Part shown: positions 1-64,000 of the stretch, one piece after another
Position numbering within the stretch: the first letter of the stretch is position 1
How the letters are laid out: every line of letters begins with the position of its first letter
Position numbers and translations under genes: made by a program
Source: an uncultured bacterium
Lineage (GTDB): Bacteria > Planctomycetota > DG-23 > CBDVDV01
DNA: 64,000 nucleotides
Assembly: GCA_965372835.1 (NCBI GenBank)
Contig: CBDVDV010000001.1
Coordinates: forward strand, 4,593 to 68,592
Direction: 5' to 3'
The notes under the pieces: generated by a model
Database searches by the model: none
Told to the model about the DNA's origin: nothing
Seen by the model: the letters and a program-made list of their open reading frames with translations, nothing else

Positions 1-596
1 CCAACGTGCCACCCCAGGGCGGCCGAAAGCACCCCGAGCAGCACTACATCCAGGTCAACACCCGGAACATCCTGTTCATCTGTGGCGGAACCTTCGTGGG
101 TCTGGAGAACATCGTCCGTGAGCGGGTGGGACGTCGGGCCATCGGCTTCCGCCGGGAAATGTACGTCGATAAGAAGCAGGAACTGGGCGAGCTGCTGGCC
201 CAGGTGGGCAACGAGGACCTCATCAAGTACGGGATGATCCCGGAACTGGTGGGCAGGATGCCGGTGACCGTGGCCCTGGAGCCGTTGGACCAGGAGGCCC
301 TGGTGCAGATCTTGATCGAGCCCAAAAACGCCCTGGCCAAGCAGTACCAGAAGATCTTTCGCATGGAGCGGGCCACGTTGACGTTTCAGCCTCAGGCCCT
401 GGAGGCGGTGGCCGAGCTGGCCCTGGAACGGGAGATCGGTGCCCGGGCGTTGCGGTCCGTCATGGAGGACCTCATGCTGGACCTGATGTACGAACTGCCT
501 TCCAAATCGAAGAAGAAGTACGTCATCACCGCGAAGCAAGTCGAGAAGCTGCGCCAGTCGCCACCCTATTACGGGCGCCGAAAGGAAATCGCCTGA
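1..596 (+). CDS. clpX: ATP-dependent Clp protease ATP-binding subunit ClpX, C-terminal part (gene starts upstream of window)
   Basis: Translation NILFICGGTFVGLENIVRERVG...KNALAKQYQKIF matches the conserved ClpX AAA+ C-terminal region; the ORF runs off the 5' edge. Confidence 0.9.
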   Translation, partial: NVPPQGGRKHPEQHYIQVNTRNILFICGGTFVGLENIVRERVGRRAIGFRREMYVDKKQELGELLAQVGNEDLIKYGMIPELVGRMPVTVALEPLDQEALVQILIEPKNALAKQYQKIFRMERATLTFQPQALEAVAELALEREIGARALRSVMEDLMLDLMYELPSKSKKKYVITAKQVEKLRQSPPYYGRRKEIA

Positions 597-663
597 GCCG
601 ACCGGCTGTCGACTTGGCGCCGGCCCCGACCGTCCGAAGCGCCTCGGCGACCTCACCTTGCCC

Positions 664-693
664 TTGATTTCCAACCTGTCGGGGGGCTATTAT
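664..693 (+). promoter_or_regulatory. Sigma70-like promoter candidate (TTGATT-N18-TATTAT) upstream of the aminotransferase/serA operon
   Basis: Hexamers read directly in an AT-richer intergenic stretch. GAGGGAG RBS at 742-748 precedes ATG 757. Confidence 0.4.
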
Positions 694-756
694 ACTCCGT
701 CCTGCGAAGCACCCTCAGAGGGGACAGTGAGACCGGACCACGAGGGAGATGCATAG

Positions 757-1923
757 ATGCTCAAGCGGCGACTGCTGGCTCCCGGGCCCACTCCCGTGCC
801 CGAGGAGGCCCTCCTGCGCCAAGCCCAGCCCATCTACCACCACCGCACACCGCGGTTCCGGAAACTCCTCGCCGAGGTACTGGGCCTGCTCAACTACGTC
901 TACCGCACCGAAAACGACACGCTCGTCTTCGTCTCGGCCGGCACCGGAGGCATGGAGGCGGCGGTGGTCAACCTCCTGGCGCCCCAGGACACGGCCCTGG
1001 TGGTCGAGGGCGGGAAGTTCGGCGAGCGCTGGCGCGAGCTCTGCCAGGCCTATCAGCGCCCCGTTGTCACCCTGGACGTGGAGTGGGGGCGGAGCGTCAC
1101 TCCTGAGGCGCTCGCCGCCGCCCTGGCGGAGCACCCCGAAGTCAAGGTGGTTTTCACACAGTTCTGTGAGACATCGACGGCGGCCCTCGCCGACACCGCA
1201 GCCATCTCGCCCGTGGTCCATGAGGCCGAGGCCCTCTTAGTCGTCGATGGCATCAGTGCCGTGGGCGCCGTCGAGTTCCGCACCGACGAATGGGGCGTCG
1301 ACGTGCTGGTGGTCGCAAGCCAGAAGGCCCTGATGACTCCCCCCGGGCTGGCCACCGTGACCGTGAGCACCGAGGCCTGGAAGCGCATCGAGGCCAACCC
1401 GGCCCGCGGCTACTACTTCGACCTGGTGAGGAACCGGAAGGTCCTTGAGACCCACGACCCGGTCTTTACCCCGGCCATCACGCTCCTTGAGGCCCTGGCG
1501 GTCGGACTTCGCGCCTTGAAGGCCGAAGGCATCGAACGAGTTTGGGAGCGCCACCGCGCCCTGGCCGACGGCGTGCGGGCCGGCGTCCGGGCCATGGGCC
1601 TGGAACTGTTCGCCGAGCGGCCCAGCGACAGCCTCACGGCCGTCAGCCTGCCGGAGTCGGTCGACGGCACTCAGCTGGTCACGATGCTGCGCGAAGAGGA
1701 GGGCATTACCATCGCCGGCGGTCAGGGCAGGCTCAAGGGGAAGATTTGCCGGATCGCTCACATGGGCTACATGGACGGATACGATTGCCTGGTGGCCCTG
1801 GCCGCGCTGGAGCGGGTGCTTCGCCGGTTGGGGGTCGAGGTGCCGACCGGGGTCGGCGTGACCGCGGCGCTGGAGGTCTACGAGACCCGCGCCCGGTTGC
1901 GGGAAAGCGCCGGCGGCGCCTGA
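757..1923 (+). CDS. Class V aminotransferase (serine-pyruvate / phosphoserine aminotransferase family), likely the SerC-equivalent of this operon
   Basis: 388 aa with a PLP-dependent class V aminotransferase-like sequence. Lies immediately upstream of serA. Confidence 0.75.
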   Translation: MLKRRLLAPGPTPVPEEALLRQAQPIYHHRTPRFRKLLAEVLGLLNYVYRTENDTLVFVSAGTGGMEAAVVNLLAPQDTALVVEGGKFGERWRELCQAYQRPVVTLDVEWGRSVTPEALAAALAEHPEVKVVFTQFCETSTAALADTAAISPVVHEAEALLVVDGISAVGAVEFRTDEWGVDVLVVASQKALMTPPGLATVTVSTEAWKRIEANPARGYYFDLVRNRKVLETHDPVFTPAITLLEALAVGLRALKAEGIERVWERHRALADGVRAGVRAMGLELFAERPSDSLTAVSLPESVDGTQLVTMLREEEGITIAGGQGRLKGKICRIAHMGYMDGYDCLVALAALERVLRRLGVEVPTGVGVTAALEVYETRARLRESAGGA

Positions 1924-1965
1924 GGATCGTTTAGCCTCGCCGTACCGAAACTGAGGGGGACAGGG

Positions 1966-3570
1966 GTGGAGAAGCGACATACAGTGCTGGTGATGGACAA
2001 CCTGGCCGAGGAGGGGGTGCGCATCCTCGAGGAAGAACCGGGGCTCGAAGTGATACGCGGCGACCGCCTCGACGACACCGACCGCAGCCAGGCCCTGGCC
2101 CAGGCTGAAGGACTTATCCTGCGCAGCGGGACCAAGGTAACGGCCGAGTTCTTGGCCGGCGCCTCAAGGCTCCGCTACGTCGCCCGCGCCGGGGTCGGGG
2201 TGGACAACATCGACCTCACCGCCGCCAGTCGCCGGGGCATCGTCGTCATGAACACCCCCGGCGGCAACACCACCAGCACGGCTGAGCATACCTGGGCCAT
2301 GATCCTGGCCCTCAGCCGCAACCTCCCCCAGGCCCACGCTGCCCTGCGCCAGGGCAAGTGGGAACGTAAGAAGTTCATCGGCACCCAGTTAGCCGGTAAG
2401 ACCCTGGGCGTCATCGGCTTGGGCCGGGTGGGAAGGGAGGTGGCCAAGCGGGCCGTGGCCTTCAGGATGCGGGTGGTGGGCTACGACCCCTATTTTGACC
2501 CCCAGAGCCTGGGGGACGCCGAGGTCACACTGGTGGAGAGGCTCTGTGACCTCCTCTCGGAAAGTGACTTCATCACCGTGCATACGCCACTCACCGACGA
2601 CACCCGGGGCATGATCGGCGAGCGAGAGTTCGCCCTGGTTCGCCCGGGGGCGCGGGTGGTGAACTGCGCCCGTGGCGGCATCGTCGATGAAGACGCCCTC
2701 CACCAGGCCCTCATCAGTGGCAAGGTCGCCGGCGCGGCCCTGGACGTCTACACTAAGGAACCACCGGTGGACAACCCCCTCCTCCAACTCCCCAACGTCG
2801 TGGCCACGCCACATCTGGGCGCCTCCACTGAGGAGGCCCAGATCGCCGTCGCCTGCGAGGCCGCCAGGCTGATGCGCCAGGCCCTGCTTCACGGCCACGT
2901 CGAACACGCGGTGAACCTGCCCGCCCTGGCTCCCTCGGAGGAGCCCGTGGTAGCGCCCTACCTGGTACTGGCTGAAGCCCTGGGCAGTTTTGCCGCCCAG
3001 TTGGCTCGCGGGCGCATCCGCGCTCTGCGGGTGACCTACAGCGGAGAGGCAGCCCTGCGCGCCACTCGCAGGATCACCCGGCACGTGACCATGGGGGTGT
3101 TGCGGCCCGTAGTCGAGGAACAGGTCAACGTGGTCAACGCTTCGGTGCTGGCCACTGAGCGGGGGGTCCGCATCGAGGAACTCAAGAGCACCGAGACCGG
3201 CGAGTTCTCCACCCTGGTAACCCTCAGGCTGACCACTGACGAGCAAGAGCGCACCGTTCGCGGGACACTTTTCGGCAAGAACGAACCCCGGCTGGTGGAG
3301 GTGGATGGCTTCGAAGTGGACGCCATTCCCAAAGGGGAGTTACTGGTCGTCTTCGACCGCGACCGCCCCGGCCTCATCGGCGAGATCGGCCGCATCCTGG
3401 GTAGCCACGGTATCAACATCGCCCGTATGACCTTCGGCCGGAAAACCGCCGGCGGCGAGGCCATCACTGTGCTCAACCTGGACAGGGTTCCTCCCCAAGA
3501 GGTGCTTCGGGCGGTGGAGCAGATGGAGGACGTCTCCCAGGTTCGCCACGTCACGCTGCCCGGGGGATAG
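1966..3570 (+). CDS. serA: D-3-phosphoglycerate dehydrogenase with C-terminal ACT domain
   Basis: 534 aa. NAD-binding GxGxxG (GVIGLGRVG), 2-hydroxyacid dehydrogenase catalytic region, long C-terminal regulatory extension. Confidence 0.9.
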   Translation: MEKRHTVLVMDNLAEEGVRILEEEPGLEVIRGDRLDDTDRSQALAQAEGLILRSGTKVTAEFLAGASRLRYVARAGVGVDNIDLTAASRRGIVVMNTPGGNTTSTAEHTWAMILALSRNLPQAHAALRQGKWERKKFIGTQLAGKTLGVIGLGRVGREVAKRAVAFRMRVVGYDPYFDPQSLGDAEVTLVERLCDLLSESDFITVHTPLTDDTRGMIGEREFALVRPGARVVNCARGGIVDEDALHQALISGKVAGAALDVYTKEPPVDNPLLQLPNVVATPHLGASTEEAQIAVACEAARLMRQALLHGHVEHAVNLPALAPSEEPVVAPYLVLAEALGSFAAQLARGRIRALRVTYSGEAALRATRRITRHVTMGVLRPVVEEQVNVVNASVLATERGVRIEELKSTETGEFSTLVTLRLTTDEQERTVRGTLFGKNEPRLVEVDGFEVDAIPKGELLVVFDRDRPGLIGEIGRILGSHGINIARMTFGRKTAGGEAITVLNLDRVPPQEVLRAVEQMEDVSQVRHVTLPGG

Positions 3571-3646
3571 CCCAGCGTCCCGGTGGAAGTCGAGATGAGT
3601 CCGCCCTCTCTTTCCGGCATCGGAGCGGTGCAGGAGCTGTGTCAAG

Positions 3647-4681
3647 ATGGCGACGAATCCTCACCACCCTCTGATCGCTGTCACCATGGGTGACCCGGCT
3701 GGCGTCGGCCCCGAGGTCGTGCTTCGAGCCCTGGCTGAAGGCGAACTGGCCGGCGAGGCCAGGCTCCTGGTGGTGGGGACACGCCGGACGCTGGAAGAGC
3801 GAGCCGGGCGCTTTGACCTGCCCTGGGACCTGCCCACTGTCGCCGGGCCCGGGCAGTGTCACGATGCCGACCTTCCCGTGGCCCTCTACGAGACGCCGGG
3901 GTTGGACCTGGCCGAAGTACAACTGGGGCTGGCTTCGGCCGCTGGGGGCCGGGCAGCCCTGGCCTACATTGAGCAGGCCCTGGAGTGGGCACTGACCGGG
4001 GACGTGGACGCTCTGGTTACCGGCCCTATCAATAAGGAAGCGCTGTTGCTTGCCGGCTCGGCCTTTCCGGGGCATACCGAACTGCTGGCGAGTCGGACCG
4101 GCTCCCGGCGGGCGACCATGATGCTGGTGGGTGGAGGACTGCGGGTGACCTTGGTCACCACCCATGTGGCCTTGCGTCGATTACCCGGACTCCTCACGAC
4201 GAAACGCATCCTCCAGACGATTCAGGTGACCAACGAGGGTCTGCGGACGTGGTTCGGCATCGGGTCCCCGCGCATCGCCGTCTGCGCCCTCAACCCGCAC
4301 GGCGGCGACGGGGGCCGGTTCGGCACCGAAGACGTGACGGTGGTGGCGCCGGCTGTGAAGCAAGCCAGAGGCAAGGGCATCGACTGTGTGGGGCCGTTCC
4401 CCAGCGATGCGCTCTTTTACCACGCCCTCCAGGGACGCTATGACGCCGTGGTCGCCCTCTACCACGACCAGGGCCTCATCCCCGTGAAACTGCTGGCCTT
4501 CGACCGCGCGGTGAACGTTACGCTGGGGCTTCCCATCATCCGCACCTCGGTCGATCACGGCACCGCTTACGACATCGTCGAGAAGGGAATCGCCTCTGCC
4601 TCCTCGATGATTGAAGCAGTGAAACTCGCCTCTCGCTTCGCCCGGCGAAAGCGGTCGGCCAAGGGTGCGTCTACGGAGTAG
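3647..4681 (+). CDS. pdxA: 4-hydroxythreonine-4-phosphate dehydrogenase
   Basis: 344 aa. N-terminal IAVTMGDPAGVGPE and HTEL / HGTAYDI motifs typical of PdxA. Classic pdxA-ksgA adjacency. Confidence 0.9.
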   Translation: MATNPHHPLIAVTMGDPAGVGPEVVLRALAEGELAGEARLLVVGTRRTLEERAGRFDLPWDLPTVAGPGQCHDADLPVALYETPGLDLAEVQLGLASAAGGRAALAYIEQALEWALTGDVDALVTGPINKEALLLAGSAFPGHTELLASRTGSRRATMMLVGGGLRVTLVTTHVALRRLPGLLTTKRILQTIQVTNEGLRTWFGIGSPRIAVCALNPHGGDGGRFGTEDVTVVAPAVKQARGKGIDCVGPFPSDALFYHALQGRYDAVVALYHDQGLIPVKLLAFDRAVNVTLGLPIIRTSVDHGTAYDIVEKGIASASSMIEAVKLASRFARRKRSAKGASTE

Positions 4682-4691
4682 GACTCGGCCG

Positions 4692-5618
4692 ATGAGGAAT
4701 TATCAGACTCTGAATTTCATTCGCCGACAACTCGCCCGGCGTGGGCTCCGGCCCAACACCGGTCTGGGCCAGCACTTCCTCATCGACGGCAACCTGCTTC
4801 ACCTCATGGTGGAAAAGGCCGGGGTGGGGGAGGGCGACCTAATCCTGGAGGTAGGGGCTGGAACAGGGAGCCTGACCCAACTTCTGGCCCGGCGGGCCGG
4901 ACACGTCATCGCCGTGGAGTTAGACGCCCGACTGCTGGACATGGCCCAACGGGCCCTGGTACGCTACGACAACGTTACCGTCTGGCAGGGGGATGTCCTG
5001 GCCAACAAGCACACCCTGGCCCCGGAACTGGTGCGCCTGGTCGAGGAACACTTGAAGGAGTACGCTGACCGCAGACTGAAAGTGGTCTCGGACCTGCCCT
5101 ACAAGGTGGCCACCCCGGTCATCGTCAACCTGTGGGAAAGTGGGTTGCCCGTCGAACTGATGCTGGTCACCGTCCAGCGCGAACTGGCTGAGAGGCTGGT
5201 GGCTCGCCCTGGAACCAAGGCCTACGGGGCGCTCACCATCAAGGTGGCTGTGTGGGCTGAGGCAGAGGTGCTGCGCATTCTGCTGCCGGCTGTCTTCTGG
5301 CCCCGACCGGCGGTGCAATCGGCCTTCGTCCGTCTGCGCCGGCGGAGTAAGCCACTGCTTTCGGCTGCCGAATACCCCGGGTTCGCGGCGCTGGTAGACG
5401 GGCTTTTCAGACATCGCCGCAAGACCGTGAAGCGCGCCCTCGTCGTCGCCGCCCGGGAGCCCGGGCTTGCCCAGGTCGCCCAGAACACGCAGGCCGCAGA
5501 CCGTGCTGACGTCCGCCGCGTCGACCAACTGGCGCTAAGAGACTTCATCTCGCTGGCGCAGAGGCTCCAGCCTCAGCAGAGCCCCCGGGGGGGCTCGAAA
5601 CAAAGGGAATGCCCATGA
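4692..5618 (+). CDS. rsmA: 16S rRNA (adenine1518-N6/adenine1519-N6)-dimethyltransferase
   Basis: GQHFLID and SAM-binding LEVGAGTGSLT motifs. ATG at 4692 chosen because it follows the pdxA stop (the track ORF starts at GTG 4665). Confidence 0.88.
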   Translation: MRNYQTLNFIRRQLARRGLRPNTGLGQHFLIDGNLLHLMVEKAGVGEGDLILEVGAGTGSLTQLLARRAGHVIAVELDARLLDMAQRALVRYDNVTVWQGDVLANKHTLAPELVRLVEEHLKEYADRRLKVVSDLPYKVATPVIVNLWESGLPVELMLVTVQRELAERLVARPGTKAYGALTIKVAVWAEAEVLRILLPAVFWPRPAVQSAFVRLRRRSKPLLSAAEYPGFAALVDGLFRHRRKTVKRALVVAAREPGLAQVAQNTQAADRADVRRVDQLALRDFISLAQRLQPQQSPRGGSKQRECP

Positions 5619-6691
5619 ACCACCGCGGCCGACGCGCAGCGCTCCGGGAGAAACAGGCCCAGGCCGGCACCGGGGCTCTGCTGGTGACCAGCCAAAGCAA
5701 TGTCCTCTACCTGAGCGGCTTCACTGGCGGAGACAGTTGGCTCCTTCTCGCCGGCGAGCGGGCCGTCCTGCTGACCGATTTCCGCTACCGAGAGCAGGCC
5801 GAGAACGAGGCGCCCGACCTGGAAGTGGTCACGAGAAGCAACAACACGCTCGTCGATCTCGTTGCCAGCCTGCTGGCTGACGGCGCCCGCCTGGCTTTTG
5901 AAGCAGCGCACGTCTCCTATGCCGACTACGGCCGACTGGCCGAAAAGGTGGGCGCCGACCGTATGCACCCGGCTGAAGGGTGGGTAGAGGAACTGCGAGT
6001 CGTCAAGTCCCCGGAGGAGGTGGAGCGCATTCGCCGGGCCATTGCGGTGGCGGAAGAGAGTTTCCAGGAGACACGGGGGCAGATCCGGCCAGGGATGCAA
6101 GAGAAGGAGTTGGCCGACGAGTTGGTGCACCGGATGCGCCGACGGGGCGCCCAGGTGGAGTCCTTCCCGGTCATCGTGGCGGCCGGGGAACGGGGGTCGC
6201 TCCCCCACGCTCGTAGCACGGACCAGCCGATTCAGGCGGGCGCGAGCGTCCTGGTGGATTGGGGGGCGCGGGTCGGTTTCTACAATTGCGACTTGACACG
6301 GGTGCTTTTCGTGAGTAGCATTCCAAGTTTGTTGAGGACAATTTACCCTGTGGTTTTGGCCGCGCAGCAGGAGGCTTATGAAGCCTCTCAGCCGGGACGC
6401 GCGCTGGGCGAGGTGGACCAAGCGGCCCGCGCCCTTATCGCGCAGGCCGGATACGGGGAGGCCTTCGGACACGCGCTCGGGCACGGCGTGGGCCTGGAGG
6501 TACACGAGCGGCCGACGGTCCGCCAGGGAGCTGAAGAACTCGCGCGAGCAGGGATGGTGCACACGATCGAGCCGGGCATCTACCTGCCCGGGGTGGGAGG
6601 GGTCCGCATCGAGGACATGGTGCTCCTGGGAGAGACCGGGGCGGAACGGATGACCACTCTGCCCCGTGACATCGAGGCGATGGTGGTGTGA
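5609..6691 (+). CDS. pepP: Xaa-Pro aminopeptidase (M24B family)
   Basis: 360 aa. Creatinase N-domain plus C-terminal metal-ligand signatures (HGVGLEVHE, EPGIY, IED). Confidence 0.85.
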   Translation: MPMNHRGRRAALREKQAQAGTGALLVTSQSNVLYLSGFTGGDSWLLLAGERAVLLTDFRYREQAENEAPDLEVVTRSNNTLVDLVASLLADGARLAFEAAHVSYADYGRLAEKVGADRMHPAEGWVEELRVVKSPEEVERIRRAIAVAEESFQETRGQIRPGMQEKELADELVHRMRRRGAQVESFPVIVAAGERGSLPHARSTDQPIQAGASVLVDWGARVGFYNCDLTRVLFVSSIPSLLRTIYPVVLAAQQEAYEASQPGRALGEVDQAARALIAQAGYGEAFGHALGHGVGLEVHERPTVRQGAEELARAGMVHTIEPGIYLPGVGGVRIEDMVLLGETGAERMTTLPRDIEAMVV

Positions 6692-6712
6692 AGCAGGCTC
6701 AGGGAAGAGGCC

Positions 6713-7300
6713 ATGGCGACGATTATCGCCAACGACTTCCGTCCGGGCATGACGGTGATGGTGGACGGAAGGGTGATGCGGGTGGTGGAGTACCAACGGG
6801 TGCAGCCCGGTAAGGGCGGTGCGTTTCTGCGCACCAAACTGCGCGACCTGGAGCGCGGCGGCATGGTCAACAAAACCTTCCGCTCCGAAGAGAAGATCGA
6901 GCAGGCCTACCTGGAAACCCGCAAGACCCAGTACCTCTACCGCGACGGCGACGCCTGCTACTTTATGGACATGGAAACGTTCGAGCAGGAAGGCGTCCCC
7001 GCTGACGAACTGGGCGACCACGTCCTGCACCTGAAGGAGGGCATGGAGGTGTCGTTCCGCACCTACAAGGGACGGCGAGTGGAGGTAGAACTGCCCGCCT
7101 TTGTAGAGGTCGAGGTGGTGCAAACCGATCCCGGGGTGCGCGGCGACACGGCCGCCGGCGGCTCCAAACCGGCCACGGTAGAAACGAGTGCTACGGTGAC
7201 TGTGCCTCTGTTCATCAACGTCGGTGACGTCATCCGGGTGGACACCAGGACGGGCCAATACGTGGAACGGGTACAAGGGGGCCGAAGCGGTGGAGTCTGA
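6713..7300 (+). CDS. efp: Elongation factor P
   Basis: 195 aa. N-terminus MATIIANDFRPGMTV...GKGGAFLRTKLR is the conserved EF-P KOW region. Confidence 0.95.
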   Translation: MATIIANDFRPGMTVMVDGRVMRVVEYQRVQPGKGGAFLRTKLRDLERGGMVNKTFRSEEKIEQAYLETRKTQYLYRDGDACYFMDMETFEQEGVPADELGDHVLHLKEGMEVSFRTYKGRRVEVELPAFVEVEVVQTDPGVRGDTAAGGSKPATVETSATVTVPLFINVGDVIRVDTRTGQYVERVQGGRSGGV

Positions 7301-7766
7301 CGGGCTCGAAGAGTTTATCCGGGCGCTCATCGCCATTATGCAGGAGAGCGAACTGACGGAGTTGGAGGTGGAGCGTGAAGGGGTCCGCGTCCGCCTGCAG
7401 AAGCAACGGCCCATCTCCGCTGCCGAAGTGGTGACCGTGACCTCTGGACCGCCGGCCGCCTCCTCCAGCGCCCCCGCGCCGTCCCCGGCGACCGTGCCTG
7501 AAGCGCACACCCGGGGCAGCCTGGTCGAGATTGTTTCCCCCATGGTGGGAGTCTTTTACGAGGCCCCGGCGCCTGACGCCGACCCCTTCGCCAAACTCGG
7601 TGACGAGGTCGAGCCCGAGACGGTGGTCTGTATCATTGAAGCCATGAAGGTAATGAACGAGATCAAGGCCGAAACCAGCGGTCGGATTGCCGACGTCCTG
7701 GTCAGCAACGGTGAAGCCGTGGAGTTCGGTCAGGTGCTTTTTCTGGTCGATCCCACAGAGGAGTGA
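7296..7766 (+). CDS. accB: Acetyl-CoA carboxylase biotin carboxyl carrier protein
   Basis: C-terminal biotinyl domain with the EAMKVMNEI motif and a Pro/Ala-rich linker. Start placed at GTG 7296, overlapping the efp stop by 4 nt, to include the conserved N-terminal LEEFIRAL segment. Confidence 0.85.
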   Translation, partial: SDGLEEFIRALIAIMQESELTELEVEREGVRVRLQKQRPISAAEVVTVTSGPPAASSSAPAPSPATVPEAHTRGSLVEIVSPMVGVFYEAPAPDADPFAKLGDEVEPETVVCIIEAMKVMNEIKAETSGRIADVLVSNGEAVEFGQVLFLVDPTEE

Positions 7767-7858
7767 GTCCGTCGAGCCGGTCCGGCCGGGGGTTGGCGCC
7801 CTTCGACACGGGCAAGGGTGGTTAGCCCGGCCGACCGCACGGAAGGAAACCAGCCGAG

Positions 7859-9202
7859 ATGTTCTCCCGAATCCTGGTGGCCTGTCGTGGTGAGATCGCC
7901 TTGCGGATCATCCGCGCCTGCCGGGAGTTGGGCATTGAAACGGCGGCCGTCTTCAGTGAGCCCGACCGAGGTGCCCACTATCTCCAGTTGGCTGACCACG
8001 CCATCTGCATCGGGCCGGCCAGCCCCGCCGAAAGCTACCTCAACGTGGCCCGCGTGCTCGCGGCGGCCGAGGTGGCCGACGTGGACGCCATCCATCCCGG
8101 TTACGGCTTCCTGGCCGAAAACGCCCACTTCGCCGAGGTCTGCGAGTCCTGTAACATCAAGTTCATCGGACCCTCTTCCGAAGCCCTTCGGCTGACGGGC
8201 AATAAGTGCGAGGCCCGCCGACTGGCCCAGGAGAATCGGGTGCACATCGTGCCGGGCACCGACGGGCCGGCGGAGACGGAGGAGGACGCCCTGGATGCGG
8301 CTCACCGGGTCGGTTTTCCGGTGATGCTGAAAGCCTCGGCCGGTGGCGGCGGTCGGGGGATGCGCATCGCCCACAACGACATCAGTCTGCTCAACGCCTA
8401 CCACGCCGCCCGCTCCGAGGCGGAGGCGGCGTTCGGTGACGGGTCGGTGTACGTGGAAAAGCACATTCCCCGCGCTCGTCACGTGGAAGTGCAGGTGCTG
8501 GCTGACGAGCACGGTAACATGGTCCACCTGGGCGAGCGTGACTGCAGCATCCAGCGCCGACACCAGAAGTTGGTGGAGGAGGCCCCCTCGCCGGCGGTGG
8601 ACAGCCGACTGCGCTACGAGCTCGGCCGGGCGGCGCTCCGGGTGGCCCGGGCGGCCAAGTACACCAATGCCGGCACCGTGGAGTTCCTGCTTGACCCGGA
8701 CCGCCACTTCTATTTCATCGAGGTCAACGCCCGCATCCAGGTCGAGCACCCGGTCACCGAGATGGTTACGGGTGTGGATATCGTCAAGGAGCAGATCCAC
8801 ATCGCCGCCGGGGAGCCCCTGACACTGACGCAGCGGCGGATCACCATCCAGGGCGCGGCTATCGAGTGCCGGATCAACGCCGAGGATTACACCAACGGCT
8901 TCAAGCCCAGCAGCGGGCGGATCACCGAATTCGTGGCGCCGGGCGGCCCCGGGGTGCGTCTTGACACCCATGCCTACACGGGCTACCAGGTCTCCCCGCA
9001 CTACGACAGTCTGTTGGCTAAACTGGTGGTCTACAAGCCCACCCGCCAGGAGGCCATCCAGTGTATGCGCCGGGCCCTGGAAGAGTTTCGCATCGACGGG
9101 GTCAAGACCACCGTCCCTCTGTACGCGCAGATCTTCCAGAACAAGCGCTTTGTGGAGGGCCGGTTCGACACTGGGTTCATCGACAACCTATATCTGGGCT
9201 GA
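7859..9202 (+). CDS. accC: Acetyl-CoA carboxylase biotin carboxylase subunit
   Basis: 447 aa. ATP-grasp biotin carboxylase N-terminus MFSRILVACRGEIALRIIRACRELGIETAAVFS. accB-accC operon. Confidence 0.95.
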   Translation: MFSRILVACRGEIALRIIRACRELGIETAAVFSEPDRGAHYLQLADHAICIGPASPAESYLNVARVLAAAEVADVDAIHPGYGFLAENAHFAEVCESCNIKFIGPSSEALRLTGNKCEARRLAQENRVHIVPGTDGPAETEEDALDAAHRVGFPVMLKASAGGGGRGMRIAHNDISLLNAYHAARSEAEAAFGDGSVYVEKHIPRARHVEVQVLADEHGNMVHLGERDCSIQRRHQKLVEEAPSPAVDSRLRYELGRAALRVARAAKYTNAGTVEFLLDPDRHFYFIEVNARIQVEHPVTEMVTGVDIVKEQIHIAAGEPLTLTQRRITIQGAAIECRINAEDYTNGFKPSSGRITEFVAPGGPGVRLDTHAYTGYQVSPHYDSLLAKLVVYKPTRQEAIQCMRRALEEFRIDGVKTTVPLYAQIFQNKRFVEGRFDTGFIDNLYLG

Positions 9203-9253
9203 GACGAGTCAGTTGCACCCGGGAGAAGTTCGACTTGCTGTGAGGAGGGGCAA

Positions 9254-10294
9254 ATGCCGATTGTTGGAATCCTGACTGGTGGGGGTGATTGCCCGGGGCT
9301 CAACGCGGTGATTCGCGCGGCGGTGCGCCGAGTCGAAAACGACGGCTACAGTTGCCTGGGCATCCTCGACGGCTGGAAGGGACTGCTCACCGGCGAGACC
9401 GTTCCCCTGGATGTCGCCCGTACCAACGACATCATCTCCGAGGGGGGCACCATCCTGGGAACCAGCCGGACTAACCCGTACAAGAGGCCCGAAGACGTCG
9501 AGAAACTTCTGGCCACCTATAAGGACCTCGAACTCGACGCCCTCATCACCATCGGCGGCGACGACACCTTGGGTGTGGCAGACAAACTCTACCAGGAGCA
9601 CCAACTCAACGTGGTCGGCGTCCCCAAGACCATTGACAACGACCTCTCCTGCACCGATTTCACCTTCGGGTTTGACACCGCCGTCAACATCGCTACCGCA
9701 GCCGTCGACCGCATCATTACCACCGCCCGCAGCCATCACCGCTGCCTGGTGGTGGAGTGCATGGGTCGCCACGCGGGCTGGATCGCCGGCTATGTCGGCA
9801 TGGCCAGCGGGGCCGACATCACCTTGGTACCGGAAAAACCCATTGACATGGACCAGGTCATTGCCGTACTGAAACGGAACCGCCAGCGGGGGCGCAACTA
9901 CAACGTGGTGGTGGTGAGCGAGGGCGCGGTCTTTCAGGCCGGTGATTACGTAACCAGTTACGAGGGCGAGGCGGACGAGTTCGGGAACGTCCGTCTCGGT
10001 GGTGTAGGCAACCGGGTCGCCGAACTCGTCGAGAAGTACACCGGCTACGAGACCCGCAGTGTCGTGCTCGGTCACCTGCAGCGAGGCGGCGCCCCCACGG
10101 TGTTCGACCGCGTCCTGGCCACCCGTCTGGGCTATGCTGCTGCCGAACTGGTTCTCCGGGGTGAGTTCGGCAAGATGGTGGCCCTGCGGGGTAACCAGAT
10201 CATCGCCGCTGACCTGAGCGAAGCGGTCGGCCAGACCAAGACGCTGGACATGGACTTCTTTGCGATTGCAGAGGCCTTCTTCACGGTGGACTGA
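9254..10294 (+). CDS. pfkA: 6-phosphofructokinase, probably pyrophosphate-dependent type
   Basis: GGGDCPGLNAVIRA, GGDDT and PKTIDND motifs. Asp in GGDD and Lys in PKTIDND are the residues associated with PPi-PFKs rather than ATP-PFKs. Confidence 0.85.
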   Translation: MPIVGILTGGGDCPGLNAVIRAAVRRVENDGYSCLGILDGWKGLLTGETVPLDVARTNDIISEGGTILGTSRTNPYKRPEDVEKLLATYKDLELDALITIGGDDTLGVADKLYQEHQLNVVGVPKTIDNDLSCTDFTFGFDTAVNIATAAVDRIITTARSHHRCLVVECMGRHAGWIAGYVGMASGADITLVPEKPIDMDQVIAVLKRNRQRGRNYNVVVVSEGAVFQAGDYVTSYEGEADEFGNVRLGGVGNRVAELVEKYTGYETRSVVLGHLQRGGAPTVFDRVLATRLGYAAAELVLRGEFGKMVALRGNQIIAADLSEAVGQTKTLDMDFFAIAEAFFTVD

Positions 10295-10433
10295 AGGTTG
10301 GCTTCACGTGGCCCGCCGGTTGGCGGGTGCGTGAAGCATAGCCCGAACGTGGGTGACCCTGGTGTCCCCCCCACGCTGGGGCACCCACTCGGGCGCATTG
10401 TCCTTCGGGTCCGCTGGAACTGACCCGCCGGCC

Positions 10434-10456
10434 GGTCCTACGACTCGTATGAGCGG
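10434..10456. repeat. Copy 1 of 23-nt intergenic motif GGTCCTACGACTCGTATGAGCGG
   Basis: 20/23 identical to copies at 39381-39403 and 60460-60482. Confidence 0.6.
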
Positions 10457-10543
10457 GTGCGCCGGACTCCCTGGGAGCAGGTGTTGCCCCGCTTGCTCAC
10501 GGTGGGAGTGGGCCCGCCGAAGCGCGGTACTACATGATGATGC

Positions 10544-10571
10544 TGCAAATCTGGTTGGAAACCGGTATAGT
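10544..10571 (+). promoter_or_regulatory. Promoter candidate TGCAAA-N16-TATAGT upstream of the PilZ gene
   Basis: AT-rich hexamers in an otherwise GC-rich 332-nt intergenic region. Confidence 0.3.
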
Positions 10572-10626
10572 AGTATAAGGACGATGTGGTCGCCAGCATT
10601 GAGCTCGCTAAGTCGGAGTATGGCCT

Positions 10627-11040
10627 ATGACCATGGAGGACCCCAGCACCCCGAAGGAGCCGGGGAGCCGAGAGCGCCAAGGGCCGCGGAGGTTTGACGG
10701 TTCAGCTCAAATGAGGCCCGGGCACGCGAGGGCACCTAACAAGCGCCGCTACGGCCGCCGGCCTCTCTTTCGCCCCCTGACCGTCTATCGCCTTGGGCTT
10801 CGACTTTCCACGGGTCGCACCATGAACCTGAGCCCGGCCGGCGCCTGTGTCATTATGAGCAAGCCGATTCGGCTGCGCGTCGGGGACACGGTGCTGGCCG
10901 AAGTGGACGTTCCCCGCCGAGGACCCGACGGACTCCAGTTCGAGCAAGTCACCACGCCGGCCTGGGTCCGCCGAATCGAAGACCTGGGCCAGGAGCAATC
11001 TGTGGCCCTGGAGTTCCTGGAAGAAATTGACGTGGTCTGA
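10627..11040 (+). CDS. PilZ-domain protein (c-di-GMP binding candidate)
   Basis: RRYGRRP (RxxxR) followed by NLSPAGA (D/NxSxGG-like), the two PilZ c-di-GMP binding motifs. Start is uncertain. Confidence 0.6.
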
Positions 11041-11273
11041 CCAGCCGACTCCCCCGGCAGAGCCGCGGCGACACCCATCTGTCCGGTCCCGACTCCTCCG
11101 TCGCCGCCTGCTCAGGTTCAACCTGTCGCCGACGCAAGAACCCTTGCCCCACGAGCCCTAACCTGGTATCCTTTCTACGGTGTGGTGGTCCGCCCAACGG
11201 CGGGCTGCGGACACCCGCTCACCGGTGGAGTCGTGTGCACCGAGCCGAAGGCAGTTTTTGTGGGAGTGGCGCC

Positions 11274-11813
11274 TTGACCGACACAGTGAGTCGAAGCACC
11301 ACCATCGTCGCCGTCCACCACCAGGGGCAGGTGGCCATGGCCGGCGACGGCCAGGTGACCCTCTCCAACACCGTGGTCAAACACCAGGCCCGCAAGATTC
11401 GTCGACTCTACAAGGACCGGGTGCTGGTGGGTTTCGCCGGGTCGGCCGCCGACTCGCTGGCCCTGGTGGAGCGCTTTGAGGCCAAACTCAACGAGTTCCA
11501 GGGCAACGTCCCCAAGGCGGCCATTGAGTTGGCGCGGGATTGGCGGACCGACCGGATGTTGCGGCGGCTGGAGTCGGTGCTGGTGGTGGCCGACCGGGAG
11601 CACCTCCTCCTGGTGACCGGCGCCGGCGACGTCATCTCCCCTGACGACGGGGTCGTGGGTATCGGTTCCGGGGGTGCCTACGCGGCCGCAGCGGCGAAGG
11701 CCCTGGTCAAGCACGGGCAACTGACTGCTGAGGAGATCGCGCGGGAGGCCCTCACCATCGCTGCCCAGATCTGCGTCTACACCAACGAGCAGATAACCGT
11801 GGAAGTGTTATGA
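11274..11813 (+). CDS. hslV: ATP-dependent protease subunit HslV
   Basis: TTIVAV...GDGQVT...GSGG Ntn-hydrolase signature of HslV. TTG 11274 gives the typical 179 aa, but there is no Met directly before Thr-Thr, so a short propeptide or an alternative start is implied. Confidence 0.85.
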
Positions 11814-13150
11814 GCACCCCGCTGACTCCCCGACAGATCGTCGCCGAACTCGACCACTACATCGTCGGACAGGACGCGGCCAAGCGGGCCGTGGCCGTGG
11901 CCATCCGCAACCGCTGGCGGCGACAACAACTGCCACCCGAACTCCGCGACGAGGTGGCCCCCAAGAACATCATCATGATGGGCCCCACCGGGGTGGGCAA
12001 AACGGAGATCGCCCGTCGGCTGGCCACCCTGGTGGGCGCCCCCTTCCTCAAGGTGGAGGCCACCAAGTACACCGAGGTGGGCTACGTGGGTCGCGACGTG
12101 GAGGGGATGGTGCGCGACCTGCTGGAAATCGCCCTGGGGACGGTCCGCCAGGAGGCCGCCCAAAGGGTCCAGGCCAAGGCTCGCCAGCAAGCCGAGGAGC
12201 GGCTCCTGGACCTCTTGCTCCCCCCTCCTCGATGGGAGGGCTCGCCCGGCGAAGGCGAAGCGGCCGAGTCCAGAAGCCGGGCCCGCGAGCGCCTGCGCCA
12301 GAAACTCCGCGCCGGCGACCTGCAGGAGCGCAACGTCGAACTCACCGTCGAGGACCGCACCGTCCCCGTTCAGGTCTTCAGCGCCATCGGCATGGAGCAG
12401 ATGGACGTCGACTTCAAAGACATGTTCGAAAAACTCATCCCCAGTCGCCAGCGTGAGCGTCGGGTCACGGTGCGCGAGGCCGGCGAGATACTCGCCCAGC
12501 AGGAAGTGGACAAACTCATCGACCGTGATGCGGTCACCCGCCAGGGCATCGAACTCGCGGAACAGACCGGCATCATCTTCATCGACGAGATCGACAAGGT
12601 GGCCGGTGGCGAAGGCGGTCACGGCCCCGACGTCTCCCGTATGGGCGTACAGCGCGACCTGCTCCCCATCGTCGAAGGCACCGCCGTAACCACACGTCAC
12701 GGGGTCGTGCGCACCGACCACATCCTGTTCATGGCCGCCGGGGCCTTTACCCGGTGCAAACCCTCGGACCTGATACCCGAGTTCCAGGGCCGTTTTCCCA
12801 TTCGGGTGGAACTGAGCGAACTGAGCCGCGACGACTTCGTCCGCATCCTCACCGAGCCCCGTTCCGCCCTCACCCGACAGTACGAAGCCCTGCTGGCCAC
12901 CGAGGGCATCACCTTAGCGTTCCAGCGAGACGCCATCGAGGAACTGGCCACCATCGCCGCCACCGTCAACCAGGCAGGCGAAAGCATCGGCGCCCGCCGA
13001 CTCTTCACCGTCATGGAGAGGCTCCTGGAGGAGGTGTCCTTCGAGGCACCTGAGCGGGGAGACGAGCGGGTGACCATCACCGCCGACTACGTCCGCGAAA
13101 AACTCGCCGACATCGTCAAGGACCGCGACCTGAGTCGCTACATACTCTGA
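11810..13150 (+). CDS. hslU: ATP-dependent protease ATPase subunit HslU
   Basis: 446 aa. [21 protein letters not shown] and Walker [16 protein letters not shown]. Start overlaps the hslV stop. Confidence 0.95.
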
Positions 13151-13245
13151 GAGTCGCAAGTCGCAGGTCAAACGCCGAGGTGCTGGGCGGGGGGGGAAGG
13201 GTGGCGACTTCTGACCCTGGGGTTGCGACTTTGAGTGGGCAGGCG

Positions 13246-13896
13246 ATGACCAACCTGAACGAGGACCTGTGCGGCCGACTCCGCTCGCGGTTCCGGCGGC
13301 GGCCGCTGGTCATCGTAATCGCCGGCGGCTCGGCCTCGGGCAAGGGGGCCGTGGCCCGGGCCTTAGCAGATTCCCTCAAGGCCCTGACGACCCGCATCGT
13401 CAACATGGACCGCTACTTCAAGCCCACCGACGAACTCCCCACGTATTACAGCCCCCGCATCGGTGGCCCCCATCCCGATTGGAACCAGCCCGACTCCTTC
13501 CGCCACCGGGAACTCACCGCCGACATGCGTCGGTGGGCCGGCGACGGTGCCTGTGGCGAACACGTGCTCATCCTGGAGGGCATCCTGGCGCTCCACTTCG
13601 ACGAACTGCGCCAGTTGGCGCACCTCTGCCTCTTCATCCACACTGACGCCGACGAACGCATCGTCCGCCGAATCCGCCGAAACATGACCGTTCGGAACAT
13701 GAAGTTCGATGAGGTGGCCGACTACTACGTCGAGTCGGTGCGTGATCGGCACCTCCAGTACGTCGAGCCCACCCGCCAGTTCGCCGACCTGGTCATCCCG
13801 GGCGGCTCCAGGCCCACGGAGACCAGCGAGCGCCAGGCTGCCCTCGATGCCTTGGTTTCAGCGTGCAAAACCTCCCTGGGCCGGTTGCGCACCTGA
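13246..13896 (+). CDS. Uridine kinase / phosphoribulokinase-family nucleoside kinase
   Basis: P-loop IAGGSASGKG and PRK/uridine-kinase-like core (DRYF, LILEGIL, IRRNMTVR). ATG 13246 chosen. Confidence 0.7.
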   Translation: MTNLNEDLCGRLRSRFRRRPLVIVIAGGSASGKGAVARALADSLKALTTRIVNMDRYFKPTDELPTYYSPRIGGPHPDWNQPDSFRHRELTADMRRWAGDGACGEHVLILEGILALHFDELRQLAHLCLFIHTDADERIVRRIRRNMTVRNMKFDEVADYYVESVRDRHLQYVEPTRQFADLVIPGGSRPTETSERQAALDALVSACKTSLGRLRT

Positions 13897-13934
13897 CAAT
13901 CGGCACGAATTCGCCCCGGGCAACCGCTTTTCCG

Positions 13935-13963
13935 TTGAGCCCGCTGCATGTCTGTGGGATAAT
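13935..13963 (+). promoter_or_regulatory. Promoter TTGAGC-N17-GATAAT for tRNA-Ser
   Basis: Hexamers with 17-nt spacing placed about 15 nt upstream of the tRNA 5' end. Confidence 0.45.
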
Positions 13964-13977
13964 TCATTTCCGTAGAA

Positions 13978-14070
13978 GGAGGGGTGTCCGAGTGGTTGAA
14001 GGAGCACGCTTGGAAAGCGTGTAGGCCCTCTTAAGGGGTCTCGCGGGTTCGAATCCCGCCCCCTCCGCCA
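13978..14070 (+). tRNA. tRNA-Ser (anticodon GGA), type II with long variable arm, CCA encoded
   Basis: Acceptor stem GGAGGGG/CCCCTCC, D-loop AGTGGTTGAA, anticodon loop TTGGAAA, long extra arm, T-loop GGTTCGAATCC, 3' GCCA. Confidence 0.9.
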
Positions 14071-14173
14071 TTAGACGCACCGGTCGCTCCGCTCCGGGTT
14101 TGCTCATGGTAAACCATTTGGGTTTCTGCCCCGGCAAAGAGGCCGACAGGTTCGCAGGGGCGCGGCGAATGGC

Positions 14174-14195
14174 GCCCTGAGCGTGTCGAAGGGCA
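14174..14195 (+). promoter_or_regulatory. Leader motif GCCCTGAGCGTGTCGAAGGGCA upstream of metG
   Basis: 21/22 identical to 36619-36640 upstream of the serpin gene. Potential 5-bp stem GCCCT/AGGGC. Confidence 0.5.
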
Positions 14196-14250
14196 GACCT
14201 GCGACGTGCGACCTGGGACTTGCCGTTTCCAGTGCCGAGGAAGGCTACGA

Positions 14251-15936
14251 ATGGGTAGGAAGTACGTCGTCACCAGTGCCTTGCCCTACGTCAACGGGGT
14301 CAAGCACCTGGGGAATCTCATTGGGTCGCTGCTGCCCGCTGACGTCTACGCCCGCTGGCTCAGGCTCCAGGGCGAAGACGTGCTCGCCGTCTGCGGGACC
14401 GACGAGCACGGCACCCCGTGCGAGATCGCCGCGCTCGAAGAGGGAGTGCCCGTAGCCGAGTACGCTGAGAAGTACTATCGCATCCAGAAAGACATCTACG
14501 AACGCTTCGGGCTCAGTTTCGACCACTTCGGGCGCACCTCCAGCCTCCACAACCACCGGATGACCCAGCACCTCTTCCTTCGTCTCTACGAAAACGGCTA
14601 CGTGTCTGAGCGGGAGACCAAGCAACTGTACTGTGTGGATCACGACCGGTTTCTCCCGGACCGCTTCGTCATCGGCACCTGTCCCATCTGTGGTTACGAG
14701 CGGGCCCGGGGCGACCAGTGCGAAGCCTGCGCCAGGCTCCTGGACCCGGAAGAACTCATCAATCCGCGCTCGGCCGTCTGCGGGGGAAGCAACCTCATCC
14801 TCAAGTCGTCCCGCCACCTCTTCCTCGACCTGCCCAAACTCAAGGACCGTGTCAAAGTCTGGGTGGACACCAAGGGGCATTGGCCACGCACCAGCCGCTC
14901 TATCGCCTACAAGTGGCTGGGGGAGGGCCTGCGGGAACGCTGCATCACCCGCGACCTGGAGTGGGGCATCAAGGTGCCGCTGGAGGGCTACGAAGACAAG
15001 GTTCTCTACGTCTGGTTCGATGCGCCCATCGGCTACATCGGCATCAGCATGGAGTGGGCCGAACTGCGCGGTGAGCCCGAGCGCTGGCAGGAATACTGGA
15101 AGGACCCGGAGACGCGTCTGGTGCAGTTCATCGCCAAGGACAACGTGCCCTTCCACACGGTGACCTGGCCGGCCACCATGATGGGCGCGGACGACGGCTT
15201 CGTCCTGGCCGACATGGTCAAAGGCTTCCAGTACCTCCTCTACGAGGGGGGCAAGTTCTCCACCAGCGAGGGCCGCGGTGTCTTCACCGACCAGGCCCTG
15301 GAACTGTTCCCGGCTGACTACTGGCGATACTACCTGCTCCTGATTGCGCCAGAGCGCGGGGATTCCAACTTCGAGTGGCCGGGCTTCCAGCAGGCCGTCA
15401 ACAAGGACCTGGCCGACGTGCTGGGTAACTTCGTCCACCGCACCCTCACCTTCATCCACAGCCGGTTCGACGGCACGGTGCCGGCAGCGCAGGGCCTCAC
15501 TCCACGTGACCTGGCCATGCGGGAGCGCACAGGTGAGCTCGCCGAGCAACTAAAGACGGAGATGGGACTCTATCGCTTCCAGATGTCGGTGCGGGCGCTG
15601 CGGGAACTGTGGCGTGAGTGCAACCGGTACTTCGACGACAGGGCCCCCTGGCAGGCCGTCAAGACGGATCGGGCCGACGCGGCCACTACGCTGTCAACCG
15701 CCACGCACCTCTGCCGGAGCATCGCCGTGCTGACCGCGCCCTTCCTGCCTCATACCTCGAGCGAGATCTTCTCCTTGCTGGGCCTCAAGGAGGACGTCCA
15801 CCAGGGCCGTTGGGGGCAGGCACTGGACTTCGAATGCCTGTCAGGACGGGCTCTGCCAGCCAAGCCCAAGCCACTCTTCAAGAAGGTCGAAGACGAACAG
15901 GTTGCCCAACTTCACGACCGTTTCGCCGGTGAGTAG
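14251..15936 (+). CDS. metG: Methionine--tRNA ligase (short form, no C-terminal tRNA-binding extension)
   Basis: HLGN (HIGH-class motif), zinc knuckles CPICG...CEACAR, and KMSKS-like KFSTSEG. Start at ATG 14251 after RBS GAGGAAGG. Confidence 0.93.
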   Translation: MGRKYVVTSALPYVNGVKHLGNLIGSLLPADVYARWLRLQGEDVLAVCGTDEHGTPCEIAALEEGVPVAEYAEKYYRIQKDIYERFGLSFDHFGRTSSLHNHRMTQHLFLRLYENGYVSERETKQLYCVDHDRFLPDRFVIGTCPICGYERARGDQCEACARLLDPEELINPRSAVCGGSNLILKSSRHLFLDLPKLKDRVKVWVDTKGHWPRTSRSIAYKWLGEGLRERCITRDLEWGIKVPLEGYEDKVLYVWFDAPIGYIGISMEWAELRGEPERWQEYWKDPETRLVQFIAKDNVPFHTVTWPATMMGADDGFVLADMVKGFQYLLYEGGKFSTSEGRGVFTDQALELFPADYWRYYLLLIAPERGDSNFEWPGFQQAVNKDLADVLGNFVHRTLTFIHSRFDGTVPAAQGLTPRDLAMRERTGELAEQLKTEMGLYRFQMSVRALRELWRECNRYFDDRAPWQAVKTDRADAATTLSTATHLCRSIAVLTAPFLPHTSSEIFSLLGLKEDVHQGRWGQALDFECLSGRALPAKPKPLFKKVEDEQVAQLHDRFAGE

Positions 15937-15977
15937 CAGCAACGAAGCCATTGCCTCAACGGGAAGGGGATCAGACC

Positions 15978-17495
15978 ATGCGCTGGGTACTCTGGGCCGT
16001 GTTTCTTGGCGCGCTTGTCGCGACGGCGGGGGCGGGAACGACCGTGACGGTCGAAGCCGGAAAAGACATCGGCCCGGTGCCGAGGGCCCTCTTCGGCACC
16101 AACCTCCGGCCCAACATGGAGAGCAAGGACGCCGTCCTGGAGTTCCTCCGTGACACGGGCATCACGGTCTTTCGCTACCCCGATGCCCGCGATGGTGGCT
16201 ACGTCTGGAAGTGGCCCGAAGGGGTGATGCTGCGACAGGGCAAGCCCTCGATCTCCTGGCTGGGTAGGCTGGACGGCGTCGTCGAGTTCGCCAGGCAGGT
16301 GGGAGCCGACCTGACCTTCACCGTCCGCATCCAGGGAGGCGCCACCGCTGAGGAAGCGGCCGAAGTGGTCCGTCAGGTCAAGGCCCGGGGCATCACCGGG
16401 GCCTACTGGTGCCTGGGCAACGAACCGTATTTCAAGAGCAGTCAGGAAACCTACGTCGCTCCGGAAGACTACGTCAAACTGACCCGCCGATTCGTCTCGG
16501 CAATGAAGGCCGTTGACCCCACTGCCAGGGTGGGTATCGCCTGGGGTGGGCAGTACATCAACCGCCAGAGCGACCCTGGCCGCGACGAGAAGGTCCTGGC
16601 CGGGACCGCTGATGTCATCGACTTCATCGACCACCACTTCTACACCGGCCGACCACAGGGCAATGAAGACCCCTGGGACCCGATGAAGATTGTCGCCGGC
16701 GCTCTGCGGGTGAAGCAGGACGTGGACTACTTCAGGGAGATCTTCCGACGCGTCGCTCCTGCGCACGCCGAGCGCATCGAGATGCACTCCTGGGAATGGA
16801 GCGGACCGCCCTGGCCCAGGTGCGGGGGGATGCAAAGGCTGGCGACAGCGGTCTTTGCTGCCGATGCCCTGGGTGAGTTTGCTCGCAACGGCATCACCCT
16901 GGCTTGCCAGTACAATCTTCAGGAGCACCACTGCGGGCTTATCCCGGGCTACACCAAGGAGTGGGAAGGTGGCTACGAGACCAGCCCCTGGAACGGGAAG
17001 ACTGTGCGCCCGCTGGCCTACGCCATCAAGTTGTGGAGTCGATACATGGGTCCGGTGTTAGTGGAGTGCTCCGTCGCCGGCGCCTCCACCTACCACACCG
17101 AGGATTGGCACACCTACGTCAACTATCAGGGGGACGTGCCTTACCTCACTGCCCACGCCACCCGCTCCCAAGACGGCAAGACCCTTCACCTGATGGTTAT
17201 CAGCCGACACCCTACCGACGATCTCGAAGCCACCATCAGGCTGCGGGGGTTCCGCCCGAGAGCCGAGGTGACCGTGCGCACGCTCAACGGCCCCGACTTC
17301 CTGGCCCACAACGACTACTACAAGGAAGGTGACTGGCGCAGTTGGCGTTCCGTTGCCGACGTGCCTCCCATCACCTGCACCCTGAGCGAAGATCGGACCC
17401 GCCTCGCCTTCACCGCCGGCGGTGACCAGGCGACGGCTGAGTACACTTTCCCCGCGCACTCGGTGACCCAGTTGGTCTTTGAGCGGGCTGAGTAG
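15978..17495 (+). CDS. Secreted glycoside hydrolase, clan GH-A-like (GH39/GH30/GH51-type fold)
   Basis: Signal peptide MRWVLWAVFLGALVATAGA. Catalytic-acid-like WCLGNEPY motif typical of (beta/alpha)8 GH-A enzymes. Family assignment not resolvable by eye. Confidence 0.55.
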   Translation: MRWVLWAVFLGALVATAGAGTTVTVEAGKDIGPVPRALFGTNLRPNMESKDAVLEFLRDTGITVFRYPDARDGGYVWKWPEGVMLRQGKPSISWLGRLDGVVEFARQVGADLTFTVRIQGGATAEEAAEVVRQVKARGITGAYWCLGNEPYFKSSQETYVAPEDYVKLTRRFVSAMKAVDPTARVGIAWGGQYINRQSDPGRDEKVLAGTADVIDFIDHHFYTGRPQGNEDPWDPMKIVAGALRVKQDVDYFREIFRRVAPAHAERIEMHSWEWSGPPWPRCGGMQRLATAVFAADALGEFARNGITLACQYNLQEHHCGLIPGYTKEWEGGYETSPWNGKTVRPLAYAIKLWSRYMGPVLVECSVAGASTYHTEDWHTYVNYQGDVPYLTAHATRSQDGKTLHLMVISRHPTDDLEATIRLRGFRPRAEVTVRTLNGPDFLAHNDYYKEGDWRSWRSVADVPPITCTLSEDRTRLAFTAGGDQATAEYTFPAHSVTQLVFERAE

Positions 17496-17516
17496 CGGGG
17501 GGCCACCAGGCGGGTC

Positions 17517-18182
17517 CTACCGACGACGTAGGCCTACGACGAGCGCCAGCACCGTCATGACCGCCATGGCGCCCACGACCCACACCAGCCAGCCCATGCC
17601 GGGCGCTTGCGCTGGTCGGGGGATGCCCGAAATGACGACGGTGAGAGGCGCTCCTGCGGGGACGTCCCGGGCGCCTGCTATGAGGTAGCGGCCGGTGTCG
17701 GCGATCGACGGGGCGACCGCCGCTCCCTCGGGCCAGGTGACGTCGAGCGCGAGGCCTACCTCTTGAACGATCACCGTAGCCACAGTTACAGGCAAAGGGA
17801 GCGCCCGCTCGATGCTCATCGTTCCCGGACGCATCGGCAGAACGTACTTCCAGGTCAGATAGGGCCCCCCGCCTGCCTCGACGAAGTCGAGCACCACCTG
17901 GTCACCGGCTGGCCTCACGCCGACGCCGACCTGGAAGAGAACTGCCTCCGCCGGCAACTGCATCCGCAGGCGCTTGCTGACGGCTTCGCCTGGTCCCGCC
18001 GTCGCCTCGTGCCCTTCCGGGCGTGCAATCATTTCCGTCACCACCAGTTGGTCGCGGGAGAAGTCGACGATGAAGTGGTAGTTGCTCACCCCGGGTCCGC
18101 TTGGTTGCTCCTGTCCCGGCGCCGGCGAAAGCCAGGCGACGAGCAAGATGGAGGCCGCGAGCAACACCGGGCTATTCCTCAT
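17517..18182 (-). CDS. Hypothetical exported protein with C-terminal TM anchor, last gene of the ccmE-ccmF unit
   Basis: Signal-peptide-like N-terminus MRNSPVLLAASILLVAWLSPAPG and C-terminal hydrophobic helix. Its start overlaps the ccmF stop (18179/18182). Confidence 0.5.
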   Translation of the reverse strand: MRNSPVLLAASILLVAWLSPAPGQEQPSGPGVSNYHFIVDFSRDQLVVTEMIARPEGHEATAGPGEAVSKRLRMQLPAEAVLFQVGVGVRPAGDQVVLDFVEAGGGPYLTWKYVLPMRPGTMSIERALPLPVTVATVIVQEVGLALDVTWPEGAAVAPSIADTGRYLIAGARDVPAGAPLTVVISGIPRPAQAPGMGWLVWVVGAMAVMTVLALVVGLRRR

Positions 18183-20128
18183 CTCGAGCCTCGCCCCGGC
18201 GGGGAACGTCGGCGACGAAGCGCGGTCAAGCCGGCCCCTCCCAGGACCATCAGTCCTCCGCCAATCCAAATCCAGAGCACCCCCGGGCGTCGGTGCACCA
18301 GCAGTGCGATGCTGCCGTCGGCACGGTCAGCGGTGATCGCCACCAGCAAGTCTTCCCGAAGCCCGGTCCGAACGGCGAGTTCGGCATTGAGATCATCGCG
18401 GCCCCAGTAGGCGCGCAGTTCCGGGGAGAGGACGACGGAGCGCCCTCCGCTTTCGGTAACCTTAATCCTGGCCACCATGGCCTCGTAACCACTCTTCTCG
18501 GTGAAGTCGCGGCCTTCGAATTGCACGGTCAGGCCAGCCGCCCCCTTCGAGGCGCCGGGCTTCAGAGCCACGCGCTCGCTTCGAGAGAATCCCGCCGAGA
18601 GAGTTAAGCCCATAACCAGAACCGCCACGCCAAGGTGCACCAAGAGCAGGGCAGCTACCCGCCACCCCACTCCTTGGCCACTGCGCCTGGCTGGCCAGTT
18701 CAGGAGGCGGCTTGCCAGCCGTGCCAGAAGCGTGAGTGCAGCGCCGCCGACCACTGCAGCCATCACGAAAGCCACTACCCCCCAAGCAGGCCCGAGGATG
18801 CCTTGCCGGATGAAGCGACAGGCAATGAACCCACCCGGCACCAATCCTACGACGGCCACCCACCACGAACGTGCCCGCGACAGCACCACCGAGCAACCCC
18901 AGAGCGCCGCGGCCAGCACCACCGCTACTGGGACAGCCAGCCGGTCGTAAAACGTCCTGGTCAGAGTGGGGATACTCTCAGAAGGGCCGGCGACGCTCGC
19001 CCACGCAGCCGCCATGGCCGGCCACCAGGTGCCCACCAGTACCACCGTGGCGAGGCCCACCAGCGTCACCGCGGTCACGGCCAGGAGCCAGTCTCTCCTC
19101 TGGAATGTCCGGACCGTTTCGCTCGTCAGGTTCCGCCATTGCCAAACCAGGAGCCCAGCCGACGCCAAGAAGACGGCTACCACGCCTACGAGTAAGGGCG
19201 GAGCCAGGCGAGAGGGAGCGAAGGCATGCTTTGAGACCACCAGCCCCCCTCGTGTGAGCAGCACTCCCAGAAGGCACAAGAGGAACGTGAGGGAAACAAG
19301 CACCGCGCCCCAGGCGGGCTGAACCCGCCGCCGACGGACCAGGCCCAGCGTGTGGAGCAGCGCGGTGGCCGAGAGCCAGGGGATGAGTGAGGCGTTCTCC
19401 ACCGGGTCCCAGGACCAGTATCCACCCCAACCCAGTTCCACGTAGGCCCACTGCATCCCAAGGAGATTGCCCAGCGTGAGGAAAGTCCACGCTGCCAGGA
19501 GCCAAGGACGCGATCGGCGAAGGGCGTCCCTCATAGGCTCACCTGAGACCAGCGCTGCCGCCACCACGGCAAAAGGGACCGCAAACAGGAGGTACCCGAG
19601 GTACAAGGTCGCGGGGTGGAAGAGCATCTGGACGTTTTGCAGAGCGTCCCTGAGCCCGGTTCCCTCTCCCGGCGGAAAGTGGTAGGTGACGAACGGATCT
19701 GCGTAGACGACCACCAAGCCGGTGAAGAAACATACCAGCGAAGCCAGCACAGCGTGAGCGAGCGTTCGCAGCGCTCGCGTCATCCGTCTGGCCGTCAGCA
19801 GGAAGACCGCATCGCAGGCGGCGAGCAGGAATGTCCAGAAAAGCAGGGAACCCTCGGGCCCCGCCCACAGGGCGCTCAGAGCATAGTAGAGAGGGAGTTC
19901 ACTGTCGGTATGCGCATCGACGTAGAGCAGGCGAAAATCGCGGGTCAGAAGGCCGACCGTCAAGGTGGCCGTCGCCAGTGTCAGGCCGACGAAGGCCACC
20001 GCCGCCAGCGCTACCACCCAGCGCCACCATCGTCGCGCGGAAAACCGAGCGGTCACGACCCCGAGACAAGCCGAGCCGGCGCTGGCCAGGAAAGCTGCTG
20101 CCACCGCCCAGCGCGCCAGCCTATACAT
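18179..20128 (-). CDS. ccmF: Cytochrome c-type biogenesis protein CcmF (heme lyase / WWD-domain heme handling protein)
   Basis: 649 aa polytopic membrane protein with the WWD signature GWGGYWSWDPVEN. Confidence 0.85.
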   Translation of the reverse strand: MYRLARWAVAAAFLASAGSACLGVVTARFSARRWWRWVVALAAVAFVGLTLATATLTVGLLTRDFRLLYVDAHTDSELPLYYALSALWAGPEGSLLFWTFLLAACDAVFLLTARRMTRALRTLAHAVLASLVCFFTGLVVVYADPFVTYHFPPGEGTGLRDALQNVQMLFHPATLYLGYLLFAVPFAVVAAALVSGEPMRDALRRSRPWLLAAWTFLTLGNLLGMQWAYVELGWGGYWSWDPVENASLIPWLSATALLHTLGLVRRRRVQPAWGAVLVSLTFLLCLLGVLLTRGGLVVSKHAFAPSRLAPPLLVGVVAVFLASAGLLVWQWRNLTSETVRTFQRRDWLLAVTAVTLVGLATVVLVGTWWPAMAAAWASVAGPSESIPTLTRTFYDRLAVPVAVVLAAALWGCSVVLSRARSWWVAVVGLVPGGFIACRFIRQGILGPAWGVVAFVMAAVVGGAALTLLARLASRLLNWPARRSGQGVGWRVAALLLVHLGVAVLVMGLTLSAGFSRSERVALKPGASKGAAGLTVQFEGRDFTEKSGYEAMVARIKVTESGGRSVVLSPELRAYWGRDDLNAELAVRTGLREDLLVAITADRADGSIALLVHRRPGVLWIWIGGGLMVLGGAGLTALRRRRSPPGRGSR

Positions 20129-20161
20129 GGTGCACCTCTCCAGGCCGCGCTGCCCAAGTGC

Positions 20162-20593
20162 TCACTTGCCGTCCTTGAGCGCTTCGTACTTGGAGGGGCA
20201 CTTGGTCAGGACCTCGTAAGCCTCAAAGGGAGCCGCCGGCCGAAGATAGCCCGACACCACCACTTCCCGGCCGGGAGCGAAGAGGGGAGGGGGGTCGCCG
20301 GGAAAGACAACGTCGATGGCGTGCGTCTTCCCGCGCAGCGTGAAGCGCGTGCGACCCGAAGTCAGGTCGTACTCTATGCTTCCGGGCTCCACCGTGCCCT
20401 TGACGCGCACCGGTCGCTCGGGGTCGACCTGCTGCGAAGAGACGAGGGCATCCACGTCGCGGTAATAGTCCAGGCTGCCACTCCAGGCCGCCACCAGGAT
20501 CAGCGCCACGCCTCCAGTCAGGGCCACCGACACCCACAGCCTCTTTGCGGCTTTGCTTGAAGGAGACTCGGTCTGTTTCTCGTCCGCACTCAC
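20162..20593 (-). CDS. ccmE: Cytochrome c-type biogenesis heme chaperone CcmE
   Basis: 143 aa. N-terminal TM anchor then an OB-fold region (RVKGTVEPGSIEYD, FTLRG, VVVSGYL) typical of CcmE. Confidence 0.8.
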   Translation of the reverse strand: MSADEKQTESPSSKAAKRLWVSVALTGGVALILVAAWSGSLDYYRDVDALVSSQQVDPERPVRVKGTVEPGSIEYDLTSGRTRFTLRGKTHAIDVVFPGDPPPLFAPGREVVVSGYLRPAAPFEAYEVLTKCPSKYEALKDGK

Positions 20594-20867
20594 AGAGACG
20601 CCCTCATCGGCAGGCCTGCCCGCACGACCTGCCCCTGCCAGCAGCCCGCGCCTCAGCCCGGTTCCCTCTCTTCGATTGTGCCTTTCCCCCGTCGAGGTGT
20701 CAACGAAAAGCCCCGGGCTCCAGGGGCCCTGTCCTGCGGTGTCCCGGGGCGTTGCCCGCGTCAGAGACGGAATGTGTGCTTGCTTCGGTGCCCTGATGAG
20801 CGCCCCCCCCGACCCCTTGCCGGTTGGTCTTTTGCCTTGACAGGACCGGGTTCTGCGGTATGTTTGT

Positions 20868-21773
20868 GTGAGGAACGGGCTGAATTGGAACGGGTGTTGC
20901 TGGAGTGAGATATTGGCTCACCGACCGATACCTGAAGAGCCGCGCCGAGCGCCCGTCGCCGGGCTTTCGCCACTGCGGACGTTGCGGCCGTTGCTGACGG
21001 GGCTGCTCGTCATTCTGGTGGTGCTCCTGGCCCTCGTCGGACTGGGGCGCATTTTCCGGGAAAAGAGCGCGACACGCGTAGAGCAGGTCCGACGGCAAAT
21101 GGAGGCCGAAGGTACACCGTCAGCCCAGCAGTTGGGCGCGCCGTTGAAGAAGTACCCGCCGTTGCCACCGGCCGAGCAAGAGCGGCTCAAAGACACCATC
21201 GTTGTGGTGGAGACGGACTTCGGGCGCTTCGCCTTCGAGTTCTACCCCGAGGTGGCGCCCCAGAGCGTCCAGAACTTCGTCTGGCTGGTGGAACAGCATT
21301 TCTACGACCAGCAGTTGGTCGCCGGAGGCAAACCCGGGGATGGGCTCAGACTGTTAAGTTTTTCGGACGACCCCCGCTTCCTGTACCGCGTCGAGGCGGA
21401 GTTCAGCCAACTGGAGGTCGAAGCGGGAGTGGTAATGCTCGAACGCACCATCGACCCGGGCTTCCTGGAAGGCGAGGCGGAAAAGCCCGAATACCTGAAC
21501 TCAGGCTCCACCCGGGTCTGGATCGCGCTGGGTCCGAAGCCAGCCTGGGTCCCCAAGTATACCGTCTTCGGCAAGGTCATCGAAGGCCTTGACGTGGTGC
21601 ACGAACTGGCCCTGACATTTAGCGAGGGGCTGCCGGACTACGCGGACGAGGTACTGGTGTATCAGGTGAGGCTGGTGGCGCGCGGGCAACTGCAGTCGGT
21701 ACTGGCGGAGCCGCTGGAGGAGCCGACCGATATTCCCTGGGCTCCCCAGCGGAGTCTGCTTCCGCCAGGCTGA
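20868..21773 (+). CDS. Membrane-anchored cyclophilin-type peptidyl-prolyl cis-trans isomerase
   Basis: N-terminal TM helix LLTGLLVILVVLLALVGL followed by a cyclophilin core (VVETDFGRFAFEFYPEVAPQSVQNFVWLVEQHFYD). True start probably internal (TTG ~20982); a TTGACA-N16-TATGTT promoter candidate lies at 20836-20863. Confidence 0.75.
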   Translation: MRNGLNWNGCCWSEILAHRPIPEEPRRAPVAGLSPLRTLRPLLTGLLVILVVLLALVGLGRIFREKSATRVEQVRRQMEAEGTPSAQQLGAPLKKYPPLPPAEQERLKDTIVVVETDFGRFAFEFYPEVAPQSVQNFVWLVEQHFYDQQLVAGGKPGDGLRLLSFSDDPRFLYRVEAEFSQLEVEAGVVMLERTIDPGFLEGEAEKPEYLNSGSTRVWIALGPKPAWVPKYTVFGKVIEGLDVVHELALTFSEGLPDYADEVLVYQVRLVARGQLQSVLAEPLEEPTDIPWAPQRSLLPPG

Positions 21774-21790
21774 GTGAGAACACTGGTGCG

Positions 21791-22063
21791 CCGGTCGTGC
21801 TAAGCGGGGAGGTAGCGGTGCCCTGTACCCGCAAACCGCTAAAGCGGGGCCGAATTCCTTCCCGAGGGCTCTGCTTCCTCGGACGTATCTTCGGCACGTG
21901 GTGATGAAGGTCGGGTCCTATGCAACAGGGCGGCGTGAACCTGGTCAGGCCTTGACGGGAGCAGCCATAAGCGCATGTCCCTGTGTGCCGTAGGGTCGCC
22001 TGGCTGGAGCCAACGACTGCAGAGCGTCCCTGGAAGGGGGTTCGACGGAAGGTGCACGACCGG
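21791..22063 (+). ncRNA. ffs: Signal recognition particle RNA, long Bacillus-type form with Alu domain
   Basis: GUGCUAAGCGGGGAGGUAGCGGUGCCCUGUACC...GGCCGAAU Alu-domain segment, domain IV GGUCAGG..GGAGCAGCCAUAAG..GUGUGCCGUAGGG, and a terminal helix CCGGUCGUGC/GCACGACCGG. Matches my recollection of B. subtilis scRNA over most of its length. Sits upstream of dnaX as in Firmicutes. Confidence 0.85.
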
Positions 22064-22110
22064 TGCGCCTTTGTCCTTGACCAGGAGAACCGGTGGGGAA
22101 GACTTCGGCG

Positions 22111-23745
22111 ATGTCCTACGTGGTGCTGGCGCTCAGGTATCGGCCTCAGCGCTTTGAGGAAATGGTCGGCCAGTCGGCCATCGCCACCACCCTGGCCAAC
22201 GCCATCCGCACCGGTCGCCTGGCCCAGGCCTACATCTTCGCCGGTCCCCGGGGCACCGGCAAGACCTCCATGGCCCGCATCTTCGCCAAGGCCCTGAACT
22301 GCGAACAGGGTCCTACCCCTGAGCCCTGCAACCAGTGCGACATCTGCCGAAGCATCGACCGCGGTGACGACCTGGACGTCCTGGAAATCGACGCCGCCTC
22401 GAACCGCGGCATCGACAACGTCCGCGAACTCCGCGACCACGTCCGCTACCGTCCGGCCCGCACCCGGTTCAAAATCTACTACCTCGACGAAGCCCACATG
22501 ATTACCGGCCCGGCCTGGAACGCGCTCCTGAAGACCCTCGAGGAACCTCCGGAGCACGTCAAGTTCATCTTTTCGACCACCGCGGCGGAGAAGATGCCCG
22601 AGACCATCCTCTCCCGCTGTCAGCGCTTCGACTTCCGCAATCTCTCGACCGCGGACATCGTCACCAGGCTCACCCAGATCGCCGAGGCCGAGTCCATCGA
22701 GACCGCCCCCGCCGTCCTGGAGCTCATCGCCAGGCGGGCCCGCGGCGGGATGCGCGATGCCATCTCACTGCTGGACCAACTGCACGCAGCCAGCGACCGC
22801 ACCATCACCCGGGAAGCAGCCATTGACCTTCTGGGGATGCTGCCAACAGAGGCCGTGACCGACCTCTTCCAGGGCTTCCTCGACCGCGACGATGCTCACA
22901 TCCTCCAGTTGGTCACCGACGCCGGCTCCCAGGGCAAGGACCTCGGCGAGTTAATGACTCAGGCCATCGAACACGCCCGGATTCTGCTTCACCTGCAGGT
23001 GCTGGGTGACGACCCGGTGCTCGGCGGTCTGCTCCCCGAGCAGGCCGAACGGCTCCGCCGTCAGGCGCAGGCCTTTCAGGTGGACCACCTGCTTCACGCC
23101 GTCGAGGTCCTGGCCAGCGCCCGCTTCCAACTTCGCAACGTCGTCGACGCCCAGGTCCTGGTGGAGGTGGCCTTGCTGGAACTGGCTCGGCTGGACGAAC
23201 TTCGTCCGCTGAGCGAGTTGGCGAGCAAGGTGGAGGCCCTGGCCCGGAAGGTGACCAGCGCCTCGGCGGCACCGCCTCTCACCTCACCGGCGTCGCCGTC
23301 GGCGGCGACCACCAGGGTGGAGCAGACTGGCCCGCTCGGCCAGGCAGACCTGCGGACGGCCCGGGGGCTCTGGCCCGAACTGGCCGACCAAGTGGACGGC
23401 GTCCCCGGGCAGACGCTCACCCACCTGGCCCCGGTGGCCGTCTCCGGTGACCAACTCCTGGTGACCTGGAACGACCAGGAGGAGCCGGAGGACACGAGCG
23501 GCCTGGAGGGGGCTCTGCAAGCAGCCGGGGTCTTCCTTACGACCAGCCTGGGGCGTCCGGTGAGCGTTGCTCTGCAGCCCGTGGTGGGGGGCGCCCCGGA
23601 CGATGCGCCTGCGGAGGAGCAGGAGGAGGCGCCGAGCAGACACCGTGAGTCCGCCTCCCACCGACGGCGGCACCCGGCCAACGACGCCATAGTCCAGCGG
23701 GCCGTCGAACTGTTCGAAGGCACCATCGAAGAAGGGGATGCATAA
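22111..23745 (+). CDS. dnaX: DNA polymerase III subunit gamma/tau
   Basis: Walker A GPRGTGKTS, zinc module CNQCDICRS, clamp-loader box; Ala/Pro-rich C-terminal region. Confidence 0.93.
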   Translation: MSYVVLALRYRPQRFEEMVGQSAIATTLANAIRTGRLAQAYIFAGPRGTGKTSMARIFAKALNCEQGPTPEPCNQCDICRSIDRGDDLDVLEIDAASNRGIDNVRELRDHVRYRPARTRFKIYYLDEAHMITGPAWNALLKTLEEPPEHVKFIFSTTAAEKMPETILSRCQRFDFRNLSTADIVTRLTQIAEAESIETAPAVLELIARRARGGMRDAISLLDQLHAASDRTITREAAIDLLGMLPTEAVTDLFQGFLDRDDAHILQLVTDAGSQGKDLGELMTQAIEHARILLHLQVLGDDPVLGGLLPEQAERLRRQAQAFQVDHLLHAVEVLASARFQLRNVVDAQVLVEVALLELARLDELRPLSELASKVEALARKVTSASAAPPLTSPASPSAATTRVEQTGPLGQADLRTARGLWPELADQVDGVPGQTLTHLAPVAVSGDQLLVTWNDQEEPEDTSGLEGALQAAGVFLTTSLGRPVSVALQPVVGGAPDDAPAEEQEEAPSRHRESASHRRRHPANDAIVQRAVELFEGTIEEGDA

Positions 23746-23748
23746 GTC

Positions 23749-24072
23749 ATGCTCAAGGGCATGGGCGGGATGGGCAACATCCTCAAGCAGGCCCAGAAGA
23801 TGCAGCAGCGCCTCCAGGAAGTGCAGCAGGAACTGAAAGCGCGTGTGGTCGAGGGGTCGGCCGGTGGCGGCATGGTGCGCGTGGCCGCCAATGGGGCCCA
23901 GGAGATCCTCTCCGTAAAGATCGACCCCGAGGCGGTCAACGCCGAGGACACCGAACTCCTGGAAGACATGGTTCTGGCTGCGGTGGGTCAGGCCCTGGAG
24001 AAGGCCCGGCAGATGGCCCAGGAAGAGATGGCTAAAGTGACCGGCGGACTCCAACTGCCGGGGCTCATGTAG
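23749..24072 (+). CDS. ybaB: Nucleoid-associated protein YbaB/EbfC
   Basis: 107 aa. MGNILKQAQKMQQRLQEVQQEL N-terminus characteristic of the family. Conserved dnaX-ybaB-recR order. Confidence 0.9.
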   Translation: MLKGMGGMGNILKQAQKMQQRLQEVQQELKARVVEGSAGGGMVRVAANGAQEILSVKIDPEAVNAEDTELLEDMVLAAVGQALEKARQMAQEEMAKVTGGLQLPGLM

Positions 24073-24084
24073 GGCGGAGCAACG

Positions 24085-24684
24085 ATGCCTGAGTACGGCG
24101 AAGTGTTGGGTCAGTTGCTGGAGGAGCTGGGAAGGCTTCCGGGCATCGGCCCGAAGAGCGCCGAGCGGCTGGCCGACCACATCCTGCGCAGCCCCAAGGA
24201 GGAGGCCCTGACCTTGGCCCGAGCCATCCGCGAGGTCAAGGAGCGTCTGCGTCCCTGCTCCCGGTGCTTCAGCATCTCCGAGTCCGACCCCTGCCACATT
24301 TGCTCTGACCCCCGCCGGGACCACGCGGTCATCTGTGTGGTCGAACAGCCCCGCGACGTGCTGGCCATCGAACGCTCGGGGGCCTACCGGGGCCTCTACC
24401 ACGTGTTAGGCGGCCGGCTGGCCCCGCTGGAAGACGTGGGCCCGGGGCAGTTGACCATCAGGGCCCTCGTAGCCCGGGTCAAAGAGGGGGGGGTGAGCGA
24501 GGTGGTCATCGCCACCAACCCTACGGTGGAAGGGGAGACTACGGCGCTGCACCTGGCCGAAGTGCTCAAGCCGCTGGGGGTGACGATGACCAGGCTGGCC
24601 CGGGGAATGCCGGCCGGCGCCAGCCTCGAGTACTCCAGCGCCGCCGTGATTGGTGACGCCCTGCGCGACCGTCGGCCACTGTAG
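24085..24684 (+). CDS. recR: Recombination protein RecR
   Basis: HhH LPGIGPKSAERLA, C4 zinc finger CSRCFSISESDPCHIC, Toprim domain. Confidence 0.93.
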   Translation: MPEYGEVLGQLLEELGRLPGIGPKSAERLADHILRSPKEEALTLARAIREVKERLRPCSRCFSISESDPCHICSDPRRDHAVICVVEQPRDVLAIERSGAYRGLYHVLGGRLAPLEDVGPGQLTIRALVARVKEGGVSEVVIATNPTVEGETTALHLAEVLKPLGVTMTRLARGMPAGASLEYSSAAVIGDALRDRRPL

Positions 24685-24723
24685 CCGACGGTCGGGCGCG
24701 TCTGACAGAGCAAGGCGACAGAG

Positions 24724-26280
24724 ATGCCGATGGGGATGGAGCAGAGACTGGTCCCGAGGCTGGAACAGCGCCTCAGGCTCTCTCCCCGCATTATCCAATC
24801 CATAGAGATACTCCAGTTGCCCATGCTGGCCCTGGAGGAGCGGGTGGAGCAGGAACTCACCGAGAACCCCGTCCTGGAAGTGCGCGAAGAAGGCCCCGAG
24901 GTCGGTGAGGACGGGGAGACGACCGAGCCCACCGACGAAGTGTCCACCACGGCAGGAGAAGCCGAGGTCGCTGCTCCCGCCGATGACTCAGACGAGCCCA
25001 CCCCCGAGGAGGAGAGTGAGTACGAACGGCTGGAAAACCTGGTCAACGATTGGGAAGACTTCTACAGCCAGACCCGCCGGACACCCCGCTCGCAGGACAC
25101 CGACCCGAAGTTCGAAGCCCTCCAGAACACCATCGAGCGCCCCCTCTCCCTCGATGAATACCTCCTCTCCCAGCTTCGACTCCTGGACCTGGAGCCCCGG
25201 GTGTGGGAACTGGCCGAGAGCATCATCTACAATCTCGACGAGCAGGGCTACCTGAGCACTCCCCTGGAGGAAGTCGTGGCCCCCCTGCTTCCGCCCCAGG
25301 CCGGAGACTACGACGGCTCGACCGAGCTCGCCGAGGCCCGCAGCCAAGCGCTTCAGCAGGCCGAGGAGGCCCTGCGGGTAGTGCAGGGACTGGACCCACC
25401 GGGAATCGGCGCCCGGGACCTGGCCGAATGTCTGTTGCTTCAGATCACCGACGACCTGCCGCACGCCGACCTGGCCCGGGAACTGGTCGGCGGTCACCTC
25501 CAGGATTTGCTGCAAAACCGCTTGCCCGCGGTGGCCAAGACCACCGGTCACAGTCTTGACGAGATCAACCAGGCGCTGAAGACCATCGGGCAGCTGAACC
25601 CCCGGCCGGGCGCGCTCTTCAGTCACGAGGTGATCCCGTACGTGGTTCCCGACCTTACGGTGCGCTACGAGGACGGCCGTTACCGGGTGGTGCTCAACGA
25701 AGGTGGGGTCCCCGGGCTCTACATCCGCCGGGAGTACCGGGAACTGCTGCGCCGTCGGGATGGGGACCCCAAACTGCGCAACTACGTCAGGGAAAAGGTG
25801 CGCTCGGCCAAGTGGCTCATGGACGCCATCGAACAGCGCCGCCACACCCTCACCCGTATTGCCCAGGTCATCGTCGACCACCAACTGGAGTTCATGGAGA
25901 AAGGAGAGGGATACCTCCGCCCCTTGAAAATGCAGGAGGTGGCCGACGAGGTGGGCGTCCACGTGGCCACCGTCAGCCGGGCCGTTTCGGGGAAGTACCT
26001 GGATACACACCACGGCATCTACGAACTGCGCTACTTCTTCGCCGGCGGTCTGGTGACGGCCGAAGGCACCGAGGAATCCTGGAAGACGGTCAAGCAGCGG
26101 ATCGTCCGACTCATTGAGCAGGAAGAGAAGGGGAAACCACTCAGCGACCAGGCCGTCGTCGACCGCCTGAAAGACGAAGGCCTGAAGGTGGCCCGCCGCA
26201 CGGTGACCAAATACCGTAAAGAACTCAACATCCCCTCGGCCCGACTGCGCCGGCAATACGGTTCGGAGGCCCGGCCATGA
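24724..26280 (+). CDS. rpoN: RNA polymerase sigma-54 factor
   Basis: N-terminal Gln/Leu-rich activator-interacting region, acidic linker, and C-terminal RpoN box ARRTVTKYR. Confidence 0.92.
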   Translation: MPMGMEQRLVPRLEQRLRLSPRIIQSIEILQLPMLALEERVEQELTENPVLEVREEGPEVGEDGETTEPTDEVSTTAGEAEVAAPADDSDEPTPEEESEYERLENLVNDWEDFYSQTRRTPRSQDTDPKFEALQNTIERPLSLDEYLLSQLRLLDLEPRVWELAESIIYNLDEQGYLSTPLEEVVAPLLPPQAGDYDGSTELAEARSQALQQAEEALRVVQGLDPPGIGARDLAECLLLQITDDLPHADLARELVGGHLQDLLQNRLPAVAKTTGHSLDEINQALKTIGQLNPRPGALFSHEVIPYVVPDLTVRYEDGRYRVVLNEGGVPGLYIRREYRELLRRRDGDPKLRNYVREKVRSAKWLMDAIEQRRHTLTRIAQVIVDHQLEFMEKGEGYLRPLKMQEVADEVGVHVATVSRAVSGKYLDTHHGIYELRYFFAGGLVTAEGTEESWKTVKQRIVRLIEQEEKGKPLSDQAVVDRLKDEGLKVARRTVTKYRKELNIPSARLRRQYGSEARP

Positions 26281-28082
26281 CCACCGCCCGGTTCGCCCTA
26301 CGGCGAACCGACCCGCCAGCGGGCGGGCTGCTTCTGGCTCGCTTGCGTCAGTACCGTCGACGGCTCTGGCTGGGGCGGATAGTGCGCAACTCACTGGCCC
26401 TGGGCTACTGGTCGGCGGTGGTGGCCGTGGCCGCAGCCGGCGTCCTGGTTTTCTTCCCGGCCGTGGAAACGCTCGAGACCGTGCTCATCCTGGTGGCTGT
26501 GGGGCTGGCAGCGGGGGCGGTTCTGGGCTTTTTCGCCCGTCCCAGCCTGCAGTCGGCCGCCATCGCCACCGACCTCGCCGCCCGCAGCCGCGAGCAACTC
26601 AGCACCGCCCTGGAACTGGCTCAGGCGCCAGACTTGGCGGGCTTCTCGCGGCTCGTACTGGGCAGGGCGGCGACGGTGGCTCAGGGCCTCGAGCCCCGGC
26701 GGGTGCTTCCCCTCACCGTCCCCAAACACTGGCGCTGGACGGCAGGGCTGACGGCCCTGGCCTGTGCGCTCGCCTTCGTCCCCCGCTGCGACCTCGCCGC
26801 GCTGCGCCGTGGTCGGCAGGAGCGCCGGCACCTCGCCCAGGCGTTCCAGGTGCTGCGGAAGCGGCGGATCGTCGAGCACCTGGCCGGTCAGGCCAGACAG
26901 CAGAAAGACCCGGAACTGGCCCGGATGGCTCAGGAACTGCAGAAACTGCAGCGCCGGCTGGAGCAGCAGCAACTCAAGCGCGAGGAAGCCGTGGCCAGAC
27001 TCACTGCCCTCATCGAACGCCTTCGAGGCCGTAGGGAAGAGGCCGAAGCCGCCCGGCGACTGGCCGAAAAGCTCCGTGAACTGGTCGTCGGCGGCCGGGC
27101 CCCGGACAGTGTCGGAGCCGCTGCCACGGCCCGGGAGGCTGCGCGCCAACTGGCCAAGGAACTCGCCCAGCGTTCCCTCACCGAAGAGCAACTCAAGCAG
27201 TTGGCCCAGGCAGCCCAGAAGGTGGCCTCAATGAAATCGGCCCGCCCCGGAGAGCCCGGCGCCCAAGGCGAGGGCAGTCCCGGGGCAGGGGAGAGCCTTC
27301 GTGCAGCAACGGGTGACGGGGGTGCGGGCGGCCTGGCCGCCGCGGCGCAGCAGTTCCTGGCTGCCCTGGAGGCCGGTGATTTCCCTGAAGCCGCTGACCA
27401 ACTTGCGGCTGTGGGGAGGCTGCTTTCCGCGGAAGTCCAGTTGGAGCTCTCGGCCCAACAGATGGCCGTGCTCCTGGAAGGGCTGGAGGAGTCACGGGCC
27501 TTTGCGGGCGGGCTCGAGCCGGGCACCTACGCCGGGGCCGGCCTGAGGATCCGCCCGGCAGGAAGGAGTCGCTGGGTTGGGGGCAGTGGCCGGGGCTGGC
27601 GCCGGGGCCTCGCCTACACAGGTGGAGGGCACGGCCCCGAGTGGGGCACAGGGACTACCAATCTGGACGGCGGCCCCGGGCCGCAAGCAACCCCGCTGAG
27701 TGAGCACAAAGGCCGCCAGGCCCCGGGAAGCCGGCCGTACCAGACGGTCTCGGGCGAGTTCATCTATGCGCCGAGCCTGGTCAAAGGCCAGGCCAAAGAC
27801 GCCCGGGTACGCGGGGCCATGGGGAAAGGACCCTCGGTGGTCATCCGGGAGGAACTGGGCCGGACTGCGCCCCGGGAACAGGCCTACGTCCCCGTCACTC
27901 AGGTCCTGGCCCAGTACCAGCGAGAGGCTGAGCGCGCTCTGGAAGACGAGCGCATCCCCGCCGACTACCAGCACTACGTCCGCCACTATTTTGACAGTTG
28001 GGTCTCCGACCTCCAAGGCGCCGGGGGACCGACCGGTCCTCAGCCTGGCGAAGGCCCGTCCTCCGAGAACGGACAACCGTGA
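26277..28082 (+). CDS. Hypothetical membrane protein, two N-terminal TM helices then a long Ala/Arg/Glu-rich coiled coil and a Gly-rich C-terminal module; paralog of the 1080-aa protein at 39538
   Basis: Start overlaps the rpoN stop. N-terminal architecture and the C-terminal motif (ERIPADYQHYVRHYFDSW) resemble those of ORF 39538-42780 (PEGYEDLLQKYYERL). Confidence 0.6.
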   Translation: MTTARFALRRTDPPAGGLLLARLRQYRRRLWLGRIVRNSLALGYWSAVVAVAAAGVLVFFPAVETLETVLILVAVGLAAGAVLGFFARPSLQSAAIATDLAARSREQLSTALELAQAPDLAGFSRLVLGRAATVAQGLEPRRVLPLTVPKHWRWTAGLTALACALAFVPRCDLAALRRGRQERRHLAQAFQVLRKRRIVEHLAGQARQQKDPELARMAQELQKLQRRLEQQQLKREEAVARLTALIERLRGRREEAEAARRLAEKLRELVVGGRAPDSVGAAATAREAARQLAKELAQRSLTEEQLKQLAQAAQKVASMKSARPGEPGAQGEGSPGAGESLRAATGDGGAGGLAAAAQQFLAALEAGDFPEAADQLAAVGRLLSAEVQLELSAQQMAVLLEGLEESRAFAGGLEPGTYAGAGLRIRPAGRSRWVGGSGRGWRRGLAYTGGGHGPEWGTGTTNLDGGPGPQATPLSEHKGRQAPGSRPYQTVSGEFIYAPSLVKGQAKDARVRGAMGKGPSVVIREELGRTAPREQAYVPVTQVLAQYQREAERALEDERIPADYQHYVRHYFDSWVSDLQGAGGPTGPQPGEGPSSENGQP

Positions 28083-28083
28083 G

Positions 28084-29892
28084 ATGTCATCGCCTTGGTG
28101 GGTGAGGACGCGGGTGGGCGCGGGTCGGCTCACCGCTGTGGTTGTCATTCTCTTGGTCTGCTGGGCCGCCTGTTTCCTCGAACTGGGGCAGTCCAGCCTC
28201 TGGCATTCCCAGGAGGGTCGGGTTGCGCGCATCGCCCGGCACATGGTGCGTTCGGGCAAGTGGCTCCTGCCCGAGTTTGAAGAAGGCAAGGTCGCCGGGG
28301 GCAAGCCTGTCCTCTACCACTGGTTGGTCGCTCTGGTGGGGGTCTGTCGCGGGTTCGACGAGGCGACGGTCCGGACTCCCTCAGCCGTGGCCTCGCTACT
28401 GACAGTGCTCCTGGTGTACGTCTGGGTGAGTGGGTTCACGGGCCGGTGGGCGGCGCTGGCCTCGGCCCTGGTGCTGACGACGAGTGTTAGGTTTGTTGCC
28501 CTGGGCCGGATGGCTCGCGTGGATATGCTTCTGACCCTGTGGGTGACCCTGTCCTACCTGTGCTTCTACCTGGGGTACCAGCGGTCGGGGGAGCGGCGAC
28601 GGTGGTTCTTGCTGATGTATGTGGCCCTGGCTTTGGCCATGATGACCAAGGGGCCCGTGGGCGTGGCCCTGCCCGTGGTAGGGATGCTCGTGTTCCTGGT
28701 GGTGCGTTGGGAACTGAGGCTGCTCAAAGAACTGGAACTGCTGCGGGGTGCGCTGATCTTCCTGGTCATCGCCGCTCCGTGGTACGTCGCCGCAGGGTGG
28801 CTGACCAAGGGAGAGTTCTTGGTGAAGTTTTTCGGCTCGCAGAACCTGAGCCGGTTCCTGGGCATCCAAGTAGGAGACCTCCCGGTACGAGGTGGAGCGC
28901 CCTGGTGGTTCTACGGCCCGCACCTGGCTTTGGCCGTCCTGCCCTGGACGTCGCTGGCGGTGTGCGCCCTGCTCTGGCAGCTCTGGCCGGGCCGTCGAGA
29001 GAGTGGCTCGACCGAGGTGGCCGACGTCCACCCGGCACGGACGCTGGCCTGCTGTTGGTTCCTGGCCGGCCTTGTCCTGCTGAGCATTTCCCGGGGAAAG
29101 CGGCCCGACTATGTGCTCCCACTGCTTCCCGGGCTGGCCTTGCTGATCGGGGGGTTCTGGGAATCGGCTTACGGCCAGGGCCGAGAGACGAGCGGGCGAT
29201 TGGGCAGGGCGACGGGGGTGCTGCAGGCGCTCCTGGTCGCGGTGGCGGCTGTTTTTGTCCTTTCGGTGGCGGTGCTTTCCCCCTTGAGCGACTGGTGGAG
29301 GCGGATTCTGGAAGGGCTGCTTTTCCGCCGGGATCCGGCCCTGTTCCGGGCGGTAGTGGATGCCTTCGGGAGGCATCTGATTGCGAGCATTCTCATTTTC
29401 GTAGGTGCGGTGGTCACGGCGTGGGTCTGGTTTGGGAGCCGGTCGTCGAAACGGGCGCGGTCGGCCATGGTGCTCACCGTGGCGGTGGCGCTGACGGCGC
29501 AGTTCCTTCATCGGCGGGCGGTGGTGCCGGTTCTTGACCAACGCCACGGCTGGCGGTCTGTGGCGGCCGAGATGGCGCCGCTCATTCCTCCCGACCAGCC
29601 TTTGATCCTTCACACCGTGCCTCCACACGGGCTCCTCTTTTACCTCGACCGTCCGACGGAAACGCTGCCCACGGGGGATGTCGGCAGTTTGGCCACGGTG
29701 GCGGCGCAGCAAAAAACCTTCCACTGCCTGACGTCGGCTGAGATGCTCCAACGCCTACCTTCCCACCTGCGCGAAAACCTCCGTGTCCTCTACCAAAGCC
29801 CGGCCACCGCCCAGCCCCGCTACGTGCTAATCACCTCCAACGGATCCGTAGGGGCTGGGAACGCGCTTGACCGGGTCGGTGGCCGGCGGTAG
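28084..29892 (+). CDS. GT39-family glycosyltransferase (ArnT / protein O-mannosyltransferase-like, GT-C fold)
   Basis: N-terminal region RIARHMVRSGKWLLPEFEEGKVAGGKPVLYHWLVAL is the hallmark ArnT/PMT loop region. More than 10 predicted TM helices. ATG 28084 overlaps the previous stop (TGAGATG). Confidence 0.7.
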   Translation: MSSPWWVRTRVGAGRLTAVVVILLVCWAACFLELGQSSLWHSQEGRVARIARHMVRSGKWLLPEFEEGKVAGGKPVLYHWLVALVGVCRGFDEATVRTPSAVASLLTVLLVYVWVSGFTGRWAALASALVLTTSVRFVALGRMARVDMLLTLWVTLSYLCFYLGYQRSGERRRWFLLMYVALALAMMTKGPVGVALPVVGMLVFLVVRWELRLLKELELLRGALIFLVIAAPWYVAAGWLTKGEFLVKFFGSQNLSRFLGIQVGDLPVRGGAPWWFYGPHLALAVLPWTSLAVCALLWQLWPGRRESGSTEVADVHPARTLACCWFLAGLVLLSISRGKRPDYVLPLLPGLALLIGGFWESAYGQGRETSGRLGRATGVLQALLVAVAAVFVLSVAVLSPLSDWWRRILEGLLFRRDPALFRAVVDAFGRHLIASILIFVGAVVTAWVWFGSRSSKRARSAMVLTVAVALTAQFLHRRAVVPVLDQRHGWRSVAAEMAPLIPPDQPLILHTVPPHGLLFYLDRPTETLPTGDVGSLATVAAQQKTFHCLTSAEMLQRLPSHLRENLRVLYQSPATAQPRYVLITSNGSVGAGNALDRVGGRR

Positions 29893-29950
29893 CATGCGCG
29901 TGCTTTGGAGGAGGAGCCTTTCAACCCGCCGCACGGCGGGGAGGCGCGAG

Positions 29951-31939
29951 ATGGGGAGATCGCTTCGGCTGTTGTGCGCCATGGCGCTGGTGGCCGTCAC
30001 CTGCACGGCGGGGGGCGCCCTGGGCCAGGAGAAGCCTGCCGTCCGGCAGGTAGAACTTGCGGTGTCAGCCGGCTTTGAGAACCACGTGCGGGCCCCCTGG
30101 GCCCCGCTCATAGTGACGGTGCGCAACCCGGCGTACGGTGGGGAGGCGCTGCGCGGGCAACTCGTCTTCGAAGGAGGTCAGCAGCGCCAGGGGTTCCGCA
30201 GTTACCGAGACGTCTACCTGGGACCATCGGCCGCCAAACGCATCACCTTCTACATTCCAGAGGCGTGGGGCAAGGTGAGCTTCCTAGTCGACGGGAAGTC
30301 GGTGAGCGAGGTGGACGTGCGGGGGGCGGGGCGCTACGGTTGGACCGAGGAGTTGTTGGTGGTGCTCTCCCGCCGACCCGGGGTGTTGAACTTCCTGGAG
30401 TACACCCCTCGCAGCGCGGGGACGGGCTACCGTGGCGGAGTCACCAGGCAGGTAGCCCAGGTGAGCGATGCGGCCTCAATGCCGGACCGTTGGGCCGGCT
30501 ACAGTGGGGTAACGGCCGTCATCCTGAACGACTTCGAGCTCAGCCGCCTGTCAGGCCCCCAACAACGGGCGCTGCTCGGCTGGGTCGAGACGGGGGGTCG
30601 GCTTATCATCTCTCCTGGGCCGGAGGCCCGTTGGCTCCTTCAGCCCCCCCTGGACCAGTTGCTCGGACTGCAACTGCTGGGCAACCAGGAAGTCCGCCAG
30701 GCCCCCACGCTGGAGCGGCTGTACGGAGCGTTCGAGGGTGAGGGCAAGTTCCTCCTGCACCAGTTGCGCTCCTCGCGGGCGCTGTTTCTCGGCGCCCCGG
30801 TGGGGGAGTGGCCGAGTTACGTTGGGGTGACGACCGGGGCCGGCGTGGTGGTGGTGATAGCCTTTGACGTGGGGGCATTTCCCTTCCGTGGGTGGTCGGG
30901 CGCTTCGGCCTTCTGGCAAGCGGTGCTGGACAACACCAAGCACGGCCCGCGCCCTTCCTGGACGCAGACTCAGCAGCCCGGCTACCCGGGCCAGCCGTCG
31001 GCGTCAGGGGACGCGCTGAAGGTGCTCTCGGCCATGGCGGCCAAGACGACTTCGGCGCTGCTCATCGTCGGGCTGGTAGGGCTGTACGTGCTCTGCGTGG
31101 GGCCGCTGAACTACCTGGCGCTGAGGGACTACCGTCGGCGGGTGTGGCTGGTGGTCACCACCCCGCTGGTGGCGCTGGGGTTTGTGGTTCTGGTCGGGAC
31201 ACTGGGCGTCCTGGGTCGGGGCATCAGTTCCTTGAGTCAGCACCTGACGCTGCTCACGGTGTGCGGGGACGTGGAGTCGGCCTACCAGCGGAGCTACGTT
31301 GGCCTGTGGTGCCCCACTTCCGGCGCTTTCGACCTGGAGGGCTCCGCGGACGCTTTCATCCGGCCTCTGGTCGCCGGGCCTCAACGGGCGCTTTGGCAAC
31401 GGGTGGGGGCGGCGCGGTTCGCCGAGCGCAACGTGCTGGAGGAGTGTCAGTTTCGGGTCAACGAGTTGCGCTGCTTCCAGGTGGACGCGGTGCGTCCGTT
31501 GGGCGGCAGGCTGGCGCTGCGTCGGGACCGGGAGGGGCTGGTGCTGGAGAACGAAACCGACCTCGACCTCCGGGCGGCCTACATCGAGGCGGGTGGGGAG
31601 ACCATTCTGTTCGGCGACGTGGCGGCTGGGGAAAGCCGACCAGGACGCGTCAGGCCCTCTTCAGATGGTCGCTGGAGCCGAACGGTCTGGCTCGAGGGCC
31701 TGGCTCCGGAATGGGTTCCTGGTAGTGGGGTGGGTCCCGGCAGGCAAAAGAACGTGCTGGACCTTCTCTGGAGCGTGGTGGACGGGGTGACCGGGATGGT
31801 GGTCCGGTCGACGTCGGGACGCGTGTACCGTCTGAACGCGGCGGTGGGGAACCTGGAGGAGCCGTTGCGGGTGCGGGGTGGACGGGTACGAGGGCAGCGG
31901 GAGTTGGTGCTGCTTCGGGCCTACTTGGCGGTGGAGTAG
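29951..31939 (+). CDS. Hypothetical secreted/membrane protein (663 aa)
   Basis: Signal peptide MGRSLRLLCAMALVAVTCTAGGALG. Central segment ILNDFELSRLSGPQQRALLGWVETGGRLIISPGP and an internal TM pair. No confident family call. Confidence 0.55.
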   Translation: MGRSLRLLCAMALVAVTCTAGGALGQEKPAVRQVELAVSAGFENHVRAPWAPLIVTVRNPAYGGEALRGQLVFEGGQQRQGFRSYRDVYLGPSAAKRITFYIPEAWGKVSFLVDGKSVSEVDVRGAGRYGWTEELLVVLSRRPGVLNFLEYTPRSAGTGYRGGVTRQVAQVSDAASMPDRWAGYSGVTAVILNDFELSRLSGPQQRALLGWVETGGRLIISPGPEARWLLQPPLDQLLGLQLLGNQEVRQAPTLERLYGAFEGEGKFLLHQLRSSRALFLGAPVGEWPSYVGVTTGAGVVVVIAFDVGAFPFRGWSGASAFWQAVLDNTKHGPRPSWTQTQQPGYPGQPSASGDALKVLSAMAAKTTSALLIVGLVGLYVLCVGPLNYLALRDYRRRVWLVVTTPLVALGFVVLVGTLGVLGRGISSLSQHLTLLTVCGDVESAYQRSYVGLWCPTSGAFDLEGSADAFIRPLVAGPQRALWQRVGAARFAERNVLEECQFRVNELRCFQVDAVRPLGGRLALRRDREGLVLENETDLDLRAAYIEAGGETILFGDVAAGESRPGRVRPSSDGRWSRTVWLEGLAPEWVPGSGVGPGRQKNVLDLLWSVVDGVTGMVVRSTSGRVYRLNAAVGNLEEPLRVRGGRVRGQRELVLLRAYLAVE

Positions 31940-31966
31940 GGAAGGTAAAATTGGTGCCGTTTTTTT

Positions 31967-31995
31967 GTTGACATAGAGGACGTCGCGCCATAAAA
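31967..31995 (+). promoter_or_regulatory. Promoter candidate TTGACA-N17-TAAAAG upstream of the small lipoprotein gene
   Basis: Consensus -35 hexamer in an AT-rich intergenic patch, preceded by a T7 run. Confidence 0.4.
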
Positions 31996-32081
31996 GGGAG
32001 AGGCAACGGGTCGTTTGATAGACGCTGGATGCTGCGACGACAGGTGACTCCACGTTATAGGTCGTGGGAAAGGGGGAAGGG

Positions 32082-32303
32082 ATGCGACGGTTGATCATCT
32101 CTCTGCTACTGGCCACCGGCGCGCTGACACTGCTTTCCGGCTGCTTCTGGCCGGGCGCCGCGCGTCACAACGCCAACCACTGGCAGGTGCTGGAGGCGGA
32201 CCTCGGCTACCTGCATGAGAACTTCGACTGGTTCTGGAAGATGGACCGGCCCACGACCCTGCACCTGTCACACAACTACTGGCGGCTGCACGACAATCCG
32301 TAA
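32082..32303 (+). CDS. Small lipoprotein
   Basis: Lipobox LLSGC after signal peptide MRRLIISLLLATGALT. 73 aa. Confidence 0.55.
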   Translation: MRRLIISLLLATGALTLLSGCFWPGAARHNANHWQVLEADLGYLHENFDWFWKMDRPTTLHLSHNYWRLHDNP

Positions 32304-32443
32304 GGACGGCGGGGGATGAACCCCTGCTCGTGACGCGCTTTCGCAGGGCGCAGCCTGAGGTGGCTGCGCCCCTGCTGTTTCTCTGACTGTCCGGACTAAG
32401 CCCCCGCGGCCAACATCGCCGCCATCGGGGATACGTGTAGAGC

Positions 32444-33670
32444 ATGAGCGCCCCATCGGTTCCGTTCCTCAGTCGCGCGACCTTCTACTACGACCGGCGG
32501 GCGGCCCTGTTGACCGGGGTTTACGGCGCCGGCCTGGGCCTGCTCCCGATGGTGGCCAAGAAGACCTTCCACGCCTCGAATATGCAGGTGGCCCTTCTGG
32601 TCTGCGCCCCGGTGGCGGCCCACCTGCTGACCCTCTACTGGGGTCATTTCGTCCACCAGCGCCGGAAGATGCCCGTGGTGCTGACGGCCTGGTCGATCGG
32701 CCGGGGCCTGTTGCTGCTGGGAGCCTTCATCACCAACCTGTGGCCGCTCATCGTGCTGGCCTGTGCCAGTTACCTCATCAACGCGGCGGCGCTGCCGGCC
32801 TACAACGCCATCTGGAGGCATAACTACCCGACGGAGGTGCGAGGACAACTGGTCAGTCGGGTACTGCGGGGTACCATCCTCGTCATTGCCAGTTGCAGTC
32901 TGCTCTTCGGCCGGCTCCTGGACCTCAATCCATTCATCTACCGGATCCTGCTCCCGGTGGCCGGGATCTCGGGGGTGTTGGCGGCAGTGGTTTTTCGTCG
33001 GGTGCGGGTCCGCCGAGAGGCGACTACGTCGCAGGAGGAGCGGGAGCCGTTTCGCCTGGGAAAGGCGCTGGGACTCCTCCGCCGCAACCCCATCTTCGGC
33101 AAGTACCTGGCGGCCTTTTTCATCAGTGGGTTCGCCAGCCTGATGGCCCTGCCCATGATGGTGGTCTTCATCAACGACCGGTTCGAGGCGACTTACGTGC
33201 AGCAGGCGGTGGCCCTGCGCGTCCTTCCCCTGGTCTTGCAGTTGCTTCTGCTCCCGTTCTGGGGACGGGTAGCCGACCGGATGAGCCCCATGGTGGTGCG
33301 CGCGCTGCTGAGCACGCTTTGGGGGACCAGTTATTTGCTTTGGGCCGTGGCTCCGGGTATGATGACCATCTACGGGGCCCAGTGTCTTCGTGGTGTGGCC
33401 ATGGGTGGGGGGACGCTGATTTGGCTCATCGGGGCCATGTACTTCGCCCCCAAAGATGAACTGCCACTCTACATGGGTCTGCATACCACGTTGACCGGTA
33501 TACGGGGAGTGATCGCTCCCTTCTTGGGAGCCTGGCTGGCAGAACGAATTGGTGCTCAACCCCTGTTTGGGGTATCGTGGCTCCTGTGTTGGATGAGCGC
33601 GGCACTGATGATTCTCCTGGCAAGACGTGTCCGCCAAATGAATCGAAGAGACGATGAGCGTGCCGACTGA
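32444..33670 (+). CDS. MFS-type transporter
   Basis: 408 aa, about 12 predicted TM helices. Unknown substrate. Confidence 0.7.
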   Translation: MSAPSVPFLSRATFYYDRRAALLTGVYGAGLGLLPMVAKKTFHASNMQVALLVCAPVAAHLLTLYWGHFVHQRRKMPVVLTAWSIGRGLLLLGAFITNLWPLIVLACASYLINAAALPAYNAIWRHNYPTEVRGQLVSRVLRGTILVIASCSLLFGRLLDLNPFIYRILLPVAGISGVLAAVVFRRVRVRREATTSQEEREPFRLGKALGLLRRNPIFGKYLAAFFISGFASLMALPMMVVFINDRFEATYVQQAVALRVLPLVLQLLLLPFWGRVADRMSPMVVRALLSTLWGTSYLLWAVAPGMMTIYGAQCLRGVAMGGGTLIWLIGAMYFAPKDELPLYMGLHTTLTGIRGVIAPFLGAWLAERIGAQPLFGVSWLLCWMSAALMILLARRVRQMNRRDDERAD

Positions 33671-34601
33671 GACCGAGAGCCAACCTGAACTGAGCGTCGC
33701 GCTGGGACCGCTGAGCCTCAAGAACCCCATCCTGACGGCGTCGGGCACCTTCGGCTTCGGCCGGGAGATGAGCCTTCACTATCACCTGGCTCTCCTGGGG
33801 GCACTGGTCACCAAGACGGTGACGTTGCATCCGCGCCAGGGCAACCCGCCGCCGCGCATCGCCGAGACCCCCGCCGGGATGCTCAACTCCATCGGTCTGG
33901 CCAATCCGGGCCTGGAGGGGTTCCTGAAGACGGAGTTGCCTTTCCTGGGGCGCTTCGACACGGTGCGCATCGTCAACATTGCCGGGGAGACGGCCGAGGA
34001 GTTCGTCGGACTGGCTGAAAGGCTGAGCCAAGAGGTACTGGTGGATGCCTTGGAACTGAACGTCTCCTGCCCCAACGTCAAGCGTGGGGGGATGAGTTTC
34101 GGCGCCTCGCCCGAGGTGCTGGCCGAGTTGGTGGCTCAGGTCCGTCGGGTCACCGACCGGCCGCTGCTGGTGAAGTTGACCCCCAACGTGACCGACATCG
34201 TGGCCACGGGCCGAGCCGCGGTCGAAGCCGGCGCCGACATCCTCACCGTGGCCAATACCTATGTGGGTCTGGCCGTGGACTGGCGGAGCCGACGTCCCCT
34301 CCTCGGCGCGGTGACCGGCGGACTGAGCGGCCCGGCCATAAAGCCCCTCAGCCTGCGCGCGGTCTGGCACGTGAGTCAGGCCGTGGGCGTTCCGGTGGTG
34401 GGCGTGGGGGGCATCACCACGGTGGACGACGTGCTGGAATACCTGGTGGCGGGGGCCCAGGCCGTGGCTGTGGGAACAGCCAATTTCCTCAGCCCGCAGG
34501 CCATACCGGGACTGTTGGCCCAACTGCACGAAGTGCTCAACCAAGAAGGCATTGAGCGAATAGAAGATATCGTGGGGACGCTCGAGGTGGGCGTTCACTA
34601 A
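33654..34601 (+). CDS. pyrD: Dihydroorotate dehydrogenase catalytic subunit (class 1B-type)
   Basis: LKNPILTASGTFGFG, NSIGLANPG, and conserved TIM-barrel FMN motifs (VVGVGGI, NTY). Confidence 0.9.
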   Translation: MSVPTETESQPELSVALGPLSLKNPILTASGTFGFGREMSLHYHLALLGALVTKTVTLHPRQGNPPPRIAETPAGMLNSIGLANPGLEGFLKTELPFLGRFDTVRIVNIAGETAEEFVGLAERLSQEVLVDALELNVSCPNVKRGGMSFGASPEVLAELVAQVRRVTDRPLLVKLTPNVTDIVATGRAAVEAGADILTVANTYVGLAVDWRSRRPLLGAVTGGLSGPAIKPLSLRAVWHVSQAVGVPVVGVGGITTVDDVLEYLVAGAQAVAVGTANFLSPQAIPGLLAQLHEVLNQEGIERIEDIVGTLEVGVH

Positions 34602-34649
34602 GGGTTGCCATGGTGTCCGGATGGGTCCAGACAGAGAAAGGAGAAGGTC

Positions 34650-35141
34650 ATGGACAGGATACCGGGGTGGGTCCAGGTGCTTGTCCTGGTGGTCATCATC
34701 GCCGGCACAGCGGTCTTTATCTACAAGTGGGCCACCAAGGATCCGTGGGACGCACGGGACAGACAGAAAAGAGAATGGGAGCAACGGCAGGCCGCCGAGT
34801 TCATCAAACCACTCAAGGAAAAGGGCGAACAACGGATCGGCACGTACCTGGTCAAGGCCCGCCACGTCGAAGGGCTGGAGTTCGCCGACGTCACCATCCA
34901 ACGGAAGAGCGGCGACACCGTGACCCAAGAGATCAAGGCCGATCGCATGACGGTCGACATCGGCAACGATGAGACCTGCCGGGCTCGGCTGTCGGGTGTC
35001 ACCATCACCGAGTACGACGAAGAAGGGGCCGGTTCCACCGAGGCCACGGCCAGCGAGACGATATTCTTCACCAACAGCATGCGCGGCCCGGTGGGCATCA
35101 TGGGGCCAGACTGGGCGGCGAGGGGTGACCCCGGAGGGTGA
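34650..35141 (+). CDS. Hypothetical membrane-anchored protein
   Basis: N-terminal TM WVQVLVLVVIIAGTAVFIY then a soluble domain. No family recognised. Confidence 0.5.
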   Translation: MDRIPGWVQVLVLVVIIAGTAVFIYKWATKDPWDARDRQKREWEQRQAAEFIKPLKEKGEQRIGTYLVKARHVEGLEFADVTIQRKSGDTVTQEIKADRMTVDIGNDETCRARLSGVTITEYDEEGAGSTEATASETIFFTNSMRGPVGIMGPDWAARGDPGG

Positions 35142-35328
35142 CGTGCTGCGTTCCGGGGACGTCAATGTCCCGCGGGGCGTGCAAGGGCGACAGGCGCGTT
35201 TCCGTCGATAACGAAGACACGCGCACCCAGAGGTCTTCGTGCGCCCCAATCAGGCAGGAGCCAACCTGATCGTGGCCGGGGACCCGGGGGGCCGGTCGCC
35301 ACCGGCTTCCGAGGAAAGGAGAAAGGCG

Positions 35329-36483
35329 ATGGCTCGGGGGATTCGCATCGGCCTGGTGGGTTACAAGTTTATGGGGAAAGCCCACTCCAACGCCTACCTC
35401 AACGTGGCCCGCTTTTTCGACTTGCCCAGGCCACCGGTTATGAAAGCCATCTGCGGTCGTTCCGAGGCCGCGGTGCGGGCCGTCGCCCGGCGCTGGGGGT
35501 GGGAGTCCGTCGAGACCGATTACCGTAAACTCGTCGAGCGCGACGACATCGACCTCATCGACATCGCCACCCCCAACAACACCCACGCGAAGATTGCGAT
35601 CGCCGCGGCCAAGGCCGGCAAGCACCTGGTCTCAGAAAAGCCACTGGCCATGAACGTGGCCGAGGCCAAGAAGATGCTCCAGGCGGCGAGAAGGGCCCGG
35701 GTCAAGCACATGGTCTGGTTCAACTACCGCCGGGTCCCCGCCATCGCCCTGGCCAGGAAACTCATCCAGCAAGGCGAGTTGGGTCGCATCTTCCACGTCC
35801 GAGTCGTGTACCTTCAGGACTGGATCGTTGACCCCAAGTTCCCGCTGGTCTGGCGCCTGCGGAAGCCCATTGCCGGCTCCGGTGCGCACGGCGACCTCAA
35901 CGCCCACATCATCGACCTGGCTCGCTACCTGGTGGGCGAGTTTGCCTCGGTGGTGGGGATGAGCGAGACCTTCATCAAGGAGCGGCCGCTGGAGGCCGAC
36001 TCTACCGGGCTCAGCGCCCGGGGGCGCAAGAAAAAGGGCAGGGTCACCGTCGATGACGCGATGCTCTTCCTGGCTCGTTTCCGCAGCGGAGCCATCGGCT
36101 CCTTCGAGGCTACCCGCTTTGCCACCGGCCGAAAGAACGGCGAGCGCATCGAGATCAACGGTGAAAAGGGCTCGCTGGCCTTCAACTTCGAACGGATGAA
36201 CGAACTGGAGGTTTACTCCGCCAAGGACCCGGCCGACCGACAGGGCTTCAAGACCATTCTCGCCACCGAGCCGGTACATCCCTACATCAGCGCCTGGTGG
36301 CCACCCGGCCACATCATCGGCTACGAGCACACCTTCATCAACCAGGCCGCCGACCTGCTGACGGGCATCGCCAAGAACAAGCCCCTCTCGCCTGACTTCG
36401 AGGACGGGCTGCGCTGCCAGCAGGTGCTGGACGCCGTGCTCCAATCGTGCAAGACGGGCCGCTGGGTGAGAATTCCCAAGTAG
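35329..36483 (+). CDS. Gfo/Idh/MocA-family NAD(P)-dependent oxidoreductase
   Basis: Rossmann N-terminus IGLVGYKFMGKAHSNAY, EKP motif. Strong RBS AGGAAAGGAGAAAGG before ATG 35329. Confidence 0.85.
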   Translation: MARGIRIGLVGYKFMGKAHSNAYLNVARFFDLPRPPVMKAICGRSEAAVRAVARRWGWESVETDYRKLVERDDIDLIDIATPNNTHAKIAIAAAKAGKHLVSEKPLAMNVAEAKKMLQAARRARVKHMVWFNYRRVPAIALARKLIQQGELGRIFHVRVVYLQDWIVDPKFPLVWRLRKPIAGSGAHGDLNAHIIDLARYLVGEFASVVGMSETFIKERPLEADSTGLSARGRKKKGRVTVDDAMLFLARFRSGAIGSFEATRFATGRKNGERIEINGEKGSLAFNFERMNELEVYSAKDPADRQGFKTILATEPVHPYISAWWPPGHIIGYEHTFINQAADLLTGIAKNKPLSPDFEDGLRCQQVLDAVLQSCKTGRWVRIPK

Positions 36484-36618
36484 CCGAGAGAAGCGCTCGG
36501 ACCACGTCGCTCCGTTGGTTCTGACCGGGCGGGTCGGGAGCGAAGTCCGCGCGCGGGTGCGCTTTCGCCTCAGCCCACAGCGCCGAGCGGCCGACCCACG
36601 GTTCGACAAGCTCACCGT

Positions 36619-36640
36619 GCCCTGAGCCTGTCGAAGGGCA
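36619..36640 (+). promoter_or_regulatory. Leader motif GCCCTGAGCCTGTCGAAGGGCA immediately upstream of serpin RBS
   Basis: Near-identical to the metG leader motif. A degenerate third copy (GCTCACCGTCCCGAGCAACGTCGAAGGACAG) lies at 59910-59940. Confidence 0.5.
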
Positions 36641-36654
36641 AGGAGGAATGGGAT

Positions 36655-37878
36655 ATGAGCAGGCGGGACCGCGCCTTGACGGTGGTGATGTTGTTGAGCG
36701 GGCTCCTCGTCTGGGGAGCCACCGAGGCCCTCTCCGCACCCCAGGACGCCGATGCAGGGGCGCTTGTCAGGGGGAACAACACCTTTGCCCTCAACCTCTA
36801 CGGAGAGTTGAAAGAGCAGGAAGGCAACCTGTTCTTCTCTCCCTTCAGCATCTCGGCGGCTCTGGCCATGACCTACGGCGGGGCGCGGGGGAATACCGCA
36901 GCGCAGATGGAGCAAGTGCTGTATTTCGAGGTGACGGCGGAGCGTCTGCACCAAACCTTTGCCCAGCTACTGGAGCAGCTGAATGCTCGAGGCAAGAAGG
37001 GGGGCTATCAACTCAGCGTGGCCAACGCCTTGTGGGGCCAGCAGGGCGTCGGCTTCCTCAAGAAGTTTCTCGACCTCACCGAGAAGCACTACGGCGCCGG
37101 GCTTCAGCAGGTGGACTTCGCCGCTGCCACTGAGGCTGCTCGCCAGACCATCAACGCCTGGGTTGAAAAGGAGACCCAGGGCAAGATCAAAGACCTCATT
37201 CAGCCGGGCGTCCTGAACGCCTTGACCAAGTTGGTGCTGACTAACGCCATCTACTTCAAGGGTACCTGGGCCGAGCAGTTCGACAGGAAGGCGACGAGAG
37301 ACACACCCTTTACCCTGGCCACCAGGCGGCAGGTCAAAGTCCCGATGATGCACAAGACCGAAAACTTCGGCTACACCGAGGCAGAGGGTTTCCAGGCCCT
37401 CGAACTTCCCTACGCAGGCGATGACCTCTCCATGGTCATCTTCCTCCCCCGCGAGGTCGATGGCTTGGCGGCTCTGGAGAAGGAACTTTCCCTGGAGAAC
37501 CTGGAGAGTTGGCTGGGCGGGCTGCGCCGACAGACGGTACAGGTGTCGCTGCCCAGGTTCACCATGACCTCAGAGTTTGGACTCCAGGACGTGCTCAAGT
37601 CGCTGGGCATGACCGACGCCTTCTCAGGCGCCGCCGACTTCTCGGGCATGACCGGCAGGAGAGACCTGTTCATCTCGGCTGTCATTCACAAGGCCTTCGT
37701 GGACGTCAACGAAGAGGGTACGGAGGCGGCAGCGGCCACCGCGGTGGTGATGATGACGAGCGCAGCGCCGAGGCCCCCCGTGGTCTTCCGGGCCGACCAC
37801 CCCTTCCTCTTCCTCATCCGTGACAACCGGTCAGGCAGCATCCTCTTCATCGGCCGACTCGTGAACCCGAAAGCATAG
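36655..37878 (+). CDS. Serpin (serine protease inhibitor), secreted
   Basis: Signal peptide. NTFALNLY, FSPFSISAALAMTYGGARGNTA. C-terminal serpin signature and reactive-centre-loop region (EEGTEAAAATAVVMMTSAAP...FRADHPFLFLIRD). Confidence 0.9.
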   Translation: MSRRDRALTVVMLLSGLLVWGATEALSAPQDADAGALVRGNNTFALNLYGELKEQEGNLFFSPFSISAALAMTYGGARGNTAAQMEQVLYFEVTAERLHQTFAQLLEQLNARGKKGGYQLSVANALWGQQGVGFLKKFLDLTEKHYGAGLQQVDFAAATEAARQTINAWVEKETQGKIKDLIQPGVLNALTKLVLTNAIYFKGTWAEQFDRKATRDTPFTLATRRQVKVPMMHKTENFGYTEAEGFQALELPYAGDDLSMVIFLPREVDGLAALEKELSLENLESWLGGLRRQTVQVSLPRFTMTSEFGLQDVLKSLGMTDAFSGAADFSGMTGRRDLFISAVIHKAFVDVNEEGTEAAAATAVVMMTSAAPRPPVVFRADHPFLFLIRDNRSGSILFIGRLVNPKA

Positions 37879-37879
37879 A

Positions 37880-39298
37880 GTGACTGCGCCACACGACGCA
37901 TGTGCCACGGCCGGACTTGACCGGCCGTGCAGGGGGATGCTGTCAGCAGGGAATGGGGTTCCTGTGACTTCCGCAAAGGTGCTCGACTCAGGCACCGTTT
38001 CAGTTGCCTGTGTGCACTTTCTTGTGGACATAGGAGACTGGGCACGTGCGTGTATCAATGAGTTCGCCTCCACCCCGCCGACCGACGGCCACGACCAGGC
38101 GACCTTCACCACCGCCTGGGCTCCCTATATCAGGGCCCGAGGTGACCAGCGCGCTCTCGACTTCATGACCGACCTCAGGGATACGATCAAGGCGAACTTT
38201 GTTGAGAAGGGCATGTGGAAGCATGGCTACTGGACGTGCGCGGACGTGCACCATGGCACGGAACACTTCGAACTTTTCCTGGGCACGCTCTGGCGGCTCA
38301 AGCCCGAGGATACGGAGACCGTTCGGCAGTTGGTGGACGCTGCCGAGCACATGGGAAACTGGGTGTCTGAGATTCCCGCCTGGTTCGACCGGGACACGGG
38401 GCTTTTCCGTAGTCTGCATTTCGGGACCGACGGGGTAAAGCCTATGGCAGAGGAGACCTTCAACCTCCCCGACCACCTTCGCTGCGTAAACGTGTGCCTG
38501 CTGGCCTCGGCCATGACGGATGACCAGCGCTACCTGGACCTGGCCCGCTTCTATGGCGGACGGTGGGCGGATGCCATTCTCGCCGGCGAAGAACTCCCCG
38601 TTGGCCTCAACGAAGAAGGGGCCATGTACTTCCTCAGAAAGCCCGCGGAGGGGGCTTACCGAGCCTTCGCTGGTCAGATCGGTAAACTTCGCTCTGCCGT
38701 TGACCGGGCCGAGAACTTCCTGGCCTCAGGCGCCGTCAACGCATTTCTGGAACTGTGGCGGCTGACCGGTGAGGAGCGCTTCCGCAGCGCGGCCGAGAAA
38801 CTCCTGGACGTCATCGTCACGCAACTCACCGACCCGGACGCCGGTGCCGCGGCGGCCGCCGTCCGCACCTACCGTCAGATGACGGGAGGGACCCGCTACG
38901 ATTCCGTGGTGCTCGATGCGGTCGGACCCCTCGACCTATCCTCTTTTTCTCAACTCTCAATAGAGCCAGAGGTCAAGCGCAACGGCCGGCCCTCAGGCAT
39001 CGGCAAGAGGCAGGATATGCCGATCTGGTACGAGGACGCCACCCCCCGACGGCACAACCCCATCCTGCTGGCCGTGGCCGCTGAGATCACACAGGACCAA
39101 GACCTGGCCACACGGGCTGTAGACATGGCCCGGGTCTACTTCCACCTGGCCAGGAAGGTCTATCCCCACGGGCGGGAGCACGGCTGCTCGGCCCGCTCGG
39201 TGAGCGCCATCGCCCGCGGTCACGGCAGAGACAACAACGCCGGGGTCGTCACCGCAGTCCTGGCCCCAATACTGGAAGCCTTCGAGGCCTGGATGTAG
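37880..39298 (+). CDS. Hypothetical protein translationally coupled to the serpin gene (472 aa as drawn; start uncertain)
   Basis: Stop of serpin at 37878 and first in-frame start at 37880. Protein-like composition from about residue 40 onward. Possibly an (alpha/alpha)-type enzyme, but no family could be assigned by eye. Confidence 0.55.
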   Translation: MTAPHDACATAGLDRPCRGMLSAGNGVPVTSAKVLDSGTVSVACVHFLVDIGDWARACINEFASTPPTDGHDQATFTTAWAPYIRARGDQRALDFMTDLRDTIKANFVEKGMWKHGYWTCADVHHGTEHFELFLGTLWRLKPEDTETVRQLVDAAEHMGNWVSEIPAWFDRDTGLFRSLHFGTDGVKPMAEETFNLPDHLRCVNVCLLASAMTDDQRYLDLARFYGGRWADAILAGEELPVGLNEEGAMYFLRKPAEGAYRAFAGQIGKLRSAVDRAENFLASGAVNAFLELWRLTGEERFRSAAEKLLDVIVTQLTDPDAGAAAAAVRTYRQMTGGTRYDSVVLDAVGPLDLSSFSQLSIEPEVKRNGRPSGIGKRQDMPIWYEDATPRRHNPILLAVAAEITQDQDLATRAVDMARVYFHLARKVYPHGREHGCSARSVSAIARGHGRDNNAGVVTAVLAPILEAFEAWM

Positions 39299-39380
39299 CC
39301 TTCAGCAAACTCCGCTGGCAACGGACGGTTGAGCGCGTTCAACTTCACGGCCGATGAGATCGCGTCCTGCCCGTACGTCC

Positions 39381-39403
39381 GGTCGTGCCACTCGTATGAG
39401 CGG
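39381..39403. repeat. Copy 2 of 23-nt intergenic motif GGTCGTGCCACTCGTATGAGCGG
   Basis: Lies between ORF 37880-39298 and ORF 39538-42780. Followed by GGAAC and an AT-richer leader. Confidence 0.6.
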
Positions 39404-39537
39404 AACTGCGAAACAATTGTAGGATAGCGGGCGTCTAAAAGAGTGATGGAAACGGTTCGTTCCCGGGTGCGCCTGCGCGAGGTCAAGTCCTGGTTTGTTT
39501 TGTGGCGAGTCCCCGTCCAAGGGGATAGAATACTTCT

Positions 39538-42500
39538 ATGACGGTCATCAATGACTATCGGCAGGCTGACGACATTCTTCGACGGGTCTGGCGGGTGCGC
39601 GACCTCTGGCGGGCCCTGGCCGTCGGTCAGGGGGTGCTCGTCTACTTGAGCCTCGCCGCGGGCTCGCTCTTTGCCGCCACCGCCCTGGAGGGGCTCCTGC
39701 ACACAGGCCCCTTTGTTCGCTCCACGCTTTTGGTGCTCGTTGCCGGCGCTTTCCTCATAGGGCTGTTTGTCTGCGTGCTCAGGCCTGCGTTCCGCGACGT
39801 CTCCGACCAGCGGATGGCCAGGCTCATTGAACTGCGATACCCCGAACTCGATAACGGTCTCATAAACGCCGTCCAACTGGTGCGCGATCCGCTGGTGCCC
39901 AGCCGGACGCTGGTCGAGAAGCAGCTGGCCGAGGTAGCAGAGAACATCGGGCCTTACGACTTTCGGCGAGCGGTGGACCGGCGACCATTCCGCCGGGCGA
40001 CTCTGGCTGCGCTGCTCACCACGACCTTCCTGCTGCTCTACGTCGGCTTTTTCCCCGCTCGCTTTGCCAACGCCCTGGAGCGCATCCTCCATCCGCGGGC
40101 CCACCTTCCCGTGGTCGGGTCGGTGCGCATCGCCTCCGTCGAGCCGGGCAGTACCACCCTCATCTACGGCTCCGATCTCGACGTTCGGGTCACCCTCGAA
40201 GAGGGGAGTCCGCAGGTGGGGGAGGGCGCTCTTCATTATCGGCTGGAAGAGGGTCGGCCGCAGGAGTTGACCCTGGTGTCCGTCGCCACCGGTACCCTCA
40301 CCAGCCGCATCGAGAACGTGACCGTTCCGCTGACCTACTCCGTCACCGTGGGTGATTCGCAATCGGCGCGCTTCGACGTGCAGGTGGCCCATAAGCCGGC
40401 CGTGAGCCGGCTGGACGTCACTTACGAATACCCGGCTTACACCAGGCTTGAGTCCAGGAGCGAAACCGATAGCCTGGGCAACCTCTCCGCCCCGGTCGGC
40501 TCCGCCGCGCTGCTGACCATCCATGCCAACAAGCCCATTGCCGAGGCCCGTGTCGAACATGGGGATGGGACCACGGAGCCGGTCACGGTCGACTTCGACA
40601 GGCAGGTCCTGCGCGCCAGGCTCTGGATGGGAAAGAGCGGCACTTATGCCATCCACCTCGCCGACGAGGAAGGCTATACCAACGACCCGCCGGCGCAACG
40701 ACAGATCGAAGCCATCGCCGATGCAGCGCCCCAGGTGGTGCTCCTGACCCCGGGCGGAGACCAGACCGTGGCTCCCGGCGATTCGGTGGAGGTGACGTTC
40801 AAAGCCAGTGACAACTACGGCCTGGCCCGGGCTGAACTCCGCCTGAAGAAAAACGACGACCCGGAACAGGCGGCTCGAACTTGGGACGTCCCCGGCCGCA
40901 ACGATGCCTCCTTTACCCATGCCCTTCAGCTCTCGTCGGAGGAGTACCACGACGGCGACCTCCTCACCCTGTACGCCCTCGCCGTGGACAACTGCACCAT
41001 ACCCGGGCCGGGGACCGGGGAGTCACAGCGCGTGTTGCTCCACGTCAGGGACCCGGCCGAGGCCCGCCGACGCCTCGAGGAGCAGTTCTCCGCCTGGGAA
41101 GAGGAACTCCGCAAAATTCTGAAACTCCAGAAGTCGGCCCGCACCACGAGCCTCGACCTCACCGAGCCCATGGGCCCGACTACGTTCCGCTCCAAGGTGG
41201 ACCCGGTGCGGACCAGCCAGATTGAGGTCCGGGCGCGCTCACTCTCCTTAGCCGACCAAATAGACAGCGGGCTGGAGCGCCTGCGACCGGTGAAACGGGC
41301 CCTCCTGGCCCTGGGGTCCGACGACATGCTCCAGGCCGTGATGCTGACCGACGTACTGCTTGCCGCCGAGAATCCGCCTCTGGCGCGCGGCAAGGTCCTG
41401 GAACTCCTCACCGTGCAGAAGCGTATCATCGAAGTCCTGGAGAAGATCCTGGCCGTGCTGCCCGAACTGGCCCAGCGGACGCTGGAGGAGATGGAGGGCC
41501 GCGAAGCCAGCGACCTCCCCAGCGAGGTGCGGGAAAAGTTGCAGCAGTTGGCCGACAAACTCCAGGAGTTCATCGAGGAGCAGAAGAAGGTCGTCGACGC
41601 CTCCGAAGACCTGCGCAAGAAGCCCGTAGACGACTTCACCGAAGAAGACCTGGAGAAGTTGCGCGAACTCGAAGCCGTGGAGGACGATTGGGCCAAGTTC
41701 ATGAAGGAGGCCTACGCCGACTTCAGCAAACTCCCGGAGCAGGACTTCTCCAACCCCAGCCTGCTCAAGGAAATCCTGGAAATCTACAGTGACGTGGAGA
41801 TGGCCGCCGACGCCCTCAGTGAGAAAGCCATCGAAATGGCCGTCCCTCTGGAGCAGGCCGGCCTGGAACTGGCCGAGGAACTCACCACCCACATCGAGAA
41901 GTGGCTCGACGACATGCCCGACCGGCTGAAGTGGGTGATGGAGGAGCCCCTGACCGACTACGAGGTCCCCATGGCCGAACTGCCCGCCGAGTTGGAGGAC
42001 ATCATCGGCGACCTGATGGAGCAGGAGGAGGACCTCTTCGACGACGTGGAGGATGTGACCAGCGGCTGGACCGATTCGCTGGACAAGGGTGCGGGCTGGA
42101 CGGCGATGGACGGCCCTATCTCCAACATGAGCGCCCAGGGCGTCACCGGAAACGTCCTGCCCAACACCAGCGAGATCGGCGGCCGAAGCGGCGAAGGCCG
42201 AACCGGCAAGGCCCACGGCGAGTTCGTCGAGGAGTCGGCCACGGGCAAAGGCGGCCGACGGACTCCCAGCAGGCTCACCCCCGATCCCTTCCAGGCCGGT
42301 CAGATCGACGACCAAGACAAAGAGCCCGCCGGCGGAGCCACGGGTGGCGGCAAACTCAGCGGCGCCGGCGGGGAGGGACTGGAAGGTCCCATTCCACCTC
42401 AGCTCTCCCAGGAGATGCAGCGGCTGGCCGGCCGACAGGCCCAACTGCGCAACCGGGCCGAATCTGTAGCCGTTCAGTTCCGGGTGGCCAACTACCCCAC

Positions 42501-42780
42501 CTATCAACTGGACGAAGCCATCACTACCATGGAGGAAATCGAACTGGACCTCCGCTCCGCCCGCTATCGAAACGCCCTCCGCCGCCGGCCGATCCTCCTG
42601 GAGACACTCAAAGACACCCGGGCGTTCCTGGTGGGCGAGGTGAGGATGAGTTACGACCGCAGCGCCCCGCTCCCACCCTACCTGCGCGACGAACTGGCCG
42701 ACGCCCGCGCCCAGAAACCCCCCGAAGGCTACGAGGACCTGCTGCAAAAGTACTACGAGCGCCTGTCCCGGAAACAGTAG
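39538..42780 (+). CDS. Large hypothetical membrane protein (1080 aa): N-terminal 2-4 TM helices, beta-rich middle, long acidic coiled coil, Gly-rich C-terminal module
   Basis: Coherent amino-acid composition (E/K/L-rich coiled coil) and good codon bias. The competing antisense ORF 39220-40950 has typical high-GC artefact composition. Shares N- and C-terminal architecture with ORF 26277-28082. Confidence 0.8.
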   Translation: MTVINDYRQADDILRRVWRVRDLWRALAVGQGVLVYLSLAAGSLFAATALEGLLHTGPFVRSTLLVLVAGAFLIGLFVCVLRPAFRDVSDQRMARLIELRYPELDNGLINAVQLVRDPLVPSRTLVEKQLAEVAENIGPYDFRRAVDRRPFRRATLAALLTTTFLLLYVGFFPARFANALERILHPRAHLPVVGSVRIASVEPGSTTLIYGSDLDVRVTLEEGSPQVGEGALHYRLEEGRPQELTLVSVATGTLTSRIENVTVPLTYSVTVGDSQSARFDVQVAHKPAVSRLDVTYEYPAYTRLESRSETDSLGNLSAPVGSAALLTIHANKPIAEARVEHGDGTTEPVTVDFDRQVLRARLWMGKSGTYAIHLADEEGYTNDPPAQRQIEAIADAAPQVVLLTPGGDQTVAPGDSVEVTFKASDNYGLARAELRLKKNDDPEQAARTWDVPGRNDASFTHALQLSSEEYHDGDLLTLYALAVDNCTIPGPGTGESQRVLLHVRDPAEARRRLEEQFSAWEEELRKILKLQKSARTTSLDLTEPMGPTTFRSKVDPVRTSQIEVRARSLSLADQIDSGLERLRPVKRALLALGSDDMLQAVMLTDVLLAAENPPLARGKVLELLTVQKRIIEVLEKILAVLPELAQRTLEEMEGREASDLPSEVREKLQQLADKLQEFIEEQKKVVDASEDLRKKPVDDFTEEDLEKLRELEAVEDDWAKFMKEAYADFSKLPEQDFSNPSLLKEILEIYSDVEMAADALSEKAIEMAVPLEQAGLELAEELTTHIEKWLDDMPDRLKWVMEEPLTDYEVPMAELPAELEDIIGDLMEQEEDLFDDVEDVTSGWTDSLDKGAGWTAMDGPISNMSAQGVTGNVLPNTSEIGGRSGEGRTGKAHGEFVEESATGKGGRRTPSRLTPDPFQAGQIDDQDKEPAGGATGGGKLSGAGGEGLEGPIPPQLSQEMQRLAGRQAQLRNRAESVAVQFRVANYPTYQLDEAITTMEEIELDLRSARYRNALRRRPILLETLKDTRAFLVGEVRMSYDRSAPLPPYLRDELADARAQKPPEGYEDLLQKYYERLSRKQ

Positions 42781-42871
42781 CCTTGATTCTTGTGCTGCCC
42801 AAAGGCACAATCCGCGCTAAGCCTTTCAGAGTCCAGGTTTTAGGGGTCGAAGTGATCCCAATACTTTGGGC

Positions 42872-42900
42872 TTGACAGGGTGGGTGCCCCTACATATAGT
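42872..42900 (+). promoter_or_regulatory. Sigma70 promoter TTGACA-N17-TATAGT upstream of dnaE
   Basis: Near-consensus hexamers. A perfect hairpin GAGCCC-TTCGAC-GGGCTC follows at 42935-42952 in the leader. Confidence 0.5.
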
Positions 42901-42968
42901 GCCTGAAAGGCGACTGTAGGTGTCTGCTTCCGAGCCCTTCGACGGGCTCAGGAGAAGGGAGAATAGGC

Positions 42969-45900
42969 ATGGCGAACTCCGATTTCGTGCATTTGCACGT
43001 TCACACCCACTACAGCCTGTTAGACGGCGCCTGTCGGCTGGAGGAGTTGTTCGAGGCGGCGAAGAAGTTCGGCATGCCCGCGCTGACCATCACTGACCAC
43101 GGCAACATGTTCGGCGCCATCGAGTTCTACGAGGGCGCCCTGCGGGCCGGCCTCAAGCCCATTATCGGCTACGAAGCGTACGTTGCCCCGGGGAGCCGAT
43201 TCGACCGCGAGGCCCGTGGCGGCGAGCCCGCATCCCACCACCTGACGCTCCTGGCCCGCAACACCCAGGGTTACCATAACCTCATCAAGTTGGCCTCCGC
43301 TGCGTACCTGGAGGGCTTCTACTACCGGCCTCGCATCGACAAGGAAATCCTGACGCAGCACGCCGAGGGCCTGGTGGCCCTGACCGGGTGCCTCAGCAGC
43401 GAACTGTCCCGCCTGCTGCTGGCCGACGATTACGACGGCGCCCGCCGAGCGCTACGCCAGTGGCTGGACATCTTTGGCGCCGAGCACGTCTTTGTCGAAC
43501 TCCAGGATACGGGCATCCCGGAACAGCGGAAAGTCATCCGGGGCGCAGTAGCGCTGGCCAAGGACCTGGAGGTCCCCGTGGTGGCCACCAACGACGTTCA
43601 CTACCTTCGCCCCGAAGACGCCCGAGCCCACGACATCCTCCTGTGCGTCAACACGGGCAAGTTCGTCGACGACCCGGACCGGATGCGCTTCGCCAATGAC
43701 CAGTACTACTTCAAGAGCCCGGAGGAGATGGCCGAGGCCTTCCGCGAGGTCCCCGAGGCGGTGACCAACACCCGTCGGGTGGCTGACCTGTGCGCCCTGG
43801 AACTCTTCTTCGAGGAGAAGCACCTCCCCCGCATCCAGGCCAGCCAGGAAATGACCAACACCGCCTACCTGCGCCGGTTGTGCGAGGAGGGGTCCCGACG
43901 CCGCTACGGCGAGGTGACCCCCGCCGTGGGGGAGCGCCTGGAGCGCGAGTTGGGGATCATCGAACGGATCGGCTACGCCTCCTACTTCCTCATCGTGGCC
44001 GACTACGTGAACTACGCCCGCGACCGGGGCATCCCGGTGGGTCCGGGTCGGGGCTCGGCGGCCGCGTGCTTGGTGGCCTACGTCCTGGGCATCAACAACA
44101 TCGATCCCATGAAGTATGACCTGATGATGGAAATCTTCCTGGATGAGAAGCGCCGGGAACTTCCGGACATCGACGTGGATTTCTGCCAGGACGGCCGCGA
44201 GGAGGTCATCCGCTACGTCCGCGAGAAGTACGGCGAGGACAAGGTGGCCCAGATCATCACCTTCGGGACCATGAGGGCTCGGGCGGTGGTGCGGGACGTG
44301 GCCCGGGCCCTGCGCGTTCCCTTCGAGCAGGCCGATCGGCTGGCCAAAAAGATACCCGCCACTCTGGGCATCACCCTCAAAGAGGCGCTGGCCCAGGACG
44401 CCGAACTCCGCCACGAGTACGAGAGCGACCCCACGGTCCACGAACTCTTCGAGATCGCTTTCCGTCTGGAAGGACTGGCCCGTCACGCCTCCACCCACGC
44501 CGCCGGGGTGGTTATCGCCGATAAGCCGCTGGTCGACTACACTCCCCTCTACCAGTACAACGATAGCGTGGCCACCCAGTACGCCATGGAGTCGCTGGAG
44601 CGCATCGGCCTCTTCAAGTTCGACTTCCTGGGTCTGCGCACCCTGAGTACGTTGCAGCGGGCGGTGGAGATCATCGAAGCCCGCCGAGGCGAGCGCATCG
44701 ACCTGGATGCCCTGGACATGGCCGACCAAGCCACCTACGAGATGCTCTCCCGGGGTGAGGCAACGGGGGTTTTCCAGATGGAGTCGTCGGGTTTCCGCGA
44801 CCTCCTGGAGAAGATGAAGCCCGACCGCTTCGACGACCTGGTCGCCCTCAATGCTCTCTACCGCCCCGGACCGCTGAAGGCCGGGGTGGTGGACACGTTC
44901 GTCGCCCGCAAGCACGGTCGCGAAACCCCCACCTATGAACACCCGCTCCTGGAAGAGATACTGGGAGAAACCCACGGCGTCATCGCCTACCAGGGCCAGG
45001 TGATGCGCATCGTCAGCCGCCTGGGCGACATCGACCTGGCTGACGCCTACACCCTCACCAAGGCCATCAGCAAGAAGCAAGAGGACGTCATCAACTCCAA
45101 CCACGACGACTTCGTCAAGGGCGCCGTGGCCAAGGGCATCAGTCGGGATTCGGCCGAAAAGATCTTCGAGCATATCCTCTATTTCGGCGGCTACGGCTTC
45201 AAGAAGTGCCACTCCACCTGCTACGCCCTCATTGCCTACCAGACCGCTTACCTGAAGGCGCATTACCCGGCCGAGTTCATGGCCGCGCTCATGACCTATG
45301 AGATGGGCGACAGCGACAAACTCACCCAATACCTCCAGGAAGCCAGGCGGATGGGTCTGCGGGTGCTTCCGCCCGACGTCAACGAGAGCGACAAGGACTT
45401 TACCGTGGTCGCCGATGACACCGTCCGCTTCGGCCTGCAGGCCGTCAAGGGTGTCGGGGGTAAGGCCGTGGAGGCCATCCTGGCCGCCCGCCAGCAGGAG
45501 GGGGGCTTCCGGTCGCTCCACCAGTTCTGCGAAGTCGTGGACCATCGACAGGTGCACAAGGCCGTCATTGAAAGCCTCGTCAAGTGCGGGGCCTTCGACT
45601 CGCTGGCGGCGCGACGGGCTCAACTGTTGGCTGCCCTGGACGGGGCCATGCGCGCCGGTGAGCGGGTCCAGGCCGATCGCCGAATCGGTCAGATGAATAT
45701 CTTCGACCAGTTGGCGGACGGGACTGCGGCGGCGGAGCCCCCGCAGTTGCCCGACGTCCCTGAGTTCCCGGAGCCGAGGCTGCTGGCCTTTGAGAAGGAG
45801 ACCCTGGGCTTCTACCTCTCCAGCCATCCCCTGGCCCAGTACGAGCACCTGCTCAAACGGTTCGCCACGGCGACGGCCGAAGACTTGGCCGAGCGGCCGC

Positions 45901-46439
45901 CGGGCGAGCGCGTAGTGGTGGGCGGCATGGTGACCAAGGTGACGGGGATGACCATCCGCAACGGGGTCAACAAGGGCAAGCGGATGGCCCGCCTGGCGGT
46001 GGAGGACCTGACCGGGTCCTTCGAAGCGGTGATTTTCCCCCGACTCTATGAATCCTCGCGCTCCCTCTTCCATAAAGATGCCATACTCTTTCTCGATGGG
46101 GTCACGGACGTAGGCCGCGACCTCCCCTCGATCAAGGCGAACGACATTGTCCCGGTCACCCAGGCCGAGGCCCGCTTAGCGGACCACGTGGTCATCGACC
46201 TGGACTGCGTGGGCCTGGCCGAGGACACCCTCGACCGGCTCAAGGCCGTGCTGCAGCAGTACCCGGGGCCCTGCCCGGTGCGCTTGCGTTTCATCGGTCA
46301 CGACCGCCAAGTGACCACGGTCCGGGTCGGTTCCGGGCTGGCGGTCTCCTGGAGTGAGGAACTGGCTCATCAACTGCGCAACCTGGTGGGGGCCGAGCAC
46401 GTCCTGGTGACCGGTCGGCAGGACGAGGCCGTCCTGTGA
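42969..46439 (+). CDS. dnaE: DNA polymerase III alpha subunit
   Basis: 1156 aa. PHP domain N-terminus FVHLHVHTHYSLLDGA. Polymerase core and OB domain. Confidence 0.95.
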   Translation: MANSDFVHLHVHTHYSLLDGACRLEELFEAAKKFGMPALTITDHGNMFGAIEFYEGALRAGLKPIIGYEAYVAPGSRFDREARGGEPASHHLTLLARNTQGYHNLIKLASAAYLEGFYYRPRIDKEILTQHAEGLVALTGCLSSELSRLLLADDYDGARRALRQWLDIFGAEHVFVELQDTGIPEQRKVIRGAVALAKDLEVPVVATNDVHYLRPEDARAHDILLCVNTGKFVDDPDRMRFANDQYYFKSPEEMAEAFREVPEAVTNTRRVADLCALELFFEEKHLPRIQASQEMTNTAYLRRLCEEGSRRRYGEVTPAVGERLERELGIIERIGYASYFLIVADYVNYARDRGIPVGPGRGSAAACLVAYVLGINNIDPMKYDLMMEIFLDEKRRELPDIDVDFCQDGREEVIRYVREKYGEDKVAQIITFGTMRARAVVRDVARALRVPFEQADRLAKKIPATLGITLKEALAQDAELRHEYESDPTVHELFEIAFRLEGLARHASTHAAGVVIADKPLVDYTPLYQYNDSVATQYAMESLERIGLFKFDFLGLRTLSTLQRAVEIIEARRGERIDLDALDMADQATYEMLSRGEATGVFQMESSGFRDLLEKMKPDRFDDLVALNALYRPGPLKAGVVDTFVARKHGRETPTYEHPLLEEILGETHGVIAYQGQVMRIVSRLGDIDLADAYTLTKAISKKQEDVINSNHDDFVKGAVAKGISRDSAEKIFEHILYFGGYGFKKCHSTCYALIAYQTAYLKAHYPAEFMAALMTYEMGDSDKLTQYLQEARRMGLRVLPPDVNESDKDFTVVADDTVRFGLQAVKGVGGKAVEAILAARQQEGGFRSLHQFCEVVDHRQVHKAVIESLVKCGAFDSLAARRAQLLAALDGAMRAGERVQADRRIGQMNIFDQLADGTAAAEPPQLPDVPEFPEPRLLAFEKETLGFYLSSHPLAQYEHLLKRFATATAEDLAERPPGERVVVGGMVTKVTGMTIRNGVNKGKRMARLAVEDLTGSFEAVIFPRLYESSRSLFHKDAILFLDGVTDVGRDLPSIKANDIVPVTQAEARLADHVVIDLDCVGLAEDTLDRLKAVLQQYPGPCPVRLRFIGHDRQVTTVRVGSGLAVSWSEELAHQLRNLVGAEHVLVTGRQDEAVL

Positions 46440-46858
46440 GCACGCCGCCCTCCATCACCTGGCGGGTACGCGTGCGCTACGCTGAAACCGATGCCATGGG
46501 CGTCCTGCACCACGCCAACTACTTCGTGTACTTCGAGGAAGCCCGCACCGAGTGCCTGCGCCAGTTCGGCCGCTCCTACCGCGAGTTGGAAGAGCGTGGG
46601 GTGTACCTGGTGGTGGCCCGGGCGGAGTGTACTTACCGGGCGCCGGCCCGCTACGACGACGTCCTGCTCATTTACGCCTCTGTCGAGCGCGTCACCGCCG
46701 CTCGCATCGAGCACTCCTACCGGGTAGTGCGGGAGGCCGACGGCGTACTCGTGGCCGAGGCGAAAACCACACTGGCCTGTGTGGATGAGCGCGGAGAGCC
46801 GCAGCCCCTCCCCGAAGTGCTGCGACGACCACCCCTCTCATCACCGCCTGGGCAGTAA
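46436..46858 (+). CDS. Acyl-CoA thioesterase, 4HBT/YbgC family
   Basis: Hotdog-fold motif VRYAETDAMGVLHHANYFVYFEEAR. Confidence 0.85.
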   Translation: MSTPPSITWRVRVRYAETDAMGVLHHANYFVYFEEARTECLRQFGRSYRELEERGVYLVVARAECTYRAPARYDDVLLIYASVERVTAARIEHSYRVVREADGVLVAEAKTTLACVDERGEPQPLPEVLRRPPLSSPPGQ

Positions 46859-47053
46859 GTGGCTCAGGTTGGGCCGCCGAAGAGTGAATTGGGTGCATGT
46901 CGAGATTGTGGGGGTTTGACTCATCCCCAGTTTTGATACCTCATTCAGTAGCAAAGAGTACAGTTGTCAGTGGTGGCCCCCCGCCGGCCGGCAAGCTCAA
47001 GGTGTGCCACCCAAGGACCCGCGAAACTGGGGATGGATCAGGCCAATAAGCGG

Positions 47054-47082
47054 TTGACAGAGGGGAAGGCCCTGCCTATAAT
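47054..47082 (+). promoter_or_regulatory. Perfect consensus sigma70 promoter TTGACA-N17-TATAAT for tRNA-Gly
   Basis: Exact consensus hexamers with 17-nt spacer, about 40 nt upstream of the tRNA. Confidence 0.6.
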
Positions 47083-47123
47083 ACCGGCGTGCGGTGGGGG
47101 GGTGGCGCCGGGGAATCGGCTGA

Positions 47124-47198
47124 GCGGGCGTAGTTCAGTGGTAGAACACCAGCTTCCCAAGCTGGGCGTCGTGGGTTCGAATCCCATCGCCCGCTCCA
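47124..47198 (+). tRNA. tRNA-Gly (anticodon CCC), CCA encoded
   Basis: Acceptor GCGGGCG/CGCCCGC, D-loop AGTTCAGTGGTAGAAC, anticodon loop CTTCCCAAG, T-loop GGTTCGAATCC. Confidence 0.9.
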
Positions 47199-47334
47199 TT
47201 GAGCCAGCGCTATGATGCACGTCTGGGAGGGCCCCACCGAGGGGTCGCCTCCGGCCCCACCAGCCCGATGGTCAGCGTCCACCTGTTGCGGGGTCGCGCC
47301 GGAGCGGTTGCGCGGTCAGGGAACGAGGCGGTGA

Positions 47335-48005
47335 TGCCACGCGTCCTGGTACTCTTGTGTTTGTCGGTGACCATCGGTTGCGCCTCCTCTTCCCAAGGAG
47401 AACTGACTACACGACTTCGAGCGGACCTCAGTGGACTGCGCACCCGAGAACTATCGACCCCGTCGCCCAGCCGCACCCACCGGGTCCAGCGGGGGGAGAC
47501 GCTCTGGAGCATCGCCCGCCGATGGGGCGTCACCGTCGCCGACCTCAAGCAGGCCAACGGGCTGACCGGCGACACCATCTATGCCGGCCAGGAGTTGGTG
47601 ATTCCACGGGCCACCGAGCGCCGGTCGGCGGCCCGACCGCCGACCGCCGAGGAGGCAGGTCCGGCCTGGCCCGTCCCGGGGCTGCGGCAGGCCCGCCGGG
47701 ACGGCGACGCGCTGGTCATCTACGCCCCGGAAGGGACCTCGGTGGTGGCCGCGGCTGGCGGCCGGGTGAACTACGTCTCCGAGCAGGTGCGCGGGCTGGG
47801 CGCGGTGGTCATGCTGGAGCATCCGGGTGGCGTGCTCACTTTCTACGGCCGGCTGGGAGAGGTGGCGGTGAGGCTGGGGCAGTCGGTCGGCCGAGGTGCT
47901 CCGGTGGGCCGGGTAGCGCCGGGAGGGGAGGCGGGTCCCCGGCTCCGTTTCATGGTGTTCAAGGATGGCAAAGCAGTCTCCGCAGGAGACTACCTGGCCC
48001 GATAG
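47335..48005 (+). CDS. LysM-domain M23 family metallopeptidase (lipoprotein)
   Basis: Lipobox VTIGCASS. LysM (VQRGETLWSIARRWGVTVADLKQANGL), then M23 catalytic region (VVMLEHPGGVLTFYGRL). Confidence 0.8.
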
Positions 48006-48032
48006 GGCGGGGGCCGGGAGGAGGGGTCTGCC

Positions 48033-48260
48033 ATGCCGTTATACGAGTTCCGCTGCGACAGGTGTGACCAACGCTTCGAGGAGTTGTGCGAAAACATCGA
48101 GGCGTCCAACGGCGTTCGCTGTCCTGGGTGCCGAAGCCGGCGAGTGAGCCGACTGCTTTCCACGTTCGCCGTGTCGGTGCGGGGGGGAAACAAGGGCGGT
48201 TCGGCCTCTGCGTGCAGCACTTGCACGGCGACCAGTTGCACCACGTGCACCGTGCGTTGA
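48033..48260 (+). CDS. FmdB-family zinc-ribbon regulatory protein
   Basis: MPLYEFRCDRCDQRFE...RCPGC N-terminal CxxC...CxxC zinc ribbon; Cys/Thr-rich tail. Confidence 0.75.
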   Translation: MPLYEFRCDRCDQRFEELCENIEASNGVRCPGCRSRRVSRLLSTFAVSVRGGNKGGSASACSTCTATSCTTCTVR

Positions 48261-48296
48261 GCCCCGGCAAAAGACGGTTTTGCAGCAGGAGCAGCC

Positions 48297-48803
48297 GTGA
48301 GGAACCTCTGGGCGCCGTGGCGGATGGAGTATGTCGGCGACCTCACCGAGGACGGCTGCTTCCTGTGCCGCGCCTGGGAAAGCACGGAGGACGACGTCAA
48401 CCTGGTGGTCTGGCGGGGCCAGCGGACGTTTGTCATCTTCAACCGCTTCCCCTATTCCAACGGCCACCTCATGGTGGCCACGGCCGAACACGGGCGCATG
48501 CTGAGCGACCTCAGCGATGAGGAACTGGTGGAACTGATGCGGGCGACGGCACGCATGCAGCGACTGCTGGAACGGGTGGTGCGCGCGCACGGTTTCAACA
48601 TCGGGCTGAACCTGGGTCGGTCGGCCGGTGCCGGCCTCACTGACCACCTCCACCTCCACATCGTGCCTCGCTGGGAGGGAGATACCAACTTCATGCCCGT
48701 CCTGGCTGACGTGAAGGTCATTCCCCAGGGACTCCAGGAACTGTACCGGGGGCTGAAGTCAGCGCTCGTACGAGCCGCACCTCCGCAGGATGAGGACCGA
48801 TGA
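48297..48803 (+). CDS. HIT-family nucleotide hydrolase/transferase
   Basis: Histidine triad HLHLHIVPR. Confidence 0.8.
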   Translation: MRNLWAPWRMEYVGDLTEDGCFLCRAWESTEDDVNLVVWRGQRTFVIFNRFPYSNGHLMVATAEHGRMLSDLSDEELVELMRATARMQRLLERVVRAHGFNIGLNLGRSAGAGLTDHLHLHIVPRWEGDTNFMPVLADVKVIPQGLQELYRGLKSALVRAAPPQDEDR

Positions 48804-50008
48804 ACGCTCACTCGCGAAGGCCGGGGGCCAGGCCCCAAACCGGGCAAGCAGGCATCCTGCTGAGTCGGCAGGCCCTGGAGGAGCGCGAGCAACGGGACTT
48901 GGCTGCCTACGCCGCCCACAGCGCCAACAGCCGGGGACGCCGATACCCCGAGGCCGAGCACCCCTATCGCACCTGCTACCAGCGCGACCGGGACCGCATC
49001 ATCCACTCCACCGCCTTCCGCCGACTGGAGTACAAGACCCAGGTCTTCGTCAACCACGAGGGCGACTACTACCGCACCCGCCTCACTCACACCCTGGAGG
49101 TCAGCCAGATCGCCCGCACCATGGCCCGGGCCCTGAACCTCAATGAGGACCTCGTCGAGGCCATCGCCCTGGCCCACGACCTGGGTCACACCCCCTTCGG
49201 CCACTCCGGCGAGGACGCCCTGCGGGAACTGATGCGGGAGCACGGCGGCTTCGAACACAACCTGCACGGCCTCCGGGTAGTGGACAAGTTGGAGCACCGT
49301 TACGTCCGGTTCTCCGGTCTGAACCTTACCCGCGAGGTCCGTGAGGGCATGGCCAAACACCGCACTCGCTACGACCATCCACCCCCGAGTGAGTTCGACG
49401 ACCGCCTCCAGACCCCCCTTGAGGCCCAGGTGGTGGAGGCGGCCGACACCATCGCCTACGACAGCCACGACCTGGACGACGCCTTGAAGGCCGGCCTGGT
49501 GCAGGAGGAGGACCTGGCCGGTGTGGCCCTCTGGGAACTGGCGGCGGAGCGGGCCGAGGGCGAGTTCGGCCCCCTGGAGCCGGAGAGTCGGCGGGTGCAG
49601 GTGGTCCGGTTCCTCATCAATCAGGAGGCGACGGCACTGCTGGAGCAGACCTGCGCCAACCTGGAAGCGGCCGGGGTGGCCTCACCCGAGGAGGTGCGTC
49701 AGGCCGCGCGGCCGCTGGTCGAGTTTGACCGAGAGATGAGGGAGCTGCAGGCGGGACTCCAGGAGTTCCTCATGGAGCGGGTATACGGGCACTACCGGGT
49801 GATGCGGATGGCCACGAAGGCCCGTCGATTCATCAAGGAGATTTTCACCGCCTACATCCAGAGCCCGGAGCAGTTGTCGCCGTCGGCGCTGCGGCACCGG
49901 CAAGAGGACGGACTGCACCGCGTGGTCTGTGACTACGTCGCCGGGATGACGGACCGGTACGCTCAGGACGAACACCTGAAACTGTTTGCTCCCTTCGAAC
50001 GGGTGTGA
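48800..50008 (+). CDS. dgt: dGTP triphosphohydrolase-like HD-domain protein
   Basis: QRDRDRIIHSTAFRRLEYKTQVF and HD motif RLTHTLEVSQIAR...LAHDLGHTPFGH. Confidence 0.88.
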   Translation: MNAHSRRPGARPQTGQAGILLSRQALEEREQRDLAAYAAHSANSRGRRYPEAEHPYRTCYQRDRDRIIHSTAFRRLEYKTQVFVNHEGDYYRTRLTHTLEVSQIARTMARALNLNEDLVEAIALAHDLGHTPFGHSGEDALRELMREHGGFEHNLHGLRVVDKLEHRYVRFSGLNLTREVREGMAKHRTRYDHPPPSEFDDRLQTPLEAQVVEAADTIAYDSHDLDDALKAGLVQEEDLAGVALWELAAERAEGEFGPLEPESRRVQVVRFLINQEATALLEQTCANLEAAGVASPEEVRQAARPLVEFDREMRELQAGLQEFLMERVYGHYRVMRMATKARRFIKEIFTAYIQSPEQLSPSALRHRQEDGLHRVVCDYVAGMTDRYAQDEHLKLFAPFERV

Positions 50009-50116
50009 GCGGTAGGATGTGAGTGTCATGGCCGGCCCGCCGGGGGCTGGCGAACGCGTCGGTGAGACGCGAAGTCATTGGGGGACCAGGTTCATTGGCC
50101 AATTAGGGGGAAAGTA

Positions 50117-51196
50117 ATGAGGTACTGGCTTTGGATCTTCAGAGGGCTCTTTGTCCTGGCCGCTCTGGGGGCTGGTTTGGCTATCAGTTCTATCCTTAGC
50201 GACGGCGGGGCCTTCGGCGACAATCCGGAGACGGTTGACTGGTGGGCAACCCTCACGGTGGTCGCTTGTGTGGCGGCGGCGGGGCTGACCGTCCTGCTGG
50301 ACGTTATCTTCTCCCGGCGACCGGTGCAGAACTTCACCGCCGTCTTCTTCGGCCTCCTGGTGGGGGTGGTCATGGCTTCCCTGTTCCGGTTTGTGCTCCA
50401 GGCCACCCCCATGCCGCCGTACTTCGTGGACGCGTGCTACTTGCTGATGCTCACTATCTTCTGCTACCTGGGCGTCGCGGTCATCATGCAGACCAAGGAC
50501 GACTTCCGCTTCATCATCCCCTACGTGGAGTTCAGCCGCGAGACCCGCGGCCGCCGACCCATCGTCCTGGACACCAGCGTCATCATCGACGGACGGGTGG
50601 CCGACGTGTCCGAGACCCGTTTCCTGGACGCCCCCCTGGTCATCCCCCGCTTTGTCCTGGGGGAACTCCAGAACATCGCCGACTCCGATGACAAACTCCG
50701 TCGAAAACGAGGCCGCCGCGGCCTGGACATGCTCAACCGTCTGCGCCGAAACAAAAGGCTCGAGGTCATCATCCACGACACCACCCTGGAGCAAGGTGAA
50801 ATGGTGGACGGCAAACTCATCAACCTGGCCAAGTCGCTGGACGCCCGGGTGATGACCAACGACTTCAACCTCAACAAGGTCGCCCAACTCCAGAACGTGG
50901 ACGTCATCAACATCAACGACCTGGCCAACGCCCTGAAGACCGTGGTCATGGCCGGTGAGCAGATTTCCGTCGGTATCACCAAGCCGGGCGAGGAGCCGGG
51001 GCAGGGCGTGGGTTACCTGGACGACGGCACCATGGTGGTGGTGGAGCAGGGCCGCGACCGCATCGGCCAGGAGGTCACCATCACCGTGAGCAGCGTGCTC
51101 CAGACCTCCGCCGGCCGAATGATCTTCGGCCGGCCCGTCGAGGGTCAGCCCGCGGCCGCCGCTTCGGACGCCCCTGCCGGGGGAACAGACGGGTGA
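50117..51196 (+). CDS. yacL: PIN/TRAM-domain protein YacL-like with N-terminal TM helices
   Basis: PIN core IVLDTSVIIDGR...VIPRFVLGELQNIADS...VMTNDFNLNKVA and C-terminal TRAM (GQEVTITVSSVLQTSAGRMIFGR). Conserved yacL-ispD order. Confidence 0.8.
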   Translation: MRYWLWIFRGLFVLAALGAGLAISSILSDGGAFGDNPETVDWWATLTVVACVAAAGLTVLLDVIFSRRPVQNFTAVFFGLLVGVVMASLFRFVLQATPMPPYFVDACYLLMLTIFCYLGVAVIMQTKDDFRFIIPYVEFSRETRGRRPIVLDTSVIIDGRVADVSETRFLDAPLVIPRFVLGELQNIADSDDKLRRKRGRRGLDMLNRLRRNKRLEVIIHDTTLEQGEMVDGKLINLAKSLDARVMTNDFNLNKVAQLQNVDVININDLANALKTVVMAGEQISVGITKPGEEPGQGVGYLDDGTMVVVEQGRDRIGQEVTITVSSVLQTSAGRMIFGRPVEGQPAAAASDAPAGGTDG

Positions 51197-51939
51197 GGGG
51201 CGACGTAGCCGCGGTGGTGGTCGCTGGTGGTCGGGGACGCCGACTGGGGCGGCCCGAACCCAAAGCCTTCGTTCCCCTGGCCGGACGCCCGATGCTGGCC
51301 TATTCCCTGGAGGCCCTCCGTGGCGTCGATGGGGTAGGGGAGTTGGTGGTGGTCCTGCCCGAGGGCCAGGAGCGCGCCCTCGTCGAAACCTGGGCTGAAC
51401 TCGAAAGCCGGTACCAAGTCAGCGCCAGCGTCGCCGGCGGCGAGCACCGTTGGCAGTCGGTTGCCGCGGGGCTGGAGGCCCTGACGGGAGATAGTGAATT
51501 CGTGCTTATCCACGACGCCGCCCGTCCCCTGGTGACACCCGAACTGATAGAGGCTGTGGTCCGCCGGGCCGCTGACGTGGGAGCGGCCATCGCCGCCCAG
51601 CCCCTGACCGACACACTGAAGGAAACCGACGAGCACCTCCTCATTCAGCGAACCCTGGACCGTTCCCGGTACTGGCGGGCCGAGACCCCGCAGGTCTTCC
51701 GTCGCGCACTTATCCTAAAGGCCTATCAGCGAGCCGGTGACCTCCAGTCCTGCGGATCCGCCCATACGGGCGTCCCCGCCGGTCGGCGGGTCGGGCCTAC
51801 CGACGACGCCCAACTGGTGGAGGCCCTCGGGGCTCCCGTGGCCGTGGTCCCCAGCCCGAGTCCCAACCCGAAGATCACCACCCCAGAGGACCTCCTGCTG
51901 GCCGAGCAACTGCTCAGCAGGCGCTCGTTGGGAACCTGA
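51193..51939 (+). CDS. ispD: 2-C-methyl-D-erythritol 4-phosphate cytidylyltransferase
   Basis: AVVVAGGRGRRLG...PKAF N-terminus and IHDAARP motif. Confidence 0.9.
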   Translation: MRGDVAAVVVAGGRGRRLGRPEPKAFVPLAGRPMLAYSLEALRGVDGVGELVVVLPEGQERALVETWAELESRYQVSASVAGGEHRWQSVAAGLEALTGDSEFVLIHDAARPLVTPELIEAVVRRAADVGAAIAAQPLTDTLKETDEHLLIQRTLDRSRYWRAETPQVFRRALILKAYQRAGDLQSCGSAHTGVPAGRRVGPTDDAQLVEALGAPVAVVPSPSPNPKITTPEDLLLAEQLLSRRSLGT

Positions 51940-52031
51940 AAGAGAATCCCCTCCTTCGGTGCGGCCTTGCCTGCAGGCCTGTGGCACCGTATACTGAAGA
52001 GCGGGAGCAGTGGTAGCGGAGGCGGCCCCTC

Positions 52032-52457
52032 ATGTGGTACTACATCATCATCGGCATCCTGGCGGCGGCGGTAGTGGTGTCGTTCGTCCGTTGGTTCTTC
52101 ATCCGGCCTCGGAGGATGAAACTTCCCGAGGGGTCCATCGAGGAACTCACTCGCTTCGCCGCGGAGTTTCGCCGGGCCGCTGACTACATGAGCGAACTCT
52201 CCAAGACCCTCGAACTGCGCAGCCTCCTCGAGTGGCAGCGGAAGAACGAGGAAATCCTCAAGACCCTCCGCCGGATGAATAAACTCCTCGTGGAACTCAA
52301 CGAGTTCTTCGAGATCGAAGCCACCCAACTCACCCCCGACGACACCGACGAGCAGGCCCCCGTCCCTTCGGGCGCAGCCTCGACCGCACACCGTAGCAGC
52401 CGGGAAACAGAGCGCCGCGGCGCTGACAGCTCTGCAACCGACTCCAATTCGACATAG
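52032..52457 (+). CDS. Hypothetical single-TM protein with cytoplasmic coiled coil
   Basis: MWYYIIIGILAAAVVVSFV TM, then a Glu/Leu/Arg-rich helix. First of a run of small membrane protein genes. Confidence 0.5.
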   Translation: MWYYIIIGILAAAVVVSFVRWFFIRPRRMKLPEGSIEELTRFAAEFRRAADYMSELSKTLELRSLLEWQRKNEEILKTLRRMNKLLVELNEFFEIEATQLTPDDTDEQAPVPSGAASTAHRSSRETERRGADSSATDSNST

Positions 52458-52512
52458 TCAACTTCACTTCGCTGACGATTCAGAGCCTTAGCCGCCCGGA
52501 AAGGGAAGGGCG

Positions 52513-53037
52513 ATGAGTGGCGGGCGAAGGAAAGACACGTTCCCGGCCGACGAGAGCCCCGAGCAGCGACATGAGATACTGATACTGGCCAGTGCGCTGT
52601 GCTTCGCCATTGGTGCCTTGTGCTTTCTGTTCCGGGTCTACATCACCTCAGACTACGCCGCGGCTCGTCGGTGGCCCTACCAGCAGCACCTCCTGGTGGT
52701 AATGTTGGTGGCGGGCGCTCTGGCCATCGTCTTGCGCGTCTGGGCCGGTGGCTGGTCGTGGCGGGAGTCGGTTTTGCGGGAACTCTTGAAGCACCCTCTC
52801 GTCATCGCCGGCCTCATCGGAGGAGCGGTCGCCTTGCTGAGCCTTGTTGCGACAGTGCTGAAGATCGAGCTAGCGTGGTACCGGTATGTGTACGGCTCTG
52901 TGCCCGTCGCCACAATTCTCTTCGACTTGCTTATTCCTCTGGGCCTGCTGCTGACGGTCGTCGCAATCATCCTGCTGGCAAAGCACATCCGTCGAAAGCG
53001 CCAGCAGAAGGGAAACGAACCTTCTCATCAATCCTAA
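52513..53037 (+). CDS. Hypothetical 4-TM membrane protein (tandem duplication of a 2-TM unit)
   Basis: Two hydrophobic hairpins. RBS AAGGGAAGGG before ATG 52513. Confidence 0.5.
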   Translation: MSGGRRKDTFPADESPEQRHEILILASALCFAIGALCFLFRVYITSDYAAARRWPYQQHLLVVMLVAGALAIVLRVWAGGWSWRESVLRELLKHPLVIAGLIGGAVALLSLVATVLKIELAWYRYVYGSVPVATILFDLLIPLGLLLTVVAIILLAKHIRRKRQQKGNEPSHQS

Positions 53038-53060
53038 CACGATGGGGGAGGGGGGTGCCG

Positions 53061-53366
53061 ATGGGCCCAACCGAGCCCGAGTTTGAGCGGCGGCGCTTCC
53101 GCATGGAGTTCAGTGCCTGGTTGTGCTTTGTCCTTGGGACAGGTCTCTTCTGGCACTGGCTGGAGCGCGAGTTAGACTTGGAACGGACCGAAGACGTCGC
53201 CATCGGGCTGCTTGTGGTGGCGGCAGTGCTCGCTGGCCTCGCCGTGGTCCTGATGGTCCTGGCCCTCCGGCCTTATCAGAGAATCGGGGAACCACCAGCC
53301 TCTGCGCCTCCTGACGACGACAGCATGCAGGAGTTCGAAGACAATCTCCTCGCAGACACCGAGTAG
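53061..53366 (+). CDS. Small 2-TM membrane protein (paralog of 53383-53735)
   Basis: Preceded by GGGGAGGGGGGTGCCG, identical to the leader of the next gene. Topology and loop motif W-LE-ELD-LER-TEDV are shared with the next gene. Confidence 0.5.
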   Translation: MGPTEPEFERRRFRMEFSAWLCFVLGTGLFWHWLERELDLERTEDVAIGLLVVAAVLAGLAVVLMVLALRPYQRIGEPPASAPPDDDSMQEFEDNLLADTE

Positions 53367-53382
53367 GGGAGGGGGGTGCCGA

Positions 53383-53735
53383 TGAAGTCTGGTATTTCGA
53401 GTGTGTCGGCACTCTTGCGCAAATCGGCATACGTCTTTCTGCTGGTTGGCTTTGCCTGCTTCATTCTCTATGTCGCTGCGGTGCAGTGGAACTTGGATGA
53501 GCTGCCCCGACCCATCGAGAAGGTGGCCTTGACGCTCGCCATAGTCGCCTTCGTTCTGGGTTTGGTCTGCATTGCAGGGGCGGGGCCGGAGGCATTCGGC
53601 GCCCGATATTCGCCGGAACGCCGACGGCAGTACAACCGCAGCGCCTTGGTTTCCTTGTCGGTTACGGCGCTGGTCGGCGGCGTGGCGGTCGTGCTGCTTC
53701 GCTCCTTGGCAGAGGCCCATAGCGCCAACAACTAA
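53383..53735 (+). CDS. Small 2-TM membrane protein (paralog of 53061-53366)
   Basis: Identical 19-nt leader/RBS block. Loop motif VQWNLDELPRPIEKV. Confidence 0.5.
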
Positions 53736-53760
53736 ACAGGTCGCCCGAGAAGCAGGCACT

Positions 53761-53778
53761 TGTGAAATCTTTCACAAA
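53761..53778. promoter_or_regulatory. CRP/FNR-family binding site candidate TTGTGAAATCTTTCACAA (TGTGA-N6-TCACA)
   Basis: Perfect 8+8 inverted repeat matching the CRP half-site consensus, AT-rich in a GC-rich genome, about 120 nt upstream of ORF 53898. Confidence 0.45.
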
Positions 53779-53897
53779 CTTGCCTGCACACACTTCACCC
53801 CGTAGGCTCCACACCATCTGACTCCAGGTGATCGCCGAAGACACCCTCGCCACGAAGAGGGAGGCCCCGGCAGCGACACGTTCCCGTAGGACTTGCT

Positions 53898-55094
53898 ATG
53901 CCCACGCCGAAAAGCCAGCCGCAAAAGAAATCCAGAGGCCGGAATACCCTCGCTGCAGTCCTCCTGGTGACCTTGGCGGGGAACATTGCGCTGCTTGCGG
54001 CGTGGGGGTGGACGCACCCGGACGAGGGGGTCGACGCCTTTCTCGGAGTGGATGGCAACAAGTACCGTGTCGTTGCTCGGAACCCGTTGGGCCGGTCGAT
54101 GGACTTCTGGGACTCACCTTATCGCTATCAGCGGGTGCTGGTGCCTACGGCATGGTGGCTGCTCAGCGCAGGGCAGAGCGCGGTTATTCCGTACGTCTCG
54201 GTGATCTTGAACGTGCTGGCCGTGTGCGCAGGTACGGTCCTGGTGGGAGTGGTTTGTCTGCGGGGAGGAGTCCCCGCATGGTGGGCCCTTGTTTACGGCT
54301 TCGCTCCCGGCTTTCAGCGGGCGGTGACCGCGGGACACCTGGAACCGGTGGCCAACCTCCTCATCCTTCTGGCCCTGGTGGCGTGGCTTCAGCGGCGAAG
54401 GCGCACGCTCCTGGTGCTTCTGGCTCTGCTGCCTCTGGTCAAGGAGGTGTATCTGTTCTTCACCTTCGCTTTCTTCGTGAGTGAAGTTGCAGCCAAGAGG
54501 CGGCCGACCGGGCGGTGGCTCCTCCTTCTGGTGCCCTTTGTGGTCTGGCAGGTTTACATCCGATGTCGGTTCGGGGCTTTCGGGGCCATGTACCATCTCT
54601 TTGACGTAAGGCCAAGTTGGCGGATGGTGGTCGAGGCCGTCAAGTGGAACCTGGTGGTCCAGCGTCCCGGAGCGCGGCTGGTGGTGCTGGCGCAAGTGTG
54701 GTCGGTGGGGCTTGTGGCGGCGGTGATTGCGGTTGTGGTACGCCGACTGACTGCCGCCTACCGGAAGCGGAGCATTCGATTCGGCTTCCCAGAGGTTTCG
54801 CTGTTTGTGTATACGCTCCTACTCATGGCACTCATGCACAAGGTCGCCTACCAGTTGGAGGCGTTCTTCAGGATCGCATCGACGGCGCTGCCCATGGTCT
54901 TCGTGGCCGGGCTCTGTCCCTACCCGAAAGGGACGTGGCAAGACCGGCCGCCGACGGAGCAACGTGACAGGACGCTGGTCGGGTTGGTGCTCATGTTCTC
55001 GGCGCTCCTGAGCGTGCTGGGGATTCCGATTCTGTTTCTCTACCTGGGGTCACTGCCGCCTTTGCTGTTTCAGGGGACCCCGCTGCATCCCTGA
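53898..55094 (+). CDS. Hypothetical polytopic membrane protein (398 aa), possibly a GT-C-like glycosyltransferase/polymerase
   Basis: About 10 predicted TM helices with Arg-rich loops. No specific family recognisable. Confidence 0.55.
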   Translation: MPTPKSQPQKKSRGRNTLAAVLLVTLAGNIALLAAWGWTHPDEGVDAFLGVDGNKYRVVARNPLGRSMDFWDSPYRYQRVLVPTAWWLLSAGQSAVIPYVSVILNVLAVCAGTVLVGVVCLRGGVPAWWALVYGFAPGFQRAVTAGHLEPVANLLILLALVAWLQRRRRTLLVLLALLPLVKEVYLFFTFAFFVSEVAAKRRPTGRWLLLLVPFVVWQVYIRCRFGAFGAMYHLFDVRPSWRMVVEAVKWNLVVQRPGARLVVLAQVWSVGLVAAVIAVVVRRLTAAYRKRSIRFGFPEVSLFVYTLLLMALMHKVAYQLEAFFRIASTALPMVFVAGLCPYPKGTWQDRPPTEQRDRTLVGLVLMFSALLSVLGIPILFLYLGSLPPLLFQGTPLHP

Positions 55095-55177
55095 GGATTC
55101 CAAGCGGCCTTGTGGCCCTTCGGCTCAGGTGTGCGCAATGCAACATAAGATATGTTATCGGACATCCAACCTATCAA

Positions 55178-56308
55178 TCACATCCGTCCTGCGGGGGGCC
55201 GGCCTGCCGAGCGAGACGCGGAAGCGACGCTCGCGACCCGTGCACCGGAGGCGGCCGCTGGTTGAGGAGCGGCCAAGGCCTGCTGAGTGAGTTTGAGGGC
55301 CCCGGAGACGATGCGCAGTCGGACCCCGTAGTTGGTGTGGTAGCCCTTCTGGCGCGTCGTGTACTGTCGATACACGACCACTTCCACATCGTCCTCGATA
55401 CTGTACTCCACGACTTCCTGGCCCACCCGGCTGACACTGCCCAGGCGCTGGCGTAGGCCGAAGCCCTGCCGCGCTAACAGCACACAGTAGAGGTAGGGAT
55501 ACGCCCGGCCCACGCGGTTGATGGACAGTTGGATCTGGAGGCCAAGGAACTCCTCCGGGGCCTCGTCGAAACGCACCTGGAGCCGCGCGTCCCGGGGCAG
55601 CTGGCGCTCCTGCTCGGGCTTGGCGAGTCCCCTCTTCTTCTTGGATGAGGCCTGGCGGGTGACGCTGACCTCCATCTGGGGGATGAGGGTAAGGCCCGAT
55701 GGAGAAAGTCCGCGGATGCACTGCTCGGCTTCCTGGAGGCACTTGACCTTGATCACCAGTTCCTCGGGTTTCCAGGTTGTCCGCAAGCCGCTCAGCCAGA
55801 TGGGCACGGACAGAGCCGCTGCATCCAGCAGCCACATCTTCTGAGCCGTGTTGGCTCTCCCCTCGGCAAAGTCAGCAAACACCCAGAGGGGCCCGAGCGG
55901 CCCAAACCGGCCCATGTCCCCCAGCCACGCAGCGACCAACAGGACCACGTAGACCGCTGCCAGGAGACTGAGAAGTCCCGGCCAGGAAGCCAGGTTGAAG
56001 GGGCTGCGGGCCCATCGGCGGGACCGCTCGGCCGTATCCAGCACTCCTTGAAACTCGTCCAGCGTAACCTGCTCCCACCTGCGCTTGCCCCGCAAACGAG
56101 GCTTGTTCCGAATCCCCCGGCTGGCTCCCAAGAGCGCCCCGGCCAGCACCAGCACCCAGCCCACCCACACCGAGATCAGCACCTGGAGCATCAAACCGAG
56201 GACCAGACAGGCGGTGATGACGGCCAGCCTCACCCGGTAGTCGAGGCCGCCGATGAGAAAGCGCACCTCGTACTTGTCTTCACGTTCTGGTTGGTAGAAC
56301 CTGACCAT
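55178..56308 (-). CDS. Hypothetical membrane protein, third gene of the Cys-repeat / radical SAM operon
   Basis: N-terminal TM helices (LAVITACLVLGLMLQVLISVWVGWVLVLAGALLG). Start overlaps the radical SAM stop by 29 nt. Large C-terminal soluble part. Confidence 0.65.
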   Translation of the reverse strand: MVRFYQPEREDKYEVRFLIGGLDYRVRLAVITACLVLGLMLQVLISVWVGWVLVLAGALLGASRGIRNKPRLRGKRRWEQVTLDEFQGVLDTAERSRRWARSPFNLASWPGLLSLLAAVYVVLLVAAWLGDMGRFGPLGPLWVFADFAEGRANTAQKMWLLDAAALSVPIWLSGLRTTWKPEELVIKVKCLQEAEQCIRGLSPSGLTLIPQMEVSVTRQASSKKKRGLAKPEQERQLPRDARLQVRFDEAPEEFLGLQIQLSINRVGRAYPYLYCVLLARQGFGLRQRLGSVSRVGQEVVEYSIEDDVEVVVYRQYTTRQKGYHTNYGVRLRIVSGALKLTQQALAAPQPAAASGARVASVASASRSAGRPPAGRM

Positions 56309-57686
56309 GCGCCTTCACTTCGAGCAGTTCACCGTACCCCACGATCTTCCAGTAGATGGGACAGGCGCCATCGCACATCTCGAATAACTCGCACGATTGG
56401 CAGACTTCGTGAGCGTACCGTTTCTCCTGGTAAAACCGGGCCCGCTCACCTCCCCAGACCTCTTCGAAGGGCTGCGTGAGCAGGTTCCCCACCGGCTGGG
56501 TCAGGCTGGAGCAGGGAAGGACGTCGCCGTTGGGGGCCACCGAGAGGAGGCCGTCGCACGCTGCGCACCCCTTGTTCCCCAGGCCTTCGGCCACGGGGTT
56601 GAAGATGCAGTAGGGCGTCGGCGAGTACCAGAGGAACTGCACCCCAACCCTTCGTGCCGCGCGCTTCACTTCCCGGACCACCTCCCCTATCTCGCTGTAA
56701 CTGACCCAGAGTTCCTCGGCTCCCGGCCCTGCTGAGCCACAGGGGATGACCATGTTCATCGAGAAGCGGTCCAGCCCCAACCCCTTCATCAGCGCGGGCA
56801 GTTCCACCAACTCGTCCAGGTTAGCCCTTGTGGCAGTCGTGTTGGTGTGGACGGCGACGCCGGCCCGGCGAAGGTGCTTGACCCCCCTAAGGCTGGCCTC
56901 GAAGGAACCCGGCACCTGAGTAAGACCGTCGTGCGTCGCCGCGGTCACCCCTTCCAGGCTGACCTGGGCACTGTCCAGGCCTGCCCCGCGCAGGCCCTGA
57001 GCCGCCTGAGCGTCGATTAGGGTCCCGTTGGTGATGAGGTTGACTCGCAGCCCCGCCGCCTTGGCGTGGCCGACCAGTTCGACGATGTCGTCGCGCAGCA
57101 TGGGCTCCCCGCCGGTGAAACTGGTGGAGGGTACCTGGGCTTGGTGACGGATGATGTCGAAGATGCGTTTCACCTGGGCCGTGGACATCTCCTCGGTCTC
57201 ATCGTCCTGATGACAACTGCAGGAGGCGTAGCAGAAGAGGCAGGAGAGGTTGCAGCGATAGGTCACAGCCACCTCGCTCAGGACGGGAAGCAGGTTGTAG
57301 GGTCGGCGGAAGGGCACCGTCTCCACGGCCCGCCTCCCCTCCCCTTCTCCCAGACAGCCCACCAGGAGCGCCCGCAGGTCGCAGAAGAAGTGGTGGACGT
57401 CGGCGCACCTGGCCGGGTCGTCGGCGTGAGGCCCGAGGACGTCGAAGACGCTTTCGCCGTCGAGCATCCGCCCCAGGAGTTCGAGGCCGGTACGGTTCAG
57501 TTTGTAGGCCTGGTTGGGAAGGAGAATGAGCAGTTCGTCGGCCTGGCGCACGGCGACGTAAGAGCGGATCTGCCTCACGAACTCATCCGTCCAGCCGATG
57601 TCCACGTGCTCGGCGGCGGGGCTGGGCGTGGAGACCGACGACAGCGGACACCCGTCCCTCACCCCTGATTCCGGTCGCCCGCCCAT
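56280..57686 (-). CDS. Radical SAM enzyme with N-terminal PqqD-like RRE and C-terminal SPASM domain (peptide/protein-modifying maturase)
   Basis: CNLSCLFCY (Cx3Cx2C), GGEP glycine-rich SAM motif, and a SPASM Cys cluster (CGSAG...CIFNP...GCAACDG...LPC...CQSCELFEMCDGAC). N-terminal LLILLPNQAYKLNRTGLELLGRMLDGESV is PqqD/RRE-like. ATG at 57686 overlaps the upstream stop as TGATG; the track's longer ORF to 57770 overlaps the repeat region. Confidence 0.85.
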   Translation of the reverse strand: MGGRPESGVRDGCPLSSVSTPSPAAEHVDIGWTDEFVRQIRSYVAVRQADELLILLPNQAYKLNRTGLELLGRMLDGESVFDVLGPHADDPARCADVHHFFCDLRALLVGCLGEGEGRRAVETVPFRRPYNLLPVLSEVAVTYRCNLSCLFCYASCSCHQDDETEEMSTAQVKRIFDIIRHQAQVPSTSFTGGEPMLRDDIVELVGHAKAAGLRVNLITNGTLIDAQAAQGLRGAGLDSAQVSLEGVTAATHDGLTQVPGSFEASLRGVKHLRRAGVAVHTNTTATRANLDELVELPALMKGLGLDRFSMNMVIPCGSAGPGAEELWVSYSEIGEVVREVKRAARRVGVQFLWYSPTPYCIFNPVAEGLGNKGCAACDGLLSVAPNGDVLPCSSLTQPVGNLLTQPFEEVWGGERARFYQEKRYAHEVCQSCELFEMCDGACPIYWKIVGYGELLEVKAHGQVLPTRT

Positions 57687-59386
57687 CAGTGCGCTCCCCC
57701 GCTCACGCACGCCCCGTGGCAGGCCGAGTGACACGCTGAGTGGCACGCCGAGTGACAGGCACTGTGACACGCTGAGTGACAGGCGTCGTGGCAGGCGGTG
57801 TGGACATAGCAGGCGCTGTGGCAGGCATCGGATTTGATGAAAGCAGCGTAGTTGGTGGCCGCTGCGGGCTGGTGTTCCTCGACGGAGCGTCGCATGCGAT
57901 CGATGCGGTCTCCCCGGTCGTAGTCGTCGTTGTAGTAGTGGTGATAGTAGTACCCGTAGCGGCGGGGATAGCGCTCACCCCAGGCGTACTCATGCTCCTC
58001 GTCCATGTTCTCGGGCGTGGTGGAGCGGGCCAGGGCGGCGAAGAGCCCGCTGTAGTACTTCTTGGTGGCGGGCAGGTCGGAGTCCCAGCACTTGCGCTGG
58101 ACGCCGTCGGATAGTTCGGCGTAGAGCCCGTTGAGCCGCCTCTGGGAGAGGGTGCCGTCGGCCTGGACGGTGTCGAGGAAGAGTTTCTCGTAGGAGTTTC
58201 GGGGTTGGTAGCGAAGGGAGGTGCGCTCGATGGTGAGGGGATCCTCGCTACGGATGTAGAGGGCCCCCCGCTGCTCCAGGTCGGCGCAGATGAGGCAGGT
58301 GATGGTGCTCAAGGGGATGTCCAAGAGCAGCCCCGCCTCGATGACGTTCAGGCGCGCGATCTTCCCCTTCTTGCGGAAGGTGGCCACCTTGATTTTGGGT
58401 GGCACCCAGATGTTGCTGTCCCAGCGTACCTCCTCCAGCGCTTCGCCCGCTTGCTGCAAAGACCCGTGCTTGAGACCCATGGCCACCACGGCAGCCACCA
58501 CCAGCACCACCACCGCCAGCACGGCCGCCAAAGGAATCCCCTTGCCCAGTTTCTTGACCGCCCCGGGGATTCGGCCTTTCTCGATTCTCGCCCCTACACC
58601 GACCGCTTCCTCGGCGCGGGTGCTGCCGAGCGTGGGGAAATACCTTGCGGCGATGTACTGCTGGACGAGGAAGTGGAACTCCTTCGGTGCCGACTTCTTG
58701 TGCAAGAGGATGGTGAGCCAGTTCTTGCCCTGGTAGGGCGTGGCCCGGTAGTCGATCTTGTACTGCTCGTTCATGAACTTCTCAGTGCGGAAGGTGACCT
58801 CCTCGAGGAACTCGGGTGCGACCTTGAGCACGTTCCCTTCGGCCGCCACGCGTTCGGGCGGCACCTCGATGGGGTAGTGGACGTAGACGGTGTAGTGCTC
58901 CAGCGCTTCCGCCCGTTGTACGGGTGCCCAACCCAGGACGACCAGTTGACCCAGGCCCGGGGCCTCCGTCAGTCCCAGGTTCTTACTGGCCACCAGGTCG
59001 GCGGCATAGTGGACGATGTAGGTGGTTTCCCCTGGCCCGAAGGCCTGTTTTCCGGCCAGCACTACGTCGTACTTACGGTCCGAGACGTGGGCGATGGAGA
59101 GGGGGTAACGGCGCCCACCGGCTTGGGCGTGGGAGGTCTCGAAGTTGAAGACCGGGGTCTCCTGCATCCCTTCCAGGTAGAAGCCGTGCATCTTGCCGCT
59201 GGTGACGGTCCAGCGCAATTTGTAGACGATGTCGGCCTTGCCGTCCTGGCGCAGCGACAGATCCACCTCCACCCAATGCAGTTTCGCGGAGACGGCTGCC
59301 TGGGCCGTCGGCGCCAGGACCCAGAGGAGCGCCACGACCAGGGCCGGCAGTAGTAGTCGACGGACTTCAAGCGCTCGCCTGAACAC
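57686..59386 (-). CDS. Signal-peptide/TM protein (DUF2207-like architecture) ending in a tandem (Ala-Cys-His-Ser)n repeat; candidate substrate of the adjacent radical SAM enzyme
   Basis: Signal peptide MFRRALEVRRLLLPALVVALLWVLAPTAQA. TM helix IPLAAVLAVVVLVVAAVVAMGL. Tyr/His-rich segment. C-terminal SDACHSACYVHTACHDACHSACHSACHSACHSACHSACHGACVSGGAH. Confidence 0.8.
   Translation of the reverse strand: MFRRALEVRRLLLPALVVALLWVLAPTAQAAVSAKLHWVEVDLSLRQDGKADIVYKLRWTVTSGKMHGFYLEGMQETPVFNFETSHAQAGGRRYPLSIAHVSDRKYDVVLAGKQAFGPGETTYIVHYAADLVASKNLGLTEAPGLGQLVVLGWAPVQRAEALEHYTVYVHYPIEVPPERVAAEGNVLKVAPEFLEEVTFRTEKFMNEQYKIDYRATPYQGKNWLTILLHKKSAPKEFHFLVQQYIAARYFPTLGSTRAEEAVGVGARIEKGRIPGAVKKLGKGIPLAAVLAVVVLVVAAVVAMGLKHGSLQQAGEALEEVRWDSNIWVPPKIKVATFRKKGKIARLNVIEAGLLLDIPLSTITCLICADLEQRGALYIRSEDPLTIERTSLRYQPRNSYEKLFLDTVQADGTLSQRRLNGLYAELSDGVQRKCWDSDLPATKKYYSGLFAALARSTTPENMDEEHEYAWGERYPRRYGYYYHHYYNDDYDRGDRIDRMRRSVEEHQPAAATNYAAFIKSDACHSACYVHTACHDACHSACHSACHSACHSACHSACHGACVSGGAH
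57700..57832 (-). repeat. Imperfect tandem 12-nt repeats encoding (ACHS)n
   Basis: Plus-strand units such as gagtgacaggca / ctgtgacacgct / gagtgacaggcg / tcgtggcaggcg. Synonymous variation between units keeps the peptide repeat exact. Confidence 0.8.
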
Positions 59387-59464
59387 GGCGACGGACCTCC
59401 AATAAGCAGTGGCGGCTCACTCCGGCGGGGCAGCGGCGCCGCAGCGCCCCAAGTCGCGAACCGC

Positions 59465-59854
59465 TTACTCCTGCGTGGCCCCCAGTCGCGCCCGCAGCAG
59501 GTCGGCCTGAGAGGTGATGAAGTGCCCGAAGGCTTCTTTGCTCTTGGCCCACTCACTCTCGGACGGGAAGGTATTGACGATGCCCTGCCAGACGATCTGG
59601 TAGGTGCGCTCCAGGACCGGCGTGGCCGGGTCGGCGCCCGTGTACTCAAAAGACGCTTTGATGGCCACGGGCTGGAACACGGGTGTGGCTCCGGTAGGCA
59701 CCTCGGTGGCGATCCCTAAGAAGATGACACCCATCTCGTTCAACATGTCCAGGTGCTCCCGGATGGCGGCGATGACGCTGGCCACCGAGAAATCGGCCGA
59801 GGAGAAATTCACGTCCAGCACCTTACCGTCGATTTCACCAAAAGGCATTTCCAC
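59465..59854 (-). CDS. Hypothetical soluble protein (129 aa)
   Basis: Coherent composition; no family recognised. Confidence 0.5.
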   Translation of the reverse strand: MEMPFGEIDGKVLDVNFSSADFSVASVIAAIREHLDMLNEMGVIFLGIATEVPTGATPVFQPVAIKASFEYTGADPATPVLERTYQIVWQGIVNTFPSESEWAKSKEAFGHFITSQADLLRARLGATQE

Positions 59855-60006
59855 TGCTCGTCCTCCTCCTGCAGTTCGGACCCCGCCGGCCGGCGAATCG
59901 AAAGGGCAGGCTCACCGTCCCGAGCAACGTCGAAGGACAGATCGTCCCCTCGACGTTGGCGAGCCCTTTCACCGGTGGTCGATTCTCCACAACAGCGGGA
60001 GCGAAA

Positions 60007-60444
60007 TCAAGGCTGCTCAGCCCGGGCGACACCGGTTTTTGTCTGGAAGACCAGGAGGTAAGGCACCGCGGGGCGTCCTTCGGTGTCCCTGAACGCGTCG
60101 TGCTTCTGGTAATTGAACCAGATGACGTACGTTTTCCCGGCCTCCAGTTTGACCGGCGCGACACAGGTTTTCTTATCCGTCAGGTAGCGGATGTCTCCCG
60201 TGATCTTGGGGAAGGTCTCGTCGGACATCTGGACCCACGCCCACATCTGCTCGGTCATCATCTCCTTGCTGAAGGTGACGCAGATCTCCTTCGTCGCCGG
60301 GTCAACCTGGGTATCCCCTGCCTGTGGCACCGTCTTCACGACAACCGGCGGCATGGTTTTCACCGTGATCTCGCCGCGCTCCGCCGCCATCATACTCGCC
60401 AGCAGAGCGCCCACCAACATCACTGGCAGACTGATGCGCTTCAT
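60007..60444 (-). CDS. Hypothetical secreted protein (146 aa)
   Basis: Signal peptide MKRISLPVMLVGALLASMMAA. RBS GGGGGAGG. Start at 60444. Confidence 0.55.
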   Translation of the reverse strand: MKRISLPVMLVGALLASMMAAERGEITVKTMPPVVVKTVPQAGDTQVDPATKEICVTFSKEMMTEQMWAWVQMSDETFPKITGDIRYLTDKKTCVAPVKLEAGKTYVIWFNYQKHDAFRDTEGRPAVPYLLVFQTKTGVARAEQP

Positions 60445-60459
60445 GACCTCCCCCTTTCT

Positions 60460-60482
60460 GGTCGTGCGACTCGTATGAGCGA
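60460..60482. repeat. Copy 3 of 23-nt intergenic motif GGTCGTGCGACTCGTATGAGCGA
   Basis: Lies 16 nt from the start codon of minus-strand gene 60007-60444 (opposite orientation relative to the adjacent gene). Followed by a perfect hairpin GAACGTG-TTC-CACGTTC. Confidence 0.6.
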
Positions 60483-60520
60483 TAACGGTTGCGGAACGTG
60501 TTCCACGTTCACCACCGGAC

Positions 60521-61573
60521 TCACTCGAAGAGGTCGGAGACCCCACTCTCTTCAGAGAGGATTTGCCTCAGGACGTCGACGGGGAGGTTGGCGCCGCTGA
60601 GGATGAGGGCGACGGTCTTGCCCCGCAGTCGGCGTCTCAACCTGAGGGCTGCGGCCAGCGGCGCTGCGCCGGCTCCCTCGGCCAACGTGTGCGCGTGGCG
60701 GAGGAGCAGTCTGATGGCCTCCCGCATTTCTGCATCATCGACCAGGAGAAAGTCGTCCACGATGCGACGGAGAAGTGAGAAGATCTTGGGGAAAGGCACT
60801 CGGGTCGCCAGGCCTTCAGCGAAGGTGTGGATCTCCCCTCCCCGTTGTCGTCGGCCGGCTTGGTAAGAGCGGCAGAGGGCGGGCGCCCCGGCGGCCTGCA
60901 CCGCGTACACCTTGACGCTGGGCTTGAGCGTCTTGGCCACCATCCCGGAGCCGACCACACCGGTCCCCCCGCCCACCGGGATGATGAGAACATCAACGGC
61001 GGGCTCGCGCTCCATGATTTCCAGCCCCGTGGTGCCCACGCCCTCGATGAGCAGCAGCTCCTCGGCGTTGTGAATGTAGCGGGCGCCGGTCTTGCGGGCG
61101 GCCCGCTCGGCCTGCTCGCGAGACTCGTCAAAATCCTTCCCCCAGCACACGAGCGTAGCCCCGAACTGCTCGATGGCCCGGGCCTTGTCGGGGTTCGGGT
61201 TCACCGGCAGGTAGACTGTCGCCGGGACGCCGAAGAGGGAACTGGCGTAGGCGATCGATTGCCCGTGGTTTCCGCTGGAGGCGGTGATGACGCCCTTTTC
61301 CGACTCCTCGGGAGAGAGTTGGCTGATGAGGTTGATGCCGCCACGGACCTTGAAGGCGCAGGTTGGGTTGAGGTTCTCGTGCTTGACGAGGACGCGCGTC
61401 CCCACCAGGTCGTTCAGTCCCGGATACTCCCTCAGGGGCGTAGGTAGCAGGTGATGGCGGAGCAGCGAACGCGCCCGAAACACGCCGGCAACGGTCGGTC
61501 CCCTGCCCCAGACGCTTGCCCGTCTCATCGAGGGCCCCTTCACCTGCTCTTGGCTCTCCCGCCGAATGGCCAA
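60521..61573 (-). CDS. PLP-dependent threonine/serine dehydratase family protein (fold type II)
   Basis: LVKHENLNPTCAFKVRGG (PLP lysine), SSGNHGQS, GGGT Gly loop. Real start probably internal (~61528). Confidence 0.8.
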   Translation of the reverse strand: MAIRRESQEQVKGPSMRRASVWGRGPTVAGVFRARSLLRHHLLPTPLREYPGLNDLVGTRVLVKHENLNPTCAFKVRGGINLISQLSPEESEKGVITASSGNHGQSIAYASSLFGVPATVYLPVNPNPDKARAIEQFGATLVCWGKDFDESREQAERAARKTGARYIHNAEELLLIEGVGTTGLEIMEREPAVDVLIIPVGGGTGVVGSGMVAKTLKPSVKVYAVQAAGAPALCRSYQAGRRQRGGEIHTFAEGLATRVPFPKIFSLLRRIVDDFLLVDDAEMREAIRLLLRHAHTLAEGAGAAPLAAALRLRRRLRGKTVALILSGANLPVDVLRQILSEESGVSDLFE

Positions 61574-61808
61574 CGCAACCGCTTTTATCTCGGGGGCCCG
61601 CGCCTGTCAAGCGCCAAGCCAAGGCGCGCAGCGCCCCGGCCAGGGGCGCTGTGCGCCCGCCTTTTCGCTTGCCCACTGGGGTGATAATGCGGGAGAATCG
61701 GAGATGATGGCAGCACTTGTTGTCACCGGGGCTGTCAGCGAGGCCGGCAAGCAGACCTGTTGGGGAAGTGCGCGGAGACCTGCCCCGGCGGTGTGGTCAA
61801 TGGGATAG

Positions 61809-64000
61809 ATGCGCGAGGACATGGTGAGCCGACGCTCGATTCGCCGTAGGGCGAACGTGAACCGAGGGCCTGGTGCCTCACCAGAAGATCGGGCCCGCGG
61901 GAAGTCCACCGTCCGTTCGTTCTTCACCGACGACAACCACGTCCTCTACCACTTGTGGTCCCTCATCTGCGGACTCTCTCTTGTCATGCCTCTGTGTGTG
62001 GGCTTGATCAAGAGGTTCCCCTTGCACTTCCGCTACCAACCGACGGGGGTCGGTATCATCAGCCTGACCACCCTCACCCACTACCCCCCCAAGCAGGAAG
62101 TGTATCATTACGTGCTGGCTCTCGCCGTGCTCATCGTGGTGCCGGGGCTGGTGTGGCTGGCCTGGCTGGTCTGCTCCCTGTCATTAGCGCGAGTCCTGGG
62201 CCGAGACTTCGGCACCGTCGCCACTCGAGGCTGTTGGGCCCTGAGCCTCTTTGTCCTGGTCTTCCCCTACGCGTTGCTCTACGCCTGGGACCAACCCCTG
62301 GTGACCTTCGCTGTGCTGGCGGCCGCCGCTGTGGTGGCGCCGGTCGTGCAGGTGGCGCTCGTGCTGGCGCTTCCCCAGCGGTTGGACCGGGAGCTGGATG
62401 AAGTGGAGTGGCTGGCCGGGACGCGTTGGGTGAGGAGACTTCCCAGGCGACTCGCAGCGCCCGCAGAACCTACGACTTCCCTTCTCGGTCGCGCCTTCCT
62501 CATCGGCACGGCCGGGGCCTGGATACTCTACCTCACCCTTGCCGGCCGTGGGGGGGACGGTGCGGCTGTGGCCGTGATGACGGCGCTGGTCCTGACGCTC
62601 CCCCTGCTCTTCCTGGCCGGCTGGATCGCCTGGGTATCGCGACTCCAAGGGGGCGAGGGTGAGCCGGGGGAAGCGCCCGGCCCGGCCTCGGCGCTGACCG
62701 GGTTGGTGTTGCTCTTGGGTCTGGGGTTGGTTGGCTATCTGTACGCGCTGTTGAGCCGGTCCCAAGAGGGGGCGCTGGAGGTTATGCTGGCCGTGGTGAC
62801 GCTGCTGGCGGCGCTCGTGGTCTGGCCGGGGGTCTGGGGCTGGCTCCGCGGGGGGCGGCGGTGGGTGCGGGTGGCCGCTGCGGTGGTTGCGGTCCTGGTG
62901 GCGGTCACGGCCCTGGCGCTGGTGACCTTCGAGCCGTCCTTCCTCTCGGAGCCGGCCAGCCTGGACCCTGACTTCCTTCGTGAAGACGGTGCCCATTTAG
63001 CCTGGGCCAATGCCCTGCTGCGAGGCAGACTTCAGGGGCGCGATTTTTACTCCATGTACGGGCCACTTCTGCACTACGGCCTGGTGGCCACGATGCGGGT
63101 GGTCGGGGTCAGGGCTGAGGCCGCGCCTCTCTATTGGTGGGTGGGGCGGACGGTCGGGGCCGTGGCCGCGGTTCTGCTCCTGTGGCAACTGACGGGCAGC
63201 GCGCTGTTTGCGGTTCTCGCCGTCTGCGTGCTTCACACGGGTGTGGGTTGGCGGACGGCGCCGGCCTTAGCGTCACTGGCGGCCTTTACCCACTTCAGCC
63301 GAACTCGACGACCGTTCTGGGCCCTGCTGGCGGGTCTGCTGATTGGTGTGGCGCTGGCGCTGAGCCACGAGTTCGGGCTGTGCGCCCTGGTAGCCTGTGG
63401 TGCGGGAACCGCGGTGCTGGCCTGGCGTTACGAGACCCGGCGACTGGCGGGGGCTGGGCTGGGGTCACTACTGCTGGGTACGGGGCTCGTGCTGAGTACC
63501 GTGGCGGCCCACTTCGCCTTGGCCGGGGTGCTGAGCGACGTGGTCGGGGACCTGGTGCAGCACGCCCGCTACGTGCTCATGGGCTACGGCAACCTCCCCT
63601 TCCCCAACCTTTTCCCCTTCTTGGCGCAAGACCGACCGGTGTGGCAGGTGGTGACGGAGTTGCTGCGGGGAGGTCGGCTCCACTGGTATTTTCCTATCAT
63701 GGTCTGGGTGGTGACCCTGCACCTGGTGCTTTTCCGCTACGTCATGGGCAGGGCCACGGCTCGGGACCTCGGGGCGCTGTCGGTGATGGTCTTCGGGGTG
63801 TTGGCCTATCGGGTGGTGCTGGCCCGGTCCGACGTCATCCACTTGCACCTGGTTATGCCGGTGGCCACGGTGCTCTTTCTGTGGCACGTCTGGCTGCTGT
63901 TGGGTCGACTGGGGACGGTATTCGCCCGGGCGCGCCTGCGGGTCATTAACGTGGTGGAGTTCTTGGCGCTGTCGGCGGCGGCGGTGTTCCTGTTTGACGG
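61809..64000 (+). CDS. Large polytopic membrane protein, 3'-truncated at window edge (not in the ORF track because no stop is reached)
   Basis: Open frame of 730 codons from ATG 61809 (in-frame TAG immediately upstream) to the window end, with strong third-position GC bias and more than 15 hydrophobic segments. The competing antisense ORF 62184-62996 is Pro/His/Arg-rich junk. Confidence 0.65.
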   Translation, partial: MREDMVSRRSIRRRANVNRGPGASPEDRARGKSTVRSFFTDDNHVLYHLWSLICGLSLVMPLCVGLIKRFPLHFRYQPTGVGIISLTTLTHYPPKQEVYHYVLALAVLIVVPGLVWLAWLVCSLSLARVLGRDFGTVATRGCWALSLFVLVFPYALLYAWDQPLVTFAVLAAAAVVAPVVQVALVLALPQRLDRELDEVEWLAGTRWVRRLPRRLAAPAEPTTSLLGRAFLIGTAGAWILYLTLAGRGGDGAAVAVMTALVLTLPLLFLAGWIAWVSRLQGGEGEPGEAPGPASALTGLVLLLGLGLVGYLYALLSRSQEGALEVMLAVVTLLAALVVWPGVWGWLRGGRRWVRVAAAVVAVLVAVTALALVTFEPSFLSEPASLDPDFLREDGAHLAWANALLRGRLQGRDFYSMYGPLLHYGLVATMRVVGVRAEAAPLYWWVGRTVGAVAAVLLLWQLTGSALFAVLAVCVLHTGVGWRTAPALASLAAFTHFSRTRRPFWALLAGLLIGVALALSHEFGLCALVACGAGTAVLAWRYETRRLAGAGLGSLLLGTGLVLSTVAAHFALAGVLSDVVGDLVQHARYVLMGYGNLPFPNLFPFLAQDRPVWQVVTELLRGGRLHWYFPIMVWVVTLHLVLFRYVMGRATARDLGALSVMVFGVLAYRVVLARSDVIHLHLVMPVATVLFLWHVWLLLGRLGTVFARARLRVINVVEFLALSAAAVFLFD

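Follow-up and report, generated by a model that had tools for sequence, protein, structure and literature searches.

An imperfect palindrome, probably REP-like, in intergenic spacers of uncultured Planctomycetota, present or absent as an 18-nt block

Three copies of an imperfect palindrome of about 21 to 23 nt, (C)GGTCGTACGA-C-TCGTATGAGC(G), lie in intergenic spacers of the stretch of planctomycete DNA analyzed here (64,000 nt, referred to as the window). We consider it likely that they belong to a REP-like family that is dispersed in planctomycete spacers and mobile, as judged from its presence and absence among relatives. Since one copy is present or absent between close relatives as an exact block of 18 nt, the motif is best read as a REP-type miniature repeat and not as a gene switch. 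The repeat is real, palindromic and extragenic; it is biased towards the 3' ends of genes, oriented independently of transcription, capable of forming dimers, nested in other repeats, precisely polymorphic and patchy across lineages. It is probably a non-autonomous mobile hairpin element. An earlier reading made from the letters of this stretch alone (the sequence-only reading) had offered, among other possibilities, the remnant of a miniature repeat element, and this proved essentially right: the repeat is polymorphic for presence and absence, occurs in inverted dimers and lies nested in other repeats. The novelty lies in a REP-like family, previously undescribed, in a poorly known lineage of uncultured planctomycetes. 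Such repeats break assemblies, and they are usable as strain markers.

Copies in the window and in other genomes

The window is an ordinary housekeeping stretch, in which GC3-based gene calls and Pfam searches placed clpX, serA, pdxA, ksgA, accC, pfk, pilZ, hslVU, metG and ccmEF, together with the SRP RNA, dnaX-ybaB-recR, rpoN, pyrD, a serpin gene, dnaE and others. A window-wide repeat search yielded the motif family (D12) as the only convincing interspersed repeat. The pattern GGTCSTRCSACTCGTATGAGCG matched exactly three times (10434-10455, 39381-39402 and 60460-60481), always on the plus strand. No fourth match with up to three mismatches was found in the 64 kb, and 100 dinucleotide-preserving shuffles of the window gave no match at all. 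When the search was relaxed to the 13-nt core with two mismatches, the only addition was a dubious palindrome within a gene at 48763. The three recurring intergenic copies described by the sequence-only reading were therefore recovered, and its claim of an occurrence above chance held as well (three copies versus none expected). Its figure of 20/23 identical positions agrees with the pairwise values, which range from 20 to 22 of 23; the base following GAGCG is G in copies 1 and 2 and A in copy 3. When the copies were aligned with 80 nt on either side, the common block spanned about 23 nt and the flanks were unrelated, so that a long MITE is not involved. By the gene calls, intergenic DNA makes up about 7.5% of the window; with all three copies intergenic, the chance probability is about 5e-4.

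Copy 1 bears the subfamily flanks ACCCGCCGGCC...GGTG, and neither a sigma-70 promoter nor an intrinsic terminator was found around it. The same spacer holds, after the terminator hairpin of pfk (10300-10340), a long GC-rich hairpin (Table 1) that is conserved in relatives with 82-98% PFK identity, the remaining spacer being divergent. Its consensus fold has 21 pairs, most of them invariant; U·G alternates with C-G in two, and one is changed on both sides (U-A to C-G). No Rfam family matched this hairpin, possibly a small RNA or an element of the 3' UTR.

Copy 3 is located 39 nt past the stop codon of the PALP gene (60521) and 15-16 nt upstream of the ATG (60444) of its downstream neighbor, a minus-strand gene for a secreted Big_5 protein with a signal peptide; the short distance to this start codon had been correctly reported. 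The 7-bp hairpin previously seen after copy 3 is also there. It is kept in two relatives, L009 and L035, mostly through wobble-compatible changes (with one A·C mismatch in L009), and is probably a terminator-like hairpin at the 3' end of the PALP gene, separate from the repeat.

Table 1. Coordinates of the repeat copies and of other features mentioned in the text (window positions unless a contig is named)
Feature	Position	Strand	Description
Copy 1	10434..10456	+	GGTCCTACGACTCGTATGAGCGG; 140 nt past pfk stop (10294), 171 nt before PilZ ORF (10627)
Copy 2	39381..39403	+	GGTCGTGCCACTCGTATGAGCGG; 83 nt past 472-aa ORF (stop 39298), 135 nt before 1080-aa DUF4175 gene (39538)
18-nt indel block of copy 2	39384-39401	+	From the filled/empty comparison with L031/L032
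Copy 3	60460..60482	+	GGTCGTGCGACTCGTATGAGCGA; between two minus-strand genes
Hairpin GAACGTG-TTC-CACGTTC	60494..60510		Beside copy 3 and no other copy; not part of the repeat
Long hairpin downstream of pfk	10341-10396		About 56 nt, GC-rich; GCCCGA..GGGTG.CCCYGGTGTCCCCCCCAYGCYGGGGCACCC.CTCGGGC
SRP RNA	21795-22059		Large (Bacillus-type) bacterial SRP RNA, 265 nt, 196.8 bits; between cyclophilin-type PPIase gene and dnaX
Tandem repeat	57707-57790		About seven 12-nt units (GTGRCASGCNGA) where the minus-strand ORFs 56280-57770 and 57686-59386 overlap; translated from the coding strand, they would give a repeat of four residues that contains Cys/His
Big_5 gene	60007-60444	-	L036-L038 (80-85%) have no such gene between PALP and the following gene
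Motif in an ORF	L010 1597-1636		Last 13 codons; tail behind a complete FAA-hydrolase domain
Motif in an ORF	L006 7755-7778		Distal part of a Wzz-like ORF
REP-like units, SDBT01	L019 323-495; L023 5956-6080		CGTC-ATTGCGAGG...CGAAGCAAT, variable central segment; contigs of 39-51% GC

Twenty-seven independent loci were obtained from public genomes and metagenomes, almost all from uncultured Planctomycetota. Eight came from a scan of 185,579 species genomes, six of them in the Planctomycetota MAG CAZIBA01, one in another Planctomycetota MAG and one in a MAG labelled Armatimonadetes. Metagenomes added 17 contigs, of which eight belong to a single sample, Ga0114921, that also contains an orthologue of copy 3. 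In terms of copies per source, there are three in the 64 kb of the window, at least seven further distinct loci in Ga0114921 and six exact matches in CAZIBA01. The carrier contigs span 39-70% GC, and the apparent invariance of the external copies is partly imposed by the search pattern, which fixed 19 of 22 bases. The viral contigs scanned gave no match, a plasmid collection gave chance-level partial matches only (E >= 0.9), and a literature search with the sequence string returned only unrelated primer matches.

According to the gene calls and Pfam, the external copies follow closely on stop codons or lie in the spacers of convergent (L001, L003 and L017) or co-directional genes, in either orientation relative to transcription, and copies are biased towards gene 3' ends. 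As in REPs, the placement is extragenic, between unidirectional or convergent genes, with rare copies in the C-terminal part of ORFs (L010 and L006). In both of these ORFs the motif is in frame on the reverse strand and encodes AHTSRTT; the repeat can thus lengthen or break coding regions. Inverted dimers occur at 2 of the 27 loci, head-to-head and abutting in L015, tail-to-tail and 13 nt apart in L012, and fold as long hairpins (z-scores of -3.7 and -2.7). The rest are singletons.

The longer repeats that enclose the motif differ from genome to genome. A ACCCGCCGGCC-motif-GGTG setting is common to copy 1 and seven other loci (L011, L012, L015, L017, L021, L025 and L026); in CAZIBA01 the motif lies within a unit of about 85 nt, and in two low-GC contigs of SDBT01 it occupies the center of CGTC-ATTGC...GCAAT REP-like units. 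The central segment of the SDBT01 units holds the motif in two of them and a CCCCGCCATTGGCGGGG hairpin in another. The CAZIBA01 spacers of L001, L003 and L004 are mosaics of other short repeat modules, such as GACCGGCCGTGGCACAC and GGCAAGGGGCTTAAGCCCCTTGTC, and resemble the BIME-like architecture of Escherichia coli. No free copies of the host palindrome CCCRCCGGCCGGYGGG were found in the examined loci, and the window contains only generic GC-rich terminator-like palindromes.

Filled and empty sites in relatives

Relatives of graded identity and conserved synteny were found through homologues of the flanking proteins. In L031 (GCA_054773015.1) and L032, the 472-aa neighbor of copy 2 is 94% identical, the synteny is the same and the spacer is collinear, with about 95% identity. 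The site is empty in both relatives, where it reads CCGGAGGAACTGCG, versus CCGGT[CGTGCCACTCGTATGAGC]GGAACTGCG in the window; in a wider context, the relatives have ...GCCCGTACGTCCGGAGGAACTGCGAAAC... and the window has ...GCCCGTACGTCCGGT[CGTGCCACTCGTATGAGC]GGAACTGCGAAAC.... The alleles differ by an exact indel of 18 nt and an adjacent T/A difference at the junction, and no target-site duplication is seen in this comparison. Copy 2 therefore displays what is generally expected of a mobile element, namely, presence and absence at orthologous sites in close relatives. A block of 18 nt with the same boundaries also distinguishes two repeat units located 121 nt apart in L001 (CAZIBA01), GGGCGAAGGT[CTTGCGACTCGTATGAGC]GGAACCGGCCGTGGCACA versus GGGCGAAGGTGGAACCGGCCGTGGCACA, or in a shorter view GGGCGAAGGT[CTTGCGACTCGTATGAGC]GGAACC versus GGGCGAAGGTGGAACC. 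With such clean filled and empty alleles, the limits of so small a repeat can be read directly and exactly, which is rare, and once complete genomes exist the alleles would serve as a concrete substrate in identifying the responsible enzyme.

The other two copies are common only to relatives with 96-98% identity (L026, L009 and L035). An identical copy 1 is found in the same place in L026, whose PFK is 98% identical, and the pfk-pilZ spacers of L027 to L030, relatives at 80-87% identity (87%, 82% and 80%), lack it. Similarly, copy 3 is present in the 96% relatives L009 and L035 and absent in the 80-85% relatives L036 to L038, where the Big_5 gene is likewise absent; this gene is a lineage-specific gain or loss, with copy 3 at its 5' edge. 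About 84 kb of DNA from relatives with 71-94% identity contained no copies versus 3.9 expected at the density of the window (Poisson P = 0.02). In the 80-87% relatives the spacers have diverged too far, or are organized too differently, for precise empty sites of copies 1 and 3 to be defined, and the outgroup spacers of copy 2 do not align.

Precise gain or loss beside a short conserved flank, without target-site duplication, is what a Y1 HUH enzyme that acts on single-stranded DNA should leave behind. What comes or goes is the exact 18-nt block CNTRCSACTCGTATGAGC, landing without target-site duplication at G-rich junctions (GGT^GG, often GG^GGAAC) and frequently inside other small palindromes or repeats. 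A transposase of the HUH/Y1 class, IS200/IS605-RAYT type, working by single-strand "peel-and-paste", would yield such a pattern, and from it we infer an HUH/RAYT-type enzyme and a single-stranded DNA mechanism. The 18-nt event at copy 2 may have been an insertion rather than an excision, or the reverse. No RAYT/Y1 or other transposase was recognized by Pfam in 46 of the approximately 52 genes of the window, a crude regular-expression scan for an HUH...Y motif over all examined DNA gave no match, and the surroundings of the copies, in the window as in the examined loci, yielded no RAYT or TnpA gene.

Two features are unusual, the very small size of the indel unit (18 nt) and the occurrence of one identical 22-mer in contigs that differ widely in GC; they raise the minority possibility of a compact element that spreads horizontally. 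In its full form, such an element would be an exceptionally small piece of mobile DNA, a lone 18-nt hairpin block that moves without a REPIN doublet, inserts without duplication at GG^GG junctions inside palindromes or repeats, and is near-invariant in several uncultured Planctomycetota lineages and in two or more contig sets that look unrelated (39-56% GC). We regard this as rather unlikely. If true, a lone 18-nt mover would point to a single-strand DNA enzyme that is dedicated to it, has been transferred horizontally and recognizes a very compact site.

Fold of the motif and alternative readings

The motif is an imperfect 21-bp palindrome centered on C11, and its reverse complement, when shifted by 1 nt, matches it at 16 or 17 of 22 positions depending on the copy (5 or 6 mismatches). 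The description "not a clean palindrome" given by the sequence-only reading was correct as to the imperfection, but it undersold the 21-bp dyad. One strand can form a 7-bp hairpin, with UCGURCG and CGUAUGA as arms and ACU as a 3-nt loop, G·U (or G·T) pairs included. The predicted folding energy of the RNA was -8.8 kcal/mol for the forward strand (z about -2.3) and -3.0 for the reverse strand, which folds poorly on account of the two G·U pairs in the stem. In single-stranded DNA the hairpin is weak, being no more stable than shuffled sequence. A short imperfect palindrome with a stem-loop, as in REPs, is thus found in the dyad and its forward-strand RNA hairpin.

Among the 27 independent copies, the variable positions (5, 7 and 9) all fall within the left arm. 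Position 7 is A or G, either of which pairs with U15, and position 9 is G in 26 of the copies. Position 5 is G in 15 copies, A in 2, C in 9 and T in 1; G and A keep the pairing with U, and C leaves a C·U mismatch inside the stem, so that a third of the copies have an internal mismatch.

These folding data bear on the possibility that the motif is an RNA-level element, in which the forward hairpin would serve as an exonuclease barrier, a processing site or an attenuator in 3' UTRs and intercistronic spacers, and copies would be spread by recombination or gene conversion without a dedicated transposase. The fold of the forward strand and not of the reverse strand, the A/G and G/A variation in the left arm that keeps pairing through G·U, and the enrichment of copies just downstream of genes are all consistent with it, and REPs have been reported to stabilize mRNA 3' ends (PMC3733652). 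However, about half of the copies, window copy 3 included, are antisense to the preceding gene, so that the stable hairpin would be missing from the transcript. The C·U mismatches disrupt the stem in 9 of 27 copies, there is no U-tract, and thus the motif is not an intrinsic terminator, and the precise 18-nt indel is left unexplained. Nor does any Rfam family match: a search of the window and 14 loci, at the gathering threshold and at permissive E-values, gave no match overlapping any copy. We therefore consider an RNA-level element unlikely as the explanation of the family, even if the forward-strand hairpin of a REP-like repeat may have a host effect, such as 3'-end mRNA stabilization or attenuation.

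We judge it quite unlikely that the motif serves as an operator to which a dimeric protein binds (a transcription factor, or a nucleoid or chromosome-organization protein of the parS, matS or SlmA-site kind), with the 21-bp dyad kept by selection for binding. The motif has clear dyad symmetry with a conserved asymmetry and a very constant sequence across genomes of 39-70% GC (in part a product of the search pattern), and all window copies are on the same strand, copies 1 and 2 upstream (171 and 135 nt) of plus-strand genes and copy 3 15 nt upstream of a minus-strand start codon. Nevertheless, copies also occur in convergent spacers or directly at stop codons, places in which a promoter is not expected, and the neighboring genes have no function in common (PilZ, DUF4175, Big_5 protein, FAA hydrolase and others). 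Longer dispersed repeats enclose the motif, which is also found in abutting inverted dimers. A regulatory site would be expected at a fixed upstream position conserved at orthologous promoters, and the motif is absent from the orthologous spacers of relatives with 80-94% identity, with a clean empty allele at copy 2. The operator, nucleoid-site or promoter reading put forward from the sequence alone is thus not supported, in view of the copies between convergent genes or close behind stop codons, the absence from orthologous promoters in the 80-87% relatives and the empty site in the 94% relative. The GGAAC that had been noted after copy 2 as reminiscent of an ECF-type -35 element is indeed present, but it already exists in the empty allele and is therefore target DNA, not part of the repeat. 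This removes a tempting regulatory annotation of the PilZ, DUF4175 and Big_5 genes, the motif being neither an operator nor an ECF promoter.

It is very improbable that the motif is the decayed end (terminal inverted repeat) or a solo remnant of a larger insertion sequence or MITE: the repeats are dispersed, some at contig ends of fragmented MAGs (L008), and inverted pairs occur at two loci, but these dimers abut or are only 13 nt apart, no inverted pair brackets a segment of IS or MITE size in the 274 kb of examined DNA, no transposase is adjacent, and the polymorphic unit is only 18 nt, with no target-site duplication at the empty site. Instead of the terminal inverted repeats and target-site duplication of a MITE, what is found is a unit of 18-23 nt with no internal segment. 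Two further candidates were discarded. For a small ORF starting at the ATG of the motif, the downstream frames are of unrelated lengths and the variable positions are not codon-spaced. For the 5' end of a group II intron (GUGYG) or a hammerhead-like core, judged from the sequence, copy 1 has CTACG and nothing downstream is conserved.

Comparison with known repeat systems

REP-like families without a tag are already known, and in Pseudomonas the REPIN doublet is regarded as the moving unit. REPs are regarded as non-autonomous mobile DNA (Bertels and Rainey 2011, PMC3116915). They are located mainly between unidirectional and convergent genes, with intragenic exceptions (Di Nocera et al. 2013, PMC3733652), and are sometimes found inserted in small palindromes or interleaved with repeats, as described for GTAG-23 of T. 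roseum, GTAG-15 of A. variabilis and Neisseria; tagged REPs are already on record from the PVC superphylum, Planctomycetes among them (PMC3733652).

The REP-like repeat described here resembles these elements (20-40 bp) in being short, imperfectly palindromic, dispersed and extragenic in either orientation, with inverted dimers of both kinds (head-to-head and tail-to-tail) and intragenic or C-terminal copies as occasional forms, and with nesting in palindromes or repeats. It differs in its short stem (7 bp, G·T pairs included) with a loop of 3 nt, in consisting mostly of singletons with an apparently modest copy number, and in the recurrence of the same 22-mer in contigs of very different GC. 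Unlike the GTAG and CGTC superfamilies of REPs, it has GGTC at the 5' end of all copies; GTAG is found only on the reverse strand of the CCTAC variants, in an internal position, and CGTC is absent from the motif. The absence of the tag, the predominance of singletons, the short hairpin and the mere six exact matches in CAZIBA01 all count against the REP reading.

Like the REPIN-RAYT and IS200/IS605 systems, the motif is a hairpin unit gained or lost precisely, without target-site duplication and beside a short conserved flank. Its unit, however, is a single block of 18 nt and not a doublet of about 100 nt or an insertion sequence, and inverted doublets, which predominate among REPINs, occur at only 2 of the 27 loci. 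In place of the strict tetranucleotide target of the IS200/IS605 type, GGA^GG is found at the empty site and GGT^GG at filled sites. In the spacers of CAZIBA01 and SDBT01 the motif is one module among several, as in the BIMEs of E. coli and the dRS3/CGTC-1 clusters of Neisseria, but the module sequences are unrelated to those, and the window copies stand alone.

In general, the family fits the broad definition of REPs. Since it lacks the GTAG/CGTC tag and consists mostly of singletons, it is kept out of these superfamilies and is not filed as a typical REPIN-RAYT system.

Follow-up and report, generated by a model that had tools for sequence, protein, structure and literature searches.

The window, by which we mean the whole 64-kb stretch of DNA analysed here, carries a short hairpin-forming motif in three places: the spacer between a tRNA-Ser gene and metG, the leader of a serpin gene, and the leader of dnaE, whose ATG lies at 42969. 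The genes and signals adjoining these places are the following.

13935-13963: promoter-like site of the tRNA-Ser(GGA) gene, TTGAGC-17-GATAAT, kept in relatives (promoter scan)
13978-14070, plus strand: tRNA-Ser(GGA) (ARAGORN, Rfam)
14097-14125: terminator-like hairpin with T-run, upstream of unit A, in this lineage only (terminator scan)
14251-15936, plus strand: metG, methionine--tRNA ligase, as read from its translation; homologues have tRNA-synt_1g domains
36655-37878, plus strand: serpin gene (Pfam PF00079, E = 4.9e-136)
42872-42900, plus strand: promoter-like site of dnaE, TTGACA-17 nt-TATAGT, a conserved block in the alignment with the relatives L250 and L251

Across the window, Rfam and ARAGORN report two tRNAs, for serine and glycine, and an SRP RNA of the large bacterial type (197 bits, 21795-22059) directly upstream of dnaX. 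Among named organisms, MetG and the oxidoreductase encoded next to the serpin gene are closest to Planctomycetota/Brocadiia MAG proteins with 65-70% identity, and metagenome relatives reach 80-100%. The organism is no Firmicute, and the remark of the initial annotation that metG leaders of Firmicutes are usually T-boxes is inapplicable to it. Outside its own clade, MetG is closest to the Asgard archaeal enzymes (Heimdall-, Hod- and Kariarchaeia, 53-59% identity), which have an extra C-terminal tRNA-binding domain, and typical bacterial MetG is less similar to the protein encoded here.

The motif had been recognised in the initial annotation as a pair of 22-mers, GCCCTGAGCGTGTCGAAGGGCA at 14174-14195 and GCCCTGAGCCTGTCGAAGGGCA at 36619-36640, and both the positions and the single mismatch between them are borne out. 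The first lies 55 nt before the metG ATG at 14251, as had been stated, and the second does adjoin the ribosome-binding site of the serpin gene, ending 1 nt before the AGGAGG that precedes the ATG at 36655. A covariance model built from the repeat unit, R1, was run over the 64-kb window without filters and returned four units at the three sites. Two of these, the dnaE-leader unit (42933-42960) and a minus-strand unit in the serpin leader (36597-36624), had been missed in the initial annotation. The units, together with two segments that R1 did not return, are listed here.

14144-14167, minus strand: candidate decayed partner of unit A, reading GCCCCTGCGAACCTGTCGG on that strand
14168-14195, plus strand: unit A, in the tRNA-Ser-metG spacer; R1 29.3 bits, E = 1.1e-5; includes the exact 22-mer; stem GCCCT/AGGGC, loop GAGCGTGTCGA
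36597-36624, minus strand: unit B1, left half of the twin, in the serpin leader; R1 34.2 bits, E = 4.4e-7; stem ACGGT/ACCGT and loop GAGCTTGTCGA on the minus strand
36613-36640, plus strand: unit B2, right half of the twin, in the serpin leader; R1 33.0 bits, E = 9.9e-7; includes the exact 22-mer; stem GCCCT/AGGGC, loop GAGCCTGTCGA
36598-36640, no strand assigned: twin-hairpin element of 43 nt, (C)ACGGTTCGACAAGCTCACCGTGCCCTGAGCCTGTCGAAGGGCA, in which B1 and B2 overlap on opposite strands
42933-42960, minus strand: unit D, between the dnaE promoter and ribosome-binding site; R1 18.3 bits, E = 0.013
59900-59970, no strand assigned: palindromic intergenic segment between minus-strand Big_5 and PALP ORFs, the purported third copy

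Unit D, a single variant unit with loop GAGCCCGTCGA and a broken outer stem pair, first surfaced in a looser search as a minus-strand copy at 42936-42951, just 5' of the dnaE start. With respect to the downstream gene the motif is thus on the plus strand at metG, on the minus strand at dnaE and on both at the serpin gene. The segment at 14144-14167, which the R1 scan of the window did not detect, is on a reading of its letters probably a decayed partner unit of A; when 14140-14200 is folded as RNA, 14144-14160 pairs with 14171-14189 to give a longer hairpin whose 5' arm is 14144-14167. Two further weak blastn matches, at 30255-30282 and 56438-56472, were set aside as noise or as too decayed for a verdict.

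Chance similarity of GC-rich sequence would need little more than the high G+C content, which is the one point in its favour, and it is already refuted as an account of the 22-mers: no match to the pair arose in 100 dinucleotide-preserving shuffles even with up to 3 mismatches tolerated, the R1 E-values run from 1e-5 to 4e-7, and homologous copies with conserved flanks number in the hundreds, as described below. We accordingly give it practically no credence.

The third, rearranged copy that had been placed at 59910-59940 does not stand on the same footing. Its similarity to the serpin copy is marginal (blastn, 77% identity over 35 nt with 3 gaps, E ~0.09-0.2), no better than that of some coding-region noise, and R1 did not detect it at E <= 10. 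The GGCGAAT that it has in common with the metG copy is a trivial 7-mer, and the plus-strand terminator-like hairpin with a T-run described at 59965-59992 was absent from the terminator scan, the flanking genes being on the minus strand. The segment 59900-59970 does fold as a long hairpin on the minus strand (z = -2.5); if it belongs to the repeat family at all, it is a strongly decayed member. Some 2 kb away, near the junction of two minus-strand ORFs, 57707-57790 holds about 7 tandem copies of a 12-nt unit (GCACGCCGAGTG / ACACGCTGAGTG) that perhaps encode a short peptide repeat.

Filled and empty sites in relatives

Each site was compared with the corresponding region of relatives. At metG the element is present in a 97% relative (L121) and absent in four 80-82% relatives (L122, L124, L125 and L127), all of which keep the order PRK, tRNA-Ser, metG, with a spacer of about 40 nt between tRNA and metG vs. 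180 nt in the window. The growth of this spacer from about 40 to 180 nt in the window lineage is a gain of more than the repeat unit. At the serpin gene the twin is present in a 98% relative (L248) and absent in an 88% relative (L249); in a 93% relative (L254) the serpin leader, ribosome-binding site and start codon align well and about 42 nt are missing exactly at the twin, and an R1 scan of that leader found no unit. At dnaE, the TTGACA-17-TATAGT promoter and the leader recur in two 84% relatives (L250 and L251), in which about 20 nt are missing at unit D. The converse is seen in L122: a twin of its own, built in the same way, lies between ccmE and a PPIase gene, at a site that is empty in the window. 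The metG, serpin and dnaE sites are recent, independent, lineage-specific insertions in this Planctomycetota-like lineage.

The promoter-like block upstream of dnaE (42872-42900) has a near-alike counterpart upstream of the PPIase gene (20836-20866); the two read CTTTTGCCTTGACAG... / GGGCTTGACAG...TACATATAGT, and they are kept in relatives (L250; L122 at 17383-17415).

These comparisons bear directly on the possibility, named first in the initial annotation, of a shared cis-regulatory RNA, that is, a leader hairpin by which metG and the serpin gene would be co-regulated. Units A and B2 do lie on the sense strand in 5' leaders, with B2 abutting the ribosome-binding site, and the hairpin itself is backed by covariation. 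The conservation at the orthologous leader that would be expected of a cis-regulatory leader RNA is, however, not seen at metG, at the serpin gene or at dnaE: the element is found only in the 97-98% relatives and is absent from the same leaders in the relatives at 80-93% protein identity. The dnaE copy, moreover, is antisense, copies occur in either orientation, and members of the family adjoin unrelated genes, lie between convergent genes or are found inside ORFs. No Rfam family matches at the gathering threshold. A shared cis-regulatory RNA is thus largely refuted and we regard it as very unlikely; the motif does not place metG, the serpin gene and dnaE under common control, and a false lead is thereby removed.

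Taxonomic spread and arrangement of copies

The search for further copies that had been proposed earlier found the same core in many phyla. The 20-mer GCCCTGAGCNTGTCGAAGGG occurs in at least 120 species genomes from more than ten phyla, in a one-genome-per-species collection, and in at least 120 IMG/VR contigs. Among the carriers listed, the isolates are Alpha-, Beta- and Gammaproteobacteria and Actinomycetota (e.g. Sphingomonadales, Burkholderiales, Moraxella and Microbacterium), while the MAGs include Chloroflexota, Acidobacteriota, Cyanobacteria, NC10, Armatimonadota, CPR lineages (Saccharibacteria, Peribacteria) and Planctomycetota (Sedimentisphaerales). The E. coli genomes and isolated phages that were searched gave no match. 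Most copies have CCGTTC in front of the 20-nt core, and since this flank is conserved though it lies outside the query, the copies must be homologous rather than chance matches.

The copies are often paired. An inverted partner follows 1-99 nt downstream in 98 of 258 copies, the usual doublet being CCGTTC-GCCCTGAGCTTGTCGAAGGG-spacer-GGCTTCGACAAGCTCAGCCC-GAACGG; in 13 the partner is upstream, as in the window, and 150 are apparently solitary, many of these forming the tip of a longer, lineage-specific hairpin. Sphingobium chromids have the motif at up to 22 places per ~1 Mb, all unannotated. Units were also noted in clusters or in regular tandem arrays, the periods being about 24, 37 and 49 nt (L060 at 3786-3953, L112, L004, and L259 at 5840-5966), and in L259 four units fall within 130 nt, in a BIME-like mosaic. 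CRISPR was considered for such tandem arrays and rejected, the 'spacers' being identical.

Many of the IMG/VR loci with the core (L131, L141, L148, L164, L166, L169 and L181 among them) share one conserved gene cluster, and one ORF family recurs in up to 30 loci; the cluster may represent a prophage of the carrier taxa, or a region resembling a gene-transfer agent.

A junction search of metagenomes with the identical twin found it on 8 contigs in 7 distinct contexts. All 8 carry (C)ACGGTTCGACARGCTCACCGTGCCCTGAGCYTGTCGAAGGGCA, and the flanks of the 7 contexts diverge right outside the ends of the element and show no direct repeats. There is no target-site duplication at the twin, and the filled and empty serpin leaders agree in this. 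The 42-nt twin is a multiple of three in length and is stop-free in several frames, and in three metagenome ORFs it lies in frame as an insert of 14 residues: L260 at 141-184, L261 at 1313-1356 and L262 at 938-981. The ORFs concerned are an IS1595-like transposase, an ABC-type ATPase and a Lys-rich small ORF. The insert reads TVRQAHRALSLSKG, or ALRQAQGTVSLSNR when it comes from the other strand, and its context in the transposase is EPGS[TVRQAHRALSLSKG]TVHTDGW. The repeat thus yields in-frame 14-residue inserts in real proteins; it is probably also the cause of many spurious ORFs, and annotation should mask the motif as a repeat.

Structure and covariation of the hairpin

The unit, about 21 nt long, is a variable, self-complementary stem of 5 bp with a T-A closing pair and a conserved 11-nt loop, GAGCYTGTCGA. 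The window-lineage pair is the 43-nt twin CACGGT-TCGACAAGCTC-ACCGTG/CCCT-GAGCCTGTCGA-AGGGC. The 5-bp stem GCCCT/AGGGC that had been drawn for the two 22-mers is present in both, around an 11-nt loop, and across hundreds of copies it finds support in covariation. The evidence comes from a set of 418 distinct units with the loop GAGCNTGTCGA, taken from ~2.1 Mb of fetched loci. The loop-proximal stem pairs, 1-4, are paired in 93-96% of these units, and the stems exchange their bases in a compensated manner (CCC/GGG, GGC/GCC, TGC/GCA, TGG/CCA and TCC/GGA), the full forms being GCCCT/AGGGC, GGGCT/AGCCC, GTGCT/AGCAC, GTGGT/ACCAC or ACCAT, and GTCCT/AGGAC. In an 80-sequence sample, pre-filtered for at least four of the five pairs (383 of the 418 units pass), 116 cells were changed on both sides and the covariation score was 0.73 vs. 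0.22 for shuffled data, none of 500 shuffles reaching 0.73; a shift of the partner by one column makes the score collapse. At the fifth stem pair G-T was counted 101 times and A-C 12 times, an excess which hints that the strand with the GAGC loop is the one that folds.

The invariance of the loop is partly an effect of ascertainment, copies having been fetched by an exact match to core or loop. Partner units located by the flanking GAACGG alone, a set that corrects for this only in part, have loops within 2 mismatches of the consensus in 47 of 54 cases, and their stems vary.

The two units of a doublet nearly always have different stems that are not complementary to each other, and the variable loop position combines between them as expected of independence (T/A 56, C/A 37, T/G 34, C/G 26). 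The non-complementary stems and the independence at the loop position favour two adjacent hairpins over one long hairpin, and the latter was rejected on these comparative grounds as the selected structure of doublets, although for the window twin the energy model prefers, contrary to the covariation, a single long hairpin in which loop pairs with loop.

The same compensation weighs against a double-stranded DNA operator, bound by a transcription factor that governs a small regulon. Such an operator would accord well with the identical 20-nt core in three promoter-proximal regions of the window. The stem halves, however, vary with compensation, which points to formation of a hairpin rather than recognition of a fixed duplex; the sites are insertion-polymorphic; and a core present in more than ten phyla, with up to 22 copies per Mb in the Sphingobium chromids, is too abundant and too widespread for a local regulon. 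We consider an operator extremely improbable.

Relation to known repeats and proposed spread

Taken together, the observations make it highly probable that the motif is the unit of a small, dispersed, REP/REPIN-like repeat and not a regulatory signal common to metG and the serpin gene; 'a small repeated element' had in fact been offered as a fallback in the initial annotation, and correctly so. Like REP, BIME and REPIN sequences, it consists of 20-40-nt hairpin units that are, among the copies surveyed, mostly extragenic and often in inverted pairs or mosaics, that are probably present in many copies per genome, and that are free of target-site duplication and variable in presence between close relatives; its 21-nt unit, with a 5-bp stem and 11-nt loop, falls within the 20-40-nt imperfect palindrome by which a REP is recognised. 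Unlike them, it has no GTAG/CGTC tag at the foot of the hairpin, the 5' flank being CCGTTC in most taxa and (C)ACGG in the window lineage. Here, too, it is the loop that is conserved and the stem that varies, the reverse of classical REPs; one core extends across more than ten phyla, where a class of REPs is confined to a species or genus; and no RAYT stands beside any copy examined.

By analogy with the proposed spread of REP/REPIN elements by tyrosine (HUH) transposases of the RAYT/TnpA-REP kind, the copies would be spread in trans by a factor recognising the hairpin on single-stranded nucleic acid. Such a factor would account for the conserved loop on compensated stems, and also for insertions with sharp ends and no duplicated target. 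Any effect on expression of metG, the serpin gene or dnaE would be a side effect of position, e.g. of a hairpin beside a ribosome-binding site, rather than a regulatory logic that the genes have in common. With E. coli RayT as tblastn query, neither the window nor ~2.1 Mb of copy-bearing loci yielded a RAYT-like gene, and units are absent from the flanks of three RAYT homologues from Methylomonas and Chloroflexota plasmids. Clustering of neighbouring ORFs gave no recurrent gene family at the genome loci, recurrences being confined to related IMG/VR contigs.

Other small elements resemble the repeat less closely. Rickettsia palindromic elements (RPEs) likewise insert in frame into genes, as seen here in the three metagenome ORFs, but they are 100-150 nt long, are found only in Rickettsia and have no sequence relation to the present family, most copies of which are intergenic. 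MITEs are also small, non-autonomous and multicopy, with inverted symmetry; the element is far shorter (21-43 nt), makes no target-site duplication and has no related full-length IS. An IS or MITE origin was considered and rejected: in L029, two copies 2.3 kb apart flank no more than an ordinary membrane-protein gene, with no transposase between them, and the clustering of neighbouring ORFs described above showed no recurrent family at the genome loci.

The family is unusual among small bacterial repeats in that one 20-nt core, its stems covarying, recurs in groups as far apart as Sphingomonads, Burkholderiales, Chloroflexota, Actinomycetota and Planctomycetota. In the literature covered, exact DNA, RNA and peptide strings of the element matched only primers, by chance, and two surveys of REPs, Nunvar 2010 and Di Nocera 2013, do not contain the core in text or supplement. 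A bolder reading, which we put forward only tentatively and think rather less likely than not to hold as a whole, is that of an uncatalogued pan-bacterial hairpin module in which a near-invariant 11-nt loop, GAGCYTGTCGA, is combined with a freely covarying 5-bp stem, in units of 21 nt or twins of 42-43 nt. In that case the loop-conserved, stem-variable design in more than ten phyla might imply one widespread protein or a horizontally travelling enzyme, and this protein might read the loop on single-stranded DNA or RNA by a logic unlike that of the classical REP-RAYT system. If one factor does recognise the loop, knowing its identity would tell how DNA modules this short come to be spread over the genomes of bacteria. 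That the family is an uncatalogued, phylum-spanning hairpin module meriting attention is possible but unproven.

A repeat origin, which we prefer, is compatible with local co-option of individual copies as structural elements. The inserted hairpins would then hold back 3' exonucleases, offer a site to an RNase, pause or weakly terminate transcription behind the upstream gene, or modulate the start of translation; we consider such roles, taken jointly, unlikely. Local effects of this kind have been reported for E. coli REP elements in the accounts drawn on here, and B2 ends 1 nt from a ribosome-binding site. Convergent gene pairs enclose about twice as many family members as divergent pairs do (25 vs. 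13, by crude ORF calls), and a related doublet belongs to the expressed sRNA family RF02901. Against this, no U-run follows the element, orientation is unconstrained, with no strong bias relative to neighbouring genes, and copies are gained or lost freely between close relatives. Scans for intrinsic terminators (a G+C-rich hairpin followed by a T-run) found none at the elements, the sole nearby site being that at 14097-14125, upstream of unit A.

The Rfam search that had been suggested earlier gave no match at the elements with Rfam 15 at the gathering threshold, in the window and at six canonical loci, and a scan by E-value added only miRNA-like hairpin noise and sub-threshold matches to RF02901 (AaHKsRNA41, Aggregatibacter sRNA 41). 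That family has long hairpin arms, CUGAGCUUGCCGAAG / UUCGGCAAGCUCAG, that form the same kind of doublet, though it is one sRNA locus with a terminator and not a dispersed repeat; repeats are not discussed in the paper from which it derives. The window copies are not matched by RF02901, and canonical doublets of proteobacteria score 26-45 bits against it (best 44.8), vs. a gathering score of 97. Such sub-threshold matches lie in L113 (3392-3524), L018 (3267-3433) and L026 (3956-4079), and the RF02901 family may itself be a transcribed instance of the repeat.

Follow-up and report, generated by a model that had tools for sequence, protein, structure and literature searches.

The genes at 52032–55094 of the window—the whole 64,000-nucleotide stretch of DNA that was analysed—are best explained as an envelope-glycosylation locus on the chromosome of a sediment bacterium that is uncultured and high in GC; a variable cassette lies within a conserved core. 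In the core, IspD is followed by a small membrane-protein gene (A) with its own candidate promoter, then by a palindrome abutting conserved −35 and −10 elements, and then by a GT-C glycosyltransferase gene (E). Orphan genes for four-transmembrane (4-TM; N-in/C-in) proteins, named C', B and D, occupy the stretch from A to the candidate operator in a single narrow clade. This cassette changes as genes are inserted, deleted or truncated and as divergent alleles recombine. In the present genome B is intact, C belongs to the B/C' family but is truncated to 2 TM and inserted exactly at the D start codon, and D looks to be decaying. We hold this two-layer account, a conserved glycosylation core with a variable cassette of orphan membrane-protein genes, with moderate confidence.

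The locus offers a clean and comparatively dated example of small membrane-protein genes being inserted, truncated and lost. One gene appears to have been dropped precisely onto the start codon of another, copying that gene's ribosome-binding site. A repeated leader need not imply gene duplication. The locus also presents a unit conserved in an uncultured lineage, made up of a small GT-C glycosyltransferase together with a promoter and a CRP-type site and always found beside the orphan membrane-anchored coiled-coil protein A; testable hypotheses follow from it for a glycosyltransferase family that has no name. The genes are as follows.

A, 52032–52457, + strand: 141 aa; N-terminal TM anchor, cytoplasmic coiled coil and disordered tail; orphan family
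B, 52513–53037, + strand: 174 aa; orphan membrane protein with 4 TM (N-in/C-in); belongs to the variable set and is intact
C, 53061–53366, + strand: 101 aa; about 2 TM, acidic tail; truncated paralog of the B/C' family
D, 53382–53735, + strand: 117 aa; 3-TM remnant of a 152–162-aa 4-TM protein
E, 53898–55094, + strand: 398 aa; predicted GT-C-fold membrane glycosyltransferase

An earlier note on this DNA had described four consecutive + strand open reading frames, A to D, followed by a 398-aa polytopic protein, E. This layout is borne out, except that the ATG of D lies at 53382 and not at 53383. The TM counts given there hold for A (1), B (4) and, by hydropathy, C (about 2), but D has three hydrophobic segments, not two. 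In C one TM is strong, and the other corresponds to a weaker first hydrophobic stretch (residues 17–34) that was read from the sequence and lies below the hydropathy threshold. The spacers in the A-B-C-D run are short (55, 23 and 15 nt) and hold no + strand terminator-like site, the sole + strand match lying inside C (53127–53143). Because all four open reading frames have coding-type GC3 and are also called as genes on a public 76.9-kb contig, and because of the dN/dS values of B and of intact D given below, A–D are by these sequence measures taken to be genuine small membrane-protein genes.

Protein E is polytopic and has the conserved N-terminal 7-TM module and juxtamembrane helices of the GT-C fold; its structure model is of medium confidence (pLDDT 70.8). 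Only 13 relatives are detectable among 5.8 billion proteins, and distant ones (30–38% identity) are found in Dormibacterota and Ktedonobacterales MAGs. Residues 50–212 align with positions 61–228 of the 232 positions of NF046093, the 'AZOBR_p60025 family cell surface glycopolymer formation protein' (E = 1.9e-26), scoring 92.7 bits against a curated cut-off of 150, and residues 85–218 give a weak match to DUF2079 (E = 0.0012; 18.4 bits against a gathering threshold of 28.2). As both scores fall below the curated cut-offs, E is a relative of NF046093 and DUF2079 rather than a member by the curators' rule. The AZOBR_p60025 family had no mention in the literature searched.

Two residues, D52 and Y56 (in the motif VDGNKY), are invariant in 13 E sequences and are located in the helix at 51–61 that follows TM1. 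Compared by spacing, they show the same D-x3-Y arrangement as the catalytic D58/Y62 of PimE (PMC12041525). E is similar in size to the GT-C_A enzymes PimE (9dm5), PIG-M/GPI mannosyltransferase I (9wno) and ALG3 (9s6r), which have 383–407 aa, and its invariant Asp-x3-Tyr in the first outer-loop helix has the spacing of the PimE pair; it differs from all three in that identity in structural alignments is just 6–15%, and sequence searches gave no similarity to any solved structure. We infer that E takes a sugar from a polyprenyl-phosphate-linked donor and passes it to an acceptor in the periplasm or on the cell surface; the catalytic base would be D52, in the first outer loop.

The earlier note had grouped A with the run of small genes, but A belongs with E. 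The order IspD-A-E is kept in L002/L003/L021, L024, L026 and L027 (the L-numbered loci being the relatives compared), and A is 73–79% identical in relatives where E is only 52–63% identical. By this synteny and identity A is a conserved partner of E and a core member outside the variable set. Its single TM precedes every lysine and arginine of the protein, judged by hydropathy and charge. The A family has just 18 representatives among 1.84 billion proteins, and neither a Pfam nor an NCBIfam family was found for it. Upstream of A lies a promoter candidate:

Candidate promoter of A, 51967–51995, + strand: sigma-70-like, TTGCCT-17-TATACT

This is the sole promoter-like match in 51850–54000, and the leader around it (..gtatactgaagagcgggagcag..) is kept upstream of A in L008, L011 and L013. 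It probably drives A-B-C-D.

The other end of the core is marked by two elements between D and E.

Palindrome TTGTGAAATCTTTCACAA, 53760–53777, no strand assigned: conserved CRP/FNR-type operator candidate
Candidate promoter of E, 53780–53808, + strand: TTGCCT-17-TAGGCT; starts 3 nt past the palindrome; read from the sequence

The perfect palindrome reported earlier is real, CRP-like and conserved, although it spans 53760–53777, with its TGTGA-N6-TCACA core at 53761–53776, and not 53761–53778. It is the sole TGTGA-N6-TCACA site in the window. About one site is expected by chance at up to one mismatch, so that a single occurrence in 64 kb does not go beyond chance and the significance of the palindrome comes from its conservation in relatives. 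The sequence GTGAA-N4-TTCAC is found exactly once, at the homologous position, in 17/17 loci covering the region upstream of E (12 distinct sequences), and the palindrome footprint carries 1.5 bits per column, against 0.5–0.76 in the flanks. Exceptions to the palindrome are L024, which is without a copy, and L025, which has a spacer 1 nt shorter.

Operators of the form TGTGA-N6-TCACA are bound by Escherichia coli CRP and by homologues of that protein, GlxR among them. The site described here resembles these in being a perfect match just upstream of a conserved −35/−10 pair, and differs in that its conserved core is GTGAAA-N2-TTTCAC(AAA), that the left arm has lost its outer T in more distant relatives, and that its centre (53768.5) lies at about −46.5 from a start site inferred from the −10 element at 53803–53808, rather than at −41.5 (class II) or at −61.5 and similar positions (class I). 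For the candidate promoter of E, the pattern TTGG(C/T)T-17-TA(G/A/C)(G/A/C)CT is kept in L001, L005, L006, L007, L008, L012, L013 and L025. Transcription of E would most likely be set by a regulator of the CRP/FNR family, encoded outside this window, that binds the palindrome beside the −35 element; among the Pfam-scanned genes of the 64-kb window there is no cNMP-binding/HTH_Crp regulator. It is very improbable that the palindrome works at the RNA level, as a hairpin that terminates or attenuates the A-B-C-D transcript, rather than as a DNA operator bound by protein. It does lie 25 nt past the stop codon of D, and folding of the RNA gives −27.7 kcal/mol (z = −2.6) and puts the palindrome at the end of a longer stem. 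However, the outer part of that stem (GCAGGCA/TGCCTGC) is missing in relatives, there is no U-tract, no terminator is called at the palindrome, and Rfam gave no match. The arms are invariant, without compensatory changes, an asymmetric extension (TTTCACAAA) is present on the right one, and the palindrome stays joined to the E promoter whichever gene is upstream, all of which count against a hairpin.

Within the cassette, the features around the start of D are the following.

Leader copy 1, 53045–53063, + strand: Shine-Dalgarno (SD) sequence GGAGG and ATG of C; original B–D junction leader
Insertion of 321 bp with respect to relatives, 53064–53384 (equivalently 53045–53365), + strand: holds C and the second leader copy
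Leader copy 2, 53366–53384, + strand: SD and ATG of D; overlaps the stop codon of C

The identical 19-nt block noticed earlier ahead of both C and D is indeed duplicated, SD and ATG included, the 19-mer GGGGAGGGGGGTGCCGATG having exactly two copies in 64 kb, 321 nt apart. It had been read as the trace of a duplication that gave C and D, but L011, L012, L008 and L006 have a single leader copy at the B-to-D junction, and the window aligned with these loci shows one clean 321-column gap in 4/4 cases. As relatives join B directly to D with one leader copy, the repeat is an insertion junction; on this alignment C is an insertion exactly at the D start codon, which duplicated the 19-nt SD+ATG leader of D. 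L013 carries the same leader duplication, 22 nt long. The proposal that C and D are paralogs with a common loop motif did not hold either, since BLASTP matches them only at E = 0.014 and out of register, and profile–profile comparison (hhalign) gives 3% probability. A tandem duplication giving C and D was accordingly rejected, no homology of the products being detected and C matching B and C' instead.

C matches B in register (BLASTP E = 0.001) and is 34% identical over 86 aa to C' of L006; the first 42 nt of C, SD included, align with the C' leader. C' is a 4-TM gene of relatives, and C is half its length. The sole homolog of C is an open reading frame of equal length, 74% identical, in L013/L014. 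The dN/dS of C is 1.1 overall, 0.22 in the TM core (5 substitutions only) and 1 or more in the tails.

B is represented by only 5 clusters (77–100% identity) among 5.8 billion proteins, and its dN/dS of 0.2–0.56 indicates purifying selection. Homology to C/C' is present in the N-terminal half of B (hhalign 96.6%, E = 5.5e-10). The suggestion that B is a fused tandem of a 2-TM unit fails, as its N-terminal and C-terminal halves compare at 0.3% hhalign probability and there is no internal duplication. The structure model of B is unusable (pLDDT 50).

A variety of gene orders is seen in the relatives. B, C and D are confined to a narrow uncultured clade, in which the order is A-B-C-D-E in the window and L013, A-B-D-E in L011+L005 and L012, and A-C'-B-D-E in L008 and L006; other relatives join A directly to E or have a different gene between them (A-265aa-E), and the cassette is missing from most genomes carrying A and E. 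Divergence is 5–24% across 53000–53800, against about 1% in the flanks, and dS is 0.14–0.22 in the C–D segment, against 0.01–0.04 (0.012–0.038) in the flanks. By these values the C–D segment is a mosaic; as the relatives compared are all metagenome contigs, some of the mosaicism could come from strain-mixed assemblies.

D, itself mosaic in sequence, shows the clearest damage. Alignment with intact D shows that 117 bp have been deleted in frame, the junction lying within 53661–53678 and the microhomology GT(T/G)ACGGCG at the ends of the deletion; the closest relative, L013, has instead a nonsense codon in D (TGG>TAG). Intact D is under purifying selection (dN/dS 0.3–0.42), against a dN/dS of 0.66 for the D of the window. 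Through this in-frame, microhomology-mediated deletion D has lost one TM, and it looks to be decaying. The 2-TM and 3-TM proteins are truncated or deleted 4-TM proteins, and C and D may both be non-functional in this genome.

The same facts could be taken further, and we consider it possible, though unlikely, that the cassette as a whole is mostly decaying or non-functional, with C and D as pseudogene-like remnants in a permissive A–E spacer and only B, if anything, functional. The two closest genomes have independent disabling lesions in D (the deletion here, the nonsense codon in L013), the dN/dS of D rises to 0.66–0.79 and that of C is 1.1, C is half as long as C', and most A–E genomes do without the cassette. 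But dS in C and D is 5–10 times that of the flanks, which relaxed selection alone cannot yield; moreover, at 74% identity C is unchanged in length and reading frame and has a low dN/dS in its TM core (on those 5 substitutions only), the deletion in D is in frame, and both C and D retain a perfect strong SD and coding-type GC3. Another proposal, which we regard as distinctly improbable, is that B/C'/D form a cassette-exchange system, shuffled, swapped and truncated by recombination at common SD–ATG leaders (GGGGAGG..CCGATG), with the alleles kept by diversifying selection. Were this true, the alleles would be far older than the surrounding genome, the selection might come for example from phages recognising the product of the adjacent GT-C enzyme, and the leader would be both ribosome-binding site and recombination joint.

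Under the two-layer account the small proteins would be dispensable accessory membrane proteins, perhaps co-transcribed with A, and probably take part in the envelope process that E serves; we hold both points with low confidence. Because E has its own operator and promoter, and most genomes with A and E are without the cassette, the functional tie between cassette and E is currently one of adjacency. Should these proteins prove to modulate E, the locus would represent a variable surface-glycan module of a new kind. The original proposal, that tandem duplication gave paralogs C and D and a fused B and that the genes form a holin-like, immunity-like or stress-membrane module, is very unlikely indeed. 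The leader is truly duplicated and the proteins are all small and membrane-embedded, and there are sub-threshold Pfam/NCBIfam matches to PspM, AmaP, PycTM and one holin family (E = 0.004–0.07, far below the cut-offs), the sole holin match being that of D of L008 to Phage_holin_3_6 (E = 0.021; 15 bits against a cut-off of 28.4). Against this stand the comparisons of C with D and of the two halves of B, and the insertion junction seen in relatives; in addition, PHROGs gave no match for the small proteins and PADLOC none for A–F, the 265-aa protein of L001, C' or intact D. Among the Pfam-scanned genes of the window, the neighbours are IspD, A and the GT-C gene, with no adjacent psp, endolysin or toxin gene, and the acidic tail of C differs from holin tails.

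A further reading, rather improbable in our view, is that B, C' and D handle lipid-linked sugars, as analogues of GtrA or of the ArnE/ArnF flippases supplying the polyprenyl-phosphate-sugar donor of E. GtrA and SMR-type flippase subunits have the size and topology of intact B, C' and D (about 110–170 aa, four TM, N-in/C-in, against 150–175 aa for the intact members here), and surface-glycan loci of the GtrA-GtrB-GtrC or ArnE/ArnF-ArnT type typically vary and recombine. B, C' and intact D have four hydropathy peaks each, with 10–13 lysines and arginines in odd loops versus 3–5 in even loops (a heuristic measure of orientation), and, as in those systems, these small 4-TM proteins are encoded beside a GT-C transferase, immediately upstream of it. 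Yet none shows Pfam/NCBIfam similarity to GtrA, SMR or EamA (Pfam GtrA-like, Multi_Drug_Res and EamA) even at E up to 1. The locus differs from GtrA-GtrB-GtrC in having no GtrB-like GT2 gene nearby, no polyprenyl-phosphate glycosyltransferase (GT2) occurring among the Pfam-scanned window genes, and from GtrA and ArnE/ArnF systems in that the promoter of the small genes is separate from that of E and that most genomes keeping E lack them.

A second conserved repeat is found downstream of E.

AT-rich inverted repeat AACATAAGATATGTT, 55142–55156, no strand assigned: second conserved repeat, downstream of E

None is expected by chance in the window, and exact copies of AACATAAGATATGTT lie downstream of E in L001, L005, L008, L013 and L014, with one in L023.

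The locus is set among housekeeping genes on a bacterial chromosome of 65% GC. The small consecutive membrane-protein genes reported in the earlier note are real: all four (A to D) were located on the forward strand, with transmembrane (TM) segments assigned by hydropathy, and they lie upstream of E, a candidate membrane glycosyltransferase of the GT-C fold.

Features of the locus (window positions)
48800-50008, + strand, dGTPase-like HD protein
50078-51196, + strand, membrane PIN/TRAM protein
51193-51939, + strand, IspD
51967-95, + strand, promoter-like site TTGCCT-17-TATACT, upstream of A
52032-52457, + strand, A, 141 aa, one TM
52513-53037, + strand, B, 174 aa, four TM
53061-53366, + strand, C, 101 aa, one strong TM and a weaker first hydrophobic stretch
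53382-53735, + strand, D, 117 aa, three TM
53760-77, palindrome TTGTGAAATCTTTCACAA, a CRP-like site upstream of E
53898-55094, + strand, E, 398 aa

The spacers A/B, B/C and C/D are 55, 23 and 15 nt, all four small genes have coding-like codon-position GC, and the small orfs had already been called as genes on a 76.9-kb public contig. The weaker stretch of C (residues 17-34, read from the sequence) falls under the hydropathy threshold. The previously described D orf stands, with its start moved to 53382 and three hydrophobic segments in place of two TM segments. A simple GC3-based gene picker chose an antisense orf (53172-53759, – strand, 195 aa) that spans C and D over these two genes; its GC3 is 0.66 versus 0.74–0.75 for C and D, and the frame is open for only 109–123 aa in relatives. 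Being unconserved and of lower GC3, it is evidently an artefact of high GC content.

The locus was compared with 27 loci (L001-L027) from MAGs and metagenomes, mostly of sediments. Every relative with an E at least 52% identical keeps the order IspD-A-E, and A is better conserved than E (73–79% versus 52–63% identity). The interval between A and E is variable, and the small proteins B, C and D are dispensable across the clade.

Content of the A-E interval (C' is a 4-TM gene of relatives, in the same family as B)
L002/3/4/21, L024, L026, L027: empty
L001: an unrelated 265-aa 6-TM protein
L008/L009, L006/L010: C' (151-152 aa)-B (166 aa)-D (156-162 aa)
L011+L005, L012: B (174 aa)-D
Window and its near-identical relatives L013/L014: B-C-D

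Intact C', B and D are each about 150–175 aa with four TM segments and an N-in/C-in topology by the positive-inside rule. In L012 (GCA_030628485.1, 1-140) the ATG of B is replaced by CTG and the called gene begins at a downstream GTG (142 aa); this B is perhaps shortened at its N-terminus, or translated from another start. In the A family, more distant members (P0022-P0038) carry the C-terminal motif DF..E.EKF.....I...EI...DWDELL.RL, which is absent from A of the window and of its closest relatives L013 and L011, where a low-complexity tail stands in its place; A of L023 (32-511) retains it.

The leader repeat, a 19-mer (GGGGAGGGGGGTGCCGATG) containing a Shine-Dalgarno sequence (SD) and ATG, is real, with just two exact copies in the whole 64 kb (53045-63 and 53366-84). 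In L011, L012, L008 and L006 the sequence after the B stop codon is ...catcaatcctgacacgatgggggaggggggtgccgATGAAG, the start of D, so the leader is single-copy there, and alignment of the window with these four loci reveals one clean 321-bp insertion at the D ATG, flanked by the 19-mer and encoding C. The first 42 nt of C, including the SD, align to the C' leader and start, and the C and C' proteins are 34% identical over 86 aa. Over the N-terminal two TMs, B matches C/C' in profile comparison (96.6%, E=5.5e-10); the link is recovered in the halves test (97%), and C matches B in register by BLASTP (E=0.001). D has no detectable kinship with B or C' (profile comparison 12.6% and 3%). The position of the insert at the D ATG and the likeness of C to B and C' together indicate that C is a truncated member of the B/C' family set at the D start, and the duplicated leader is, on these alignments, an insertion scar. 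C and D had been taken for paralogs duplicated together with their leader, which is not borne out: they are not detectably related, and relatives have a single leader at the B-D junction. Nor is B a fused tandem of a 2-TM unit, as had been suggested, there being no internal duplication (halves test 0.3%). The comparisons indicate that the 2-TM and 3-TM proteins come from 4-TM proteins and not the reverse. The origin of the duplicated leader is well accounted for.

A 117-bp (39-codon) deletion between GT(T/G)ACGGCG microhomologies has fused TM3 with TM4 in D of the window; L013 retains this segment but has a TGG>TAG change in D. Divergence between the window and L013 is about 1 site per 100 nt in the flanks versus 5–24 sites per 100 nt across 53000-53800. 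The dS values are 0.012–0.038 for dGTPase, PIN/TRAM, IspD, A, B and E, and reach 0.138 in C and 0.215 in D. Values this high are beyond the reach of relaxed selection, and by this measure the C and D alleles must predate their flanks. D is also mosaic, with its first 120 nt of L012 type (95–97%) and columns 241-300 of L006 type (89–92%, versus 77–82% to L012), a pattern that points to recombination rather than to DGR-type hypermutation of the hypervariable segment.

What the small proteins do is addressed with low confidence. The reading ranked most likely is that they are accessory envelope proteins co-transcribed with A; the B/C/D cassette is separated from E by the presumed E promoter described below. 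The main rival holds that C and D are partly pseudogenised. The dN/dS values to be set beside it are 0.22–0.56 for B and 0.32–0.42 for intact D, versus 0.66–0.79 for D in the lineage of the window and L013; C stands at 1.1 as a whole, with 0.22 in its TM core and at least 1 in its tails, few substitutions lying behind both. A GtrA/ArnEF-like role might be imagined by analogy. When A-F (F being the gene convergent to E), C', intact D and the 265-aa protein of L001 were searched against Pfam, NCBIfam, PHROGs and PADLOC, no protein reached the threshold of any family; the one match noted, of E to NF046093, is itself sub-threshold. The holin or immunity module proposed earlier finds no match in these family, phage (PHROGs) and defence (PADLOC) searches, and the structure prediction for B (pLDDT 50.5, pTM 0.31) is unusable. 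The locus is real and carries an orphan small-protein cassette, and nothing points to a new mechanism.

The palindrome upstream of E, also noted earlier, is genuine. All 17 loci that extend over the E upstream region have exactly one copy of GTGAA-N4-TTCAC, regardless of the preceding gene; the spacer of the L025 version is shorter by 1 nt, and the palindrome is absent from L024. Information content is 1.5 bits per column versus 0.5–0.76 in the flanks (12 distinct sequences), and positions beyond the search pattern are conserved too (GTGAAA..TTTCACAAA). Three nt past the palindrome lies TTG(C/G)(C/T)T-17-TA(G/A/C)(G/A/C)CT, kept in the nearer clade and L025, which is probably the E promoter and would place the palindrome centre near −46.5. 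No GG-N10-GC-type sigma-54 match was seen by eye at either promoter. The window RNA at the palindrome folds well, but as a hairpin or terminator its outer stem is unconserved and there is neither a U-tract nor covariation; with no Rfam match over 51900-55300 at the gathering or E-value threshold, a CRP-type DNA operator is preferred over RNA, and the palindrome is best read as a candidate operator of this type. Among the window genes scanned with Pfam there is no member of the CRP/FNR family. The conserved unit of candidate operator and GT-C gene is worth noting.

E matches NCBIfam NF046093 (cell-surface glycopolymer formation) at E=1.9e-26, under the cut-off, and the Foldseek result agrees; searches of PDB sequences with E alone and with an E profile gave no match, and a literature search for AZOBR_p60025 found nothing. 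Residues D52 and Y56 are invariant and have the same D-x3-Y spacing as the catalytic D58/Y62 of PimE (PMC12041525), of which they may be the counterpart.

Relatives are few: only 13 of E were detectable among 5.8 billion proteins, 18 representatives of the A family occur among 1.84 billion, B forms five clusters with 77–100% identity throughout, and C has one non-self homolog. No further copies of B, C or D occur elsewhere in the window. Exact-sequence look-ups of E and B gave no hit. The lineage is missing from the GTDB representatives scanned: the A alignment matched nothing there, and with the E alignment the only relatives recovered were distant ones in Dormibacterota and Ktedonobacterales, alongside which an A-like gene was sought and not found.

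A second, AT-rich inverted repeat (AACATAAGATATGTT) occupies 55142-55156, within the 83 nt that separate the convergent genes E and F. It recurs at L001 3482, L005 1748, L008 3809, L013 8113, L014 4523 and L023 1181, exact even in relatives whose E is only 63% identical; no copy is expected by chance. In the metagenome contig L023 (561-1195) the GTGAA-N4-TTCAC palindrome comes after A, and about 600 nt on comes AACATAAGATATGTT, with neither an E gene nor a convincing orf between; E seems to have been lost and both flanking elements retained.

The convergent operon adjoining E (55178-59386, – strand) encodes three proteins: F (376 aa, membrane, no family), a radical SAM/SPASM protein (56280-57770, overlapping F by 29 nt; best NCBIfam matches AhbD/NirJ-like, far under cut-offs) and a 566-aa protein without family. 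The order E-F-radical SAM is kept in L005, L006, L008 and L013 and not in L001 or L007. A block at 32444-39298 (MFS, dihydroorotate dehydrogenase, 178-aa unknown, GFO/IDH/MocA oxidoreductase, bacterial serpin, 472-aa unknown) is separated from E by 15 kb in the window; in L001 (3971-9380) and L007 (1629-5538) it directly adjoins E on the opposite strand, which indicates rearrangement between lineages. At 27700-31939 a GT-C enzyme (PMT_2/PMT family, 730 aa) precedes an overlapping 690-aa protein without Pfam family, so that the window has two GT-C loci.

Other features of the window
13978-14067 and 47124-47195, two tRNA genes
21795-22059, bacterial large-type SRP RNA (196.8 bits)
24724-26280, sigma-54 gene
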